A stretch of DNA of 64,000 nucleotides from Verrucomicrobiia bacterium (GCA_963664225.1 OY760937.1:1664001-1728000), one strand, 5' to 3'. Positions 1 to 64,000 are shown, counted from the stretch's first letter. A program made the numbers and translations. The notes: generated from the sequence alone by a model not told the origin.

Positions 1-1
1 G

Positions 2-190
2 GTCCGGTCCTCGGACTGGAAAGGCACCCCCTGCCCACATTGCGGTTCCAAGAAGCTGTCCAAGAAACTCTCCGTCTTTTCCTCCAGTATCGCGGCGGAC
101 TTCAGTTGCCCCGCGGGCGGTCCCTCCTGCGAAATGAAATCACCCAGCAGTTGCGGCGGATGTTGCGGTGGCGGCCCACATTCCCACTGA
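2..190 (+). CDS. FmdB-family zinc-ribbon protein, 3' part (truncated by window start)
   Basis: Manual translation of frame 2 gives VRSSDWKGTPCPHCGSKKLSKKLSVF...SCGGCCGGGPHSH*. The CPxCGS knuckle and Cys/Gly-rich tail are typical of the family. Not in the ORF track. Confidence 0.75.
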   Translation, partial: VRSSDWKGTPCPHCGSKKLSKKLSVFSSSIAADFSCPAGGPSCEMKSPSSCGGCCGGGPHSH

Positions 191-203
191 TCAGGCGGGC
201 CGA

Positions 204-1427
204 TCAGCGTTTTTCTTCAGGAGCAACGGCAGGCGCTCCCAATTCCTGCCGGAGTCGTGTGGCCAGCCATTTTAGCTCGTCCACATTGCGACCGGCCAGA
301 AAGCCCTTCTTCTTCCCTGTGACGGGGTGAATCTGCAATTCGATCACCGGCTGGTTATTCATCTCCATGCCGCTGGGTCCCGTGCGAATAAATTGGATCT
401 GTTCCGAGGTCCAATCCCAACGCTTGGTGCCAAAGATTCCAGCCACCACAATCGAAACCCCATCCCGCCCCGCACTCAGCATCGCCCGCCGCCGCCCCAT
501 TTGAATGGCCCCGAGCATCATCCCCACCCCAATGGCCAAAAACACCAGAAAGAACAACATCGGGATCCAAAAATCCGATTTGTCGTGAGTTCCAAAAATT
601 GCAATTCCCGCAATGAGTCCAATGAACCCGCACCAGATCAAGCTAAACACAAAAAGTCCCTTGCTCCCCTTGATCAGTCCTGCGGGTGGTATCACGAACA
701 ATTGGCGCCCATTGCCCTGCTCGCATCGAATCTTGCTGCCCTGCGGCTGCGCCTCCACCGTGTCATTCTCAAGGGTCATCGCGCCCGTTAGCATGGTTTC
801 CACCTTGGGAACGCGTTGAGGCAGTGCGGTGGTTTGAAAAGGTGTGGCACTGCGTGCCGCCAGGTGGTTCGCCGCCAGTTGCAACCACTCAGGTGGATAG
901 CCGACAGCCAGTGGCAACGGCTTGGCATCCGAAAACTCCGCCGTCAACGTCGCCAGATTCAAAGCGGGAGACTGGGCTTTCGCAGGTGGCGACCCCTGCG
1001 TCTTGTCGGAGGAAAGTGCCACCAACAAACGCTCCAGACCTGCGGCCTTGCGCTTTTGGCTCCACCAAAATGGTCCCGCCCGTTCCGTGGTCTTGAGGAC
1101 GCCATTCCCCCACCCGATCACCGTATGCCCAAAGAGAATAAAATAGCCCATCCCGATGGGCATCATGCCGGCCACAAAAAACGGAACGCCAAACAGCGCA
1201 AAAAGCAGGTTTATGAATGAAAAGGGCGTGTCTCCATGCGACCCAATTCCAATGGCCCCTCGAATCCAATGCACCGCAAAACCGGAAAATACCAACCCAA
1301 ACCCCACCAGGAACAATCCCAGGAATCGGAGCGCGCCCAACGGCCGTCGTGGAAATTCCAACTCAATTCCATCGGGCAGATTGCGGACCTCCACAGTCGC
1401 GTTCTCCGGAAGTGGTGCGTTGTTCAT
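204..1427 (-). CDS. Hypothetical membrane protein with two tandem (2TM + soluble beta-rich domain) modules
   Basis: ORF 204..1499; probable ATG at 1427 (MNNAPLP). Two similar hydrophobic hairpins, each followed by a soluble segment. Confidence 0.7.
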   Translation of the reverse strand: MNNAPLPENATVEVRNLPDGIELEFPRRPLGALRFLGLFLVGFGLVFSGFAVHWIRGAIGIGSHGDTPFSFINLLFALFGVPFFVAGMMPIGMGYFILFGHTVIGWGNGVLKTTERAGPFWWSQKRKAAGLERLLVALSSDKTQGSPPAKAQSPALNLATLTAEFSDAKPLPLAVGYPPEWLQLAANHLAARSATPFQTTALPQRVPKVETMLTGAMTLENDTVEAQPQGSKIRCEQGNGRQLFVIPPAGLIKGSKGLFVFSLIWCGFIGLIAGIAIFGTHDKSDFWIPMLFFLVFLAIGVGMMLGAIQMGRRRAMLSAGRDGVSIVVAGIFGTKRWDWTSEQIQFIRTGPSGMEMNNQPVIELQIHPVTGKKKGFLAGRNVDELKWLATRLRQELGAPAVAPEEKR

Positions 1428-1778
1428 ATGGGACAGAGTTTTTCCACTTGAATTCAATGATGCGAAATAACAGAACGAAGCCGTGAAGGCTATTTCCAAA
1501 AAGCCTCGAGAAACCCAAAAATCTAAAATCCCCTCAGACGCGTTCTCTGTTTCCGCGATACTTACTCGACAGCAGGCCGCGCGAATTTTGCACCTCTGAA
1601 AGGTACATTCCCGTGAGCCGACCCGAGTTCAACTTGCGACTGCGCGAGGTGAATGGCCAGAGCACCAAACGGATAATCATACCCAAAACCAGCTTCATTC
1701 ACCCCTACATAACCCGATCTTCGGCGAAAATGCAACCCAATACGACACCCAATACGACACATGGTGCGATGCGTGTGC

Positions 1779-1976
1779 GCAGGACAAAATTCTTCAGGAA
1801 ATCCAAAAAGCCCTTAAAACGCCATAAAAGTATATCGGGAGAATTGCCTCGCTCAACCGAATGAACCGGACGCGCCATTCCTCTCTCGCCCCAAAACCTG
1901 AATTGGCACGAGTGGGGAGAGTTGGAGAGAGTTTCATTTATGGACCATGTTATCTTGCCGAAGAATTTTGTCCTGC
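1779..1976. repeat. Perfect 17-bp inverted repeat pair (possible MITE or IS remnant)
   Basis: GCAGGACAAAATTCTTC at 1779-1795 and its exact reverse complement GAAGAATTTTGTCCTGC at 1960-1976. Confidence 0.6.
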
Positions 1977-2106
1977 AACCGAGATGCGCCGACTGGAGCC
2001 ATCCGGGTTTTCGGCATTCATTATGCCCGGTGCAAAACCTCCATATTCCAAGGAAACCCATAATGTTCCCCTTATTCCCGGCTCTCGATCAAACGATTCT
2101 CTTCAA

Positions 2107-2210
2107 GCATCCCGGCAGGGATGCCAGCAATTAGCCGGGGGTCGAGGTCGTCCTCGACCGACACCCCCGGACACGAACCCCAACGATCACGATCCCGGCA
2201 GGGATCGCAG
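2107..2210. repeat. REP-like palindromic element
   Basis: Hairpins GCATCCCggcaGGGATGC and GATCCCggcaGGGATC flank a CCGGGGG...CCCCCGG stem. Same architecture as the palindrome blocks at 12350-12450. Confidence 0.6.
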
Positions 2211-2484
2211 ACCCTATTCAATGAGGACATGCGTCGATCCTCCTCGCAAAGCTGCTTCATGGTACCCGCCACAAAAAACACCCTGCCAAAAATTCCTGAC
2301 CGGCAATCCGGAACAGGTTTCAACCACTCGGCACCATTATACTTTTTATCTTATCATTTGCATTATCGTCGCTTATGTATTAACTTGAACCGTATTAAGG
2401 TTGCGGCTTATCCCTGCTTCGAATCGACAATCGCAAATGAGGTCGCCGCCGCCGCACTGGAGAATCGCCAAATGAAAGGAAATT

Positions 2485-2904
2485 ATGAGCACGCAAACAA
2501 ACGCGCCCACCCAGGAAGAATGCCCGAACAAACCCCCACCCGGCAGTCTGGTGTGGTTTGAAATCCCGGCGGACAATATCGAACGCGCCAGAAAGTTCTA
2601 CAGCGCCTTGTTCGGCTGGAAAATCGAACAATTCCCGGGCATGCCCGATTACTGGCACATCGATACCGGCGGTGCGGATGCCTCCCCGGACGGCGGACTG
2701 ATGAAACGCAAGCAGCCCCAACAACCCATCACCAATTTTATCACGGTGGTGTCCGTAAATCAGTCCACCGCGCAAATTGAGAAACTGGGCGGCAAAGTGT
2801 GCGTCCCAAAGACGGCCGTTCCAGAAATGGGTTACTTCGCCGTTTGCCAGGACACGGAGAACAACACATTCGCCATTTGGGAAATGACCAAAAGCGCGAA
2901 ATAA
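2485..2904 (+). CDS. VOC/glyoxalase family protein
   Basis: Motifs WFEIPADNIERARKFYSALFGW and GYFAVCQDTENNTFAIWE. Confidence 0.9.
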   Translation: MSTQTNAPTQEECPNKPPPGSLVWFEIPADNIERARKFYSALFGWKIEQFPGMPDYWHIDTGGADASPDGGLMKRKQPQQPITNFITVVSVNQSTAQIEKLGGKVCVPKTAVPEMGYFAVCQDTENNTFAIWEMTKSAK

Positions 2905-3114
2905 CGTCCCGCGAAAACACCTGCGCGTTCTTAACCATGGCGCTCGAACGCGGAGGCCTTCCCTTGCTCAACCACCGGCAAAACAGGCCTTGGGGGCCTG
3001 CCTGTCCTCATGCCATTTACTGTCGGTGCGTTGAGCATTGGCGTGGCTTTACCTGCTCAAGCAGGCATCCCGATCGCAGCCCGGTTCGCAATCGCACCAC
3101 CGAGAGTGCTTGGT

Positions 3115-5247
3115 TCACGCCTCCCAACGAATCGGCAATTCACGCACCCGTTTCCCGGTGGCATGAAAAAGGGCGTTGGCGATGGCCGGCGCGATCGGAA
3201 TGATCGGCGTCTCCCCAGCACCAAGACTGGCCAGATCGGTTCGATTCAGTTGGTGAATATCGAGTTCCTGCACATCGCTTAAACGCGGCACACGATACCG
3301 GCTGAAGGCGGCATTCTCCATTTTACCATCGCTGAAACGCATTTCCTCCCGCAAGGCAGCCCCCAGCCCCATGATGATGCATCCCTGTGCCTGGGCCAGC
3401 AGGTTCGAGGGATTGATCACCGCGCCGCACTCAAACACTTCGCAAATCTTCCGAACCTCGATCGTGTTCTTATCCGGGTTCAGACCGATCTCGACGCACG
3501 CGGCCACAAACGAGCCTTTTTCCGTGCCGCACGCCAGTCCCACGCCAGCAGTGGGCTGCTTTTGTTTCACGCGCTCGCGCCAGCCAAAACGCTTTGCGGC
3601 TTCTTCCAGCACGGCGCGCAGCCTGGGATTCTCCAAATGCGCGAGCCGGAAATCCAGCGGATCCATTTGCGCCTCAGCAGCCAATTCGTCCATGAACGAC
3701 TCACGCGCAAACACGTTGGCCACCGACGCCAGGCCGCGATAGGACCCCTGGCGCAACGGCGCGTTGGACCCCACAGTCTGGCATTTTTCCTTCCCTGAGC
3801 GGTAGGGAGTTTCAACCGCCGCGCCTCCCGAATTAATGTTAACGAAGTGCCACGAGGTCATCTGTCCCTTGTCATCCAGCGTCGCCTCGACATCGATCAC
3901 GCCCGCCGGCCGGAAATAGGCCCACTTGAATTCCTCCTCGCGAGTCCAGCGCACGAGCACCGGTTTGCCCGCCGCTTGGGCCAGCTTGGCCGCCTCGATG
4001 GCCACCTCCGCCGTGTGCTTGCCGCCAAAGCCTCCGCCAAAGTCCGGCACAATGACACGCACTTTTTCATTGGCCAGCCGGAACGTGCGCGCCAGTTCTC
4101 CATGGTATCCAAATGGATTCTGCGTCCCCGTCCAAACGGTGAGTTGGCCGTCCGCCCATTCGGCCAGCGCCGTCCGCGTCTCCATGGGCGCGTGTTGAAT
4201 ATAAGGCACATGAAAAGTGGCCTTGAGTTTCTTCGCCACACTCGAAAGCTCATCCGCAAACGGATTGGCCGGAACCCCGCCCTGGGCGGTTGCCCGCAGA
4301 TGACTGAACAGTTCCTTGCTCGATGGCTGCGGGGCGGACTCCCACTTTGCAGTCTCGCCGATGGCCTTTAAGGCTTGTTCTGCAATGAAGGTATTTGCAG
4401 CCGCCACTCCGACAAATCCCCCGTCCTGAAACACGAAGACATCCTTCATCGCCCTGGCGGGTTCCAGATCCACCGAAAGTAGTTTTGCGCCATAGGTCGG
4501 CGCGCGCAGTATCTTGCCGTAGAGCATGCCGGGGCGCGTGTAATCCGAGGGATACTTATGCTTCCCAGTCACCAAATCCCGACCGTTGCTTCGAGCCGCG
4601 GAAATCCCCATCACACGCCATTGATCGACTGGCGTAACATTGACGTCTGCGGGAATCGCCTGCTTGAACGCCTCCTCGACCTCGCCGTTTTTGGCCAATT
4701 CCGCATACGTCAACGTCTTGGCGCCGGTGGCGTCTGTGATGGTGCCATCGATCACCTTCAAGGTGTCCCGTTCGACCGACCATTTCTTTGCGGCCAATTC
4801 GAGAAGCAACGTGCGCGCGGCGGCGGCGGCGCTGCGAACGGCCGGCACGGTCGAGGGCGTCGTTCGACTCCCTGCGGACAACCCATCGTCGGGCACCAGC
4901 GCCGTATCGCCCATGATCAATTCTATTCTCTCCAAGGGCACTCTCAATTCCTCCGCCGCCGCCTGGCTCAATTCGGTGCGCGCCCCCTGCCCCATCTCAA
5001 TTTTGCCCGTCAACACCGTGATCCTGCCATTTTCCGCAATGTGGATTCGCGCCGCAAGATTTCGGGATTCGCCCCGTCCGGAACGGTTCCCGCGGTTTTG
5101 AGCAAGAACGGGAACGCTGGCCGCAATCAACAAGCCCGCCCCCAATACCTCCACAAAACAGCGCCGATTCATCGCGAAGTCGAACTTCACCGGATCGGAC
5201 ATTTCACCGTCCCGCATGGTCATGATTTCGTGTGTCTCAGTATTCAT
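3115..5247 (-). CDS. Molybdopterin-binding oxidoreductase large subunit (isoquinoline 1-oxidoreductase beta-like), Tat-like signal
   Basis: Motifs GKIEMGQG, HAPMETR, GGGFGGK, GAGETPI; N-terminal NRRCFVEVLGAG twin-arginine motif. Confidence 0.9.
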   Translation of the reverse strand: MNTETHEIMTMRDGEMSDPVKFDFAMNRRCFVEVLGAGLLIAASVPVLAQNRGNRSGRGESRNLAARIHIAENGRITVLTGKIEMGQGARTELSQAAAEELRVPLERIELIMGDTALVPDDGLSAGSRTTPSTVPAVRSAAAAARTLLLELAAKKWSVERDTLKVIDGTITDATGAKTLTYAELAKNGEVEEAFKQAIPADVNVTPVDQWRVMGISAARSNGRDLVTGKHKYPSDYTRPGMLYGKILRAPTYGAKLLSVDLEPARAMKDVFVFQDGGFVGVAAANTFIAEQALKAIGETAKWESAPQPSSKELFSHLRATAQGGVPANPFADELSSVAKKLKATFHVPYIQHAPMETRTALAEWADGQLTVWTGTQNPFGYHGELARTFRLANEKVRVIVPDFGGGFGGKHTAEVAIEAAKLAQAAGKPVLVRWTREEEFKWAYFRPAGVIDVEATLDDKGQMTSWHFVNINSGGAAVETPYRSGKEKCQTVGSNAPLRQGSYRGLASVANVFARESFMDELAAEAQMDPLDFRLAHLENPRLRAVLEEAAKRFGWRERVKQKQPTAGVGLACGTEKGSFVAACVEIGLNPDKNTIEVRKICEVFECGAVINPSNLLAQAQGCIIMGLGAALREEMRFSDGKMENAAFSRYRVPRLSDVQELDIHQLNRTDLASLGAGETPIIPIAPAIANALFHATGKRVRELPIRWEA

Positions 5248-5256
5248 ATCATGCCT

Positions 5257-5721
5257 TTATGCTTGAGCCACGGCCCGTTTCACCGCTTTGACAATACTCG
5301 GATATCCACAGCAACGGCAGATATGGGAGTTGAGCATGGAATGAATTTCGGCATCCGTCGCCTTGGGCTTCTCCCGGATCAGGGCCACCGTGGACATAAT
5401 CATTCCCGGCGTGCAAAAACCGCATTGAAACGCGTTCTCGGCCAGAAACGCCTCCTGCACCGGATGCAACTTGTCGCCTGTGCTGAGTCCCTCAATGGTC
5501 AGGATCGATTTCCCAGCTGCGTCCTCAACCGGAAGGCGGCACGAATGCTGCCTCTTCCCATCGATCAACACCGTGCAGGCGCCGCATTGCCCCTCGCCAC
5601 ATCCATACTTCGGTCCGGTGATGTTTAAATCCTCGCGCAGGACCGCGAGCAAGGACCGTTTCGGATCGGTCGTCACTGCGTACTGCCGATCATTCACCGT
5701 GAGATTGAATTTCTCGTCCAT
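5257..5721 (-). CDS. (2Fe-2S)-binding small subunit (IorA/CoxS-like)
   Basis: Motifs GCGEGQCGAC, QCGFCTPG and CRC. Confidence 0.95.
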   Translation of the reverse strand: MDEKFNLTVNDRQYAVTTDPKRSLLAVLREDLNITGPKYGCGEGQCGACTVLIDGKRQHSCRLPVEDAAGKSILTIEGLSTGDKLHPVQEAFLAENAFQCGFCTPGMIMSTVALIREKPKATDAEIHSMLNSHICRCCGYPSIVKAVKRAVAQA

Positions 5722-5805
5722 GGTTCGAATGGTTTGAATTTATCGATTCTCGCAAAACGGCTTCAATCGATACCATGGCACTGGCAGATTCAAAAGCAAT
5801 ACCGT

Positions 5806-6558
5806 TTAACTGGACAGCACTTCGAGCAGATAGCGCAGTTCGTCCTGCACGCAAACCCCCTCGCCCACCGTCTGGCCAATTTCACTTTTGACCAACGCTC
5901 GAAATCGTTTCCGCAACCGGTGAATGGCCACTTTTAACGCGTTTTCTGAAACATCCAGATGGCGCGCGGTTTCGGCCTGGGACAAACCCTCCACCTCCCC
6001 CAGCAGCCACGGTTTGAGTTCCGCGAATTGATCGCTCCGGCCCTCGGCGCTGAATTCCGCGGCCAGGGCGTTGATCGCGCGCCCCACCACCGTAAGCGCC
6101 CATTGGCGATCGAAAAAAGCATCCGGCACCGTCGCGCCAGGATCGGGGATTTGCAGGTTCGTTGGAGTATCGGTATCCGTGCCGGTCTCGAGCGAAAGCG
6201 GTTCCAGGCCGCCACCACGTTTCGCGGCGCAATCGCGGTCATGCTGGTCCGCCAGGAAATGTTTCACCGCGCCGAGTAAGAAGGAGCGGAACCGTCCGCG
6301 TTCGGGGTCCACCGAATCCAGACCGTGCCTCGCCAGCAGCCGCGCGAAAAATTCCTGTGTCAGATCGCGGGCCGCGTCCTCGCTGCGACCGCTGCGACAA
6401 ATGAAGGCCAGCACCGGCGCATAATACGCACCGCACAAATCGCCCAAGGCCGCCGCTGCTTCCGGCGAGTTCCCACGCGAGGCCATCACACGCGTCCATT
6501 GCGTGGTGACAAACGCGGCCGGGTTGGCATCCGGCGGAGTGGATTGCGCGGAGGTCAC
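5806..6558 (-). CDS. ECF RNA polymerase sigma factor, kinase-associated type
   Basis: FVTTQW N-terminus, DLTQEFFARLL, GRFRSFLLG, HTH region LKVAIHRLRKRFR. Probable GTG start at 6558, directly after the kinase stop. Confidence 0.88.
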   Translation of the reverse strand: MTSAQSTPPDANPAAFVTTQWTRVMASRGNSPEAAAALGDLCGAYYAPVLAFICRSGRSEDAARDLTQEFFARLLARHGLDSVDPERGRFRSFLLGAVKHFLADQHDRDCAAKRGGGLEPLSLETGTDTDTPTNLQIPDPGATVPDAFFDRQWALTVVGRAINALAAEFSAEGRSDQFAELKPWLLGEVEGLSQAETARHLDVSENALKVAIHRLRKRFRALVKSEIGQTVGEGVCVQDELRYLLEVLSS

Positions 6559-6559
6559 A

Positions 6560-9295
6560 TTATTTCTTGATCTTCTTTTCCGCATCCTCCACTGCGGATT
6601 TCAGCGCCGGGTCATCGACCAGTGCCACCGCTTGATCCCGGATTTTTTCAGCCTCCGCCTTATGTCCCGCGCCAACCAGTATCTCAATCAATTGATTCAG
6701 ATTGCGAACGAACCGTTTATCCGCCTCGCGCATCATATCCATCCGGGGCGCAATCCCGGCCGGCATATTCGTCGGGACCGGCAAACTGGCCCGTCGCTGA
6801 TACATTTTCTTCTCCATCTCCCACGCGCTGCGATTGGATTCAAACCGCCTTTGCGGATCGCCCATGTAATTAAAACACAGTTCATACTCGCCTTTCTTCA
6901 CTAACAGGCTCTCCACATAAAAATAGCATTGTTTGGCCAGCGCGGGATCGCGTTTCTGGAGGATCTTGAACAGCACATAGCTCCCATCATCGTCCTGAAG
7001 GTAACCATTAATGCTCACAACGTCCGAAAACAACTGGGAATAACCGCCTCCCTCCGCAAGCTTTCGGGTCTTTTCGTCACGCACTTCGATCAACGCCTGC
7101 CAGGCCTTGGGATATCGCCGTCCCAGTTCCATCCAATCGGCCAGCCAGAAGGAAAGACGCACACCACCCTGGCCCTGGTCGTATTCCAAGGCGTGGTTGT
7201 GATACCAGATGTGCCGTTGAAGCGCCTCTTCGTATCGGCCCTGGCTCATCGCATCATTGGCTTCCTGCCGGATCTTTTCAAAATCCGGCTTCGTGTCCGG
7301 CGACAGCGTTGGGGCCCACGTTTCAGCCGAAGCGGAGGGTTTGACAGGCTTGGCATCCGCGCTGGCAAGGGTGTTTTCCGCAAGCGTGGGTTCCAATTCA
7401 ACCGATAATACCGCCAGATGCTTGCGGCCATTCCCAATCCCATTATCTTCCATCAGATCGAACTCGCCGAGTCGCACGCTATTACTGCGCAGCATTTGTT
7501 TGGAAGCGGAGCCGCTGTTCGTGCCGGGGGCTGGAACCAATCCGCTCAGTGAATAATCGACCCAGTAGGAACCCATCTTTAACGTCGGCTTCACGAAGAG
7601 CGTCTTTACGATGCCACCCGTAATGGCCATCGTTCCCGCTCGCACTGTGGAAAGGTTCGCCGTATCAGGAATATCGATTTCGCCTTCAACTCCATTGGTC
7701 ACCAGAACATAAGGCGCGGCCACCACCCGCACATCGCCATGATCAAACAACGCCGCCGGACGGCTGATGAGACGGGTATCGTAGTCCGCCGGCATGTCGA
7801 GAATTCGTAGCGTCACACGCAACAGCGGCGCGTAAGCAGCGGGCTGCCGGGCCACTCCAATCGCGAAATGATGCCGGAGTACCAGCCTGTCAAAGGCGTA
7901 CAAGAGCAGCATCAGTCCGGCTAAGCCAGTGACGGCTTTCTGAACCTTCGACGAACTCAAGGCCGACCAGATCGACCCGCTTCGCGGTGATGATCCTTCC
8001 GGTTCACCGCCTGATCTCGGCGTCGTTGAATTTGGCTTCTCAAAACGCGCGCCGCAATCCGCGCAGATCTTTGCCGTCCCGTTGGTGTTATTACCGCAAT
8101 TCGAGCAAATCAGTTTTAAGGCCATCCGCCCGCCGATCATGAGCAGGACCAGCCCCAGTGGAATTCCGATGTAAGGGACAAACAAACATGCGAATCCAAT
8201 GGCCTGCACGGCGCATCCGACACCAAGAAATTCCCCCTTCTTTTTCTTTGTTGCATACACCACCGGCGGTGCGTCGGATTTGGCCTCTCCGGTTTTCCCG
8301 ATTGGCGGAATGCCGGCGCTGGCTGAAATCGTTTCCACCCGCGTCTTCACCTCGTCCGCGCTCGCGAAACGTTTCTCCTTTTCCCTCTCCAGCGCACGCG
8401 CCACAACGGCGTCCACACGCGGATCGGCGGCGGATTTCTGCGAGGGCGGCGCGAACCGCCCGACCGGCAGCTCGCCCGTGAGCATTTCGTAAAAGACCAC
8501 GCCCAGCGAGTAAATGTCAGCCCGATTATCCACGCTCTGCGGATGATCGCGCTGCTCCGGCGCCATGTAATTCGGCGTGCCAAGGGCCTTGCCTGCCTCG
8601 GTCAGCGAGTCGCCCTCCGGCAGTGTCTTTGCGGCCTGCGGATTCACGGGCACATCCTGCCCCGCGTCCCCGATCAATTTTGCGATGCCAAAATCCGCGA
8701 TCTTCACCCGGCCCTTCGCATCCAGCAGGATGTTCTCGGGCTTGATGTCCCGGTGGAGAATGCCTTCATTGTGCGCGAATTGCAGCGCCTCGCAAATTTT
8801 CGGAACAATCGCCAGCGCCTGCGCCGGTGTGAACCGCCCCGCCTGCATCGCCTGACGCAAATTCACGCCATCCACAAACTCCATCAGCAGGTAAAAAAAC
8901 TCCCCGGCCTGGCCAAAGTCGTAAACGGTAACGATATTTGGATGATTGAGCCGGGCCAGCAGACGCGCCTCGCGGTTGAAACGCTCCGCAAATGTGGGAT
9001 CGGCCGCCAGCGCTTGCGGCAGAATCTTCAGCGCGACGAATCGATCCAGCTTGGGCTGGCGCGCCTTGAAAATGAAACCCATCCCTCCCTGACCGAACAA
9101 CTCGAGTATTTCGAGCTGTGGAAAGGCGGCGGCAATCGCCTCCAGCGATGGCGCAGGCGAACCTCCGCGCGGCAGGCCACCGGTTTCCGTGGGATTGGCC
9201 ACAGCCGCCAGCAGGCATTTTGGGCAAAGTCCCTGCGGCGCATCCGCGGGCAGCGGGGCCTGGCACTTCGGACAACGATTCATTTCAGTTTGCAT
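6560..9295 (-). CDS. Membrane-anchored Hanks-type Ser/Thr protein kinase
   Basis: GQGGMG, VALK, HRDIKPEN, DFG, GTPNYMAPE; N-terminal CPKC...CPKC; TM segments. Probable start at 9295. Confidence 0.93.
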   Translation of the reverse strand: MQTEMNRCPKCQAPLPADAPQGLCPKCLLAAVANPTETGGLPRGGSPAPSLEAIAAAFPQLEILELFGQGGMGFIFKARQPKLDRFVALKILPQALAADPTFAERFNREARLLARLNHPNIVTVYDFGQAGEFFYLLMEFVDGVNLRQAMQAGRFTPAQALAIVPKICEALQFAHNEGILHRDIKPENILLDAKGRVKIADFGIAKLIGDAGQDVPVNPQAAKTLPEGDSLTEAGKALGTPNYMAPEQRDHPQSVDNRADIYSLGVVFYEMLTGELPVGRFAPPSQKSAADPRVDAVVARALEREKEKRFASADEVKTRVETISASAGIPPIGKTGEAKSDAPPVVYATKKKKGEFLGVGCAVQAIGFACLFVPYIGIPLGLVLLMIGGRMALKLICSNCGNNTNGTAKICADCGARFEKPNSTTPRSGGEPEGSSPRSGSIWSALSSSKVQKAVTGLAGLMLLLYAFDRLVLRHHFAIGVARQPAAYAPLLRVTLRILDMPADYDTRLISRPAALFDHGDVRVVAAPYVLVTNGVEGEIDIPDTANLSTVRAGTMAITGGIVKTLFVKPTLKMGSYWVDYSLSGLVPAPGTNSGSASKQMLRSNSVRLGEFDLMEDNGIGNGRKHLAVLSVELEPTLAENTLASADAKPVKPSASAETWAPTLSPDTKPDFEKIRQEANDAMSQGRYEEALQRHIWYHNHALEYDQGQGGVRLSFWLADWMELGRRYPKAWQALIEVRDEKTRKLAEGGGYSQLFSDVVSINGYLQDDDGSYVLFKILQKRDPALAKQCYFYVESLLVKKGEYELCFNYMGDPQRRFESNRSAWEMEKKMYQRRASLPVPTNMPAGIAPRMDMMREADKRFVRNLNQLIEILVGAGHKAEAEKIRDQAVALVDDPALKSAVEDAEKKIKK

Positions 9296-9419
9296 CCTGC
9301 CACATTCCTGAGGAAACCATGACCCGACGTTACACAAAATCCGCCATCCTGGCGATGAATTGATGGAGAAGGCAAAACCCAATTTGGGTGACTGAAGCCG
9401 GTCTTCGGAAGACACAAAC

Positions 9420-9647
9420 CTACCTCATTACCGGGCTGTCACTCCAAGGCCCGGGGATGCAGCCATAGAGGCGCTCAAACAATCTGCGTCTTCGTTCAGT
9501 CTCCGATAACCCTGGAGGAAAGGAGGCGTGGATCATCACCAGCGCCGCATCAAACATCTGCGCCCCCATGATGAAACGCTCCTCCCCCGAGCGCGCCATG
9601 ATCTTTTCGCGCACCATCCGTTCAATCTCTGGACGGGTGTCAGTCAT
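9420..9647 (-). CDS. Small hypothetical protein coupled to the nucleotidyltransferase (possible antitoxin)
   Basis: MTDTRPEIERMVREKIMARSGEERFIMGAQMF; start overlaps the end of the upstream gene. Confidence 0.7.
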   Translation of the reverse strand: MTDTRPEIERMVREKIMARSGEERFIMGAQMFDAALVMIHASFPPGLSETERRRRLFERLYGCIPGPWSDSPVMR

Positions 9648-10179
9648 GCAAACATTCTTCCAGCAACCTATCCAATCCCAGATCAACAGTCCATCGTTTC
9701 AAATAAAACTCATCAAAACCGGTTGCAAGCAGGTTCTTCACGTCGCGAAGCTGAACTTCCGAATGTGAATCCTTGGCCCAGAACAACTTGGAAATAATCA
9801 AATCCTCCTTGCTGACAATCCATGTGGTAAAATCCAAAAGTGTGATTTTCTGGCGTCGCTCAAATTCCGTCCGGCGGTATTCGCTACTCTTTCGCACGAT
9901 GCAGTCCACCTTGATCAAACTCTCCAAATGAACCAGATTGAAAATCGATTCGCAGGCCACAGACTCGCGCACGCTTTCTTCGCTCACATAATAGGCAGTT
10001 CCAAACAGGCGAATGATCGTCTCGACATCCCGCGCCACAAGGGCGACGACAAGATCAATATCGCGGGTCATTCGAGGCTGCGCGAAATAATTCATCGCCA
10101 TCGAACCTGTCAACATATACGGGATCCCCGCCTCCTCAAGCTTGCGAGAAACATCCCGAATTACATCAATCTCATTCAT
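9640..10179 (-). CDS. Nucleotidyltransferase-fold protein (DUF6036/AbiEii-like)
   Basis: Pol-beta-type motif GSMA...PRMTRDIDLV, plus EDLIISKL and a terminal D-V motif. Confidence 0.8.
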   Translation of the reverse strand: MNEIDVIRDVSRKLEEAGIPYMLTGSMAMNYFAQPRMTRDIDLVVALVARDVETIIRLFGTAYYVSEESVRESVACESIFNLVHLESLIKVDCIVRKSSEYRRTEFERRQKITLLDFTTWIVSKEDLIISKLFWAKDSHSEVQLRDVKNLLATGFDEFYLKRWTVDLGLDRLLEECLHD

Positions 10180-10474
10180 TTCGATTCCTACTCAACGATT
10201 TTAATACTCCCCGGCATATTGCCATGCATACGACCGACATTCCGAGCAATCTCACGCTCAGCCGCGCCCCAAACCGAGCTGAATGTTGAAACTCAAGCGG
10301 CTAGTCACCCTGCCCCAGGAATGTTTATCCCGCAATCCGCATCGCTCGCAAATAAAGGTAAAGGTATCAAACCATGATTTCGTTCGGTTTGAGCGCTTGA
10401 ATAAATCGCTGTTGGATGTTCGCTTTCACCCTGCCCTCCGCCGTCCTCCTTACGATCTTGAAATTAATTTCTCT

Positions 10475-10942
10475 ATCCGTGGCATCCGTCATATCCGTGG
10501 TTAAAAATCTGCCCCTGCCAACCCCACGCGGCGGCAGTTCCCAAAGCATCCAAACAACCCGGCATCTCTCAATACGCCTTCTCCCCGGGAAGGCAGGATG
10601 AGAATTCCCCTAACCCGAAATTTCGCGCATTGAACCCCTGAACCAAATATTTATGCATGTTGCTTGTAACGAGTGACATCCCCTTTGGGTTCTTGGGGAG
10701 GGCGTGCGTCAATGCCATTTTCCCTTTCGCATGGTTCGCATATTTCGTGGTTAAATTCCCTCTCTGAATTCCCAATTATCGGCGTTCATTCGCGGTTATT
10801 AGTTCTCCATGGTTAAATCTTTTCCTCCTGGTCCTAATCTGTGTTTCTCTGAGCCATCTGCGGATTTCCCCTGCTTATCCCAATCCGTGCCATCCGTGAT
10901 ATCAGTGGTTAAAAATCCTGCACATCCTGCTTATCCATGTTG
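10475..10942 (+). repeat. Cluster of co-oriented 9-10-nt-periodic triplet motifs, most ending GGTT(AAA)
   Basis: Examples: ATCCGTGGC-ATCCGTCAT-ATCCGTGGTTAAA (10475), TTTCGCATG-GTTCGCATA-TTTCGTGGTTAAA (10725), ATCCGTGCC-ATCCGTGAT-ATCAGTGGTTAAA (10883), ATCCTGCAC-ATCCTGCTT-ATCCATGTT (10916). Confidence 0.75.
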
Positions 10943-11023
10943 ATATATCTTCACCCACTTCTTTCCATGTAACTTGCAATGTGGGCTTGCTTCGATAAAT
11001 CGGACACAGAAGACACATATAGG

Positions 11024-11866
11024 TTATTTGGATATATTTTCAAAGTCAACAGGAGACATGTAATTGAGTGTGCTGTGTAAACGCTGTCGATTATAGAAGG
11101 TCTCGATGTAATCAAAGATGGCCTGTCGGGCCTGGGCTCGGGTCGCAAAGACCCGGCGATAAACCAGTTCTTGTTTAAGGGTGCTCCAAAAGGATTCCAT
11201 GGCCGCGTTGTCATAGCAGTTGCCACTGCGGCTCATGCTCGCCAGGGCACCGGAGGTTTCCATCGCCCGGCGATAATCCTGACTGGCATACTGGACTCCC
11301 CGGTCTGAATGAAAGAGCAATCCGGGTTCGGGTTGCCGCTGAATGCAGGCCATGTTCCAGGCCGACAGGACCAGTTCGGTGTCAATGTGCTCGCTCATGC
11401 CCCAACCCACGATGCGGCGGCTGTAAAGGTCTTCAATGCCAGCGAGATAGAGCCAGCCTTCATCGGTGGCAATGTAGGTGATGTCCCCGACCCAAGTCTG
11501 ATTGCGTTGGTCCGGTGGCGCGGCTTGAGCCAGCCGGTTGGGGGCAATGGGCTGATCATGATTGCTGTCGGTGGTTCGGACCTTGAAACGCTTTTTAGAA
11601 CGCGCCTGCAGGCCTTCCTGGCGCATTAAACGGGCGATGTGGTTGCGACCATGGCAGTGCCCCTGGTGCTTCAAGGCGATCTGGATGCGCGGGCTGCCAT
11701 AGGTTTTGCGGCTGCCATTGAAAATCGTTGTGATGGTCCCTTTCAATACGGCGTCCTGACGGGCACGCAACGAAGGCTGGATTTGCCGTCGGCACCAATC
11801 ATAGTAGCCGCTAAAAGACACATCAAAGGCCTCACAGAGCAGGCGGATGGGATGATCGACTTTCAT
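11024..11866 (-). CDS. IS3 transposase OrfB (rve/DDE)
   Basis: YGSPRI, WVGDITYI, HSDRGVQY, DNAAMESFWSTLKQE, YNRQRLHSTL. Confidence 0.95.
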   Translation of the reverse strand: MKVDHPIRLLCEAFDVSFSGYYDWCRRQIQPSLRARQDAVLKGTITTIFNGSRKTYGSPRIQIALKHQGHCHGRNHIARLMRQEGLQARSKKRFKVRTTDSNHDQPIAPNRLAQAAPPDQRNQTWVGDITYIATDEGWLYLAGIEDLYSRRIVGWGMSEHIDTELVLSAWNMACIQRQPEPGLLFHSDRGVQYASQDYRRAMETSGALASMSRSGNCYDNAAMESFWSTLKQELVYRRVFATRAQARQAIFDYIETFYNRQRLHSTLNYMSPVDFENISK

Positions 11867-12216
11867 CGCTTCAACCCGTTGATAGCGTTGCTCTGGGGGT
11901 CCGAAAGAATTCCCAACGTTTTTTTTAGAATCTCCCGCTGCTGGCGCACATAGTCCAGTTCGCGCAACAAAGCGGCATTGTCGGCCAGCAACTGCTCACG
12001 GGTCTTTGTTTCGGCTCCTTCCCCTGTTGGCAGCGGCACATATTTTGCGCGCCAGGCATAGAGCCGCTCCATTTTTATCCCCAACTCAGCCGCCACCGTG
12101 GCTGCCGATTTCCCGCTGGATTTCCAGAGGTTCACGGCTTCCTGCTTAAATGCAGAATCATACTTCGGATGAGTCTTGGAATCGGGAATCACAGATTGCT
12201 TCATACGGTTTTTCAT
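11863..12216 (-). CDS. IS3 transposase OrfA (HTH)
   Basis: KYDSAFKQEAV...VAAELGI...LYAW...EILKK. ATGA overlap with orfB, and an A8 slippery run at 11919-11926 (minus strand). Confidence 0.9.
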   Translation of the reverse strand: MKNRMKQSVIPDSKTHPKYDSAFKQEAVNLWKSSGKSAATVAAELGIKMERLYAWRAKYVPLPTGEGAETKTREQLLADNAALLRELDYVRQQREILKKTLGILSDPQSNAINGLKR

Positions 12217-12533
12217 TAAGTTTCGCTCCGCTCCTGTGTCCGTCAAATCGGGGCAACCTCATCCCTCCCAGCCCCAGCGGGGCGACATGTTTATCGGCCA
12301 TCCAAACGGATTCCCCAATTCCACCGCAGCTCGTCCGGTTACTGGCCCCCGGGCAACCCGGAACGGGTTGCATCACTCAGCCCCGGGTTGCCCGCCGGGG
12401 GCTACCCGGGGTCCTCGTCCCTCAGAATCCCCAACGCTGTAGGCGTTGAATCATATCCCATCCTGTCCACCCATGCATAAATGTCTTTTCTGCCATTATG
12501 CGTTCTTTTCCTTTGTGGTCTTTGAGCTCTCTG

Positions 12534-14500
12534 GAAAGCGCCAAGCAAAGTTTGGTGGCTGTAGTCAAATGCAACGAGTTGATCATGATAACAGGTCGAG
12601 AGTCATGTAGCCGCGTCCAAAGCGTGGTGGGGCGACCCGCCGCGTTCAAGCTGGGCAAGGCAAAGGTGCGAGCCGTAGCGTCTGCGAACTCGATTCAGCC
12701 TCGTTACTCTAAAGCGGGAGTGGCCAGCCTGTCAGAGAAGGTGAAGCCAGCATTGGAGGGGAAGATTCGACCAGAAGCACCCTTCAAGCTCCCCGGGGTC
12801 AGAGGAGACAGCGCGTACCCAAACAACCATCAGGAACTTGGGAGACCCTGCCTGAACCTCGGTCCCGAGACCGGGGAACGCACGTCGGGAAGCCATAACC
12901 GGCGGGCGCTCAGGATCAGGGAGTCGGACGGGCTCATAGTAGCTGCGAAATCCCGGTCAAGCCGGGATGGAGCCAAGGAGCCCTGGCCAGAGTCAAGCCG
13001 AGTCAGAGGGAACTGGAGCTGATTGAAGTGAAAACTTCCACGACAGAACAAGCGGTGGAGGAACTTTCCTTTCGGGAAGCGATCCTGCCGCCCAAACTTC
13101 AGGAACTGAGACAGAAGCTGGGCCGGAAAGCCAAACAAGAGAAGCGATTCCGCTTCTACAGCCTCTACGGACTGGTGTTCCTGCCGGAGGTGCTGCAAGC
13201 GGCATGGGCTGCGGTGCGGCGCAATGGCGGGGCACCGGGCGTGGACGGAGTGAGCATCGACCAGATCACCGCGACACCTGAAAGTGAAGCGGCGTTTCTG
13301 GGAACGATCAGGCAGAGCCTGCGGGACAAGACCTACCGCGCCCAACCGGTGCGGCGGGTCTATATACCGAAGGCAAACGGAAAACTGCGGCCACTGGGAA
13401 TCCCGACGGTGAAGGACCGGGTGGTGCAAGCGGCGGTATTGCTGATTCTGGAGCCCATCTTCGAAGCGGACTTTGAGGATTGTTCCTACGGGTTTCGGCC
13501 CGGACGGTCGGCGCACGACGCATTGCAAACCCTCCAAAAACACCTGAAGGAGGGGAAGAACGCAGTGTATGACGCGGACCTGTCCGGATACTTCGACAGC
13601 ATCCCTCACGACAAGCTTCTGGCTTGCGTGCGGATGCGCGTGGTGGACGGCGCGGTTTTGGGACTCATCCGGCAATGGCTGGCGGCCCCCGTGGTGGAAC
13701 CTCCCCAAGGAGAGGAACCGCCTCGGGTCAACCGCCGGGATCGGGGCACGCCGCAAGGCGGAGTCCTCTCTCCGTTACTGGCCAACATATACCTGCACTG
13801 GTTCGACCACCTGTTCCAAAGGGCGGATGGACCGGCGCACTGGGCGGATGCCCGGCTCGTTCGCTATGCGGACGACTTTGTGGTCATGGCCCGGTATATG
13901 GGTCCCAAGCTGCGAGCATGGATTGAGGAAAAGCTGGAGGGCTGGCTCACACTGGAAATCAACCGGGACAAAACCCGGGTGGTCAACGTCAACGAGCAAA
14001 GCCTGGACTTTCTGGGCTACACCTTCCGGTATGACCGGGATCAATTCGGCAGGGCGTTTCACTACCTCAACCTGTGTCCTTCGGGCAAGGCGATGGAACG
14101 GGAGAGGCAGGCGTTGCGACTGCTGATCAATGCCGGGCAAAGTCATACGCCGCTGCCGGAGTTGATCGGGCGGATCAACCGTCATTTGCGGGGTTGGAGC
14201 AACTACTTCAACCTCGGACAACCCCGACGGGCCTTTCGCCAGATCAACCACTTCGTGAGAGTGCGGCTGGGCAAACACCTGCGACGACGAAGCCAGCGGG
14301 GCTGGCGCGTCCGTCAGGGAGTCACGCTCTATGCCCATCTCGAAACACTGGGTCTGAAGGCATTGTGAATGCAATCTGGAAAAGACGACTCTGGCGAAAG
14401 CCGGATGTGGGAAATCTGCATGTCCGGTTTGACGAGGGAGAGGTGAGCGGCGGTCATTGGCCTTTGCGCCTTTCATCCCGTGCTCTCCTCTCTACTCTAC
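12534..14500 (+). mobile_element. Complete group II intron (1967 nt)
   Basis: Empty sites in the sister repeats read GAGCTCTCTG|CGGTTG. Domain V AAGCCGGATGTGGGAAATCTGCATGTCCGGTTT at ~14398-14430; domain VI with bulged A14494; ends AC. EBS1 CAGAGA (12733-12738) is complementary to IBS1 TCTCTG (12528-12533). Confidence 0.92.
13028..14368 (+). CDS. ltrA: Group II intron reverse transcriptase/maturase (no C-terminal endonuclease)
   Basis: [48 protein letters not shown], domain X GWSNYF; 446 aa. Confidence 0.95.
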
Positions 14501-15658
14501 CGGTTGATTAATTCCTCCGAATCCTGTCCATCCTGATCATCCATGTCTGTTCTGAACATTTTTCGTCTGCCGAAGAACCTTGTCGTGCACCCAATTCTCC
14601 ATTCCCTGCATTATCGCATCCCTCCAAGCCCCAGCGGGGCGAAATCTTTATCGGCCATCCAAACCGATCCCCTAATTCCACCGCAGGTCGTCCGGTTACT
14701 GGCCCCCAGGGCAACCCGGAACGGGTTGCATCACTCAGCCCCGGGTTGCCCGCCGAGGGCTACCCGGGGTCCTCGTCCTTCAGAATCCCCAACGCTGTAG
14801 GCGTTGAATCATATCCCATCCTGTCCACCCATGCATAAATGTCTTTTCTGCCATTATGCGTTCTTTTTCTTTGTGGTCTTTGAGCTCTCTGCGGTTGATT
14901 AATTCCTCCGAATCCTGTCCATCCTGATCATCCATGTCTGTTCCGAACGTTTTTCGCCTGCCGAAGAACCTTGTCGTGCACCCAATTCTCCATTCCCTGC
15001 ATTATCGCATCCCTCCCAGCCCCGGCGGGGCGACATGTTTATAGCAAAAGCCACCTCTCGCGACCAATTCCAAGCCCCAGCGGGGCGACATGTTTATCCG
15101 CCATCCAAACGGATTCCCCAATTCCACCGCAGCTCGTCCGGTTACTGGCCCCCAGGCAACCCGGAACGGGTTGCATCACTCAGCCCCGGGTTGCCCGCCG
15201 GGGGCTACCCGAGGTCCTCGTCCCTCAGAATCCCCAACGCTGTAGGCGTTGAATCATATCCCACCCTGTCCACCCATGCATAAATGTCTTTTCTGCCATT
15301 ATGCGTTCTTTTTCTTTGTGGTCTTTGAGCTCTCTGCGGTTGATTAATTCCTCCGAATCCTGTCCATCCTGATCATCCATGTCTGTTCTGAACGTTTTTC
15401 GCCTGCCGAAGAACCTTGTCGTGCACCCAAAACCGAAGCTGTTGGATACTCCACCCCCTGTTTTCCCTGAAACCTCCGCGCCCCTTTTCCCCGCCCATAG
15501 CCTTCCGCTCCCCGCTGCTTCCCGCTGCTTCCCGCTGCCTCCCGCCGACCATTATTGCCTCACAAACCACTTGACGCTATTTTCATGGAGGCACACTCTG
15601 CGATTCAACACGGAGAAATGAGCACAAACATGATCAAACTTACCGGTTTTCTTGCCAT

Positions 15659-15757
15659 GGATAACCTCTCGCAACCGTCGCCAGCCGGTAGGTGCATTCA
15701 TATGTCTTCATCTCCGGTTCAATATCCCGACCGCTCGTCGCTTAATCACCGTTAGGC
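15659..15757 (+). other. Degenerate attC-like site 1
   Basis: GGATAAC...GTTAGGC (R' at 15751-15757), 6 nt before the first cassette ATG. Internal symmetry is poor. Confidence 0.5.
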
Positions 15758-15763
15758 TGAAGC

Positions 15764-16090
15764 ATGAAAAAGTTTGCAATAATTCTATCCGTTATAAACG
15801 CGCTCACGCTTTTCTATCTCATTTTCACGGCTAGAATAGAGCTTCCCCATTGGCAAGAGCCATTTGAGAAAATTAGGGAGAGGATTGCCGAATTTAAGCC
15901 GGCAACTTCAGAGCAGGAACTTTGGATTATGCTTTTGAAGTCAAATGTGGGAACGGCGGAAGGTTGGTCTAGGATTGTAATTAATGAGTATCGCAGGGGA
16001 GAAATACCTTTGCTTGTATTGACGATGTTTAATATTATTGGTTTTACTATTATGGCAATCAAACCATATACAACTAGCGTTAGAAAATGA
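15764..16090 (+). CDS. Cassette ORF: hypothetical 2-TM protein, AT-rich
   Basis: 108 aa, hydrophobic N- and C-termini, visibly low GC, lies between attC sites. Confidence 0.75.
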   Translation: MKKFAIILSVINALTLFYLIFTARIELPHWQEPFEKIRERIAEFKPATSEQELWIMLLKSNVGTAEGWSRIVINEYRRGEIPLLVLTMFNIIGFTIMAIKPYTTSVRK

Positions 16091-16094
16091 TTCA

Positions 16095-16200
16095 GCTTAA
16101 CCAGTCGCCGGAGCCAGTCACCGTTGGCGCTTGCCGTCCCGCTTCCCGCTATCGCGGTTCGCGTCGCGAGTCGGCGGTCGCTCAGCTTTTTTCGTTCGCC
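16095..16200 (+). other. attC site 2
   Basis: GCTTAAC-cagtcgccggagcc...ggcggtcgctcagctttttt-c-GTTCGCC. R'' nearly complements the upstream R' GTTAGGC. Confidence 0.85.
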
Positions 16201-16205
16201 TTAAG

Positions 16206-16655
16206 ATGAGACGCGTTACAAAAATTATTCTCACACTCGGCATTGCGGTAGCGGTAGCGGTCGCTGCACTCGTGCTTTTCGCGTTTAGCTCTGGTCGTGA
16301 AGACAAAGGGAAACATTTGACTCGTGTTGATTGGTTGCCGGCGGAAGCCAGCGATGTAACCTTCGTTAAAAGTGAAGGCTTCGGATGGTTCACTTGTTAT
16401 GAGTGCGGCCTGCCTAAAGAGGCGTTTGAACGTTTGGCCCAGAAAAAAAAGTGGAGGCCGGAGCCGAAGACCGACGTTTCCACGGGTTTACGGCACGTCC
16501 TTGGTCTTCCGGCGCTGAAAAAGACAGAATACGGAGACACCGATTCAGTCGCAAACGCCCTGTTCTACGAGAATCGCCAACCGAATGGCGGCGGCATCAC
16601 GGTCATTTACGATCTCGACGGCAATCGCTTGTTTGTCCATGAAAGCCACAGATAA
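16206..16655 (+). CDS. Cassette ORF: hypothetical exported or membrane-anchored protein
   Basis: ATG 5 nt after R'; N-terminal hydrophobic segment; stop just before the next R''. Confidence 0.8.
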   Translation: MRRVTKIILTLGIAVAVAVAALVLFAFSSGREDKGKHLTRVDWLPAEASDVTFVKSEGFGWFTCYECGLPKEAFERLAQKKKWRPEPKTDVSTGLRHVLGLPALKKTEYGDTDSVANALFYENRQPNGGGITVIYDLDGNRLFVHESHR

Positions 16656-16661
16656 GCCAAA

Positions 16662-16757
16662 GGCGAACCATCCGCATGCAGCTAACAGCCGCCTCCACAG
16701 TTGTCCGCAATTTGAGAGTATTGGGAGGACGGCTGTAACTGATGTGGAATTTTCGAC
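16662..16757 (+). other. attC site 3 (R' degenerate)
   Basis: R'' GGCGAAC is the exact complement of the cassette's own 5' GTTCGCC. Arms acagccgcctcc...ggaggacggctgt. R' reads TTTCGAC. Confidence 0.75.
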
Positions 16758-16765
16758 ATAACCTT

Positions 16766-17158
16766 ATGTGGCCATTTCGTAAGAACCATCGGGAGGAGGA
16801 CATTGACCAAAAGCGATTGAATGCCTTCGGCCCGCTCGCGGTAGTGTCATCCATGTGCATCGGCCCCCAGCGGTTCCCCGTCATGCACGGCATCAGGGAA
16901 GCACCCAATAACATCTCGGACAGTGGGTGGACACTTTCCAGCTGCCAGGAGTCGAAAGACTTCGCGGCAGATTCGAACAATTTCAAGCTCGTTCCGCTTG
17001 AGCGCATGATTGACACGGATTCGACGCTGGCGCTCCTCAAGGACTTACCCGTGGGAACGGAGATCACCCGCCGGGAGGTGTCCGAGCCCTGGCGGTTTAT
17101 TGTTGATAACAAGGTCGTAGACGAGGACGGGAGGGTCGTAGGAGGGTTGAGCGAGTGA
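16766..17158 (+). CDS. Cassette ORF: DUF2185/Imm33-like protein
   Basis: Pattern REAP...DSGW...LxLPVGT. Confidence 0.7.
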   Translation: MWPFRKNHREEDIDQKRLNAFGPLAVVSSMCIGPQRFPVMHGIREAPNNISDSGWTLSSCQESKDFAADSNNFKLVPLERMIDTDSTLALLKDLPVGTEITRREVSEPWRFIVDNKVVDEDGRVVGGLSE

Positions 17159-17160
17159 GC

Positions 17161-17258
17161 GCCGAACCCCTGGTTGAAGGCAACGCCGGACGGCCGCTTC
17201 AGTTCCGCTTTCTCGGTTTAAATCACAGGCCTGGCGTGTGTGAGTTCTGGCGTTGCGC
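17161..17258 (+). other. attC site 4
   Basis: GCCGAAC 2 nt after the stop; acgccgg...ctggcgt arms; cagttccgct...cggtt core similar to site 2; GTT box at 17252 (alternative at 17262). Confidence 0.75.
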
Positions 17259-17277
17259 GGCGTTCGCCACATGATAT

Positions 17278-17613
17278 ATGCAAGCCCAGCATTTCAAGAC
17301 CGATAGACGGTTGTGGGTTTGTTTTGCTTTGGTTGCTTTCGCAGCGCTTTGGTTTGTTCGCATGATTCCGTTTCCAGACGAGACAGTTCGCCCTTATGTG
17401 TGTTGGATTGCCATTTTTAAGACGCCGACAGCTTACGGTTGGGCTTGGAAAGATGGAGTTCATATCTTGAAAGAATTGCCTGGTATTATGTTGTTCATTT
17501 TAGTGATGTCCCTGATTTTAAGCATCCCATCATTGGTGATTGGTTGGGTGCTTCAAGGATTAGTTGTGTTTTATCGCCAGATCAAGATGGATAGGCATGA
17601 CCACACCGCCTAA
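17278..17613 (+). CDS. Cassette ORF: hypothetical membrane protein
   Basis: 111 aa, hydrophobic; stop lies in GCCTAA, an R''-like remnant. Confidence 0.7.
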   Translation: MQAQHFKTDRRLWVCFALVAFAALWFVRMIPFPDETVRPYVCWIAIFKTPTAYGWAWKDGVHILKELPGIMLFILVMSLILSIPSLVIGWVLQGLVVFYRQIKMDRHDHTA

Positions 17614-18097
17614 ATTTTTGCCAACCCAGGTCGCCAGCATTTTGCTCCTGGCATCAGCGGCGGCTCAGTCGTTCGTATGCGTCTTGATTGCTTGGATCGT
17701 TCCTCCAGCGTTTCACTCCATCTACCGCTTGAAGTCCTTGCATGAGGCATGGGACCTCATGCCGCCCATCACCCGATTCGCCTCGGAGAATTCGTGGCTC
17801 ATCGTCATTGCACTTGGAGCAGTGTGCCTCGGCTCGCTTCTGGCTCTGCGGCGCTTTCCAGAACGCACGATTCATTGCATGACAGTTGGTTTGTGTGCGG
17901 AGGGTTTTGTGACTTGGTTGGCCATGTTCTGTTTCTGCTTCGACGGTTTCACTGGCCCGATGAGCCTGCACCACGGCCCAGAGTTTGAGCTTCCGCAGTT
18001 CATATCCTTTGGAGCAGGAGTTTTCCCTGTGACACTCCTGCTTGTCGTAGCACCGATTATCGCTGCATTGTGGCCACGAGTGAATTCCAAACCATGA
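17597..18097 (+). CDS. Cassette ORF: hypothetical 4-TM protein
   Basis: Four hydrophobic segments; start uncertain. Confidence 0.65.
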   Translation: MTTPPKFLPTQVASILLLASAAAQSFVCVLIAWIVPPAFHSIYRLKSLHEAWDLMPPITRFASENSWLIVIALGAVCLGSLLALRRFPERTIHCMTVGLCAEGFVTWLAMFCFCFDGFTGPMSLHHGPEFELPQFISFGAGVFPVTLLLVVAPIIAALWPRVNSKP

Positions 18098-18104
18098 AGT
18101 TGTG

Positions 18105-18151
18105 ACCTGACAAGTCACCGAATCGGCGGTGGCGCAGCCTCAGCGTAGCGC
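18105..18151 (+). other. Internally deleted attC remnant
   Basis: ACCTGAC-aagtcaccg is joined directly to aatcggcggtggcgcagc. These match the left and right arms of site 2 with the middle missing. Confidence 0.55.
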
Positions 18152-18400
18152 AGCTTGCCTAAGCTGCTGTATCGCCGGTTGCCAACCGGCAGGCTTGAAA
18201 ATGAATAATCGCAATCGCAATCTCAATCCCCGTCACCGGCACTCACGGAACGGCCCGCCCCCACCCTGCCCTGGCGGCCATGAGTCTCAATCGCAACATC
18301 ATTTCGCTCCTAGCATTTTCCATTGTCAATTATCCATTTCCATTCTCATTCCCTCCCATCCCCGGCGGGGCGGCATTTTATCCACCATCCAAACCACCCG
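18145..18400. repeat. GTAG-type REP-like element plus 6-mer and 7-mer microrepeats and a degenerate piece of the tandem unit
   Basis: GTAGCGCAGCTTgcctAAGCTGC; (AATCGC)-like x4 at 18207-18230; CATTTTC-CATTGTC-AATTATC-CATTTCC-CATTCTC at 18314-18348; CCCCGGCGGGGCGGCAT...CCATCCAAAC. Confidence 0.6.
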
Positions 18401-18411
18401 CTGCCAGCCGC

Positions 18412-19818
18412 TCACAGCTTGACCACCCTGTAAAATTTCCTGGGTTGATTCCGGGTGGAATCGAAGACCGACATATTTGTTCCGGTGCCGGGAATTATGG
18501 CGCCAAGGTTTTGCCAGACAGCGGGTGCGGCCTCGGAGGACCATTGCACCTGGTATTGCGTGTTGGTCTCGGACAGCCAGCCAACTTCCACTGCGGTCCA
18601 AATCTGAACCGTCGCTGTGGCCACCGGAGCCGGAGGATCGCCCCAAAGCCGTGCGCTGTAGGTGCGGCCCACCGACGCAACATTGAAGAAATCGCCGCAG
18701 ATCACGATCTTTCCGTCGGCCTGCAAGGCGACACCGCGCACCTTGGAATCCGGTCCCACACCAGCGTCGAAGGTCGCATCCAGGAGGCCGTTGCCGTTGA
18801 GTCGGGCGATGTTATTGCGCTTGGAACCATTGACAGTGCCAAAGCGCCCGCCAATCAGAATCCGATTATCGGATTGAATGGCGATGCAATAGATGGATCC
18901 GGAGCTGTTGGCTGTGAATGTCGCATCCCGTGAGCCATCGGCGTTCAGACGCGCAATGTAGTTTTGCGTGGCTCCATTTACCTTGGAGAACGCCCCACCA
19001 ATCACCGCCTGGCCATTGCTTTGCAGGACAATCGCATACACATCATAATCGAGGCCGATCGTGAATCCCGAATCCACTGATCCGTCGTTGTTAAGCTGGA
19101 CCATGTATGGATGGCTCGCGTTGGACACATTCTTGAACTGGCCGCCCACGAGTATCTTCCCATCGGATCGAATCGCCAGCGCGTTGACGTAGTAATCAGC
19201 GGGCGCGCTGAAATTCGTATCCAGGGAGCCGTCCGCATTGAGCCGCGCCAGATAGTTCCGGGAAACGCCGTTCACAGTCGTAAAGGCGCCGCCGATGACG
19301 ATCTTGCCATCAGGTTGAACGCAAGCCGCGTAAACATCCCCATTGGCGCCCGAAAACTGACCGAAGGTTGGATCGATGCTTCCATCCGCATTCAGCCGGG
19401 CAACCCCGCGCCAGGCCGCCCCGTTGATGTTCCAAAAATCTCCCACCACGACAATCCGCCCGTCTTTCTGGACAACGAACGCCCGCACCAGGTCATCCGG
19501 CCCCGTGAGCACCGCAAAAGCAGGATCCACAGTTCCGTCGGGGTTGAGCCGCGTCATGTTGTTTTGAACGGTCCCATTGACCTTTGTGAAATCGCCCCCG
19601 AGTAGAATCTTCCCATCCGCCTGTATCGCAACCGCCGGCGCTCCCGTCACAAAACCCGTCAGAACCGGGTCGAAACTCACATCGAGCGTTCCCGGCGCAG
19701 GGTCGGCCTGGCACAGGACCAGGCTCACCAAAAGGGAAACGAATGCCTGCGTAAGAAACGGAAGGCCAAAGCCATATCGATACGACTTGCCTGTTGATTC
19801 GAGTTCTTTTGTGTTCAT
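18412..19818 (-). CDS. Secreted delta-60 repeat beta-propeller protein
   Basis: Repeats of the form QxDGKI(L/V)xGGxF...RLNxDGSxDxxF; signal peptide; C-terminal KFYRV domain. Confidence 0.9.
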   Translation of the reverse strand: MNTKELESTGKSYRYGFGLPFLTQAFVSLLVSLVLCQADPAPGTLDVSFDPVLTGFVTGAPAVAIQADGKILLGGDFTKVNGTVQNNMTRLNPDGTVDPAFAVLTGPDDLVRAFVVQKDGRIVVVGDFWNINGAAWRGVARLNADGSIDPTFGQFSGANGDVYAACVQPDGKIVIGGAFTTVNGVSRNYLARLNADGSLDTNFSAPADYYVNALAIRSDGKILVGGQFKNVSNASHPYMVQLNNDGSVDSGFTIGLDYDVYAIVLQSNGQAVIGGAFSKVNGATQNYIARLNADGSRDATFTANSSGSIYCIAIQSDNRILIGGRFGTVNGSKRNNIARLNGNGLLDATFDAGVGPDSKVRGVALQADGKIVICGDFFNVASVGRTYSARLWGDPPAPVATATVQIWTAVEVGWLSETNTQYQVQWSSEAAPAVWQNLGAIIPGTGTNMSVFDSTRNQPRKFYRVVKL

Positions 19819-20190
19819 AAGTCCATTAATTATCGTTCATCCTGATAATTGTCAAAGGCTTCCACAGTCTTATCGGGATGACGTGATTCACCCCATCGCT
19901 GGAGCAGAAATGCAACGACCCTCATGCAGGTACTGATCACGATCCAGAGAGGACGAATGCAAACTGGATCATTTTATATTGAGATCACCAAATTTAGGCG
20001 CATGATGATATCAGATCACTTTGGCTAACGACCGCCCGCATTCCTTAATAAACTTGGCTGCGCTATGAAATCCACGGCATCAACAGGTTGCGCTGATGGC
20101 GGCATCGGCATGGGAGGCCACGCGCCATTTTCAAAAATAATTCAAAGGATTTCCCCGTCAGGCTGGTCAGATAGGTTAAAAGAAAGCCGC

Positions 20191-20751
20191 ATGGGCGACA
20201 CTGATGAGGAATTACAATGGGTGTTGCAAAGCCAGAAGGGTGATCCCGCGGCCTTTGAATCGCTGATACGCAAACATCAACGCATGGTTCATTCGCTGAC
20301 ATATCGGATGACAGGCTCTCTGGACGACGCCGAAGACCTGGCCCAGGAGACCTTTATTCGCGCTTACGCCCAAATCGGCTCCTACCGGGGCGCCGCGAAA
20401 TTTTCCACATGGTTGTATCGCATCGCGGTCAATGTTTGCCTGAACTGGCGTCAACGGGAGGCCAGACGGTCGGAGCTGAACACGGATTGGGCCAGGACCA
20501 ACGAACCGCAAACCTCGCAAATCAGCGGAAACGGTCAGGCCTCCAGCGCGCGCATTCAAGAGGCCCTGATGAAGCTGCCGGCCAAACAACGCGCGGCCAT
20601 TGTGCTGACAACCTACGACGGTCTCAATCACTCCGAGGCGGCAAAGGCCCTGGGTTGCTCGGAAACCACAGTCTCATGGCGCGTGTTCTCAGCGCGCAGA
20701 AAACTCAAACGCTGGCTCGAGCCGCGGGAGGATGCAAATGAAACGCTTTGA
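20191..20751 (+). CDS. ECF sigma-70 factor
   Basis: GDPAAFESL, DAEDLAQETF, FSTWLYRIAVN, LPAKQR...TVSWR. Confidence 0.93.
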   Translation: MGDTDEELQWVLQSQKGDPAAFESLIRKHQRMVHSLTYRMTGSLDDAEDLAQETFIRAYAQIGSYRGAAKFSTWLYRIAVNVCLNWRQREARRSELNTDWARTNEPQTSQISGNGQASSARIQEALMKLPAKQRAAIVLTTYDGLNHSEAAKALGCSETTVSWRVFSARRKLKRWLEPREDANETL

Positions 20752-21091
20752 CCTGGATAAGGAACTGAAATCCGCACAAATACCGGAGCGCGGGGAGGAT
20801 TACTGGGAGTATTTTCCACGTCGGGTCGCCTCTCAACTGCGGTCAACCGAAAGTCAACCGGTTGAACGCAAACTTAGGCTGCAGGTATTAGCTTGGGGCG
20901 TAGGCACTTCCGTTGCCTGTCTGGCCCTGATTCTGACCCTTGGATTCAGTTCCGCTCCGAAGTTGCTTGCTTATGCTGTTAATCATAATAAGCAAGAGAT
21001 TAGTACAACATTGAATCAATTTTCAGAACACGTGGAAAATCTCATGCAAAACGAGCACGGCATGGAATGGCTTCTGGCCGATCAACAATAA
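20738..21091 (+). CDS. Single-TM protein, putative anti-sigma factor
   Basis: Overlaps the ECF gene; PxxxxxYWEYFPxRV motif followed by one TM segment. Confidence 0.65.
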   Translation: MKRFDLDKELKSAQIPERGEDYWEYFPRRVASQLRSTESQPVERKLRLQVLAWGVGTSVACLALILTLGFSSAPKLLAYAVNHNKQEISTTLNQFSEHVENLMQNEHGMEWLLADQQ

Positions 21092-22206
21092 TGAATCCAC
21101 ACTCCATCAACGCCGATAAAGTTTCGCCTACCGGGAAGGCGCCTGAGGAATCTTCCGCGCCACAGATCCTGGAGCAGCTTATTCACCAGGCCGAACTCGC
21201 CGCCGCCAGTGATATCCACCTGCAGATGGAATCTGACGGCGCCCGCGTTTCTTTCCGGTTGGACGGCCTGATGACGCCCGCCACCACCTATGCGCCTGAC
21301 GTGGCCGAACGTGTATTTGGGCGGATCAAATTCCTGGCGCATTTAAAAACCTACCAGGAAACGATGCCGCAGGATGGGCGCATCGATAAACAGACCGTCA
21401 ATGCCAGCAGCGACATCCGCGTGGCGACATATCCTACGGTGACCGGCGAAAAAATCGTTTTGCGCCTTTTCAACCCGGGAGCGGCCAAGGGAATTCCTGA
21501 ATTGGGAATGCCGGACGAGGCTGCAGCCGAATTAAACCGATTTCTGCGGCAAACGGCGGGCATGCTTCTTCTTACCGGTCCGGCGGGCAGTGGCAAGACA
21601 ACCACGATTTACGCCTGTCTGCGCGGCCTGGCGGATTTGGGCGGACGGCACATCATCACCGTCGAGGATCCCGTCGAGCAAATCGTGCCCGGTGTAATGC
21701 AGACGGAGGTGAACGAGGAACGGGGCTTGGACTTTGCCAAGGCCGCCCGGCATTTGCTGCGCCAGGATCCCCAGGCGCTGGTCATCGGCGAAATCCGGGA
21801 TGAAGAAACCGCCGGAATTGCCGTACGTGCGGCGCTCACCGGCCATCTGGTCATCACCACCCTGCATGCGGGTTCCTGTCGCGGGGTATTGGAACGGCTT
21901 TTGGTCATGTGCCCCGACCGTTCCGCCATCGCCTCCGCAGTGGAGTTGATTTTGAACCAGCGCCTCATGCGCAAAGTTTGTCGTCATTGCGATGGAGCAG
22001 GCTGCGTCGCCTGCATGCGCACCGGTTATCAGGGCCGGGTCCCTCTGGTGGAATGGCTCCGGACGGACGACGGATTGCGCGGCAGAATCCGCGCCCACGA
22101 ACTCCAGAATGTAATACCGCAGCGCGCCTTGGAGGATTCGGCGCAAATGCTTTTGAAACAGGGTGTCACCAACGAATCAGAATACAAGCGGGTCTTTGGC
22201 TTATGA
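21091..22206 (+). CDS. GspE/PilB-family assembly ATPase, short form
   Basis: ASDIH, PQDGR, GPAGSGKTTT, TVEDPVE, LRQDP..LVIGEIRD, TGHLV.TTLHA, tetra-Cys motif. Confidence 0.92.
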   Translation: MNPHSINADKVSPTGKAPEESSAPQILEQLIHQAELAAASDIHLQMESDGARVSFRLDGLMTPATTYAPDVAERVFGRIKFLAHLKTYQETMPQDGRIDKQTVNASSDIRVATYPTVTGEKIVLRLFNPGAAKGIPELGMPDEAAAELNRFLRQTAGMLLLTGPAGSGKTTTIYACLRGLADLGGRHIITVEDPVEQIVPGVMQTEVNEERGLDFAKAARHLLRQDPQALVIGEIRDEETAGIAVRAALTGHLVITTLHAGSCRGVLERLLVMCPDRSAIASAVELILNQRLMRKVCRHCDGAGCVACMRTGYQGRVPLVEWLRTDDGLRGRIRAHELQNVIPQRALEDSAQMLLKQGVTNESEYKRVFGL

Positions 22207-23195
22207 AAAACGATGAATTTGCATTTCTGAACCAGCAACTGGCCTCGATGCTTCGGGACGGCATTCCGCTCGAAGGGGCGTTGCAACGATTATCCGGCCA
22301 GATGGCGCATGGCGCACTGCGAACCGAACTGGAACTTTTGCAGGCGGACCTCGCCAAAGGCACCCCTCTGCGGGAGGCGGTTCGCGCGCGGCAATTGCCT
22401 GAGTTGTATCAGCAGATGCTCGAAATTGGCGCGCAAAGCAACGATCTGCCCGGAGTGCTGACACTGCTGGCCGACCACTATCAGCGCCGTTATGTCGTGT
22501 GGACGCGGCTCAAGGGGTTGATGGTTTATCCGCTCATCGTGCTCACATGTGCGTTTCTGCTCTCGTGCTTTTTGTGTTTTACATTTAACGGCCTGATTCG
22601 TGGCATGATCGGCACCAATGGAGATGGTTGGGTCATGTTGCCCACGAGTGTCCGGATTGGCGTGTGGGCTCCGCCGGTGTTCCTGGGTCTCGTCGTGGTG
22701 ATCGCCTTTCTGGCGGTGACAACCAAGGAGGCGCGCAGAGCATTGCGCTGGCGCGTGCCCGCGTTCAAGGAAGCCAGCCTGGGGCAGGTGGCCTCCGCCA
22801 TGGCACTGATGCTCAGAAGCGGTGTCTCGCTGGACAAGGCGCTGGCCTTGATGGTGACCATGGAAAAAGGGACTCCTGCCGCGCCAGAATTGGAGGGTTG
22901 GCGCAATAAACTGGCGGATGGTAGAGGCAAGTTTGCGGAAATGGCCACGGGCGGCAGATGTTTTCCACCGCTCTTTGTCTGGCTGGTGTCCCAGTCGGGC
23001 GAGAATCTGGGCGCCGGTTTCGAGAGGGCGGCGGACGTGTTTAACGCCCGCGCCAATTATCACGGGGATGTGCTGCTCTACTCGGCCCTGCCCTGTTCCA
23101 TCCTGGCGCTGGGCATGATCATCATTGTTCAGATGCAGCCCACCATTTCCGCGCTGGCCTCCTTCATGAACGCCCTTGGCAGCGTGGGGAATTAG
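22203..23195 (+). CDS. GspF/PilC-family platform protein 1
   Basis: QQLASMLRDGIPLEGAL, L..YP, second repeat MALMLRSGVSLDKAL. ATG at 22203 overlaps the ATPase stop. Confidence 0.85.
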   Translation: MKNDEFAFLNQQLASMLRDGIPLEGALQRLSGQMAHGALRTELELLQADLAKGTPLREAVRARQLPELYQQMLEIGAQSNDLPGVLTLLADHYQRRYVVWTRLKGLMVYPLIVLTCAFLLSCFLCFTFNGLIRGMIGTNGDGWVMLPTSVRIGVWAPPVFLGLVVVIAFLAVTTKEARRALRWRVPAFKEASLGQVASAMALMLRSGVSLDKALALMVTMEKGTPAAPELEGWRNKLADGRGKFAEMATGGRCFPPLFVWLVSQSGENLGAGFERAADVFNARANYHGDVLLYSALPCSILALGMIIIVQMQPTISALASFMNALGSVGN

Positions 23196-23203
23196 GAGCG
23201 ATT

Positions 23204-24367
23204 ATGGATACACTATTACAGGGAATGCCGGATTCGATCGAGTTCCTCAGAGTCGTGGCGGTGGTCTCCATAATCGGGCTTGTCATTTTCGGCACGATCG
23301 CCGGTCTGTATCTCATGCATATCGTGCTGTCATTGCCATTACGACGGGCCGAACGGGCGCGGTTTTTTCTCGATCTGGTGGAAACCGCCGTCAAAAAGGG
23401 CCAGTCAATCGAGGAAACCATCGTCTCATTATCGAATAACCACGACCTATCCATGGGCGTGCGTTTTCATCTGCTGGCCGCATGGATTGAACAAGGACTG
23501 AGCCTATCCGACGCCCTGGCCAAAGTACCGGGGTTCCTGCCATCGCAGATCATGGCCATGTTGATCACCGGTCAGAAAACGGTTGGCCTTTTGAAAGTGC
23601 TGCCCGCCTGCCGCCAGATGCTCAAAGACGCCATCTCCAAGACGCATAGCGCCCTGAATTATCTGGTAATCCTCACTCTGGTCATTACTCCGGCAGGAGT
23701 CTTCATTTATAATGTTCTCGCGGTTTTCGTTCTGCCGAAGCTCAACGAAATCACCATGGATATGGTTGCCTCTCGTTCTCCAGGGCTGGTCTTTCTTTCA
23801 GACCACTACGTGCTTCTGATGATGGCGCAAGTGACGATGCTGTTGGCAGTCTGGCTGGGCACGCTCCTATTCATTGGAGGTCCGCGGATGGCCGCCTGGT
23901 TTCCGATGACCGAGAATGTGGATTACTGGATCCCCTGGAAGCGTAAACGGATGGAACGGGATTTCTCCACAATTCTCGCCATCCTGCTCGACTCGGGAGT
24001 CAATGAATCCGAGGCGCTCACCCTGGCGGCGGATTGCACTAGCAACCGGATCATGCGCCAACGCGCCGCTCACGCCGTGAAAGGCCTGGGTTTGGGGAAG
24101 ACGCTCCCGGAGGCGATTCGCGAGATGGATGATTCGGGAGAATTCAGTTGGCGTCTGAGTAACGCCGCCCACGGACACGGCGGATTTGGCCGGGCGCTGG
24201 CTGGCTGGCATGAATCGCTCGCCGCCAGGGCCTTTCAACAGGAACAAGCGGCCGCCCATGGCATTACCACTGCGATGGTGTTTTGGAACGGGCTCTTCGT
24301 GGGCACGATTGTCGTCTCAGTTTTTATGACGCTGATCTCAATCCTCAATGGGGCAATTTTATGGTGA
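23204..24367 (+). CDS. GspF/PilC-family platform protein 2
   Basis: IEQGLSLSDAL, LAILLDSGVNESEAL, GKTLPEAI. Confidence 0.82.
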   Translation: MDTLLQGMPDSIEFLRVVAVVSIIGLVIFGTIAGLYLMHIVLSLPLRRAERARFFLDLVETAVKKGQSIEETIVSLSNNHDLSMGVRFHLLAAWIEQGLSLSDALAKVPGFLPSQIMAMLITGQKTVGLLKVLPACRQMLKDAISKTHSALNYLVILTLVITPAGVFIYNVLAVFVLPKLNEITMDMVASRSPGLVFLSDHYVLLMMAQVTMLLAVWLGTLLFIGGPRMAAWFPMTENVDYWIPWKRKRMERDFSTILAILLDSGVNESEALTLAADCTSNRIMRQRAAHAVKGLGLGKTLPEAIREMDDSGEFSWRLSNAAHGHGGFGRALAGWHESLAARAFQQEQAAAHGITTAMVFWNGLFVGTIVVSVFMTLISILNGAILW

Positions 24368-24738
24368 TAAAAATCCGGCATCGCAGCAAAGAAAGCGGGA
24401 CCTTGATGACTGAAATTGTGGTCGCCATGGCCATTATCCTTGTCGCCATGCTTCCCATGGGAGACTCGGTCGTAAACGAGACCCGACTTTTCCGTGCGAC
24501 TTATCAGCGCGCCATTGCCATGGAGATTGTGGATGGCGAAATGGAAATCCTGGCCGCCGGTGAATGGCAGGCTTATCCCGAGGGCGCACAGGATTACAAG
24601 GTTCAGGCGGCGGCGGCCGTCAATCTCCCACCGGGCCAGTTTCAATTCACCCGCCAGACAAACCATTTGCGCCTGGAATGGGCGCCCACAAAGAACCACG
24701 CTATCAGCGCGGTGATTCGGGAGGTGACGTTAAAATGA
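24361..24738 (+). CDS. Type IV pilin-like protein
   Basis: Class III signal KESG|TLMTEIVVAM with Glu at +5. Confidence 0.75.
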   Translation: MVIKIRHRSKESGTLMTEIVVAMAIILVAMLPMGDSVVNETRLFRATYQRAIAMEIVDGEMEILAAGEWQAYPEGAQDYKVQAAAAVNLPPGQFQFTRQTNHLRLEWAPTKNHAISAVIREVTLK

Positions 24739-25244
24739 AAATTCATGCCTCAAACCAAGTCGCGCGCCTGCGCGGTATTTCGATGGTGGAATGCCTGGTG
24801 TATATCGGCATGTTCCTGGCCATTACAGGTGTCGCTTTCTCTGTGTTTTACAAGGTCTGGGACAACAGTAAACATCTCCGCCGTAATGCAGACGATATTG
24901 TTCAGGCGCTCCATGCCGGCGAACTTTGGCGCTCGGATATTCGCTCCGCCACCGGTCCGCTGGAAAGCACCGAGGCGGAGGCTGCCGCCAATCTCCGCAT
25001 TCCCACAACGAATGGGCCGGTCGTTTACACATTCGCCAGTGGCGAACTTCACCGCCAGGGTGCCGGTGACGCCTCCGAAAAGGTCTTGCTCGCTCATGTC
25101 AAATCTTCGCGGATGCTATCCGATGCACGACGCCACGTTACAGCGTGGCGTTGGGAACTGGAGCTCCAGCCGGTTCAAAAAAATCCAAAGGTGCTTCCCT
25201 TGTTCACGTTTGAAAGCGTTCCAGGTTCAACCATAAGCCGATGA
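24735..25244 (+). CDS. Type IV pilin-like protein
   Basis: Class III signal LRG|ISMVECLVY with Glu at +5; ATG at 24735. Confidence 0.78.
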   Translation: MKIHASNQVARLRGISMVECLVYIGMFLAITGVAFSVFYKVWDNSKHLRRNADDIVQALHAGELWRSDIRSATGPLESTEAEAAANLRIPTTNGPVVYTFASGELHRQGAGDASEKVLLAHVKSSRMLSDARRHVTAWRWELELQPVQKNPKVLPLFTFESVPGSTISR

Positions 25245-25477
25245 AAACTTCACTCCATCACCAACGTCGGTCCCGGCCTTCGCAACGCGGTTCGGCCGTG
25301 GTTGTCGTCTTTGCCCTGCTGGTCATCATGATGATGCTGGCCGCGATCAACACCGTCACCCTGAACTGGTTAAAGTCCGAAGTGCGTCTGGTTGATAAAC
25401 GACAGACCACGCGATTGACATTCTCGCATGCCAATCCTTCCACCGCCACGACCACCAATACCCCTACCGCCAAATGA
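25241..25477 (+). CDS. Very short PilX/GspK-like pilin
   Basis: QRG|SAVVVVFALLVI lacking E5; 78 aa. Confidence 0.65.
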   Translation: MKTSLHHQRRSRPSQRGSAVVVVFALLVIMMMLAAINTVTLNWLKSEVRLVDKRQTTRLTFSHANPSTATTTNTPTAK

Positions 25478-25746
25478 AAAACGCTTCACCGATGGGGAAA
25501 ATCGAGATGATCCAGCGCTCACAGCGCTGTTTCGTTTATGGTCTCTTTGGGCTTCTGCCCTTGATTGGCATTCCGATGGTGATCCTCGCAACCATCGAGA
25601 ATTACCGTGTCATGAAAGGTTGGCGTGACCAGTGGAATCCCGCCAGGCGCTATTTATTCTGGGGCATGGTTTGTGCCCGCGTGGGTTTCTTCATGCTGGT
25701 CGGTGTCTTCCTGGCCCTTGTTTATGCGGTGATCAGTGCGCAGTGA
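25474..25746 (+). CDS. Small 2-TM protein (DUF4190-like)
   Basis: GLFGLLPLIG...A..G pattern; translationally coupled to neighbours. Confidence 0.65.
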   Translation: MKNASPMGKIEMIQRSQRCFVYGLFGLLPLIGIPMVILATIENYRVMKGWRDQWNPARRYLFWGMVCARVGFFMLVGVFLALVYAVISAQ

Positions 25747-26528
25747 TTACGGCCTGTCATGACTCTCCGCTTGCGCAAAGTCAGCGCGGTTTGACTCTTA
25801 TAGAGTTACTTGCGGTTATTTCCATCCTGGCATTGGTGGCATGTCTCCTATTTCCAGCACTTTCCAAAGCGAGAAAGAGCGCGCAGCGCACAGTGTGCCT
25901 AAGCAACCTCAAACAGATTAATTTTGCCATTCAGCTTTATTCCAACGATGCAAACGATACCGCCCCGACACCCGAAGGCATTACCGCCAACAGAATGCTC
26001 ACCCTTGTGGGCTATAAAGCCCTTGTGCGTGACTACGTTGGCGGGAACAGCGGAAAATCCAGGATATTTGCATGCCCAGCCGATTCATTTTTCTTTGGCT
26101 TAAGCAACGGCTTCACCGTTGTTCGATTGGAACCATTGCATGAGCAATCGGCCATGGATTATGCAAGTTACGGGTTCAACGGAGTCAATTTGGATACCAA
26201 TCTGGTGAATCGGGCCTGGAAAAAGCTCGGCCTGGATTTCAGCCGGTTCGGTGTGGCAGGCAGAAAAATAACGTCAATAAAGAACCCATCGAGAACATTA
26301 TTGGCCGCTGAAATGTCGGCATTCAAACCTTTCTCGTGGCACGCGCCGAAATTGCCTCTCATTGAACATTCTCAATACTGTGACTCCATGAACACCGTGA
26401 CATTTGTGGATGGGCATGCTGGTTATATCAAAATATTCTGGACCAATTCCATTTTTAAGGGAGTGCAGTTTGAAGCATCACTTCTGGATCCGCCGCCAGG
26501 ATATGAATATCAGTGGAGCGTGGATTAA
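25743..26528 (+). CDS. Prepilin-type N-terminal cleavage/methylation protein (PVC DUF1559-like)
   Basis: RG|LTLIELLAVISIL...LFPALSKAR...CLSNLKQI, FACPAD, SYGFN, NTVTFVDGH. GTG at 25743. Confidence 0.88.
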   Translation: MITACHDSPLAQSQRGLTLIELLAVISILALVACLLFPALSKARKSAQRTVCLSNLKQINFAIQLYSNDANDTAPTPEGITANRMLTLVGYKALVRDYVGGNSGKSRIFACPADSFFFGLSNGFTVVRLEPLHEQSAMDYASYGFNGVNLDTNLVNRAWKKLGLDFSRFGVAGRKITSIKNPSRTLLAAEMSAFKPFSWHAPKLPLIEHSQYCDSMNTVTFVDGHAGYIKIFWTNSIFKGVQFEASLLDPPPGYEYQWSVD

Positions 26529-26736
26529 AATTCGCCTTTAGTCTCGTCACCGGCCTAAATGGTCAGGTTAATACGCAGAGTGCAAATCCCCGCTTGCCCG
26601 GGCCTCGCCATTCCATATATCGTTACCGCATCCGAGCCCGATAAACCTGACGCCAACCATTGCATGCCATGGATCGCATGACTCATGGACAGACGCGGGT
26701 GGGCGAGGCTAAAACTCAACCGGTGGGACGAACTGA

Positions 26737-27456
26737 ATGGCAACACTTGTTTTTGACATCGAAACCACGGCGATGCCGTGGGAAACCTTCGACGAGGCAC
26801 AGCAGGAATACCTGATGCGCGATGCCGAAAAACTCGCAGACCCCACCGAAAAAGAAAAACGCAGGACCGAACTGCGACTGCAATGCAACCTCTGGCCATT
26901 CACTGCACAGGTCGTTTGCATTGCCATGCTCAATGTCGAAACCGCCCGCGGACAGGTTCTCTTCGTCTCGGAGGACTACGAAGCGGATGCGGATGACGTC
27001 GGCCCTGTGGAGTTTGTCCCTTTTGCGGACGAGACCGAATTGTTGACGGCATTCTGGGATGTCTCCAAACACTACGACCAGATTGCGACCTTCAATGGCC
27101 GGGGATTCGATGTTCCCTTTATTTATTTGCGTTCGGCCCTGCTCAACGTGCCTATTTCGCGGAAGGACTGGCTGGGCTATCGCTATCAAATCGATCCACA
27201 CTGCGACCTGGCCGAACAACTGACTTTCTATGGCGTGAGCGGACGCGACGGCGCGGCGCGGCGCTTCAATCTTGACTTTTATTGCAAGGCCTTCGGCATT
27301 GAATCCCCCAAGAGCTATGGGGTCACCGGGATGGACGTCAACGACCTGGTGGCTGCCAAGAAATACCGCGAAATCGCGGAATATTGCCTGCGCGACGTGC
27401 ACGCCACAGTTCATCTCTACCGCATTTGGAAGGAACGACTTGCCGGCATCAAGTAA
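26737..27456 (+). CDS. RNase H-like/DnaQ-fold 3'-5' exonuclease
   Basis: FDIET, FNGRGFDVPF, HCDL, YCLRDV. Confidence 0.88.
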   Translation: MATLVFDIETTAMPWETFDEAQQEYLMRDAEKLADPTEKEKRRTELRLQCNLWPFTAQVVCIAMLNVETARGQVLFVSEDYEADADDVGPVEFVPFADETELLTAFWDVSKHYDQIATFNGRGFDVPFIYLRSALLNVPISRKDWLGYRYQIDPHCDLAEQLTFYGVSGRDGAARRFNLDFYCKAFGIESPKSYGVTGMDVNDLVAAKKYREIAEYCLRDVHATVHLYRIWKERLAGIK

Positions 27457-27523
27457 TGAGGCAAGGCGGCTGAATCGGAATTTTGGGTTGAACCCGGCCT
27501 GAATTCGTTAATCATCAGCCCCA

Positions 27524-28663
27524 ATGAATTGGTTTTATCGCCACCTGATCCGTCCGGTCCTTTTTGCGCAGGATCCCGAGCATATTCACGCGTTCACCAT
27601 GCATATGCTTGGTCTGGGCAGCCGCTACAGCCTGACCATCAACGCCACGGAATCCTTCTTTGGCGCCCCTGAACTGCCCATCACCGTCTTTGGTCTGCGC
27701 TTTCCCAATCCCGTGGGCCTGGCCGCCGGAATGGATAAAACCGGCGAAGCCGTCCCCATCTGGCCCGCGATGGGCTTCGGCCATAGCGAACTGGGCGCCA
27801 TCACGTTTCAGCCCCAGCCCGGCAATCCTGCCCCGCGCATTTTTCGCATCATTCCTGACGAAGCCATCATCAACCGCATGGGCTTCAACAACGAAGGGGC
27901 GCAGGCCATGGCCGCGCGGTTGGCCCATTGGCGCTCGGCTGGTTTGTGGCCCAAGCATCCTGTGGGAATCAATCTCGGTAAAAACAAAGTCACGCCGCTC
28001 GAAAAAGCCCCGCAGGACTATGCCAACGTCCTACGCATTCTCTGGCCGCATGCCGACTTTTTCGTGGTCAATGTCAGTTCCCCCAATACCCCCAATTTGC
28101 GCCAGTTGCAGGATAAAGCCGCCCTGGCGGAGATTCTGTCTGCTCTCGCGGAAACACAGAGCGATCTTCTCAAAAATGCGGCAAATCAAAATCCGCCCCT
28201 TCAACCCAAACCCATCCTGGTCAAGGTCGCCCCTGATCTGACCTTCGAAGCTCTGGACGAAATCCTCGCTCTGGCGCAAACGCATCACGTTGCTGGCATC
28301 GTGGCTACCAATACCACCATCACGCGCCCCCCCACGCCGGACGCGGAACACGCCACGCTTTACGCGGAAACCGGTGGCTTGAGCGGCAAACCGTTGCGCG
28401 CCCGCAGCACGGAAATCGTTCGCCACCTTTACAAACAAAGCCAGGGCCGGATGCCGATCATTGGCGTCGGTGGCATATTCACCGCCGAGGATGCCTGGGA
28501 GAAAATCGCCGCAGGAGCCTCGCTGGTTCAAATCTATACGGGCATGGTGTATGAAGGACCGGCCGCCGCACGGCTGATTGTGACCGGCCTCCAGGAAATA
28601 CTGGGCGCTCACGGATTCAAGGATATTGCCCAGGCGGTCGGCTGCGAAAACCCGCTGCGGTGA
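27524..28663 (+). CDS. pyrD: Quinone-dependent dihydroorotate dehydrogenase
   Basis: NPVGLAAGMDK, INRMGFNN, NVSSPNTP, KVAPDL, GGLSG. Confidence 0.96.
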   Translation: MNWFYRHLIRPVLFAQDPEHIHAFTMHMLGLGSRYSLTINATESFFGAPELPITVFGLRFPNPVGLAAGMDKTGEAVPIWPAMGFGHSELGAITFQPQPGNPAPRIFRIIPDEAIINRMGFNNEGAQAMAARLAHWRSAGLWPKHPVGINLGKNKVTPLEKAPQDYANVLRILWPHADFFVVNVSSPNTPNLRQLQDKAALAEILSALAETQSDLLKNAANQNPPLQPKPILVKVAPDLTFEALDEILALAQTHHVAGIVATNTTITRPPTPDAEHATLYAETGGLSGKPLRARSTEIVRHLYKQSQGRMPIIGVGGIFTAEDAWEKIAAGASLVQIYTGMVYEGPAAARLIVTGLQEILGAHGFKDIAQAVGCENPLR

Positions 28664-28722
28664 TTTGACTGGTGGTTGTCGCGCGTCATGAAATCCATTT
28701 TGCAGAGTTACCCGTCTTATCC

Positions 28723-30549
28723 ATGAACTTGAATCCGCTCCGCGATGCCACGCAGATTTCGCTGCTCCTGGCAAGCTTCCTGACCGTGCTGACGGCGCCA
28801 CTGCTTGCCGCGGCGGCTGACCTGGACTACACAGTCTCCTGGGTTGGAAACTCGTTCTCTGGCGCCAGCAACAAGTGGGTCCAAAATTTCTTCATTCACA
28901 TGAACACCGCCCCGGATGGGGCCTGCTACACATGGAGTCATTGGGACGAAGGCGGCAAAAAATTCGGGGTCTATAAGAACGGGGACGTCATCGGCAACAC
29001 GAACACCAATCCAAACAGCCTTAAGGTCAAAGACAAGGCCGGTCACACATGGCAGTTGAACGTGGAAAACGTCGAGCCAAAGTTCAACGAGTTTGAATTT
29101 GTTCCCAAAAACATCACCTGCGACGGCGCGGAAATACATTTTCCCGAACTATACCAGCCCACGGCCCTGGCCCTGGACAATGACGGCGCTCTCATGGTTG
29201 CCGATTCCCTGACCGGTCCGCGCCAGCAAGTCCTCTTCTATGACATTACCGATTCCGCCCACCCCAAACTCATCAAAGCTTTCGGTGACTACGGCGGCAT
29301 TGCCTCGGGCAAACCGGGCATCGTCACCCCCACCAAGTTCTGGGGCATTCGCGGCATCGGCATGGACGCTGCGGGGAATATTTACGTGGCAATGAGCGAA
29401 ATGGGGACCGTTCTGCGAGCATTCGATCCGGATGGCAAACTTCTATGGGAGCTTTACGGGCACTTCTTTGTGGACCTGGCCTGTCCCGATCCCTCAACCG
29501 ATGGTCGCGATGTTTGGGGCATTCAGGAACACTACACGATGGATTACTCCCAAATCCCCAGCCCCGGCACGAAGCCTCAACCGAGAATTAGTCCAACCTT
29601 CGACGGCAGATTTCACAATCCTCCGGGCGTTCAATGGACCGGTTACTCGTTGGATCGCCACAAATATCCGAATGACCCTCGCGGCCTGATGCACGTAAAG
29701 CAACAGGGCGAACATGGCCTGACCTCGCCACAGATTGTCTATCTCAACGGGCGGCGATTCATGTTCGTCGGCGGCATGTTTGCCAGTAACTTTATCAACA
29801 TCTTCCGTTTTGAGGATGAAATCGCCATTCCCGCCGGCCTGATCATGCAATGGGAAAATGCCATATATCGCACGGATCAACCCTGGCCTCCCAACAAGCC
29901 CAAAGGAACATTCATCTGGCGCGACCAAAATGGTGATGGCGATTATCAGCCTGAAGAGTTCTCCGCAAACACCTCGCGTATTCGTCCCGGACCGTTCTGG
30001 GTGGATAAATCGGGCAATATCTGGATGGCTTATGGCTTTTTTCGCTATGATCTTCAAGGGCTGGACGCCATGGGCAATCCCATTTACAAAGCCGATAAGA
30101 TCACGATCATGGATCCCCCCAATGGCGTTCAGAAGATCGCGCGTGTCTGGTACGACGTGGAAACCGATACACTTCTTGTGGCGGACGAAGGCAGTGACAT
30201 GCGCCACATTAACCGGGTGTTCATCTGCAAAAAATACCTCGCCGGAAACCGCGACACTGTTTCATTTGTTTCCAGTGCGGGCTCTGAGGCGGAATGCGTT
30301 ACTGCCGCAGGCGATTACGTCTTCACAGGCGGATGGAAGGAGCGCGGCCGCATTTGGGTTAACCGCCTCAGCGACGGGGCTCCCGTCGGAGTCTTCGACC
30401 CGGGCCCAACCGTTGGCGGCGTCGAGAATACCGGATGGATTGATATTCTGACTGGCATCTCCGCCTTCAAACGCGCCAATGGCGAATACCTGGTTTTTGT
30501 CGAAGAAGATTACAAGGCCAAGGCCCTGCTCTATCGATGGAAACCTTAG
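28723..30549 (+). CDS. Secreted NHL-like beta-propeller protein, function unknown
   Basis: Signal peptide; repeats such as GIGMDAAGNIYVA; DQNGDG loop. Confidence 0.7.
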   Translation: MNLNPLRDATQISLLLASFLTVLTAPLLAAAADLDYTVSWVGNSFSGASNKWVQNFFIHMNTAPDGACYTWSHWDEGGKKFGVYKNGDVIGNTNTNPNSLKVKDKAGHTWQLNVENVEPKFNEFEFVPKNITCDGAEIHFPELYQPTALALDNDGALMVADSLTGPRQQVLFYDITDSAHPKLIKAFGDYGGIASGKPGIVTPTKFWGIRGIGMDAAGNIYVAMSEMGTVLRAFDPDGKLLWELYGHFFVDLACPDPSTDGRDVWGIQEHYTMDYSQIPSPGTKPQPRISPTFDGRFHNPPGVQWTGYSLDRHKYPNDPRGLMHVKQQGEHGLTSPQIVYLNGRRFMFVGGMFASNFINIFRFEDEIAIPAGLIMQWENAIYRTDQPWPPNKPKGTFIWRDQNGDGDYQPEEFSANTSRIRPGPFWVDKSGNIWMAYGFFRYDLQGLDAMGNPIYKADKITIMDPPNGVQKIARVWYDVETDTLLVADEGSDMRHINRVFICKKYLAGNRDTVSFVSSAGSEAECVTAAGDYVFTGGWKERGRIWVNRLSDGAPVGVFDPGPTVGGVENTGWIDILTGISAFKRANGEYLVFVEEDYKAKALLYRWKP

Positions 30550-30611
30550 TCCCGGTGATTGCAGAGTTTCAATCCGCTCGCCCCGGGAATGCGCGCGGTT
30601 AATCCCATCCC

Positions 30612-32654
30612 CTACCAAACACGGATCAGGGCGGCGCCATGGCGACGTATGGCGATTTCATATCCATCAGCCATTTTGCCCAGGTCTTTCTGACTCCATA
30701 AGTCCCGGACCTTGTGACCGCCGGACAATCCCAGGTCGCTCCATTTGACCGTGACCGTGGCTTCTTCATCCCCGCGGTTAAACAGGCCCACAGCCATGGA
30801 GCCATCCTCCATTTTCTTGGCCCAGACTTCGGACGATCCATTTTTCACGTAACGTTTGGCGGCATTGCCGAGCGGGTCTTGATTGACTTCGAGAACGTCA
30901 TCGTTGGTCAGCAAATTGAGCGTGAAGGGATCGAGCTGGGTCATATCGCAACCAATCAACAATGGCGAACAGGCAAGACTCCACAAGGTGATATGCGTGT
31001 ACTGTTCGCTGGGCGTCAGCCGGCTGGGACGCAGTTGAGGTCCCCACCCCACCTTGCCCACCACCAGCATGTCCGGATCGTTCCAGTTGCCTGGTTTTAC
31101 ATACTTGTAAAGTTCCGTTTGTGCAAAACCGATTCCCGACATGCTACCCCAGGTATCGACAATATCCCCGGTGGTGCGCCAGCAATTCCCGCCCACGCGA
31201 CCGCCCCATTGCGAAACGTCGCCCATGCCATACTGGCAGAGGCTGAATACGATATCACGCCCCGCCTTGTCCAGGGCCGACCTCATCACGGCGTAAGGCG
31301 TGATCAAATCCTGTCGTTTCTGGAACTCGGGAGCAGACCAGGCATTGGTCCATACCCCAATGCCAATGGCCCGGGTGCGGGTCGCTTCCAATTTGGGATC
31401 ATATGAACACCAATCGTATTTCAAATAATCAATGCCCCAATCCGCATAACTCTGGGCATCGAGGTATTCATGATCAAAGCTTGCCAGACATCCCCCGCAG
31501 GTGGTTGGGCCGGGCGATGAATAAATGCCAATGCGAAGACCAAGACCATGGACATAGTCCGCGAGGCCCTTCATGTCGGGAAACCTGGGATTGGGAACAA
31601 TCTTTCCGTCTGCATCCCGGCCCGGCCCTCCCAAAGACGGGTCGTTTGAGCCTTCGTTCTTCTCCCAGAAATCATCGATGTTAATATAGGTCCAGCCATG
31701 ATCGGCCAGGCCGCTGGCCACCATCGCATTCGCAGCCGCTTTCACCTTGTCCGCAGACACAGCGCCGGCAAAGCAATTCCAACTGTTCCAACCCAGCGGA
31801 GGAGTCAGGGCAATCTGGTCGCCACAAACTATTTTTAAAGAGCGTTTCGCCGATCCCTGGCTGTTCCTGGCGGTCAACTTCACAACATACGAACCCGCTT
31901 TATCGACTTTGCCCGAGATGATTCCTGACTTCGCATCGAACACAAGCCCCTTGGGCAATCCCCCGACTTTGAACGTCATCGGACGCTCCCCTGTGGCCGG
32001 GATTCTGAAAAGAAATGGATGTCCGGGCCTGCAGCCCAAGACTCGCGCGCCGTTAATCCTGGGAGCACTGGAAACTTTGGGTGTCAGAATATACGGCTCC
32101 TCCTTCGGAATCTCGAGCACAGACGGACGCTCGCCCTCATATACAAACTTGGCGTCTCCCCAATCCGCATGGTCATCGGTATTCCCATCACCTGCGTCCC
32201 CTACAAGCAATACCAGTTTCTTAAGTCCGGTCAGGTTAACGTCCGCCGCCTTTGCCTCCATGTCAGCCTTCATGACGCCGCTGTTCCAAAGCATTTTGCC
32301 ATCCCCAACCAACCGAAATTCAATACTCGCCCTGGAACTGCCTCTCTTTTCGTCATCGACGCCAACCTTTGCAGTGAATCGTGTCGCGGCCCCTTTTAAA
32401 TCAATTCTCAAAATGCTCCCCGCATGAGTCCCAAAGCCGTGATCGAACTTTTTCCCTGCCACAAATAGCGGCTGCCCATCCACGGATTTATTGACTCCAG
32501 GGCTGCCAAATTCCTGCTCGGCCTGCGACAAATCCAGTTCATCCAACCATTGCGTCGCCGCCAACCCCGTAAAGCAGCCCGCGCATAAAAGCGCTGTCGC
32601 CATGGTCCGCGCCAAACGCCCGGAATAATGAGTCAATCGATTCGGGATATTCAT
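30612..32654 (-). CDS. Alpha-galactosidase GH27 with NPCBM/NEW2 and Ig-like domains
   Basis: TPPLGWNSWN, INIDDFW, DYLKYDWC, WRTTGDI, WNDPDML; N-terminal GFGTHA...DHADWGDA. Confidence 0.93.
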   Translation of the reverse strand: MNIPNRLTHYSGRLARTMATALLCAGCFTGLAATQWLDELDLSQAEQEFGSPGVNKSVDGQPLFVAGKKFDHGFGTHAGSILRIDLKGAATRFTAKVGVDDEKRGSSRASIEFRLVGDGKMLWNSGVMKADMEAKAADVNLTGLKKLVLLVGDAGDGNTDDHADWGDAKFVYEGERPSVLEIPKEEPYILTPKVSSAPRINGARVLGCRPGHPFLFRIPATGERPMTFKVGGLPKGLVFDAKSGIISGKVDKAGSYVVKLTARNSQGSAKRSLKIVCGDQIALTPPLGWNSWNCFAGAVSADKVKAAANAMVASGLADHGWTYINIDDFWEKNEGSNDPSLGGPGRDADGKIVPNPRFPDMKGLADYVHGLGLRIGIYSSPGPTTCGGCLASFDHEYLDAQSYADWGIDYLKYDWCSYDPKLEATRTRAIGIGVWTNAWSAPEFQKRQDLITPYAVMRSALDKAGRDIVFSLCQYGMGDVSQWGGRVGGNCWRTTGDIVDTWGSMSGIGFAQTELYKYVKPGNWNDPDMLVVGKVGWGPQLRPSRLTPSEQYTHITLWSLACSPLLIGCDMTQLDPFTLNLLTNDDVLEVNQDPLGNAAKRYVKNGSSEVWAKKMEDGSMAVGLFNRGDEEATVTVKWSDLGLSGGHKVRDLWSQKDLGKMADGYEIAIRRHGAALIRVW

Positions 32655-32830
32655 GGCACGACATTTAAACGTTCAGGCTTCCTTGTCGAGATGGAAAGCA
32701 TCTTAAATGGAGGCCTCGCCAAAAGGACCCTTGATGAAGTCCGTCACACTGCGCCCGCGCCAACCTGCGCTGTTACTCACCCCTCATCGGGAAAACCCTC
32801 ATGTCCTCCCACAATAACAGTCGACCGATT

Positions 32831-33919
32831 TTAATACTCCTCTTGCGGATTCGGCGCGCCAGTCCACGAGACATTATCGATCTGAATGTATTTCTCGTCA
32901 CTGATCCCCAGCTCAAGCAATGCCGCATTATGAAAAAGGTCCATGCTGAATTTGGGTGAAGTTATTTTGGCGGCCGCCCGACGCCTCTTGAGTTCCTCCA
33001 ATGACAGAACATCCAGTGCCACAGGGTCCGTGCCCAGCCGCAATTGATTCAGCAAAACCGAGTATTGTAGCAGACCGCTCATTTCCCCTTCATACTGGCA
33101 CATCAGGGCATCGACAATATTGAGCACCACCTTATCCCCCACCTCAGGCAGCGCGTAAATCTCCGGTATCGCCGAAGCCAGCCGCTCGGAATCCTCAAAG
33201 CGGCGGGTGTTATCCACACTGCCCATGGCCATACTAAACAGGTTGCCAGTGACCCCTGCCTTGTAATGATTCAGCAAGGGCGGGATATTGATGATTTTGG
33301 TCAACCGGTGAGTCAACAACTTGCTCACATAGGATTTGCGCCCCACTCCCTCCCCCTTGCGCTGGAATTCCAAATCGCCAAAATACAACTGTCCTAACAA
33401 CGCGGTCTCGTAGAATACCTTTTCATCCCAACCTTCATCCTCCGCCCCCGCCACGCCAACCCCGTGACGCGCCGCAATACCCGCCATCCCGGTTTGCTGG
33501 AGTTGGGCCAGATGCTTGTCCCAAACCACAATATTCTCCGGCGGCACACCCGCGTTAAGAAGCCGGCCGATCACCGCCGCAACGACTGCCGGGCGCGTTC
33601 CCGCCCATATCCCAGGAGCGCAATAGACCTTTAGCCCGACCACATCCTTGGGGCTGAGATATTTGCGCCATGCCTCCACCGCATTCGTCGTTCCGGCCAA
33701 CCGCGCCATTCCCCGATCCAACATCTCCTCGATCGTCGGCGTCTGCGGCGCCAGATCGATCGTGGCACGTCCGTCCTGCACAATCACCACCCGCGCTTTT
33801 TTGACCTCTGGAGCCGGAGACAATAAGGGGCCTGTGGACATCCCTTGGGCTTGAAGCGCCAGAGGATGGCCAAAACACAGACTCCACAAAAACAAATGGA
33901 ACAAAACTGAGTGTTTCAC
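32831..33919 (-). CDS. DUF362-domain protein, exported
   Basis: DVVGLKV, IINIP.L..H..AGVTG.L, DPVALD. Confidence 0.8.
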   Translation of the reverse strand: MKHSVLFHLFLWSLCFGHPLALQAQGMSTGPLLSPAPEVKKARVVIVQDGRATIDLAPQTPTIEEMLDRGMARLAGTTNAVEAWRKYLSPKDVVGLKVYCAPGIWAGTRPAVVAAVIGRLLNAGVPPENIVVWDKHLAQLQQTGMAGIAARHGVGVAGAEDEGWDEKVFYETALLGQLYFGDLEFQRKGEGVGRKSYVSKLLTHRLTKIINIPPLLNHYKAGVTGNLFSMAMGSVDNTRRFEDSERLASAIPEIYALPEVGDKVVLNIVDALMCQYEGEMSGLLQYSVLLNQLRLGTDPVALDVLSLEELKRRRAAAKITSPKFSMDLFHNAALLELGISDEKYIQIDNVSWTGAPNPQEEY

Positions 33920-34068
33920 TTAAAACTCGAAATCTCTTCGAGAACCGCCGTTCTTAACGCCAATGACTTTCCGCCGCAAGCCAAAGTTCGCCAAAGTGAA
34001 CCGCCTCAAAACCCCCTGCAATTAAGCCGTCCTCGACGAATCATCCATTCGAACGTATTCTCCCCATC

Positions 34069-34377
34069 ATGCGACCCGTGAATGTTCAGGTGATCGGAGA
34101 GGAATTGGCCGTCAAGTGGGACGATGGTGGCGAGAGCTTTATCCGCCTGGAAGCCCTGCGCCGATATTGTCCCTGCGCGGGCTGCCAGGGCGAAGTGGAT
34201 GTCATGGGCCAATTGCACAAAGGTCCGCCCGTCAAACTCTCTCCGGCCTCCTTTCAGGTCAAATCCATCGCGACTGTCGGCAGTTACGCCCTGCAACCCG
34301 TCTGGACGGATGGACATGCCACCGGCCTTTACAGCTTCGAGTACCTGCGCAAAATCGCCGCAGGACCGCAAATCTGA
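34069..34377 (+). CDS. DUF971/GBBH-N-like protein
   Basis: LRRYCPCAGC, VGSYALQ..W.DGH.TG.YS..YL. Confidence 0.9.
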   Translation: MRPVNVQVIGEELAVKWDDGGESFIRLEALRRYCPCAGCQGEVDVMGQLHKGPPVKLSPASFQVKSIATVGSYALQPVWTDGHATGLYSFEYLRKIAAGPQI

Positions 34378-34390
34378 TCCAAGACCGCGC

Positions 34391-34948
34391 GTGAAAAGCA
34401 TTTGTGTTTATTGTGGATCGAGCACCGGGCTGAGTCCCTCGTACACCCAGGCCGCCGCTGAATGCGGACGCGCCCTGGCTGCCCGGGATATCACCCTGGT
34501 CTTTGGCGGCGGCAACATCGGCCTGATGGGCGTGCTGGCGGACGCCGCCCTGGCTGCGGGAGGTCACGTCATTGGTGTTATTCCCCATGCGCTCGTCCGT
34601 CGTGAACTCGCACATCGCGGCCTGACCCAATTGATCACCGTCAGCTCCATGCACGAAAGAAAACAAAAAATGGCCGATCTCTCGGATGCCTTCATGGCCC
34701 TGCCCGGCGGAATTGGAACCATGGACGAACTCTTCGAAATCCTCACCTGGCTGCAATTGGGCATACATTCCAAGCCGGTGGGACTGCTCAATACTTCGGG
34801 TTTTTACGCACGGCTTTTGGATTTTCTGAGTCACATGCACGACGAACAATTCCTCCGAAACGGCCAGTTGGATCTGCTGCTCGTTGATGACGATTTGGAA
34901 CTCCTGCTCGACAAGATGGCTGAATATGTTCCGAACCACATAAAATAG
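34391..34948 (+). CDS. LOG-family nucleotide monophosphate nucleosidase (TIGR00730)
   Basis: ICVYCGS, GGG..GLMG, MHERK, PGGIGTMDE. GTG start at 34391. Confidence 0.92.
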   Translation: MKSICVYCGSSTGLSPSYTQAAAECGRALAARDITLVFGGGNIGLMGVLADAALAAGGHVIGVIPHALVRRELAHRGLTQLITVSSMHERKQKMADLSDAFMALPGGIGTMDELFEILTWLQLGIHSKPVGLLNTSGFYARLLDFLSHMHDEQFLRNGQLDLLLVDDDLELLLDKMAEYVPNHIK

Positions 34949-35038
34949 TCCCTGGAAAACCTGCAAATTGAGAGTTTCGGCCTTTGGGAGCCAGGTATTG
35001 CATGACATGGGGCGTTTAATTACTTTTTCAAAATACTT

Positions 35039-35908
35039 ATGAACACACCGCGCATTGCCATCATTGGAGGAACCGGCCTGTATGAAATCGAATCCCTCGA
35101 TCACCGCAAATGGGTGACTGTCAAAACCCCTTTTGGTCCCCCTTCCGATCAATTGCTGACAGGTGAACTGGCGGGACGCCCTGTCGTATTCCTACCCCGT
35201 CACGGGCGCGGACATCGCCTGCTCCCCTCCGAATTAAACCACCGCGCCAACATTTACGCCCTGAAAACCCTCGACGTCGCCTGGATCATCAGCGTCAGCG
35301 CCGTCGGTTCGCTCCAGCAAAAATACCATCCCTGCGATATCGTGTTTCCCGACCAATTCGTGGACCGCACGAAAAAAGCCCTCGAACACACCTTTTTCGG
35401 ACAGGGCATTGTGGCGCATATCTCCTTCGCCCATCCCATCTGCGAGGAACTCCGAAGCCTGCTCATGGATTGCGCCCGCTCCGTTGGCTCCAAAATCCAC
35501 AATGGCGGCGCTTATGTGAATATGGAAGGTCCGGCCTTCAGCACACGCGCCGAATCCCTGCTCAACCAGAAAGCCGGACTCGACGTCATCGGCATGACCA
35601 ACCTGGGCGAAGCCAAATGCGCCCGCGAAGCCGAGATCGCCTATGCGACCATGGCCATGGTTACCGATTACGATTGCTGGAAAGATGACGGCGAGCATGT
35701 CACCATCGAAATGGTGGTCCGCAACCTGCAAAAGAATGCCGAGCAAGCCAAACGCATCATCTCACTGGCGATACCCCGGCTTCCTGAAAAAACCGGCTGC
35801 AGTTGCCATTCCACGCTCCAAACCGCCATTCTGACCGATAAGAAACTCTGGCCCGCAAAGACAAAGGCCCGCATCAAGGCGATCCTCAAGCGGGTCTGCA
35901 ACAGTTGA
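35039..35908 (+). CDS. mtnP: S-methyl-5'-thioadenosine phosphorylase
   Basis: IIGGTG, TPFG.PS, RHG.GH, EGPAFSTRAES, VTDYDCW. Confidence 0.93.
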   Translation: MNTPRIAIIGGTGLYEIESLDHRKWVTVKTPFGPPSDQLLTGELAGRPVVFLPRHGRGHRLLPSELNHRANIYALKTLDVAWIISVSAVGSLQQKYHPCDIVFPDQFVDRTKKALEHTFFGQGIVAHISFAHPICEELRSLLMDCARSVGSKIHNGGAYVNMEGPAFSTRAESLLNQKAGLDVIGMTNLGEAKCAREAEIAYATMAMVTDYDCWKDDGEHVTIEMVVRNLQKNAEQAKRIISLAIPRLPEKTGCSCHSTLQTAILTDKKLWPAKTKARIKAILKRVCNS

Positions 35909-35920
35909 GTCGAAAACAAT

Positions 35921-35961
35921 CCGGGCCGGATGCGTGGAATCTTCCATGCGAACCGGCCCGG
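35921..35961. terminator. GC-rich hairpin between convergent mtnP and wzc
   Basis: CCGGGCCGG..GCGTGGAA-tc-TTCCATGC..CCGGCCCGG. Confidence 0.55.
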
Positions 35962-35997
35962 TGAATTGGCCCGTCAATTATTCCAGTTTCGACTCGC

Positions 35998-38169
35998 TCA
36001 GGACTTGGCGACTGGCTCGCTCTGGCCCTTTTCGGTCTTCCCATCGCCCTTGCCATTCTCGCTCTTGCCCTCGTTCTTGTAATGGCTCGCGTAATAGCGG
36101 TTCTGATAATAGTAATAGGAGTAGTAGGAAGAGTCCCGGCCCTCGAAATCGATGTCGTTGAGCGCAATGCCCAATATCCGGATGCCCGCGTCCTGAATAC
36201 GCTGCAGCGAGCGCCGGGCGTGTTCACGACGGATCTTATTGAACTTCGTTACAAAGACCACGCCATCGGACATCGCCGCCAGAATCAGCGGATCGCTGAC
36301 TGCGGATACCGGCGGGCAATCCAGGAAAACCCGATCGTATCGGTTCATTGCCTCCACGAGAAACTGCTGCATCCGTTTGGAACCCGATAACTCCGATGGA
36401 TTCGATGGAATCGCGCCGGCGCATACCACATCGAGATTGGGCACCTCGGTCGTATGGATAATGTCCTCCATCCTGGAAACGCTCCCATCCAGATAGCCGG
36501 AAAGTCCCACCGGGCTGTGCAATTGAAATGCTTTATGCACCGAGGGACGTCGCAAGTCCGCATCCACCAGCAAAGTCTTCAGTCCGGTTTGCGCCGTGAC
36601 AATGGCCAGATTCGATGCCAGCAGGGATTTGCCCTCCGATGGAATCGTGCTGGTCACCGAGAGCACCCGATACTGTTCCGCTTTGGGCATGAGCGCGATC
36701 GCGGCGCGAATCGTCCGGAATCCTTCCGCCGATGTGGATTGCGGATGCAAATGCGCCTGCAAATCGCGTTCGATGACGCTGTTGGATTTGATGTTCGAGA
36801 CGTAGCCCAGGAACGGAACCCTCAGATAGGTCTCCACATCCTCCTGTGTCTTGATCGAATCATCCATGTAATTCACGAAAAAGGCCAGACCACAGGCTGC
36901 CGCCAGCCCGCAAAACACACCTAATCCGAGTGTCAAGGCAACACGCGGCTTGACCGGGTTGAGCGGAGTCACTGCAGGATCGACCACGCTCATGTTGTTG
37001 ATCTTGCTGTTGGCCGCGATCTCCATCTGTTTCTGGCTCTTGATGACATCCATGAACAACTGGGTCTGAATCTGCGCCTCGCGGCTCAATGCGTCGTAGG
37101 CGATGCGCTGCTTGCCCATATCCAGTTGTTTTTGCTCCAGCTCATCCACGTACTTTTTCAACGAGGACTCCTCGGCTTTGGCCAGCGTCGCCGCCTTGCT
37201 GGTCGAATCGACAATGTTGGACGCCTGCTCCCGCAGCGATTTGCGCAGCGACTCGATCCCCTCGCGCATCTGCACCACAGTCGGGTATTTGTCCTTGTAG
37301 CGTTTGAGCATATTGGCCAGGTCCGCCTCTTGAATCGCCAGTTTGGCCTTCATTTGCTGAATCAACGGATCATTGGCCACCAGCGGAATCGACTCTATCG
37401 GAGTGCCGCTCTTGGCCATTGCCCGCATCTCCTCATCCAGCCGTTGCGCCATTTTCGACCGGGTCTGGGATTGAACGAAAACTTCCTGGGCCAGTTTCAA
37501 TCCCTGCAGCGTGATATTCTCGCGCTCTTCCAACGAGATATTATTGAGCCGCTCCTTGTACGTCTGAAGCGCCGCCTCAGCCTCCTCCACTTTGCGCTTC
37601 TGCGAATTGGACTCCGTCTTCAGCCATTCCTCCGCGTCGGTGGAGGCCTTCTTCTTCCGGTCCAGATTCGCGTTGATAAATTGCGCGGCAAGGGTGTTGG
37701 CGATCAACTCCGCCTTTGCCGGTTCGGTATGGTAAACACTGATGTCCACCAATCGGCTCATGCGGATCGGAGTCACGATCACATCCTGATTCAACGCCCC
37801 AACCACATCCATTCGCTTGGCGTAACGCGGATCCTCGTTCAGTTTTAGCTTGGCGACAACCGTCTGGAGCAGCACGCGGTTCTTGATATTCTTGTACTGA
37901 GTCTGCAGGTAGTCCTGCTCCCGGGAATCCACCGTGATGAAATCGCGCATGTTAAGCGGATTATCCGATTCCTTATCGATTTGCAGCCGCGCTGTCGCCT
38001 GGTAAATCCGCGGCGCTTTGACGAGGTAGAACATGCAGAGCACGAACACGGAAATGAAGGCCGTCACCACCAGCCATCGGCGTTCCAGAATGACATGCCA
38101 ATAATGGCGTATATTTGCGTTATCCTCCGTCGGCGCTGGAGCCTTCCGGGATTGCGTGGTCGCTTGCAT
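35998..38169 (-). CDS. wzc: Polysaccharide co-polymerase/tyrosine autokinase (Wzc)
   Basis: Wzz-like N-terminus, coiled coil, PSEGKS, LLVDADLRRP, DCPP, C-terminal Tyr cluster. Confidence 0.93.
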   Translation of the reverse strand: MQATTQSRKAPAPTEDNANIRHYWHVILERRWLVVTAFISVFVLCMFYLVKAPRIYQATARLQIDKESDNPLNMRDFITVDSREQDYLQTQYKNIKNRVLLQTVVAKLKLNEDPRYAKRMDVVGALNQDVIVTPIRMSRLVDISVYHTEPAKAELIANTLAAQFINANLDRKKKASTDAEEWLKTESNSQKRKVEEAEAALQTYKERLNNISLEERENITLQGLKLAQEVFVQSQTRSKMAQRLDEEMRAMAKSGTPIESIPLVANDPLIQQMKAKLAIQEADLANMLKRYKDKYPTVVQMREGIESLRKSLREQASNIVDSTSKAATLAKAEESSLKKYVDELEQKQLDMGKQRIAYDALSREAQIQTQLFMDVIKSQKQMEIAANSKINNMSVVDPAVTPLNPVKPRVALTLGLGVFCGLAAACGLAFFVNYMDDSIKTQEDVETYLRVPFLGYVSNIKSNSVIERDLQAHLHPQSTSAEGFRTIRAAIALMPKAEQYRVLSVTSTIPSEGKSLLASNLAIVTAQTGLKTLLVDADLRRPSVHKAFQLHSPVGLSGYLDGSVSRMEDIIHTTEVPNLDVVCAGAIPSNPSELSGSKRMQQFLVEAMNRYDRVFLDCPPVSAVSDPLILAAMSDGVVFVTKFNKIRREHARRSLQRIQDAGIRILGIALNDIDFEGRDSSYYSYYYYQNRYYASHYKNEGKSENGKGDGKTEKGQSEPVAKS

Positions 38170-38201
38170 AGTCGAACTCAAGATATTGTTGCCAGACGCT
38201 A

Positions 38202-38822
38202 TTACCAAACGCTTTCGCGCACACTGATGGTATCCCCGGGCTCGAGGATTATCTTCTTGGCTGGATCAGTGATTTTCTTTAGCTGCTCAAGGCTGAAGGT
38301 CTGAACCTGCCCCTGGCGGCTGAACTCGATGCGGCTCTGATTGGCCACCCGCGTCAATCCGCCCGCCTGGCCGATGGCGTCCAAAATGGTCCATTTTTCC
38401 TCTCCAGGCAGGGGGATCGCGCCGGGTTTCACCACCTGGCCGATCATGTTGACATAGCGTTGACGATAATCTTTGACCGCCACCATCACCTGAGGATCCA
38501 CCAAATAATCCTTTCCGAGCATATCCTTGAGGATTTTTTCCACTTCAGTCGTGGTTTTGCCGGCCACATCCACATCGCCCAAAAGGGGAAACGATATTTT
38601 GCCACTGGCCTGCACACGCACTTCCCTGCTTAAATCCTTTTCCCCAAACACATCCACAATGATGATTTCCAAGGGGGCAAGGCGGTGATCGGTCAATGTT
38701 TTGTCTTCCACAACAATGGGTTGCCCCTCCTTTTCAGGAGCCGCACCGAGAACCAGATTTCCCGCAAAGGCAATGCCTGCAAGACACCCGAGAACCGTTT
38801 TCAGAAAATTTGCCAATCTCAT
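38202..38822 (-). CDS. Short OPX/Wza-family polysaccharide export protein
   Basis: Poly_export motif GKISFPLLGDV.VAG.T and an SLBB domain; ends PGDTISVRESVW. Confidence 0.88.
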   Translation of the reverse strand: MRLANFLKTVLGCLAGIAFAGNLVLGAAPEKEGQPIVVEDKTLTDHRLAPLEIIIVDVFGEKDLSREVRVQASGKISFPLLGDVDVAGKTTTEVEKILKDMLGKDYLVDPQVMVAVKDYRQRYVNMIGQVVKPGAIPLPGEEKWTILDAIGQAGGLTRVANQSRIEFSRQGQVQTFSLEQLKKITDPAKKIILEPGDTISVRESVW

Positions 38823-38823
38823 A

Positions 38824-40080
38824 CTAGTAGCCGATAGCCAACCTGAGCGTAACCCGGCTGGCATTGTAGTCAATGATATTTGCATACCGCTGGGCGAATT
38901 GGACGCTAAACTGTTCGTACTGATAGGCTAGCGAGGTCGTCATCCACGCTCTCAGATAATAGGTCAGCCCCGCATTAAAAGAAATCCAATTATCCGACCG
39001 ATTATTATAATAACTCGCGCTATCGTAGCCAGACATCATGTAATTGACTCCGGCATTGGCCCTTAATTTCCCCGATGGAGTCAGTCTCTGGTAAACGTTC
39101 AGACCGATATTGTCGCTCGTGTATGCCACATTGACCTGCTGAACGGACACACTACTCACGCGCGAATATCTCAAATCCAGCAATGTCTTCAAAGAAAACC
39201 GGTAATTCAAAGATCCATCCACCACAGGGGTAAGGGATGACTCAGAGCTACCCGCAAACGTTCGGTTTTCCAAACCCGCTTTGATCGTCCCGGTCAATTT
39301 GCTATCAATCGCTCGTGTCATTCCCAGATAGCCCCCAATGCTCGCCATATGAGGGCCTTTAGGGATGGTAATGGTATTTGGATTCTGTGCGGTCTGCCCG
39401 TAAAAACTTTCACCAAAAAAACTCGTTTTGGGCAGTGCCTTCCACATAAAGCCCAGCGTGCCGCGCCACGAGTTCACATCCAGCAACGGGGTCCCCTTCT
39501 CGTAATCGGTCGCACTGTAATTCCCCATCACATAAACCGAGGTTTTGTCCGTCAGATTGTAGCCAAATTTGTAATTGTTGAAATTGGCGATTCGCCCGGC
39601 CCTGTAACCCAGATTCTCATAGGCTCCAACCGCACCGTTAAGAAGTTGGATGCGATCCACCCCCGTGACGTAGATCCGGCTTGTGACATACTGGGCGTTT
39701 ACGTCGAATGTGTGGTCTTCGTAATTCAGCCCGGCGGTTTTGGCGTAAACATTTTCGTCCATGGTGTAACCCACCGTCAGGTAATTGGGAGATCCCTCGG
39801 CGTTTTCCACCCAGGGATTATCCGATGCCTTGTGACCGAGCATCAATGTCAGGTTCGGGCTCAGCGTCGTAACGAAATCGCTTATTTTACCCGGTCCGTC
39901 CTGGCGAAATAAAATATTGTTGTCATAGCGCTCCGCCAAAACCACTCCCGGACGCAACGTGAGCGGACCCGTCGAATACGAAAGCACATCTGAAGCTTGA
40001 AATGCCTCCGCCGATGCCGCCACCATGGCAGCACCGCTGGCAAATACCCAATACGGGGGTTTTCGCACCCTAAACTTCAT
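38824..40080 (-). CDS. Outer-membrane beta-barrel protein of the polysaccharide export locus
   Basis: Signal peptide, YDNNI motif, alternating beta strands, C-terminal aromatic residue (AIGY). Confidence 0.82.
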   Translation of the reverse strand: MKFRVRKPPYWVFASGAAMVAASAEAFQASDVLSYSTGPLTLRPGVVLAERYDNNILFRQDGPGKISDFVTTLSPNLTLMLGHKASDNPWVENAEGSPNYLTVGYTMDENVYAKTAGLNYEDHTFDVNAQYVTSRIYVTGVDRIQLLNGAVGAYENLGYRAGRIANFNNYKFGYNLTDKTSVYVMGNYSATDYEKGTPLLDVNSWRGTLGFMWKALPKTSFFGESFYGQTAQNPNTITIPKGPHMASIGGYLGMTRAIDSKLTGTIKAGLENRTFAGSSESSLTPVVDGSLNYRFSLKTLLDLRYSRVSSVSVQQVNVAYTSDNIGLNVYQRLTPSGKLRANAGVNYMMSGYDSASYYNNRSDNWISFNAGLTYYLRAWMTTSLAYQYEQFSVQFAQRYANIIDYNASRVTLRLAIGY

Positions 40081-40397
40081 TGTTGAGGTCCACACAGCAA
40101 TTTTCGGGCCATAATTCGGCGCGATAATATTTGTTTAATCCGCTAATTATCAACTGATTACGCAATTCAATGCATCGCCCAGCGCAATCACATGATGGTT
40201 CCCGTCTTCTCAAATTCGCCCGGATCAATTTTCCAAGTATCCTCCAAGTGTATAAGAACCCTCTCGCAGCCGTCAAAACAATCCCCTCTTTTTCAATCCC
40301 CGCTTCGCTTCTTTTCTTTCATCGAAAATCGCATCCGAATCGCCTTGATTGACGACGGGCCAAACCCCAACGTGTCACCGCAAAACATTTTGGATAA

Positions 40398-41714
40398 ATG
40401 ACGATTCGGGATATGCAGTCACGTTCCACCAACACACAGTTTCGCGTTCAGGGCGGCCAGCCCTTGCACGGCGTTATTTCCCCGCAAGGCAACAAAAACG
40501 AGGCCCTGCCCCTGCTCGCCGCCTGTTGCCTCACAAGCGACCCGGTGACCTTCGAAAACATGCCCGACATCGAGGATGTCTGGGTCATGCGCGCCATCCT
40601 CCAGGAATTGGGCCTGAGCGTCAGCGCCGATCCGATCGAGGGAACCCTCTGCGTTCAGGCCATAAATGACCCAAAAATGACCCTGCCCGAGACCTTGAGC
40701 TCCAAATTGCGGGGCTCGGTCACCCTGGCAGGACCCCTTCTGGCTCGTTTGGGCCGGGTATTCCTGCCCCGGCCCGGCGGGGACCGCATCGGCCGCCGTC
40801 GCCTGGACACCCATATTCTCGCGCTCCAGGCGCTGGGCGCGGAGGTCACCACAACCGATCACGGCTATGAATTGGTGGCCAAACAATTGATTGGCGCCGA
40901 CATCCTGTTGGACGAAGCCTCGGTCACCGCCACCGAAAACGCCGTCAGCGCCGCTGCGTTGGCCCAGGGCCGAACCATCATCCGCAACGCCGCCAGCGAG
41001 CCTCATGTCCAGGGATTATGCAACCTGCTCAATAATATGGGCGCGCAGATTTCCGGCATTGGCTCCAACATTCTGACCATCGACGGCGTGAAAAGCCTCC
41101 ACGGCGCCACGCATCGGGTCGGACCGGATTATCTCGAAATTGGAAGTTTCATCTCCCTGGCTGCAGTGACCGGTGGTGAATTGTTGATCGAAAACGTGCA
41201 ATGGGATGACCTGCGCATGATCCGCAGCGTCTTCAGCCGCCTGGGCATAGAAATCCTGCCTCAGGGCAACAACCTGCTGGTGCCCGCCGGGCAATCCCTG
41301 GAAATCGCCACCGACATGGGCGGTGCCGTTGGCAAGATCGAAGACGCCCCGTGGCCCGGTTTCCCCGCGGACATGACCTCCGTGGCACTGGTCACCGCCA
41401 CCCAGTGCAAAGGCACCATTCTGATCCACGAAAAAATGTTCGAGTCCCGCCTGTTTTTCACGGATAGCCTCATCGCCATGGGCGCCCGCATCATCCTCTG
41501 CGACCCGCACCGCGCCGTGGTCATGGGCCGGGACCGCCTCCACGCCACGCGCCTGAGCAGTCCCGACATCCGCGCGGGCATGGCCCTACTGATCGCCGCC
41601 CTGTGTGCCCAAGGTGAATCAGTGATCCAAAACGTCATTCAAATCGACCGCGGTTTCACCAATATCGACCTCCGGCTCCAAAAACTCGGCGCACAAATCG
41701 AACGGTTCGATTGA
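40398..41714 (+). CDS. murA: UDP-N-acetylglucosamine 1-carboxyvinyltransferase
   Basis: [38 protein letters not shown]. Confidence 0.95.
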
Positions 41715-41864
41715 AGGCGGGCCAAAATTCAGGTTTGTTCCTAAGCCAATCCTGTGCGCGGCAACCTCTTCGCCCAGGCCCATTGCCCTGTTTTCCCAGG
41801 AACACAATCGCCATTTGACGCTCGCCGGAAAGCATGTTTTTATCGGCCCAATCAAACACCGGCT

Positions 41865-44800
41865 ATGATCAAGAACATCATCCTTCTGCTCACGACCTTC
41901 TGCATTTTTCCCATTGTCCTGCACGCGGAAGGACCGGCGCAACTAAAGCGCGCCCCTGGAAAACAAGCAATAGCCGTCTATTGCCCGTCGGACGCCCGAC
42001 CCCTGGAAAACCTCGCAGCCCGCGAGATCCAACGTTACCTCTATCTCCGCTCCGGTTCCTTGCCGCCCATCACGCATCTCGCAAATCCCGAAGTTCTCCC
42101 CGGCGCGAATGCCGTCCTCATCGCCCAGAAAGACCGGCCGATCTGGAATTCCCCCGCACTGAGCGCTTCGTTACAGAAGGACATCCATGCCCTGCAACCC
42201 CAGCAGTACACCTTGAAAACCCTCGATACTGCTGCGGGTCGCTGCGTGTTGCTGGCGGGTGGGGATGATACCGCCACCCTTTATGCGGCTTACGGCTTCG
42301 TTGAAAAACTGGGCGTGCGCTTCTATTTGCATGGCGATGTGATCCCCGACCGGGACTCCACACCCTTCACCCTGCCCCGTGTGGACGAAGCCGCCCGACC
42401 ACTCTTCGAACTACGCGGCATTCAGCCGTTCCATGATTTTCCCGAAGGACCAGACTGGTGGAATACGGACGATTACCTCGCCATTGTCGCGCAACTGCCC
42501 AAGCTGCGCATGAATTTCATCGGCCTGCACACCTATCCCGAAGGCGCGCCCAACGCCGAACCCACCGTGTGGATCGGTCTGCCCGGCGATCTCGATGAGA
42601 AGGGCAAAGTCAAATTCAGCTATCCCTCCAGTTATCAAAACACCTCCCGCACCAATTGGGGCTATGCGCCGCGTAATACCTCCGAATTCAGCGGGGGCGG
42701 CTCTCAACTCTTCGAGCGTGACGCCTTCGGCGGAAACGTCATGGTCGGCCTTTGCCCCGAACCCTCCACACCGGAAGACTCGAACGAACTCTTCGAGCGC
42801 ACCGGGAACATGCTCTCGCGGACCTTTGGCTATGCGCACCAGTTGGGCGTTAGGACCTGCGTCGGCACGGAAACCCCGCTGACCATTCCCAAAAAACTCG
42901 ATGAGCATCTCAAGGCGCTGAATAAAAAGGCCACCGATCCGGAAGTGGCACAAGAGCTTTATGAAGGCATTTTCCAGCGCATCATGAAAACGCAGGCGCT
43001 CGATTATTATTGGTTCTGGACGCCTGAAACCTGGACTTGGGAGGGCACCAAAGAAGAGCAAGTCAAAGCCACCACCAACGACCTGATGTACGCCATGAGC
43101 GCCGCCAAACACGTCAAAGCCCCCTTCACTCTGGCCACCTGCGGATGGGTGCTTGGTCCTCCCGGAGACCGGGGATTGTTCGACCAGATTCTGCCCAAGG
43201 AAATGCCCATGAGCTGCATCAACCGCGAGGTGGGCAAAACGCCCGTCGAGTCCGGGTTCTCCCGTGTGCAAGGCCGCCCCAAATGGGCCATCCCCTGGCT
43301 CGAGGACGATCCCGCGCTCACGTCTCCGCAACTCTGGGTGGGGCGCATGCGTCAGGACGCGGTCGATTCGCTCGATTACGGCTGCAACGGACTGCTCGGG
43401 ATTCACTGGCGCACACGCAGCCTGAGCCCCAATGTCTCCGCCCTGGCCAAAGCCGCATGGGAGCAAACCTCATGGCGCACACAACAGGGTCCCGCCTCGG
43501 GCTGGCTGGGCGGACGTGACGCCAAGTTCCCCGACAACAAGATTGCTGACACATCCGAGCAACCCATCTACCAGTCCGTGCGCTACGGAATGAGCACGTT
43601 GCGTCTGGCCGTTCCCAACGGCTCTGTAACTGTGACACTGAAATTCTGCGAGCCCCACTTCGACGCCACAGGCAAGCGCGTCTTCGGCGTGAAAATCCAG
43701 GGCAAGTCCGTGCTGGACCACTTCGACATTTTTGCGCGTGTCGGCAAAAACAAGGCCCTCGATTTCACCTATCCTGATGTTCAAGTCACCAACGGCGTTC
43801 TGGAAATCACTTTCGAGCAACAGGTGGAAAGCCCCTCTCTTGCTGCGTTGACCGTCCAAGGCCCGGGCTTCTCCAAAAAAATCAACTGCGGCGGAGCGGC
43901 ATGGAAGGATTACGAGGCCGATCTGCCCGTGCTCCCACGCAATCAACCCACCACCGACTTCTACCTCGATTGGGCCAGCCAGGAATTCGGTCCGGAAGCC
44001 GGTCCTCAGGCCGCTCGCATTCTCTCAAAAATGGACGGTCAATTGCCACGCCCATCGGATTGGGTGGACGGCCCCGGCAATCTGAAGGCGGATACGCGGC
44101 CCTGGAGCGAAGCGGACCCGGAATACGCTTTTGTAAACGAACTCGAATCGTTGCGCTGCAAGGTTCGCGGACCGGGCAACAACGATCGTTATGAGTATTG
44201 GCTGAATTTATTCCAATCCATGCGCGCCATGGCAAAAGTGAATTGTGACTGGGGTCTCTATAATAATGCCATGAACGCCGTGCGTGCGGAGCCGGATTCC
44301 ACCGCAAAGATTCTTGTGGCCCGGGCAAAGGCCCTGCCTGCGCGCCGTCAAATAATCGCCGACTTACAGGTGCTTTACACCCATCTTTTGGCCTATATCT
44401 CCAACCCAGGCGAACTGGGCACTCTGGCCAATCTTGAGCAGCATGTTTTCGTGAAGCTGCTCAAAGAACCGGGCGAGGAGTTATCCAAAATCCTGGATGC
44501 CCCCCTGCCTGCCGACGCCCAAATGTCCGCCGCGTATCATGGTCCCACGCGCGTCATCATTCCCACCGTGCGCGGCAGCGTGGGCCAGGGGGAGGCGCTG
44601 CGCTTGAAGATCCTCGTGCTTGCCGAACAGCCACCCCGCTCAGCAGTGATTCGCTGGCGCACCATGGGCCAGGGATCCTTTGCCACCCTCCCGCTCGAAC
44701 ATGTCGCGCGCGGCGTTTACACCGCGCAATGGCCGCCGATTTCAGGCCGTCTTGCGGGAATCGAATACTATGTGGAAGTCAAACCCGCGCGTGGCAAAAC

Positions 44801-44867
44801 GATCCATTTCCCAGCCACAGCCCCCAAAATGAATCAGACCGTGGTGATCCATCCGGGTAATATCTAA
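41865..44867 (+). CDS. Secreted malectin-domain putative glycoside hydrolase
   Basis: GH20/GH67-like N-domain (LYAAY.F.E.LGVRF), then RG..PFHDF barrel region; malectin insert YQSVRYG...LKFCE...RVF.V. Confidence 0.75.
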   Translation: MIKNIILLLTTFCIFPIVLHAEGPAQLKRAPGKQAIAVYCPSDARPLENLAAREIQRYLYLRSGSLPPITHLANPEVLPGANAVLIAQKDRPIWNSPALSASLQKDIHALQPQQYTLKTLDTAAGRCVLLAGGDDTATLYAAYGFVEKLGVRFYLHGDVIPDRDSTPFTLPRVDEAARPLFELRGIQPFHDFPEGPDWWNTDDYLAIVAQLPKLRMNFIGLHTYPEGAPNAEPTVWIGLPGDLDEKGKVKFSYPSSYQNTSRTNWGYAPRNTSEFSGGGSQLFERDAFGGNVMVGLCPEPSTPEDSNELFERTGNMLSRTFGYAHQLGVRTCVGTETPLTIPKKLDEHLKALNKKATDPEVAQELYEGIFQRIMKTQALDYYWFWTPETWTWEGTKEEQVKATTNDLMYAMSAAKHVKAPFTLATCGWVLGPPGDRGLFDQILPKEMPMSCINREVGKTPVESGFSRVQGRPKWAIPWLEDDPALTSPQLWVGRMRQDAVDSLDYGCNGLLGIHWRTRSLSPNVSALAKAAWEQTSWRTQQGPASGWLGGRDAKFPDNKIADTSEQPIYQSVRYGMSTLRLAVPNGSVTVTLKFCEPHFDATGKRVFGVKIQGKSVLDHFDIFARVGKNKALDFTYPDVQVTNGVLEITFEQQVESPSLAALTVQGPGFSKKINCGGAAWKDYEADLPVLPRNQPTTDFYLDWASQEFGPEAGPQAARILSKMDGQLPRPSDWVDGPGNLKADTRPWSEADPEYAFVNELESLRCKVRGPGNNDRYEYWLNLFQSMRAMAKVNCDWGLYNNAMNAVRAEPDSTAKILVARAKALPARRQIIADLQVLYTHLLAYISNPGELGTLANLEQHVFVKLLKEPGEELSKILDAPLPADAQMSAAYHGPTRVIIPTVRGSVGQGEALRLKILVLAEQPPRSAVIRWRTMGQGSFATLPLEHVARGVYTAQWPPISGRLAGIEYYVEVKPARGKTIHFPATAPKMNQTVVIHPGNI

Positions 44868-44890
44868 ACTCCAATTCCGCTTGGAATAAC

Positions 44891-44930
44891 GTCCGGGCGC
44901 ACGGCCTCAATTGGTCGTGCGCCCGGACTT
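44891..44930. terminator. Hairpin between convergent genes
   Basis: GTCCGGGCGCACGGCC-loop-GGTCGTGCGCCCGGAC followed by TTT. Confidence 0.7.
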
Positions 44931-44941
44931 TGCTTACATCC

Positions 44942-45892
44942 TCAAATCTTCTCGAACTGCTGCAGCACGTAGTCCCGCGAGGCTTTAACCTCCTCCAGCG
45001 TGAGGTGCTCCAGGGCCAGATACAAATCCCGGTTCAGGCCCGCCAGCAGCCGCAAATACAACGGGTAATCCAGCACGCCCTGTCCTGCCGCCGGGAGGTC
45101 CGTGCCCGTCGCGGACGGCTTCACATCCTTGGCATGCGCCAGCACGGTGTGTTTGCCCACGCGCTGGAATATGTCCTTCAGGATCGACTCCATGTAGGGA
45201 AAGTCCTCTTTGCGGAAATAATTGCACGGGTCCATGATGAGCTTGAGCGCGGACGACGATTCGTCCTTGAACAACCTCTGCGTCCGCTCCGCCGAGCCGA
45301 TGATGTTCCTCCAGTAGGGTTCGATGGCCACCACCGCCCCGCTTTTTTTCGCCAACGTCACCAACCGCCCTATTGCGGCGCGGCATTGCTGATAACCCGC
45401 CTCCGTCTCGTTCTCCGGGGATTCCGCCCACTCCGATTCCCGGTTGAGCGTGCCTGTTTCCGTGGCCACGATCGGGCTGCCGAGTCTCTTCCAATTGGCC
45501 AGCAGGAACGCCATCCGGTCCTCGCCCTCTTTGCGTTTGGCCGCGTCGGGATGCACCACGTTGAAGTAACCATACAACCCCGCGATCTTGATGCCCTCCT
45601 GCGCAAGACTTGCCGAAATCTTGTCCGCCAGCGCCCAATCGGGTTGCAGCGGATTGAATCGCGCATCCGCAAACGAATACTCGCACACCACTCCCTCAAA
45701 ACCATCCGCCTTGATCTTTCGCGCCGCCTCAGCCACGGGAAGCCCGCTGTAGGGACCCGTGAACACAGCCAGGTGAATCTTCTTTTTGGCCGTCTCCCGC
45801 AGATCGGCCCTTGCGGTCACCCCGCAGGTCAATGCCGCCGCAGTGACCCCCGCCGTTTTCAACCACTTTCGACGATTCCACACTGTGCTCAT
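44942..45892 (-). CDS. Sugar phosphate isomerase/epimerase (TIM barrel) with Tat signal
   Basis: NRRKWLK signal; metal ligands EP, DPCN, HAKD, EH. Confidence 0.88.
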   Translation of the reverse strand: MSTVWNRRKWLKTAGVTAAALTCGVTARADLRETAKKKIHLAVFTGPYSGLPVAEAARKIKADGFEGVVCEYSFADARFNPLQPDWALADKISASLAQEGIKIAGLYGYFNVVHPDAAKRKEGEDRMAFLLANWKRLGSPIVATETGTLNRESEWAESPENETEAGYQQCRAAIGRLVTLAKKSGAVVAIEPYWRNIIGSAERTQRLFKDESSSALKLIMDPCNYFRKEDFPYMESILKDIFQRVGKHTVLAHAKDVKPSATGTDLPAAGQGVLDYPLYLRLLAGLNRDLYLALEHLTLEEVKASRDYVLQQFEKI

Positions 45893-45954
45893 TTCTATTC
45901 CTTTGTTTGAAACGTTTTGTATGAAGTCGGAATTTTAGTCGCCGCCTCTCACAC

Positions 45955-46341
45955 CTATTTAATCTTGTACGCGAGACCTTGAAAAACCGCAATCACCACA
46001 CCCTCGATGTTTTTGATTTCCACCAGATAGGTGCCCAGCTTGGAATTGGTGCTCACGGGACGCGCCTCAGCGGTCAGCGTGCCGGTGCCCGCGCCGGCCT
46101 TGATATAGGAAATGCTGGCATTGATCGACACCGAGACCATCGCCATAGAATTGCACGCCGCGGCAAACGCGTAATCGGCCAGCGTAAAAATCGCGCCGCC
46201 ATGCACCACCTTGTTCCCGTTCAAATGGCACGGCTGGATGTCCATCGTCACAACGGCCCGTCCATCCCCCAGCGAAACCAGTTTCAAGCCGCAGTGCTCG
46301 GCAAACTGGTCTCCCTTCAATAATTGTCTCACGGCTTCCAT
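45955..46341 (-). CDS. PaaI-family hotdog thioesterase
   Basis: HLNG...HGGAIFTLAD. Confidence 0.92.
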   Translation of the reverse strand: MEAVRQLLKGDQFAEHCGLKLVSLGDGRAVVTMDIQPCHLNGNKVVHGGAIFTLADYAFAAACNSMAMVSVSINASISYIKAGAGTGTLTAEARPVSTNSKLGTYLVEIKNIEGVVIAVFQGLAYKIK

Positions 46342-46438
46342 GGCCCCTTTCTACCTCCGAAACCGCCCGGCACGCAAGCCAAGCCTGACCAACAGTCCCC
46401 ATGCCGCGCCGCTGGACCAGCTCAAAATGGTTTGCTGC

Positions 46439-47257
46439 TCATTTTGTCCCGGAGGTCAGTTGCTCGCGCATCCATTCCGGACGGTTGGTGGTAATCCCAT
46501 CGACTCCAGCGGCAACCTCTTTTCTTGCCACCTCCGCATCATCCACGGTCCACGTGTAGAGCTTGAGTCCGGCGTCATGCACTTTCTCGACAAACTCCCT
46601 ATTAATGGGAAATCCGGAGTTCACGTTCAGTCCATCCAGATTCGCCACCCTGGCCTTTTGGATCAACTCCTCGACTGCGGGAAACTGTTTTGTTTTGGAA
46701 TCCGATGAAACCAGCCACAGGACTTTCAGTTGTGGAAACTTCGCCTTCGCCTGTTGCATGGTTTTGTAATCGAAGCCAATAATCACGGTCTGCTCAGGTT
46801 TCTTTCCGCCGCGCTTTAACGTTTTTCGCAATTCAGGCAGAATCCTGGAGGAGGATTTGATTTCAATGAACAGCCGTTTCCCCTCAGGTACGAGCGGCAA
46901 CACCTCATCGAGCAATGGTATCTTCTCTGAGAACCCCCGGCCCTGCCATGAACCCCACTGGCCCACTTCCAATTGACGCAGTTCCGCCGCAGTCTGCGTT
47001 TCCACTTTGTTGGTGACGCCGGATATCCGCGCCGTGTTGCCATCGTGAATCACCACTATTTTCCCATCCTTGCTCAAACAAATGTCCAGCTCGTCGGCAT
47101 CGGCCCCCTGTTTGTATCCCAGTTTAAACGAGGAAAGCGTGTTTTCCGGCGCATCATGTGAGGCGCCCCTGTGGGCAATGATTTCAACCGCAAAAACGGG
47201 ATGGCTTCCAAGCAGACACATTGCAATTATTCCTGTTATTATCCACTTGTTTATCAT
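46439..47257 (-). CDS. Glycerophosphodiester phosphodiesterase, exported
   Basis: AHRGAS..APENT, ELD, HD, EIK, WTVD, TN.P. Confidence 0.93.
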   Translation of the reverse strand: MINKWIITGIIAMCLLGSHPVFAVEIIAHRGASHDAPENTLSSFKLGYKQGADADELDICLSKDGKIVVIHDGNTARISGVTNKVETQTAAELRQLEVGQWGSWQGRGFSEKIPLLDEVLPLVPEGKRLFIEIKSSSRILPELRKTLKRGGKKPEQTVIIGFDYKTMQQAKAKFPQLKVLWLVSSDSKTKQFPAVEELIQKARVANLDGLNVNSGFPINREFVEKVHDAGLKLYTWTVDDAEVARKEVAAGVDGITTNRPEWMREQLTSGTK

Positions 47258-47458
47258 GAGTGATTTTATGTGTTGTCATGCCTTGCGCTGATACTTAAGG
47301 ATGACCTTATGATTTGATGGTTTCAACCATGAAAAGCCCGCTTTTGAGAAAGCGCGGAACGTGGAGAATCTCCCCACTCACGTCCGCAACTCGGGTCGAT
47401 TTGTCCACTGGCTCAAGTCATTTGACAACGCGGAACTCGTGACTGACTTTTTTCCGTT

Positions 47459-50080
47459 ATGTGGACACATTTCTTTTTAACGGCGATGATCCTCGAGCTG
47501 GGTTTCAACGCGATTGCTGCGCCCATCAACACCACGCTGGTGCTGCCATCGAATTTGCCAGTTCAGGGCTTCGCCACGACGAATGCTTTCCCTGGGCTCA
47601 CCTTCAATTCGCCGTTGGCCCTGGTGACACCGCCGGGCGAAACGAACCGGCTTTTTGTGGTGGATCAGGATGGACGCATTGTCGTAATTACGAATCTCGC
47701 GCAACCCAGCAGCACGGTGTTTTTGGACATTGCAGCGCGCATCCGGTCCGGCGGCGAGGAGGGTCTGCTCGGTCTGGCGTTCGATCCGAACTACGCCTCC
47801 AACGGCTACTTTTATATCTTTTACACCGCCATCGCCACAACCAGCGCGGGCACCGGACTCCATGAACGGTTGTCGCGATTCCAGGTGTCGCCGGACGATC
47901 CCAACCGTGCGTTGCCGGACTCCGAGGTTCCGCTGATTCTTCAGTACGATGAGGCCTCTAATCACAACGGAGGACAAATCGCCTTTGGACCGGACGGTTA
48001 TCTCTATGTGGGGCTTGGTGATGAGGGTGGAGGGAATGATTCGTATCAAAACAGTCAGCGCATCGATAAGGATTTCTTCTCGGGAATCCTGCGCATCGAT
48101 GTCCATTCCCAACCTGGCAATGTTGCGCCCAACTCGCATCCCTCCGTGGCGGGGAATTATTTGGTGCCTGCGGATAATCCATTTGTTGGTGCAACGGAAT
48201 TCAATGGCCTGCCGGTCGATCCAACGAAGGTGCGCACGGAGTTCTGGGCGGTGGGTTTGCGCAATCCGTGGCGGTTCTCCTTCGATCCTCTGACCGGAAC
48301 TCTTTATTGCGCGGATGTAGGCCAGGATGCCCGTGAGGAGGTGGACATTATCGTTCGCGGTGGTAATTACGGCTGGAACTACATCGAGGGAAATATCCCG
48401 GGGCCGCGCAAAGCACCTGCGGGATTTCAATCCATCGCGCCGATTTTGGATTACGCGCACGGCACCGCCACCAACCAGGGCAAATCGATCACGGGCGGCG
48501 TGGTGTACCGGGGGCAGCGCATGACCTCGCTGACCGGGGCATACGTGTTTGGAGATTATGTCAGCGGCAATATCTGGTCCGTTCGCTATGACGGGACCAA
48601 GACAACGCCCATGGAGTGGCTGACGCGCGATTCGAGTATTTCAGCTTTTGGAATTGATCCGCGCAACGGTGATGTTCTCTTCTGCAACCTCTCCTCAGGC
48701 ATGATCAAGCGCCTGACGTATGCCTCGGATACCACCGGCACTCAGTTGCCTCCCAGTCTTGCGGATACGGGCGCGTTCGTCGATCTGCAGACATTGCAAC
48801 CCGCCCAAAATATAACGCCCTACGACATCAATGTTCCTTTCTGGTCGGACAATGCGCGCAAACAGCGCTGGTTTGCCCTGACCAGGACGGGCTCCGCTGT
48901 TTCATTCAGCCGAACCAACCATTACGGATTTCCAGAGGGCGCGATCTGGGTCAAACACTTTGACCTGGAACTCACGAATGGCGTGGCTTCGTCGTCGCGA
49001 CGATTGGAGACGCGTTTCATTGTGCGTAATGCAAGCGGGGTGTACGGAGTGACCTACCGTTGGGATAATTCGCAAACCAACGCCTACCTGGTGGCTGACG
49101 CGGGATTTGACGAGACGTTCACCGTATGGGATCAGGGTGTGGCACGATTCCAGACCTGGCATTATCCCGGACGCGCGGAATGTCTGGCCTGTCACACCGC
49201 CGCAGGAGGGTATGCGCTTGGCTTCAATACCGCTCAGTTGAACAAGACTGTTCAGCGTTCCGGGGCGACTGTCGATCAAGTCGGGGCCTTGAGCGACGCA
49301 GGCTATTTCGATGTTCCCGTGAATGATCGTGCAACATTGCCTGCTCTGGCGGCGGCCAACGACACCACGACCAGCCTGGAGTATCGCGTACGTTCCTACC
49401 TGGAAGCCAATTGCGCCCAATGCCACCAACCGGGCAGCGCGGGTGTGGGGTATTTTGACGCGCGCACGATCACATCGACGGCGGCCGCGGGCTTGATCGA
49501 TGGGCATCTCAACGATGCCAAAGGCGATCCCAACAACCACGTGATCAGCCCTGGGCATCCGGAATTTTCGATACTTCTGACGCGTATTTCTCATAATGGT
49601 CCGGGACGGATGCCACCGCTCGCGACGACGGTTCTCGACACCCAAGCCATTGCATTGGTCAGCGCATGGATCACCAATGACCTGCCATCGTACCTGAGCC
49701 TCGAGGCCTGGCAGTTGAAGTATTTTGGATCGACAAATGCGCCCAACGCCGGGCCAGACGCCGATCCCGATCAGGATGGCTTTGGTAATATGTGGGAGTA
49801 TCTGGCCGGGGGAAATCCCATGCAGGCCGATCGTCCCTGGCACTTTGAAGTGTCCGTTCAACCGGCTACATCTGTGGCGACGTTGACGTTCCCGTGGCTG
49901 GCCAACCGGAATTTTGTTGTGCAGACCGCGGACGCATTGGAGTCTCCAATTCAATGGCGGAATTTGGATGTTCCTTCAAATCGTCCCCATTACCCCGCGC
50001 AAACTTCCACCGCAACGGTTGAGGACGCCTTTGCTCCGGGCACCAATAAATTCTATCGCGTGATCATGAACGCGCCGTGA
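47459..50080 (+). CDS. PQQ-dependent sugar dehydrogenase-like propeller fused to a di-heme c domain
   Basis: EEGLLGLAF.P, NHNGG.I.FGPDG, GLRNPWR, CLACH, CAQCH; C-terminal KFYRV domain. Confidence 0.88.
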   Translation: MWTHFFLTAMILELGFNAIAAPINTTLVLPSNLPVQGFATTNAFPGLTFNSPLALVTPPGETNRLFVVDQDGRIVVITNLAQPSSTVFLDIAARIRSGGEEGLLGLAFDPNYASNGYFYIFYTAIATTSAGTGLHERLSRFQVSPDDPNRALPDSEVPLILQYDEASNHNGGQIAFGPDGYLYVGLGDEGGGNDSYQNSQRIDKDFFSGILRIDVHSQPGNVAPNSHPSVAGNYLVPADNPFVGATEFNGLPVDPTKVRTEFWAVGLRNPWRFSFDPLTGTLYCADVGQDAREEVDIIVRGGNYGWNYIEGNIPGPRKAPAGFQSIAPILDYAHGTATNQGKSITGGVVYRGQRMTSLTGAYVFGDYVSGNIWSVRYDGTKTTPMEWLTRDSSISAFGIDPRNGDVLFCNLSSGMIKRLTYASDTTGTQLPPSLADTGAFVDLQTLQPAQNITPYDINVPFWSDNARKQRWFALTRTGSAVSFSRTNHYGFPEGAIWVKHFDLELTNGVASSSRRLETRFIVRNASGVYGVTYRWDNSQTNAYLVADAGFDETFTVWDQGVARFQTWHYPGRAECLACHTAAGGYALGFNTAQLNKTVQRSGATVDQVGALSDAGYFDVPVNDRATLPALAAANDTTTSLEYRVRSYLEANCAQCHQPGSAGVGYFDARTITSTAAAGLIDGHLNDAKGDPNNHVISPGHPEFSILLTRISHNGPGRMPPLATTVLDTQAIALVSAWITNDLPSYLSLEAWQLKYFGSTNAPNAGPDADPDQDGFGNMWEYLAGGNPMQADRPWHFEVSVQPATSVATLTFPWLANRNFVVQTADALESPIQWRNLDVPSNRPHYPAQTSTATVEDAFAPGTNKFYRVIMNAP

Positions 50081-50088
50081 CACGCTCT

Positions 50089-53000
50089 TTAAGCGCGGAT
50101 CATCGCCTTGATGGAGGCGATTTTCTGATCGAGCTTTTGCGTGGAGACCGGTTCGGCGGTGCCCAATTCCTGGGCGAAGCACGAGACCTTGAATTCCTCG
50201 GTCATCCAATACAACTCGCTCAATGGCCCGCGGGCCGCGGGTGGTATCGAGGGGGAACGCAAAAAGGCCCGCAGGTTTTCGACGTAGGGACGCATGCGCG
50301 CGGCCTTTTCCAGATCCTTGGAGGAATTCACCGACGCCCGCTGTCCACGGATGATCATGGCCTTGAGATAACGCGGCACATGGGCGAGGCGGCCGAACGG
50401 AATGAATCGTGGAAATTGCTGTGGCAGCAGGCTGTCGAGGTCCTGGCGCATGTCGGGATAGGTCGTGCGGCAGATCAAGACCTCATGGCGCAACTTGAGT
50501 ATCTCGCCAATCAAGGTGGAGAATCGGGTCACCAAACCTGGAATCTGGCTGCGGATGTTTTCCAGCAACGCGGCAAAGGCCGCCGCCGTTCTGGGCGCGG
50601 GCGGTGACACGCGGAGCAGATGGTTCTTAAGATTCACCAGCGCGGCCTCTTCCAGGTCGTCCAGTGTTCCCATGGTGACCAGATAAGGCTTCCACTGCTT
50701 CAAAACGCGCAGGTCTTTTTCAATCCAGGCCAACTCGCGAAGCAATTGGCGTTCAGCCAGACGAATGACACCGGCCAGGTGACTGGCCTCAGCCTCAGCG
50801 GGCTTTTGAAAGAGCCTCAGGCATATATCGTCGCCTTCAATTTGAAGACCCGGATGCGCATGGAGCGGAAACCCGGCGATGTCGGCCACCACGATGTCTT
50901 CGGGCAGGTCGCTGAAGCTCCAATCCGAAAGCCCGTAGCGTTCCCATTGCTCCACGGCCTTGCGCCATGCGGCGGTCTCGGCAGTGGTGTCGTGCGATTC
51001 CAATTGGACCCGCAACGCGGTCAGGTCGCGCCCTGAAGCCAGCGTCTTTTCGTCCTTGTCCACGATCTCGAACCGGGGACGCAGGTGCGGCGGAAGCAGG
51101 TCGATGTTCCACGATTGAGCAGGCACGATGACGCCATACCGATCCCGGATGAACGCGATGAGCGCCGGGAGGAAGGTCTTTCCCTCCGGAACAACAGCCT
51201 GGGCCATTTCCTTTGCCTTGGGAGGCAGCGGCATCAGAGTGCGACGCAAATCTTTCGGCAGAGCCTGCAGCAGGTGCAGGATTTGGGGCTCCCGCAAACC
51301 AGGCACCACCCAATCCAACAGGCCCGGATCGATCACCTGAGCCAGCGGCGCAGGCAGGCGCACCGTGACTCCATCGCTTTCCTTGCCGGGCGCGTAGGCA
51401 TAGGCCAATGGCACACTTCGTTCGCCCACGTCCAGGGTGTCTGGAAATTCGCCCGACTCGAAAGCCGCTGCCTTGTCCCCCAGCAAATCCGCGGGCATCA
51501 TGCGCAGGAATTGCGGATCGCCGGTGATGCGCTCGCGCATGACGCGGTTCAAATCCGCCACGGAGGAAACATTTTCAATCCGCTGGACGTAGTATTGGAA
51601 AAACAGTTCCTCGAGATCGGCCGCCACGCGCTGGGAAAGGCGGGTCTGCCAGATCTCGATTTTCTGCCGCAACTGGTGGTTGTGCTCCAGAAAACGCAAC
51701 TGGCCCGCAAGTCGTGAAAAATCGTGTGTCCCCTCAGCCTCGAACTCCGCCTGCTCGCCGGCAGCCGCATGGGCAATGGGCGCACGAACGCTGCGTCCGG
51801 CGCGTGGCTTGAAGTGATCGAGCAGGCCGTTCTCAACCAGTGCCGAACGGGCGAATATTGCAGTGGCTTCGGCCGGATTTTCCTGCCCATACGGGATGGA
51901 GCGTTCGAGCACTTCGAGACCGTTAAGCGTCAGGCGCTCCGTGGCCAGCACGCGACCGGAGAGCCCGTCCCAGCGTGGATCGCGCACGGTGCGCCGGGTG
52001 ACATGCCCGCCCAGATCGACAATCCACTGGGGATTGATCTCCGCCACGGTTCGGACGAACAGCCGCGAGGTTTCCAGAATTTCACCAGATACGATCCATT
52101 TGGGTTGCGCAGTCTTGTCGCCGGATTGCTTATCTGGAGCTTCTTTCCCGCGTTTCGAATGCGAGGTCTCGTTGCGGTTGAATATTCCCGAGCCGGGAAA
52201 CACCATCGCAATCCGGTTGCCAGCCAGTGTGTAGAAATTGCGTTCCTTCTTCGCCGCCACATGACCCCACAGCCCGGTCAGGATCGAACGGTGTATGGCA
52301 TCGAATGTGGCCGGAGTCTTGCTCACGGCGGTATCGCTGATATCGGCCAGGGCGTCGCGTAATTGAAAATGGATATCGCGCCATTCCCGCATGCGGGGAT
52401 AGGAGAGGAAGTGGGTTTTGCAGAACCGGCGCAACTGGCTCTGGGTCTTGAGCGAGTCCATGGAATCGTGATAGGCGTTCCAGATGTTCAGCAGGCTCAG
52501 GAAATCCGAACGGGGATCCAGGAATTTCTTTTGCGCGGCATTGGCGGCGTCCTGCTTGTCGAGCGGACGTTCCCGCGGATCCTGAATGCTCAGGCCGGCG
52601 GCGATGATCAACACTTCCGGCAGCGCCCCTTCGTGCCGCGCCTGGAGGATCATGCGGCCGATGGTGGGATCCACCGGCAGATGCGCCAGTTCACGGCCCA
52701 GCTCCGTCAGTTCCTTGCGCTCATCCAGCGCCGCAAGTTCCTGCAGCAGCAGATAACCGCTCTGGATGGCCGCGGGCGCAGGAGGATTGATGAAGGGAAA
52801 GGTCTCGATTTCACCCATGTGAAACGCCTTCATGCGCAGGATGACTTCCGCAAGGTTCGCACGCTGAATCTCAGGCTGGGTGTAGGGCGGACGCCCCTGA
52901 AAATCCTCTTCCGCATAAAGCCGGATGCACACGCCCTGCGCTACACGACCGCAACGGCCCTTGCGCTGGTTGGCGCTGCTCTGGGAAACCGGTTCCACGG

Positions 53001-54153
53001 GCAGGCGCTTGGTGCGCGTGCGCGGATTGTAACGGCTGATGCGCGCCAGGCCCGTATCCACAACGAACCGGATGCCGGGAACCGTCAGGGAAGTTTCGGC
53101 GATGTTTGTGGCGACCACAATCTTGCGCCGTCGTGAGGGGGAAAAGACCCGTTGCTGGTCTTCAATCGACAGGCGGCCAAACAGCGGCACCAGTTCGGCG
53201 GAACCGCCCAGACTGTTCTTCAAGCAATCGCAGGTTTCGAGAATGTCGCGTTCGGTCGGCATGAACACCAGCACATCGCCTTCGCCGGGCTCGGTGGCCA
53301 GGTCCTCGACAGCCCGGATGGCGGCATCCACGTAATCGCTATCCTCCAATTCCTCGCCGGTTTCTGACGGCGGCGCGTGAATGACATCCACGGGATACAT
53401 GCGTCCGGAGACTTCAATGATGGGCGCGTTGTCGAACGCCTTCGAAAACGAATCGGTGTCGATGGTGGCCGAGGTGATGATCACCTTCAGATCGTCACGC
53501 TGCTTCATCAGGTTGCGCAACAGGCCAAGCAGGAAATCGATGTTCAGGGAGCGTTCGTGAGCTTCATCGATGATGATCACCTCGTAATCGCTCAGAAACG
53601 GATCGGCCTGCGCCTCGGCCAGGAGGATGCCGTCGGTCATGAACTTGATGTAAGTCTCGGGCCCGGTCTGGTCCGAGAACCGGAATTTGCAGCCGACCTC
53701 GCGGCCCAGTTCCAGGTCCAGCTCCTCGGTGAGCCGCCGGGCCAGGGAGAGCGCGGCCACACGCCGGGGCTGGGTGCAACCGATCATGGCGCGCACGCCG
53801 TAACCAGCCTCAATGCACATCTTGGGTAATTGCGTGGTCTTGCCTGAACCGGTTTCTCCGGCGATCACCAGAACAGGATGTTTGCGAAGCGCCTCCACGA
53901 TTTCCTGGCGTCGCGCGGTAATCGGCAACGCCGGAGGGTAGCTCAGCGAGGGAAGGTTTTTCTGGCGCTCATGACGCAGGGCCTCCGAATTCCGGGCCGC
54001 GCCAAGCCAGCGCTCCAGTGGCGCACGCACGGTGACACCGCGGCGACGCCCATCGAGCCACCGGGCCAATGGCACGCCAATCCGCAACTGGTCCCTGAGC
54101 AGGCCCAGCGGCAGCAGACGCTTCAGCTCGCCAATCATGGCGGCTTCATCCAT
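50089..54153 (-). CDS. hrpA: ATP-dependent RNA helicase HrpA
   Basis: GETGSGKTTQLPK, DEAH, SAT, TNIAETSLT, QRKGRCGR; C-terminal EEFKVS.FAQELGT. Confidence 0.95.
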   Translation of the reverse strand: MDEAAMIGELKRLLPLGLLRDQLRIGVPLARWLDGRRRGVTVRAPLERWLGAARNSEALRHERQKNLPSLSYPPALPITARRQEIVEALRKHPVLVIAGETGSGKTTQLPKMCIEAGYGVRAMIGCTQPRRVAALSLARRLTEELDLELGREVGCKFRFSDQTGPETYIKFMTDGILLAEAQADPFLSDYEVIIIDEAHERSLNIDFLLGLLRNLMKQRDDLKVIITSATIDTDSFSKAFDNAPIIEVSGRMYPVDVIHAPPSETGEELEDSDYVDAAIRAVEDLATEPGEGDVLVFMPTERDILETCDCLKNSLGGSAELVPLFGRLSIEDQQRVFSPSRRRKIVVATNIAETSLTVPGIRFVVDTGLARISRYNPRTRTKRLPVEPVSQSSANQRKGRCGRVAQGVCIRLYAEEDFQGRPPYTQPEIQRANLAEVILRMKAFHMGEIETFPFINPPAPAAIQSGYLLLQELAALDERKELTELGRELAHLPVDPTIGRMILQARHEGALPEVLIIAAGLSIQDPRERPLDKQDAANAAQKKFLDPRSDFLSLLNIWNAYHDSMDSLKTQSQLRRFCKTHFLSYPRMREWRDIHFQLRDALADISDTAVSKTPATFDAIHRSILTGLWGHVAAKKERNFYTLAGNRIAMVFPGSGIFNRNETSHSKRGKEAPDKQSGDKTAQPKWIVSGEILETSRLFVRTVAEINPQWIVDLGGHVTRRTVRDPRWDGLSGRVLATERLTLNGLEVLERSIPYGQENPAEATAIFARSALVENGLLDHFKPRAGRSVRAPIAHAAAGEQAEFEAEGTHDFSRLAGQLRFLEHNHQLRQKIEIWQTRLSQRVAADLEELFFQYYVQRIENVSSVADLNRVMRERITGDPQFLRMMPADLLGDKAAAFESGEFPDTLDVGERSVPLAYAYAPGKESDGVTVRLPAPLAQVIDPGLLDWVVPGLREPQILHLLQALPKDLRRTLMPLPPKAKEMAQAVVPEGKTFLPALIAFIRDRYGVIVPAQSWNIDLLPPHLRPRFEIVDKDEKTLASGRDLTALRVQLESHDTTAETAAWRKAVEQWERYGLSDWSFSDLPEDIVVADIAGFPLHAHPGLQIEGDDICLRLFQKPAEAEASHLAGVIRLAERQLLRELAWIEKDLRVLKQWKPYLVTMGTLDDLEEAALVNLKNHLLRVSPPAPRTAAAFAALLENIRSQIPGLVTRFSTLIGEILKLRHEVLICRTTYPDMRQDLDSLLPQQFPRFIPFGRLAHVPRYLKAMIIRGQRASVNSSKDLEKAARMRPYVENLRAFLRSPSIPPAARGPLSELYWMTEEFKVSCFAQELGTAEPVSTQKLDQKIASIKAMIRA

Positions 54154-54322
54154 TCCCGACGTATTTGTCAAACGCGCGCCAGCCTAGCACGTCCATGCGA
54201 ATCGCAACAAACGCTATTTTATCGAAAGCTGTAATTGAAAAGGTGCGCCGCTTTGAAAAAAAAGAAATCGCGGCCTGTGCGAAGCGAAAAGAATTTTACC
54301 TCCAGGGATGCGTCCCTCCTGC

Positions 54323-54357
54323 AAAAAAACGGCGCGAACTTTTAAGGGTCCGCGCCG
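54323..54357 (-). terminator. Rho-independent terminator after glnA
   Basis: Minus strand CGGCGCGGAC-loop-GTTCGCGCCG followed by T7. Confidence 0.75.
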
Positions 54358-54429
54358 CTGGAGTGCAGCAGTTCAAGGCGCCGTCTCTTCCCGACGCCTT
54401 TGTCTGACCTAACCATTAACCACTAACCA

Positions 54430-55842
54430 CTAAGCATCGTAATACATGAAGAATTCGTAGGGATGCGGACGCAGGCGCAGTGCGTCATGCTCCTTGCGCT
54501 TGGTGGCGGTCCACATTTCGAGGAAGTCCTTCGAGAACACGTCGCCCTTGAGCAGGAATTCGTGATCCTTCTCCAGACATTCGAGGGCTTCGCCCAGGCT
54601 GCCGGGAACGTTGGGAACCTTCTTGAGTTCCTCGGGGGGCAGCTCATAGATGTTCTTATCCAGGGGTTCGCCCGGATCAATTTTGTTAAGGACGCCATCC
54701 AGACCGGCCAGCAGCAGCGCGGCATTGGCCAGATAAATGTTCGCGGAGGGATCCGGCGGGCGGTATTCGATGCGCTTGGCCTTGGGATTCTCGCTGTAGG
54801 TCGGGATGCGCACCGCGGCGCTACGATTGCGGGAGCTGTAGGCCAGGTTCACGGGGGCCTCGTAGCCTGGGACCAAACGCTTGTAGCTGTTGGTGGTGGG
54901 GCTGCAGATGGCGCACAGGGCGCGCGCATGCTTGAGGATGCCGCCGATGTAGTGGATGGCCATCTGGCTCAGGCCGGCATACTCGCTGCCGGTGAACAGG
55001 GGCTTGCCCTTTTTCCAGAGGGACATGTGGACGTGCATTCCCGAGCCGTTATCGCCAAACAGGGGCTTGGGCATAAATGTGGCCGTCTTGCCGTGTCTGG
55101 CGGCGACATTTCGCACCACATACTTATAGACCATCAAGTTGTCGGCGGTCTTGACCAGGGTGTTAAACCGCATGTCGATCTCCGCCTGGCCCGCGGTGGC
55201 CACTTCGTGGTGATGACGCTCGATCTTGACGCCCAATTGCTCCATGAGCATGCACATCTCGGTGCGGATGTCCTGCTGTGTATCGGCAGGCCCGACGGGG
55301 AAGTAACCCTCTTTGTAGCGGATCTTGTAGCCCTGGTTGGGCATTTCATCGCGGCCCGAATTCCAGATGCCTTCGCCCGAATCCACGCTGTAGAAGGTGC
55401 CGTTGGTCTTGGAATCGTACTGGACGTTGTCGAAGATGAAGAACTCGGCCTCAGGACCGAAGTAGGCCGTGTCGGCCAGGCCCGTGCTGATGAGGTATTT
55501 CTCCGCCTTCTGGGCCATGCCGCGCGGATCCCGGGAGTAAGGCTCCAGGGTGCCGGTCTCGGCGATGGTACAGGTCAGGGAGAGGGTCGGAACCGCGCAG
55601 AATGGATCCATGAAGGCGGTGTCCGCATCGGGCATGGCCAGCATGTCCGAGGCTTCGATGGATTTCCATCCGCGAATCGACGATCCGTCGAATCCGAGAC
55701 CTTCGGTGAACGACTCTTCATTCAGTTCGTCGATTGGCATCGTGAAGTGCTGCCAGACTCCGAAGGTGTCCACAAACTTTATGTCCACCATCTTGGCCTC
55801 TTTTTTGCGGGCCAACTCAAGTACACTTTTTGCTGTGCTCAT
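54430..55842 (-). CDS. glnA: Glutamine synthetase type I
   Basis: [48 protein letters not shown] adenylylation loop. Confidence 0.98.
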
Positions 55843-55973
55843 TTGTTTGTTATTTCTTTGGTTCTTAGAGTTGCGCCGCCGGGCGGTTCGGGTGTTTCCA
55901 CCCTGACCTGGCCCGGCGGCGCTGAATTTTATTTAATCGATTGTTGTTGAGTGTTTTTGTTCAGGTTCAAAGG

Positions 55974-57521
55974 TCAGCTATGGTAACCTTCCTCACCGTG
56001 TTCGACCAGATCCAGACCGATGGTCTCCTCGTCTTCATCAGGCCGTAATCCAATGACCGCCTTGACGATGAACGCGATGACTGTGGTTCCCACAATCGCC
56101 AGCACCAGGGTGATGCCGATGGCCTTGACTTGCTCCAGCCACAAGGTCTTCCCGACGATGTCCTTGAGGTTGGTCAGGAGGTTGGCGTTGACATCAGCAG
56201 TCGCCAGCACACCCGTAAGGAACGCACCGAGTGTTCCGCCCACGGCGTGAACGCCGAAGGTGTCCAGCGCGTCGTCGTAACCGATCCAGCCCTTGAGCTT
56301 GAAGCAGGCGAAGAAGGGAATCAAACCAGCGGCGATGCCGATGATGATCGATCCTGTGGTATTCACGAAACCAGTGGCGGGCGTGATCACAACCAGACCG
56401 GCGACCGCGCCGGAGCAGAAGCCCAGCACGCTGGGTTTGCCCTTGATGATGTATTCCGCCATGGCCCATGTGAATGAGGCAACCGCAGTCGCCAGTGTGG
56501 TGGTCATGAACGCGTTGGCCGCGATACCATCAGCCGCCACGGCGCTGCCGGCGTTAAACCCGTACCAACCCACCCAGAGCATGCCAGTGCCGACCATGCA
56601 CAAAACCATGCTGTGCGGGGGCATCGGTTCCTTGGGGAAACCCAGGCGCTTGCCCAGGATGATGCACAGAATCAACGCCGACCAACCCGAGGACATATGC
56701 ACCACGGTGCCGCCCGCGAAGTCAATCGCCTTGATGGTGGCCTTGGCGTTCCACACGCCGTTCATCATGCCGTTGATACCCCACACCATGTGGGCCAGCG
56801 GGAAGTAAACCACGAACATCCACAGTGTGACGAACAGGAGGATGGCCGAGAATTTCATGCGTTCCGCAATCGCGCCAATGATCAGGGCCGGTGTGATGAT
56901 CGCGAACATCAATTGATACATCGAGAACACGTTGTGCGAGACCCAGTAGGAGTAATTGGTGTTGGGGTTCGAATCGACTCCGCTCAGGAACGCGAACTTG
57001 AGATTCCCCAGGATGCCGCCGATCATGTCGTCGCCATCGGCGAAGATCAGGCTGTAACCGCAGAGCCACCACAAGATGCTCACCAGGCCGGCGATGCCCA
57101 AACATTGGGCCAGCACGGAGAGAACATTCTTGCGGCGCACCAGGCCGCCGTAGAATAGTGCCAGACCAGGCAATGTCATGAACAGCACAAGAGCCGAGGA
57201 GGTCATCATCCAGCCGTTATGGCCCGGACCCGCGCCGCTGACCTTGCTGCTGACTTTGGCGTCCGCTGCGTCCGAACCCCGCGCGCCGTTATTCACATAC
57301 GCCTCAAGGTCGGCCAACCGTTGCTCCACATTGGGTTCGGCCTTGGCCGCTACCGCGTTGGTTGCTGCGGCGGCGGTTGTGGCCGCTACCGCATTTGTGA
57401 CCGCGCTAACTGCATCTGTGACCGCCGCTGCTGCGTTCGTGGCGGCGTCCTCAGACCGTCCCACTGTCAACGACAGTGCCAGAGCGGCGAGGACCCATAC
57501 CTTTAATATAATGTTCTTCAT
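55974..57521 (-). CDS. amtB: Ammonium transporter
   Basis: LVLFMT.PGLALFYGG, DFAGGTVVH, GWYGFN, DDALD.FGVH. ATG at 57521. Confidence 0.96.
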   Translation of the reverse strand: MKNIILKVWVLAALALSLTVGRSEDAATNAAAAVTDAVSAVTNAVAATTAAAATNAVAAKAEPNVEQRLADLEAYVNNGARGSDAADAKVSSKVSGAGPGHNGWMMTSSALVLFMTLPGLALFYGGLVRRKNVLSVLAQCLGIAGLVSILWWLCGYSLIFADGDDMIGGILGNLKFAFLSGVDSNPNTNYSYWVSHNVFSMYQLMFAIITPALIIGAIAERMKFSAILLFVTLWMFVVYFPLAHMVWGINGMMNGVWNAKATIKAIDFAGGTVVHMSSGWSALILCIILGKRLGFPKEPMPPHSMVLCMVGTGMLWVGWYGFNAGSAVAADGIAANAFMTTTLATAVASFTWAMAEYIIKGKPSVLGFCSGAVAGLVVITPATGFVNTTGSIIIGIAAGLIPFFACFKLKGWIGYDDALDTFGVHAVGGTLGAFLTGVLATADVNANLLTNLKDIVGKTLWLEQVKAIGITLVLAIVGTTVIAFIVKAVIGLRPDEDEETIGLDLVEHGEEGYHS

Positions 57522-57561
57522 ATAGTCCGATGTTTCGAATTGGTTTGTTGATCGTCCAACT

Positions 57562-57909
<348 letters not shown>

Positions 57910-58012
57910 TTATTGAGATTTTTGTTTGTCAGTTACCAGTTACCTATCCATCCGTTACCAAACCGTCTGTTTCTGTTGATCGCACCGCGCTTGTGCGTTC
58001 GCAGGGGGTCTA

Positions 58013-58028
58013 AGCAGCGGGCGTGCCA
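58013..58028 (-). promoter_or_regulatory. Sigma-54 (-24/-12) promoter of glnK-amtB-glnA
   Basis: Minus strand TGGCACGCCCGCTGCT (GG-N10-GC), ~113 nt upstream of glnK. Confidence 0.8.
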
Positions 58029-58207
58029 CCATGAAATATGAGCCAGAACTATTGTTGTATAATACTGTATTGGAATAGTTTACATAAGTATCTAAAAGCG
58101 CGCACCGCCGGTTGTGGCGTTTTGAACTGTTGCTTTTTGACCACCTTGTCGAATTAGGGCCAGACCAGCGGGATTGATTTCAGCTCCAGGCCTGCCCATA
58201 GTCGGCC

Positions 58208-60559
58208 ATGCGCCTGAATAATCGTTTGCTGGCCGTGTTGTGCTCCACCGTGCTGTTTTCGGTGTGGAGTCTGGCGGCGGAGCCGGAGCCGGTGTTTTTT
58301 GCCACGAAGCTCGATGAGATCGAGGCGGCCATTGTCTCGACCATCAAGGAGGGGGAAACGCCCGGCGCGGTTTTCTGGCTGGAACGCAACGGAACGAGTT
58401 TTCACCATGCCTACGGGGAGCGGGCGATTGTGCCGGAGCGGGAGTTTAATTCCGAGGATACGATTTACGATGCGGCCTCCCTGACGAAGTCCCTGGCAAC
58501 GGCCCCGGCAATACTGCTTTTGATCGAGCGCGGCCAGTTGCAGTTGGACGCGCCGGTGAGCCGGTATCTGACGAACTTCACGGGCGGGGGCAAGGAGGCG
58601 ATCACCGTGCGCCATTTGCTGACCCACACTTCAGGGTTGCGACCCGGCATCGGCAATGAGCCGCCGTGGACGGGTGTGGAGAGCGCGATGCAACTGGCCT
58701 GCGCGGAACAGGTGACGGCCCCACCGGGAACCATTTTTCGCTACAGCGACATCAATTTCATCGTGCTGGGGGAAATGGTGCGGGTGGTGAGCGGTCACCG
58801 ATTGGATGAGTTTTGCGCTCAGGAAATTTATGGGCCCCTGAAGATGAAGGATACCGGGTTTCTGCCTTCGACGAATCGGCTCGCGCGCATCGCCCCCACG
58901 GAGCTGGTGGAAGGCCGGATGCTGCGGGGCGTGGTGCATGATCCCACGTCCCGGCGCATGGGCGGCGTGGCCGGACACGCGGGGCTGTTCACGACCGCGG
59001 CGGACATGGCCCGTTACGTCCGGATGCTTTTGAACGAGGGCAGTCTGGAGGGCGTGCAAGTCTTCAAGCCGGAAACGGTGCGGTTGATGACTTCGGTGCA
59101 GTCGCCTGCGGCCGTCGAGAGTCGGCGTGGTTTGGGTTTGGACATCGATTCGGGTTACAGCCGTCCGCGCGGCCGGTTGTACCCGATTGGCTCTTTTGGC
59201 CACACCGGTTGGACCGGCACCTGCCTCTGGATCGATCCGTTTTCCAAGACCTTCTGGATCTTCCTCTCGAACCGGGTGCATCCCAAGGGCGAAGGCAATG
59301 TTCTGGATCTCGAAGGCCGGCTGGGAACGCTGACGGCCGAGGCGGTGATCGGTTTCAATTTCGCGTATGTGCCCGGAGCGTTGGCCGCGCGGACAACGTC
59401 GGTTTCCACGGCACAGGCGCCGCTGGTCACGCGGCAGGTCCTCAATGGCATCGATGTTCTGGAGAAGCAGAATTTTGCGCCCCTCAAGGGACTGCGCATC
59501 GGCTTGATCGCCAATCACACGGCGGTGGACCGTCAGCACCGTTCGACCATCGACCTGCTCAAGGCGTCCACGAATCTGACTCTGAAGGTGTTGTTCAGTC
59601 CGGAGCATGGGATTCGCGGGGAGCACGATGAAAAGATCGGAGACAGCGTGGATGAAAAGACGGGGCTGCCGGTTTACAGCCTTTACGGGGAACATCGCCA
59701 GCCCCTGCCGGAACAATTGAAGGACCTGGACGCGCTGGTGTTCGAGATCCAGGACATTGGCTGCCGGTTTTACACCTATATTTCCACGTTGGGCCTGTGC
59801 ATGGAGGCGGCCGGGCAGGCGCATCTGAAATTCTTCGTGCTCGATCGCGTCAATCCAATCGATGGACTGGACATCGACGGACCGGTGTGGAACGGGGCGC
59901 GTTCGTTCACGGCGTTTCACAAGATACCCGTGCGGCACGGGATGACAGTGGGCGAACTGGCCCGGATGTATAACGCGGAATGCGATTTCAAGGCCGATCT
60001 GCAGGTGATTCCCGTGGAAGGCTGGAAACGGGAGTTCTGGTTCGATCAGACGATGCTGCCGTGGATCAATCCCTCGCCGAACATGCGCAGTCTGCCTGCG
60101 GCGATTCTCTATCCGGGCGTCTGTCTGCTGGAGGCCGCGGAGCTTTCCATGGGCCGGGGAACGGACAGGCCGTTTGAAATGATCGGCGCGCCGTATATCA
60201 ATGATGTGACACTGTCAGCGGAGTTGAACCGCGCGGGACTGCCGGGAGTGCGGTTTGTGCCGGTGCGTTTCACCCCAACCGCGAGTGTGTTCAAGGACAA
60301 GCCGTGCGGCGGGGTCTCGATTTTGCTGACGGATCGGGAGACGTGCCCCGTGCTCGATCTGGGTCTGGTGTTGGCGCGTACGCTGCACCGGCTCTATCCA
60401 AAGGATTTTACTCTGGAAAGAATGAACAACCTCCTGGGCGACACGCAAACCCTTGAGATGATCAAATCGGGCAAGTCCAACGCAGAAATCAAAGCCGCAT
60501 GGAAAAGCCCTCTCGACGATTTTAAAAAGCGACGCGCCGCGTTCTTGATTTATAAGTAG
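58208..60559 (+). CDS. Serine hydrolase (AmiE/beta-lactamase-like) fused to DUF1343 NamZ-like exo-beta-N-acetylmuramidase
   Basis: SLTK, LLTHTSG, YSD, GHTGWTG; then FSPEHG, QDIG.RFYTY, PSPN. Confidence 0.9.
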   Translation: MRLNNRLLAVLCSTVLFSVWSLAAEPEPVFFATKLDEIEAAIVSTIKEGETPGAVFWLERNGTSFHHAYGERAIVPEREFNSEDTIYDAASLTKSLATAPAILLLIERGQLQLDAPVSRYLTNFTGGGKEAITVRHLLTHTSGLRPGIGNEPPWTGVESAMQLACAEQVTAPPGTIFRYSDINFIVLGEMVRVVSGHRLDEFCAQEIYGPLKMKDTGFLPSTNRLARIAPTELVEGRMLRGVVHDPTSRRMGGVAGHAGLFTTAADMARYVRMLLNEGSLEGVQVFKPETVRLMTSVQSPAAVESRRGLGLDIDSGYSRPRGRLYPIGSFGHTGWTGTCLWIDPFSKTFWIFLSNRVHPKGEGNVLDLEGRLGTLTAEAVIGFNFAYVPGALAARTTSVSTAQAPLVTRQVLNGIDVLEKQNFAPLKGLRIGLIANHTAVDRQHRSTIDLLKASTNLTLKVLFSPEHGIRGEHDEKIGDSVDEKTGLPVYSLYGEHRQPLPEQLKDLDALVFEIQDIGCRFYTYISTLGLCMEAAGQAHLKFFVLDRVNPIDGLDIDGPVWNGARSFTAFHKIPVRHGMTVGELARMYNAECDFKADLQVIPVEGWKREFWFDQTMLPWINPSPNMRSLPAAILYPGVCLLEAAELSMGRGTDRPFEMIGAPYINDVTLSAELNRAGLPGVRFVPVRFTPTASVFKDKPCGGVSILLTDRETCPVLDLGLVLARTLHRLYPKDFTLERMNNLLGDTQTLEMIKSGKSNAEIKAAWKSPLDDFKKRRAAFLIYK

Positions 60560-60621
60560 GGATGGTCCTTGGTCGGAAAAAGGGGGCAGGAGGGCGGCGG
60601 ACGGAAGTCCGAGCATCAATA

Positions 60622-62480
60622 CGCACTTTACCCCGCTTAAAAACAAGAAATCTCCAATAGAATCAAGGGTGTGGAGCTCATTTTGAATTTCAACAAAATG
60701 GCTACAGCTTGATTCCGAGCAGATTCAGGATTTCCTGCTGCTGTTCGTTGGGCTGAGAGATTTGCTCAAAGTGCACGCCGCCCACGCTGACTTGTTGTTT
60801 GCGGATGCCGCGCAAATGCTCAATCACATTTTCCATGGTCCATTGACGTTTCTTTCCTTTGCCATCCTTTTCAAAGAGCGGCTGCAATCGTTGCTTCATG
60901 TGCCAGTAAACGTAATAGGCGAGCATGCATAAAAACACATGGCTGCGGATGCGATCATCCTTTTTGTGATACACCGGCCGAATCTCCAGGGCCACGGTCT
61001 TGAGGGTGCGGAAGGCCTGCTCGACAAAGGTGAGGCTTTTGTAGGTGGCCACCACTTGGGCCGTCTTCATCTGGCTTTCCGTCACGGTGGTGGTAATAAT
61101 GTAACAGCCGTCCAGCAGTTGTTCCTGCCCGATGGCTTCCTGCTTCAAATGGTATTCCAGCCGCCCCTCTTTAACCTCCCAGTGGATGAATTTACCCATT
61201 TTGTATTTTTCCAGCAGCCGCCCCACCTGGGAACCGAGTTTCTCAGGGGTCCTTTTTTTCTTGGGCTCGACGAGCTTGTCCATACCCTGGCGGGTGAGCT
61301 CGAGCAACCGTTGGCGGGTGGCCGTTTCCCGGGCCTGAGTGTCTGGATTGCGGCAGAGACAATAGCGCTGGCCGGGCTTGTCCGGGTCGGTCACCTCGGC
61401 GATCTTCTTTTCGTCGAACAATTCGAGTTGGATGACTTTGCGCTCCAGCAGTTCGAACATCTGCCGATGGGTCAGCGCGCTGAGCGTGTGCAGGCCCTGG
61501 ACCTTTTCAAGCTTCTGCGCGTTGGCCTGGGTGATCATGCCCCGGTCGCCCACGAAGGTCACCTCGCTCAAACCGTATTCACGGCGCAGCTCCTGGATTT
61601 TATCGATCACCGTCTGGGCATCCTGCGTGTTGCCCGCAAAGAGTTCGATGCCCACCGGACAGCCCCGCTCGTCGCAGAGCAAACCCAGGACCACCTGCTC
61701 GTGTCCGCTCTTGCAGTCCCGGTTGTAGCCGAAAAGCACGACGTCGCTTTGCTCGTAGGCCCCCTCAAAATAGCTGCTGGTGATGTCGTAGAGCACGACA
61801 TGGCCATTGCGCAGATGTTTTTTGGCCAGGGCTTTTTGAATGGCCTCCTGGCGCTCCAGCAACCGGTCCATCGGCCGGTAGCAGTGGTCTTCAACATCCA
61901 CCTCGCCAGTGACCCCGCAGATCTCCCACAGAGCGCTGTTTTTGGTCTGGTGGGACAGGGCCAGTTTGCTGCCCGCATAAACCACCCGGCCAGCAATCAT
62001 GGCCAGGCAATCCCGGACCCACGGCTCGTTGCGGGAGTAAAGAATGGTGTCCAAACCCAATTGGCGGGCCGTTTCCACAACGGCATGGCTGGCCCCGTAT
62101 TCCCTGGAATCGGTGCATTGGAAGGCGTTGGGATCCTCCTTGGGGACGACCTTGCCCTGAAAGGCGGCCTGGATCAGCTTGAGCTGGTCCAGGGACACGC
62201 CGGTGATGCGCCCGTGCTGGGTGTGTTTGACAGCTTGGGTGTCGGAGTCGCGGTAGGAAGAGCGGATCAGGCCGATGGGATTGGCCCTGTGGCTTTGGAT
62301 TTCGAGGTGGAAACGCTTGCCGGACTTCATAATGGCCACATAATACGTTACGTGCGTTTTATAGTCAAATATAATATCGATATATGTATGGCTACATATG
62401 AACTATTACATTCCCCCTCAATCCCTTGCGTTTAAAGGCGATAAGCCCGATTGGCGGCTAATTTAAGGGGGTAAAGTGCG
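60622..62480 (-). mobile_element. IS1634-family insertion sequence (1859 bp) with 6-bp TSD
   Basis: Terminal IRs CGCACTTTACCCC(G/-)CTTAAA at both ends; direct repeat TCAATA at 60616-60621 and 62481-62486. Confidence 0.92.
60702..62330 (-). CDS. IS1634-family DDE transposase
   Basis: YDITSSYFEG, GYNRD, VGDRGM, VEQAFR.LK...IRP.YH...HVF.C.LAY. Confidence 0.93.
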   Translation of the reverse strand: MKSGKRFHLEIQSHRANPIGLIRSSYRDSDTQAVKHTQHGRITGVSLDQLKLIQAAFQGKVVPKEDPNAFQCTDSREYGASHAVVETARQLGLDTILYSRNEPWVRDCLAMIAGRVVYAGSKLALSHQTKNSALWEICGVTGEVDVEDHCYRPMDRLLERQEAIQKALAKKHLRNGHVVLYDITSSYFEGAYEQSDVVLFGYNRDCKSGHEQVVLGLLCDERGCPVGIELFAGNTQDAQTVIDKIQELRREYGLSEVTFVGDRGMITQANAQKLEKVQGLHTLSALTHRQMFELLERKVIQLELFDEKKIAEVTDPDKPGQRYCLCRNPDTQARETATRQRLLELTRQGMDKLVEPKKKRTPEKLGSQVGRLLEKYKMGKFIHWEVKEGRLEYHLKQEAIGQEQLLDGCYIITTTVTESQMKTAQVVATYKSLTFVEQAFRTLKTVALEIRPVYHKKDDRIRSHVFLCMLAYYVYWHMKQRLQPLFEKDGKGKKRQWTMENVIEHLRGIRKQQVSVGGVHFEQISQPNEQQQEILNLLGIKL

Positions 62481-62579
62481 TCAATAGCCAACATCGAACA
62501 GCCAACGCTCAATATCGATTAACGCCAGGGTTGGCTCGGCGGGAGCATCGCCCTACCCGCAAAGGGGCAAAGGCGGAAA

Positions 62580-63023
62580 TCAGCGTGGAGTCATGGAGGC
62601 GATGGGATTCCAAACGCGGGCGAAGCCAAGGTTCTCAAAATCCCTGACATTGGCTGTGGCAAAATCGGTCACTCCATGGGATTGAAGAGTGCGGGCGAGA
62701 CGCAGGTCGATGATGCGCCGCCGGGCAAAATCCGGACGGGCCGTTTCCTGCCAAATGCCGTCCATGACTTCAGCGTTTTCAACCAGCGCCCATCTGGGAT
62801 GGCGGCGAAAGAGCTGGCATTCCGCAACCGCTTCAACAGCCCCAAGCGGAGGGGAAATGACAGCCGGATTGCGCATGGCCATGTAAAACTCCACCAGCAC
62901 AAGTTCAGCAATCACAACCTGGGAATCGTCCCGCAAACCATCGAGAAAGGCTGCGGCTTCAGAACGCCAGGGAGAATGTGCCACCCGGGCGTAAATCAAA
63001 ATGTTGGTGTCAATGCCTATCAT
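62580..63023 (-). CDS. PIN-domain toxin (VapC-like)
   Basis: IDTNILIYA, E, D..LA, TAN.RDF. Confidence 0.88.
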   Translation of the reverse strand: MIGIDTNILIYARVAHSPWRSEAAAFLDGLRDDSQVVIAELVLVEFYMAMRNPAVISPPLGAVEAVAECQLFRRHPRWALVENAEVMDGIWQETARPDFARRRIIDLRLARTLQSHGVTDFATANVRDFENLGFARVWNPIASMTPR

Positions 63024-63274
63024 GAAAGATGCGGCTCCATATCGGCTCGCACGGCATCACGCAGGGCTTCCGGATCCGTCATCAGGAGCTTTGCCTGAAT
63101 GGGGGGAGGGAACGTCCAACTCTCTCCGGAATCGCCCTTACACTTGGGGTAAGCGCGCGTAATGGCTTCGGCTCCCCGGCGGATGACTTCGGCGATGCTC
63201 CAGTCCTGCTCGCGGGCAACGCGTTGCACATCCCGGTAGAGCGGCTCAGGCAGTTGAATTTGCGTTCTTACCAT
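63020..63274 (-). CDS. RHH/CopG-type antitoxin
   Basis: MVRTQIQL...SIAEVIRR; ATGA overlap with the PIN gene. Confidence 0.82.
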   Translation of the reverse strand: MVRTQIQLPEPLYRDVQRVAREQDWSIAEVIRRGAEAITRAYPKCKGDSGESWTFPPPIQAKLLMTDPEALRDAVRADMEPHLS

Positions 63275-63369
63275 ACATCAAACGTTAAGCGATTAAAGAA
63301 TGATGTCAAATGTGACGTGCAGAGGCTGTTTCCGAGGGAAGGCCCAGGGCTGGCGGTGGATGAACCACT

Positions 63370-63939
63370 TTAGCAGCGTTGGAGAACCGCGTTCCGTTCG
63401 GTTTCATCCAAAATCTTCCATTGGCCGGCAGGCAGGCCGCCGAGGTCGTAGCCGCCGATGTGCACGCGCATGAGGCGCAGCGTGGGATGGCCAATGGCGG
63501 CGGTCATGCGGCGGACCTGGCGATTCTTGCCCTCGCATAGTTCGAGCGCGATCCAGCAATCGGGCACGGATTTGCGAAAGCGCACGGGCGGAATGCGGGG
63601 CGGGATTTCCGGTTGGGGATCGAGGAGCCATGCCCGGCATGGCAAGGTGCGCCGCCCCTGCAACTCAACGCCCGCCTCGAGCTTTTGGAGGCTCGCTGCG
63701 GCTGGAATGCGTTCCACCTGGACCCAATAACGCCGCACATGGCCCTGAACAGGGTTCAAGAGGCGGGCGTTCAATGCCGCTTCGTCGCTGAGCAGGAGCA
63801 GGCCTTCCGAATCCGCATCCAGGCGACCCATCGCATAGACTCCCTTGGGAAAATTAAATTCCTCGAGCGGCCTGTTGGCGGAGCCATCGGACGTGAACTG
63901 GCAAAGGACGCCATAAGGTTTGTGGAATGCAATCAGCAT
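63370..63939 (-). CDS. Pseudouridine synthase (RluE-like)
   Basis: FHKPYGVLCQF, GRLDADSEGLLLL, EGKNRQVRRMTA..G.PTLRL.R. Confidence 0.92.
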   Translation of the reverse strand: MLIAFHKPYGVLCQFTSDGSANRPLEEFNFPKGVYAMGRLDADSEGLLLLSDEAALNARLLNPVQGHVRRYWVQVERIPAAASLQKLEAGVELQGRRTLPCRAWLLDPQPEIPPRIPPVRFRKSVPDCWIALELCEGKNRQVRRMTAAIGHPTLRLMRVHIGGYDLGGLPAGQWKILDETERNAVLQRC

Positions 63940-64000
63940 GTAGCGAAAACCGCCGCGGCCGGATTGGAACCCGACTCGCGGCGGTGCAAGTGTTGTAAAT

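Follow-up and report, generated by a model that had tools for sequence, protein, structure and literature searches.

Related systems

The closest published relative of the elements described here is the 23S rRNA intervening sequence (IVS) that carries an S23p ORF. In Coxiella burnetii (PMC4990558), the IVS has a 28-bp terminal inverted-repeat stem that is cleaved by RNase III, bears three tandem heptamers before the start codon of S23p (a four-helix-bundle protein, PF05635), and is regarded as a selfish element. Its likeness to the cassettes proposed below lies in a small ORF within long-stem terminal inverted repeats and in roughly three short tandem direct repeats, variable in number, just before the start codon. 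The differences are that the IVS sits inside 23S rRNA, uses heptamers and encodes S23p, whereas the cassettes are intergenic, have 9-nt units ending in GGTTAA and encode a PD-(D/E)XK nuclease or nothing; that elements with cassette arms number more than 100 per genome, unlike the published IVS cases; and that RNase III cleavage has been shown for the latter only.

REP, BIME and REPIN elements with their RAYT transposases likewise resemble the arms of these cassettes: both are short repeats of intergenic DNA, commonly arranged as inverted pairs or as arrays of alternating orientation, that form mosaics with other modules and are patchy among species. REPs, however, are stem-loops of 20-40 nt that bear a GTAG or CGTC tag and flank RAYT genes (PMC3733652), whereas the arms are three direct repeats, have no internal palindrome and do not flank RAYT genes. 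MITEs resemble the paired forms, in which a short core is enclosed by 30-nt terminal inverted repeats and which have longer relatives that carry a gene. The paired forms differ in lacking a transposase and a clear target-site duplication, and the gene carried is a small nuclease; no transposase-bearing version of the arm element was found in the genome that contains the window. The inverted repeats themselves are present, with any duplication inseparable from the repeat, and the existence of TCAACC…GGTTGA variants shows that TTAA belongs to the inverted repeat. Finally, some group II introns home to the repeated ends of mobile elements, and the intron described below is like them in that all its copies share a single register within a family of repeats; its target is a phased-repeat arm, not an IS end.

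Phased-repeat arms in the window

The window is a 64,000-nt stretch of the genome of a Verrucomicrobiia bacterium (G000). The original prediction had placed about seven co-oriented motifs at 10475-10942; reading the sequence, we count five clear and two weak period-9 motifs at 10475-10945, all on the + strand, as are the further motifs given below. Their common grammar is (T-N-N-G-Y-G-nnn) ×3 followed by GTT(A/G)A(A/T), six conserved positions alternating with three free ones in each unit, and we call these motifs arms. The first is an A-type arm (10475..10509; ATCCGTGnn ×3, GGTTAAAAATC; units ATCCGTGGC ATCCGTCAT ATCCGTGGTTAAAAATC), detected by TRF and with one mismatch to the strict pattern. 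A D-type arm (10725..10759; TTTCGC/TTCGCA/TTTCGTGGTTAAAT, ending ...TTTCGTGGTTAAATTCC) was also found by TRF and has two mismatches. Two weak or degenerate arms recognised by eye at 10781..10819 (…TTCGCGGTTATTAG and …CCATGGTTAAATC), the second ending in GGTTAAATC, are followed by an E-type arm read from the sequence (10836..10870; ATCTGTGTT TCTCTGAGCC ATCTGCGGATTTCC), whose class matches the arms around the only GxxExxY gene of G000 and the target of intron copy 4. Another A-type arm (10881..10917), with no mismatch to the strict pattern, is abutted by a B-type arm (10915..10945; ATCCTGnnn ATCCTGnnn ATCCATGTTGATA, here ATCCTGCAC ATCCTGCTT ATCCATGTTGATA).

Further on, each of three tandem units of ~445 nt holds a C-type arm, a B-type arm and a degenerate B-like arm. 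The degenerate arm of unit 1 (12455..12483; sequence read and unit alignment) comes after a REP-like module, and recurs at ~14813-14841 and ~15258-15286 as placed from the tandem-unit offsets. The C-type arm of unit 1 is split into a 5' part at 12504..12533 (…TTTGTGGTC TTTGAGCTC TCTG), which forms the 5' exon of a group II intron, and a 3' part at 14501..14516 (CGGTTGATTAATTCC); in units 2 and 3 it is intact (14862..14907 and 15307..15352), with zero-mismatch matches to the strict pattern at 14870-14896 and 15315-15341. The B-type arms of the three units lie at 14521..14554, 14912..14945 and 15357..15390, and TRF period-9 arrays start at 14521, 14912 and 15357 as well as at 10475 and 10725.

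When the window alone was scanned with up to two mismatches allowed, the pattern gave 10 matches against 5.76 expected, a number reached by 5 of 100 shuffles and thus not significant; the hits with zero or one mismatch were those within the region just described.

Distribution within the genome and across phyla

The genome as a whole gives a clearer signal. G000 holds 124 motifs in 85 intergenic regions (128 motifs after merging), nearly all of them intergenic and covering 0.36% of intergenic bases. A family defined by period and terminal more than by sequence, as had been proposed, is real: the strict pattern matches 18 times and the reversed pattern never, loose matches number 41 in intergenic against 5 in coding DNA, the latter being five times larger, and 31 of 1280 intergenic GGTT[AG]A sites scored 12 or more for period 9, compared with 2 of 7785 for the control anchor GCTT and 6 of 7369 for CCTT. 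Co-orientation was borne out as well, with one strand used in 22 of the 25 intergenic regions that hold more than one motif, and 32 same-strand against 3 opposite pairs among arms no more than 300 nt apart. Each segment of 10444-10981 is found again elsewhere in G000 as a mosaic module, and neighbouring arms are probably co-oriented because single arms have been copied as modules of such larger mosaic intergenic repeats. The arms of this genome are mostly solitary and co-oriented within mosaic repeats, and are probably relics. The expected enrichment beside small accessory genes was absent: in G000 the median length is 343 aa for flanking genes and 344 aa for the genome as a whole.

Sampling covered 401 genomes from the phylum of the window, of which 154 carry the grammar (868 matches, with 9 reversed-pattern control matches counted), and 201 genomes from the phylum of a MAG labelled Planctomycetota, of which 46 carry it (273 matches vs 4 controls); a MAG labelled WOR-3 gave 20 matches. 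The terminal seen across phyla reads GGTT(A/G)A(A/T), often GTTAAT. The suggestion that these are not neutral microsatellites is upheld by this recurrence of grammar and terminal in two phyla with near-zero controls.

Arms flank GxxExxY nuclease genes

The original prediction had also placed similar motifs next to GxxExxY and four-helix-bundle genes in PVC genomes, and this proved correct. In six genomes (G000, G001, G010, G276, G327 and G509) arms of the same grammar flank PF13366 (GxxExxY) genes in inverted orientation, with a 5' arm at 18 of 18 and a 3' arm at 17 of 18 genes, as judged by eye on the flanks, where a strict automatic detector caught few. Phased-repeat arms likewise accompany 12 PF05635 genes in 5 genomes. 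Arms found with the strict pattern bracket PF13366 genes on both sides in two further genomes (G059 C40, G251 C6) and stand on one side in G137 and G161. In the sole PF13366/TIGR04256 gene of G000 (1790638-1790976) the ATG falls within an E-type arm, and a hairpin pair follows the stop codon. B-type arms terminate in ATCCATGT rather than GGTT, and they are linked to nuclease genes through a single one in G010 that has B-like flanking arms.

The presence of the motif and that of PF13366 run parallel by family: 0/5 and 0/5 genomes (f30), 1/31 and 4/31 (f28), 1/24 and 1/24 (f50), 5/65 and 7/65 (f43), 14/26 and 21/26 (f26), 7/10 and 10/10 (f48), and 25/35 and 32/35 (f27). Some genomes, such as G353 and G376, have arms although no PF13366 match reached E ≤ 1e-10 in them. 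When arm-class labels were placed on a tree built from the 18 nuclease cores, they required 11 changes vs 12.0 when shuffled, a value as low being reached in 55 of 200 shuffles; class H alone clustered (3 of 4 rows, SH-aLRT 99).

The triplet-GGTT motifs are likely to be terminal arms from a widespread family of small, selfish palindromic cassettes, whose copies in G000 are mostly gene-less; they are not integron sites. What ties the local arms to cassettes is the grammar and the arm classes that they share with those around nuclease genes elsewhere. G000 has one GxxExxY gene for ~128 arms, and only 3 of its 35 adjacent arm pairs are inverted, so that a cassette origin of the local copies is putative. 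A full cassette, as the adjacency seen in the six genomes shows, runs from a purine-strand arm (TTAACC, then three phased units) through an ORF of roughly 120-150 aa for a GxxExxY PD-(D/E)XK nuclease to a pyrimidine-strand arm of three phased T-N-N-G-Y-G-nnn units ending in GGTTAA, with the start codon inside the first arm or shortly behind it and the stop codon inside the second or shortly ahead of it. Gene-less forms exist too: arm pairs joined by a short loop into a 30-bp hairpin, alternating arms in tandem arrays, and lone arms. A gene-less hairpin element in G327 folds at −56.6 kcal/mol (z −13.3). One site occurs in two states, for in G276 two conserved genes enclose a complete cassette where G327 keeps a degenerate 3' arm alone, and arms persist at orthologous gaps of these two species, as detailed below. 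Nearly all copies in G000 would be single arms left by gene loss and later copied within mosaic repeats, and they are probably largely inert.

A group II intron in a fixed arm register

The motifs had been proposed as a landing site for mobile elements, which holds for one of the two elements here. A group II intron of 1967 nt (12534..14500, + strand; Rfam RF02005 and RF00029; RT/maturase ORF 13028-14368) lies in the last unit of the unit-1 C-type arm, which it splits between ...CTCTCTG and CGGTTGATTAA. All four full copies in G000 and one diverged partial copy share a single register, in the arm's final unit (…TNNG^YGG…), showing that this intron family targets the last two arm units by fixed-register insertion. 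Pfam domains are those for RT and maturase, without an endonuclease domain; the 5' end is GAAAG, which departs from the common consensus, and the start of the Rfam model falls 41 nt inside the intron. Target recognition is probably by intron-exon base pairing: candidate EBS sequences, CAGAGAA at 12734 and CTCGA at 12689, were picked by eye in the Rfam D1 span; an automatic scan gave other chance pairings of the same length.

The other element, an IS3-family copy (10982..12261, − strand; orfA 11863-12246, orfB 11024-11866), is inserted ~40 nt past a B-type arm, in an associated repeat module and outside any arm. It has no target duplication and no fixed register relative to the arms.

Alternative explanations

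Unit number does vary, from 3 to 5 with a single 11-unit expansion at 4937988 of G000, as slippage would produce; but neutral, microsatellite-like slippage has next to no probability left, being refuted by the near-zero reversed-pattern controls across two phyla, and neither the alternation of conserved and free positions nor the conservation of arm position between species fits it. The idea that the arms are integron-like recombination sites, analogues of attC in a gene-capture system, drew on two motifs that end in GTTAAAT and match the integron core GTTRRRY, and can also point to the small genes flanked by arms elsewhere. Of about 7 local arms 2 do end in GTTAAAT (10748-10754, 10811-10817); the terminal is not consistently GTTRRRY. 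The accompanying integrase did not materialise: the best TIGR02249 match in the genome scored 82.2 bits vs a cut-off of 265, the 13 tyrosine-recombinase matches were sub-threshold, and none of the 28 window proteins scanned was a tyrosine recombinase. Nor did the supposed downstream attC array, since 15400-27000 holds no repeated imperfect palindromes, and the motif array at 10465-10950 shows no folding beyond that of shuffled sequence (z −0.67). The toxin-antitoxin-like gene pair said to lie beside the motifs was not borne out, with only sub-threshold nucleotidyltransferase matches for the gene at 9640-10176 on the − strand (AbiEii, E 0.0028, 18 bits vs a cut-off of 22.5) and no family match for its 87-aa neighbour. 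Gene gain and loss, predicted to break at the motifs, showed no excess there when two species were compared (3 of 6 motif-bearing gaps vs 10 of 27 other junctions). We therefore reject the integron reading, which is without integron integrase, attC array or fold, as highly improbable; small cassettes, each with a gene in its full form, are the likely source of the motifs. Mobilisation of REP/BIME-type elements by a RAYT (Y1 HUH) transposase would account for BIME-like mosaic arrays of alternating orientation, and G000 does have nine PF01797 matches and a true REP-like module, which adjoins the arms in the tandem units of the window and flanks a RAYT gene at 3202520. The arms themselves, however, are absent from the flanks of the RAYT genes, nine in G000 and two in G010, single arms are not palindromic and have no GTAG or CGTC tag, and PF01797 occurs in 29 of 31 relatives with or without arms, all of which makes this quite improbable for the arms.

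More serious, though still unlikely, is that the arms are host intergenic signals exploited by small genes and introns, the paired-arm stem between genes being processed (RNase III), stabilising the upstream mRNA, or insulating or terminating transcription. Between G276 and G327 arms are kept at orthologous gaps, better conserved than spacer (27 of 31 positions identical in one arm beside unalignable spacer, flanking genes being 73-84% identical). In these two genomes the GGTTAA end lies at most 26 nt from the nearest ORF boundary, on noisy ORF calls, in 24 of 30 motifs vs 7 of 29 for the other end. The degenerate 3' arm that G327 keeps after cassette loss lies 20 nt before the downstream start codon; and one arm pair in G276 encloses an unrelated 132-aa ORF without assigned family. 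Against host function, arms in G000 have no orientation bias to flanking genes (downstream gene co-oriented vs convergent: 53 vs 37 for B-type, 27 vs 28 for G-type), use classes of intergenic region in proportion to length (49/20/16 vs length shares of 56/26/18%), and are mostly single and not folding; B-type matches are patchy within the genus (77 in G000 vs 1 in G001); and the tandem arrays of arms and the contig breaks at arms look selfish. A gene-less hairpin element in G327 folds at −56.6 kcal/mol (z −13.3).

Proposed spread and meaning of the cassettes

For the favoured reading, that of cassette arms, spread by nuclease cleavage followed by repair copying would be the leading guess. By analogy with 23S rRNA IVSs, paired arms in a transcript may form a stem cuttable by RNase III. 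The direction might also be the opposite, with small genes inserting into pre-existing host hairpins, as the arm pair around the 132-aa ORF could illustrate. We tentatively raise the possibility that arms and GxxExxY nuclease together constitute an undescribed class of mobile element, present in at least Verrucomicrobiota and Planctomycetota, in which the nuclease would recognise the phased repeats and cut gene-less arm pairs, into which its gene would be copied by repair; host RNase III, acting on the arm stem, would excise the element from transcripts so that intergenic or rRNA insertion is tolerated, orphan arms would be the fossil record, and the group II intron would parasitise them by reading two adjacent units as IBS2 and IBS1.

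Few unexplained small genes are as common in environmental bacteria as those of the GxxExxY and four-helix-bundle kinds. A PD-(D/E)XK survey (PMC3424549) lists PF13366 with function unknown, and we found no paper describing the pairing of arms and nuclease. A searchable DNA grammar tied to these genes gives a way to find both the elements and their relics, and the arms offer a concrete substrate for testing the nuclease. The same grammar accounts for many of the low-complexity ORFs that are spuriously annotated on intergenic repeats. The group II intron is a clean case of one selfish element specialised on the remains of another, and the IVSs of 23S rRNA, long unexplained, would be linked to a much larger intergenic family.

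Phased motifs in the window

The some 540 nt of non-coding sequence between the minus-strand gene at 9640-10179 and the IS3 element at 10982-12261 contain seven plus-strand motifs, of which two are weak and five clear. A motif (below also called an arm) consists of about three 9-nt units, similar at positions 1-6 and variable in the final three, and we named its types by unit word: A (ATCCGTG), B (ATCCTG…ATCCATGT), C (TYTTTGNG), D (TTTCGYG) and E (ATCTGTG). In A-, C- and D-type motifs, GGTT(A/G)A continues from the last unit. Each of the three ~445-nt tandem units downstream of the IS3 element holds one C-type and one B-type motif. The original prediction had described these motifs correctly, coordinates included. 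The array did not fold beyond the level of shuffled sequences (z –0.67); at gathering threshold Rfam recognized the group II intron and nothing else, and at E <= 10 it gave no credible match over 10300-11000. A small ORF closing in GGT-TAA was considered, since the A-type motif reads …IRG-stop, but was rejected because the C-type has an in-frame TGA.

The tandem units also carry a REP-like module (…cagccccgggttgcccgcc…ccaacgctgtaggcgttgaa…) at 12346-12450, repeated near 14704 and near 15149. Elsewhere in the window's own genome a Y1/RAYT gene (3202520-3202861) lies between modules of this type in inverted orientation, which argues that the ~445-nt unit is a mosaic of true REP and several arms. 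Directly past the tandem units is a C-rich period-10 repeat (GCTTCCCGCT, 3.9 copies, 15507-15545), similar in style to the C-rich phased repeats around a four-helix-bundle gene of the same genome (3549872-3550186, locus L121). Downstream of this repeat region come an Imm33-family immunity-protein gene (16742-17155; PF09951, E 6.5e–12) and an adjoining, unassigned 174-aa ORF.

Genome-wide grammar and co-orientation

Period-9 self-similarity was in excess in the intergenic regions of the 5.78-Mb, single-contig genome, with 159 clusters as against 59 at period 8 and 26 at period 10, under thresholds that were not identical. Period-9 scores of at least 12 occurred at 31 of the 1280 intergenic GGTT[AG]A sites, vs. 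2 of 7785 and 6 of 7369 sites for control words. In all, 85 intergenic regions contained 124 motifs, a total that rose to 128 once the calls of a second detector were merged in. One scan of genome contigs with an over-specific pattern returned 4 stretches. Alignment on the terminal revealed a grammar common to all GGTT-ending classes, namely T-N-N-G-Y-G-nnn three times followed by GTT(A/G)A(A/T). Used as a strict pattern it matched 18 times in this genome, and its reversed control not at all.

The claim that the motifs are co-oriented is real: one strand was used throughout in 22 of the 25 multi-motif intergenic regions, and 32 of 35 adjacent motif pairs lay on the same strand. All pieces of 10444-10981 were found again elsewhere in the genome, within mosaic repeats of fixed internal order (one such order, A+B composite then ~90-nt module, occurs in a dozen places), and co-orientation arises because the motifs recur as parts of such repeats. 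At 4937988-4938096 of the genome a C-type unit (TCTTTGAGA) is expanded to 11 units, showing that the units are able to behave as a minisatellite. Replication-linked polarity was dropped as an account of orientation, which follows local GC skew only loosely, among clusters that are not independent. That skew, on the plus strand, is positive over 0-1.3 Mb and 3.6-5.8 Mb, that is, most of the chromosome, and near zero elsewhere; a clean two-replichore pattern is absent, and gene-strand bias suggests unequal replichores.

Arms flank GxxExxY nuclease genes

The genome has a single GxxExxY gene (PF13366, a PD-(D/E)XK nuclease; 1790638-1790976 of the genome), whose start codon lies within an E-type arm and whose stop codon is followed by a hairpin pair of arms. 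Eighteen PF13366 genes, from this genome, the same-genus G001 and four further genomes (G010, G276, G327 and G509), were inspected by eye for flanking arms. In all 18 a purine-strand arm lay at or over the start codon, and 17 had a pyrimidine-strand arm in the same position relative to the stop codon, one stop codon being the TAA of GGTT-TAA. The association with GxxExxY genes named in the original prediction is borne out. The flanking arms include the A, B-like, C and E classes of the window. Judged from coordinates, strict-pattern arms also stand on both sides of PF13366 genes in G059 and G251 and on one side in G137 and G161. Motif presence parallels PF13366 presence at the family level, with exceptions such as G353 and G376, which have arms and no PF13366 match. 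Phased-repeat arms of other words occur at twelve PF05635 genes.

Some gaps orthologous between G276 and G327 contain arms. In one, a complete cassette of gene and inverted arms in G276 corresponds to nothing more than a degenerate 3' arm in G327, equally far from the downstream start codon in both. In another, the arm pair is kept in both genomes (27/31 identical in one arm) around a spacer that cannot be aligned. An unrelated ORF of 132 aa, hydrophobic at its N-terminus (L046, 1536-1934) and matching no Pfam or NCBIfam family, sits exactly between two arms of G276, where G327 has a 22-nt loop only; arms may thus either belong to the cassette itself or have been there beforehand, as a site that small genes enter.

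When the 18 nuclease cores, a small set for this purpose, were placed in a tree, one class of arm formed a well-supported clade from three genomes; overall the arm labels were unclustered (11 changes vs. 12.0 for shuffled labels), a weak signal. Nor does the branching match the genomes (10 genome-label changes among 18 rows), as would be expected from mobility or equally from old paralogy.

Spread and forms in other genomes

The exact B-type word matched 77 times in the window's genome, 37 times in G010, of another family, and once in the same-genus genome. The sequence-free grammar reached much further, to 154 of the 401 genomes sampled from the phylum (868 matches vs. 9 counted control matches), to 46 of the 201 sampled around a Planctomycetota-labelled MAG (273 vs. 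4), and to a WOR-3-labelled MAG with 20 matches. Unit words vary among motifs (TCCGTG, TTCGTG, TCTGCG, TTTGCG, TTGGCG, TCGGTG…), while inside any one motif the three units agree. A 400-kb sample of the same-genus genome yielded one GGTT[AG]A-anchored period-9 match, probably intragenic, and one arm-like period-9 array without the GGTT anchor.

Compact genomes present the arms in three forms: as inverted pairs (TTAACC-units, loop, units-GGTTAA), one of which folds at –56.6 kcal/mol (z –13.3) into a stem of 30 bp; as alternating arms in ~116-nt tandem arrays; and as termini of ~200-nt units. An ORF boundary fell at most 26 nt from the GGTTAA end in 24 of 30 cases. At two G509 loci (L079 and L099) the arms of the ~116-nt arrays are alternately forward and reverse, and many contigs of the G509 MAG end inside arms, indicating that the repeats break short-read assemblies.

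Insertion of the group II intron and the IS3 element

The group II intron (12534-14500, 1967 nt; Rfam RF02005 and RF00029, with an RT plus maturase ORF) splits tandem unit 1. The genome holds four identical or near-identical full copies and one diverged partial copy, and when the junctions were rebuilt the insertion register was the same in all: in every copy the 5' exon ends at the G of T-N-N-G in the last unit (CTCTCTG, TTCTTTG, GCTTTTG and CCATCTG in the full copies, TATTTCG in the partial one). In all four full copies the 3' exon begins YGG (CGGTT twice, TGGAT once and TGGCC once) and TYTGAG from the preceding unit is conserved. As arms make up only 0.36% of intergenic bases, insertion in them indicates targeting; EBS-IBS pairing would be the natural recognition mechanism, the EBS sites that we picked being candidates only. 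The 5' end of the intron (12534-12575) reads GAAAGCGCC, unlike the usual group II start, and the first 41 nt of the intron lie outside the Rfam D1-D4 model; GAAAGCGCC is retained in the diverged partial copy, at 5595667 of the genome.

The proposal that the motifs are a landing site for mobile elements thus holds for the group II intron, with its fixed register in arms, but not for the IS3 element. Of the 11 IS3 copies in the genome, eight have duplications of 3-4 bp, in target sequences that are unrelated. Three copies have a detected arm no more than 100 nt away, a zone covering 2.2% of intergenic bases, one further copy interrupts an arm missed by the detector, and the window copy (10982-12261) stands about 40 nt beyond a B-type arm; this proximity looks like tolerance in repeat-rich DNA rather than a landing site. 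The window copy (left ATG, right TCC) and those at 782005 and 883395 of the genome are without a target-site duplication, suggesting recombination between IS copies, such that the flanks of the window copy may not originally have been neighbours.

Alternative explanations

The original prediction suggested an integron-like gene-capture system and spoke of a downstream attC array. We found no attC-like array or fold; none of the 28 scanned proteins of the window was a recombinase, and no integron integrase was found, the best match to the integrase model in the whole genome scoring 82 bits vs. a cut-off of 265. Nor did the expected enrichment beside small genes appear (flanking-gene median 343 aa vs. 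344 aa genome-wide). Gene gain and loss at arms seemed evident in the first two aligned orthologous gaps of G276 and G327, where the presence or absence of genes fell precisely between arms or next to them; in the manual tally, indels of at least 300 nt occurred in 3 of 6 motif-bearing gaps vs. 10 of 27 other junctions. Gene-size indels are thus common everywhere between these genomes, and the idea of arms as cassette breakpoints is unsupported beyond background. The same-genus genome was not usable for breakpoints (about 70% identity, scrambled synteny), and over 9000-17000 the contigs of 4 runs showed no more than junctions of one repeat copy with another, giving no strain-level conclusion.

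A promoter or terminator role gained no support: motif orientation is unrelated to flanking genes in the window's genome, and motif-bearing intergenic regions were 49 tandem, 20 divergent and 16 convergent, matching the length share of these classes (56/26/18%). Nor did an autonomous transposon with arms as its ends come to light there; the sole opposite-orientation pair within 5 kb encloses ordinary genes. A RAYT link for the arms was also rejected. REP/BIME elements, in the available text of PMC3733652, share the mosaic alternating layout of the arms, but, unlike the arms, consist of tagged stem-loops associated with RAYT genes.

Relation to known systems

The closest published system that we found for arm cassettes is the intervening sequence of Coxiella 23S rRNA. 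As described in the accessible portion of PMC4990558, an S23p four-helix-bundle ORF lies inside a 28-bp inverted-repeat stem, cut within by RNase III, with three tandem heptamers, variable in number, before the start codon; its authors regard it as selfish and its origin as unknown. PF13366 was entered with unknown function, according to the text available from PMC3424549, and 'GxxExxY' drew passing mentions only in the available portions of the literature searched. That search, of the main text of open-access papers, returned no description of the arm-nuclease pairing.

The best reading of the motifs is that the window contains orphan arms of GxxExxY-type palindromic cassettes, which were multiplied as modules within mosaic repeats and which serve as a homing site for the group II intron. 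The local copies would descend from such cassettes, whose paired arms may be processed at the RNA level and whose nuclease may be the driver of their spread.
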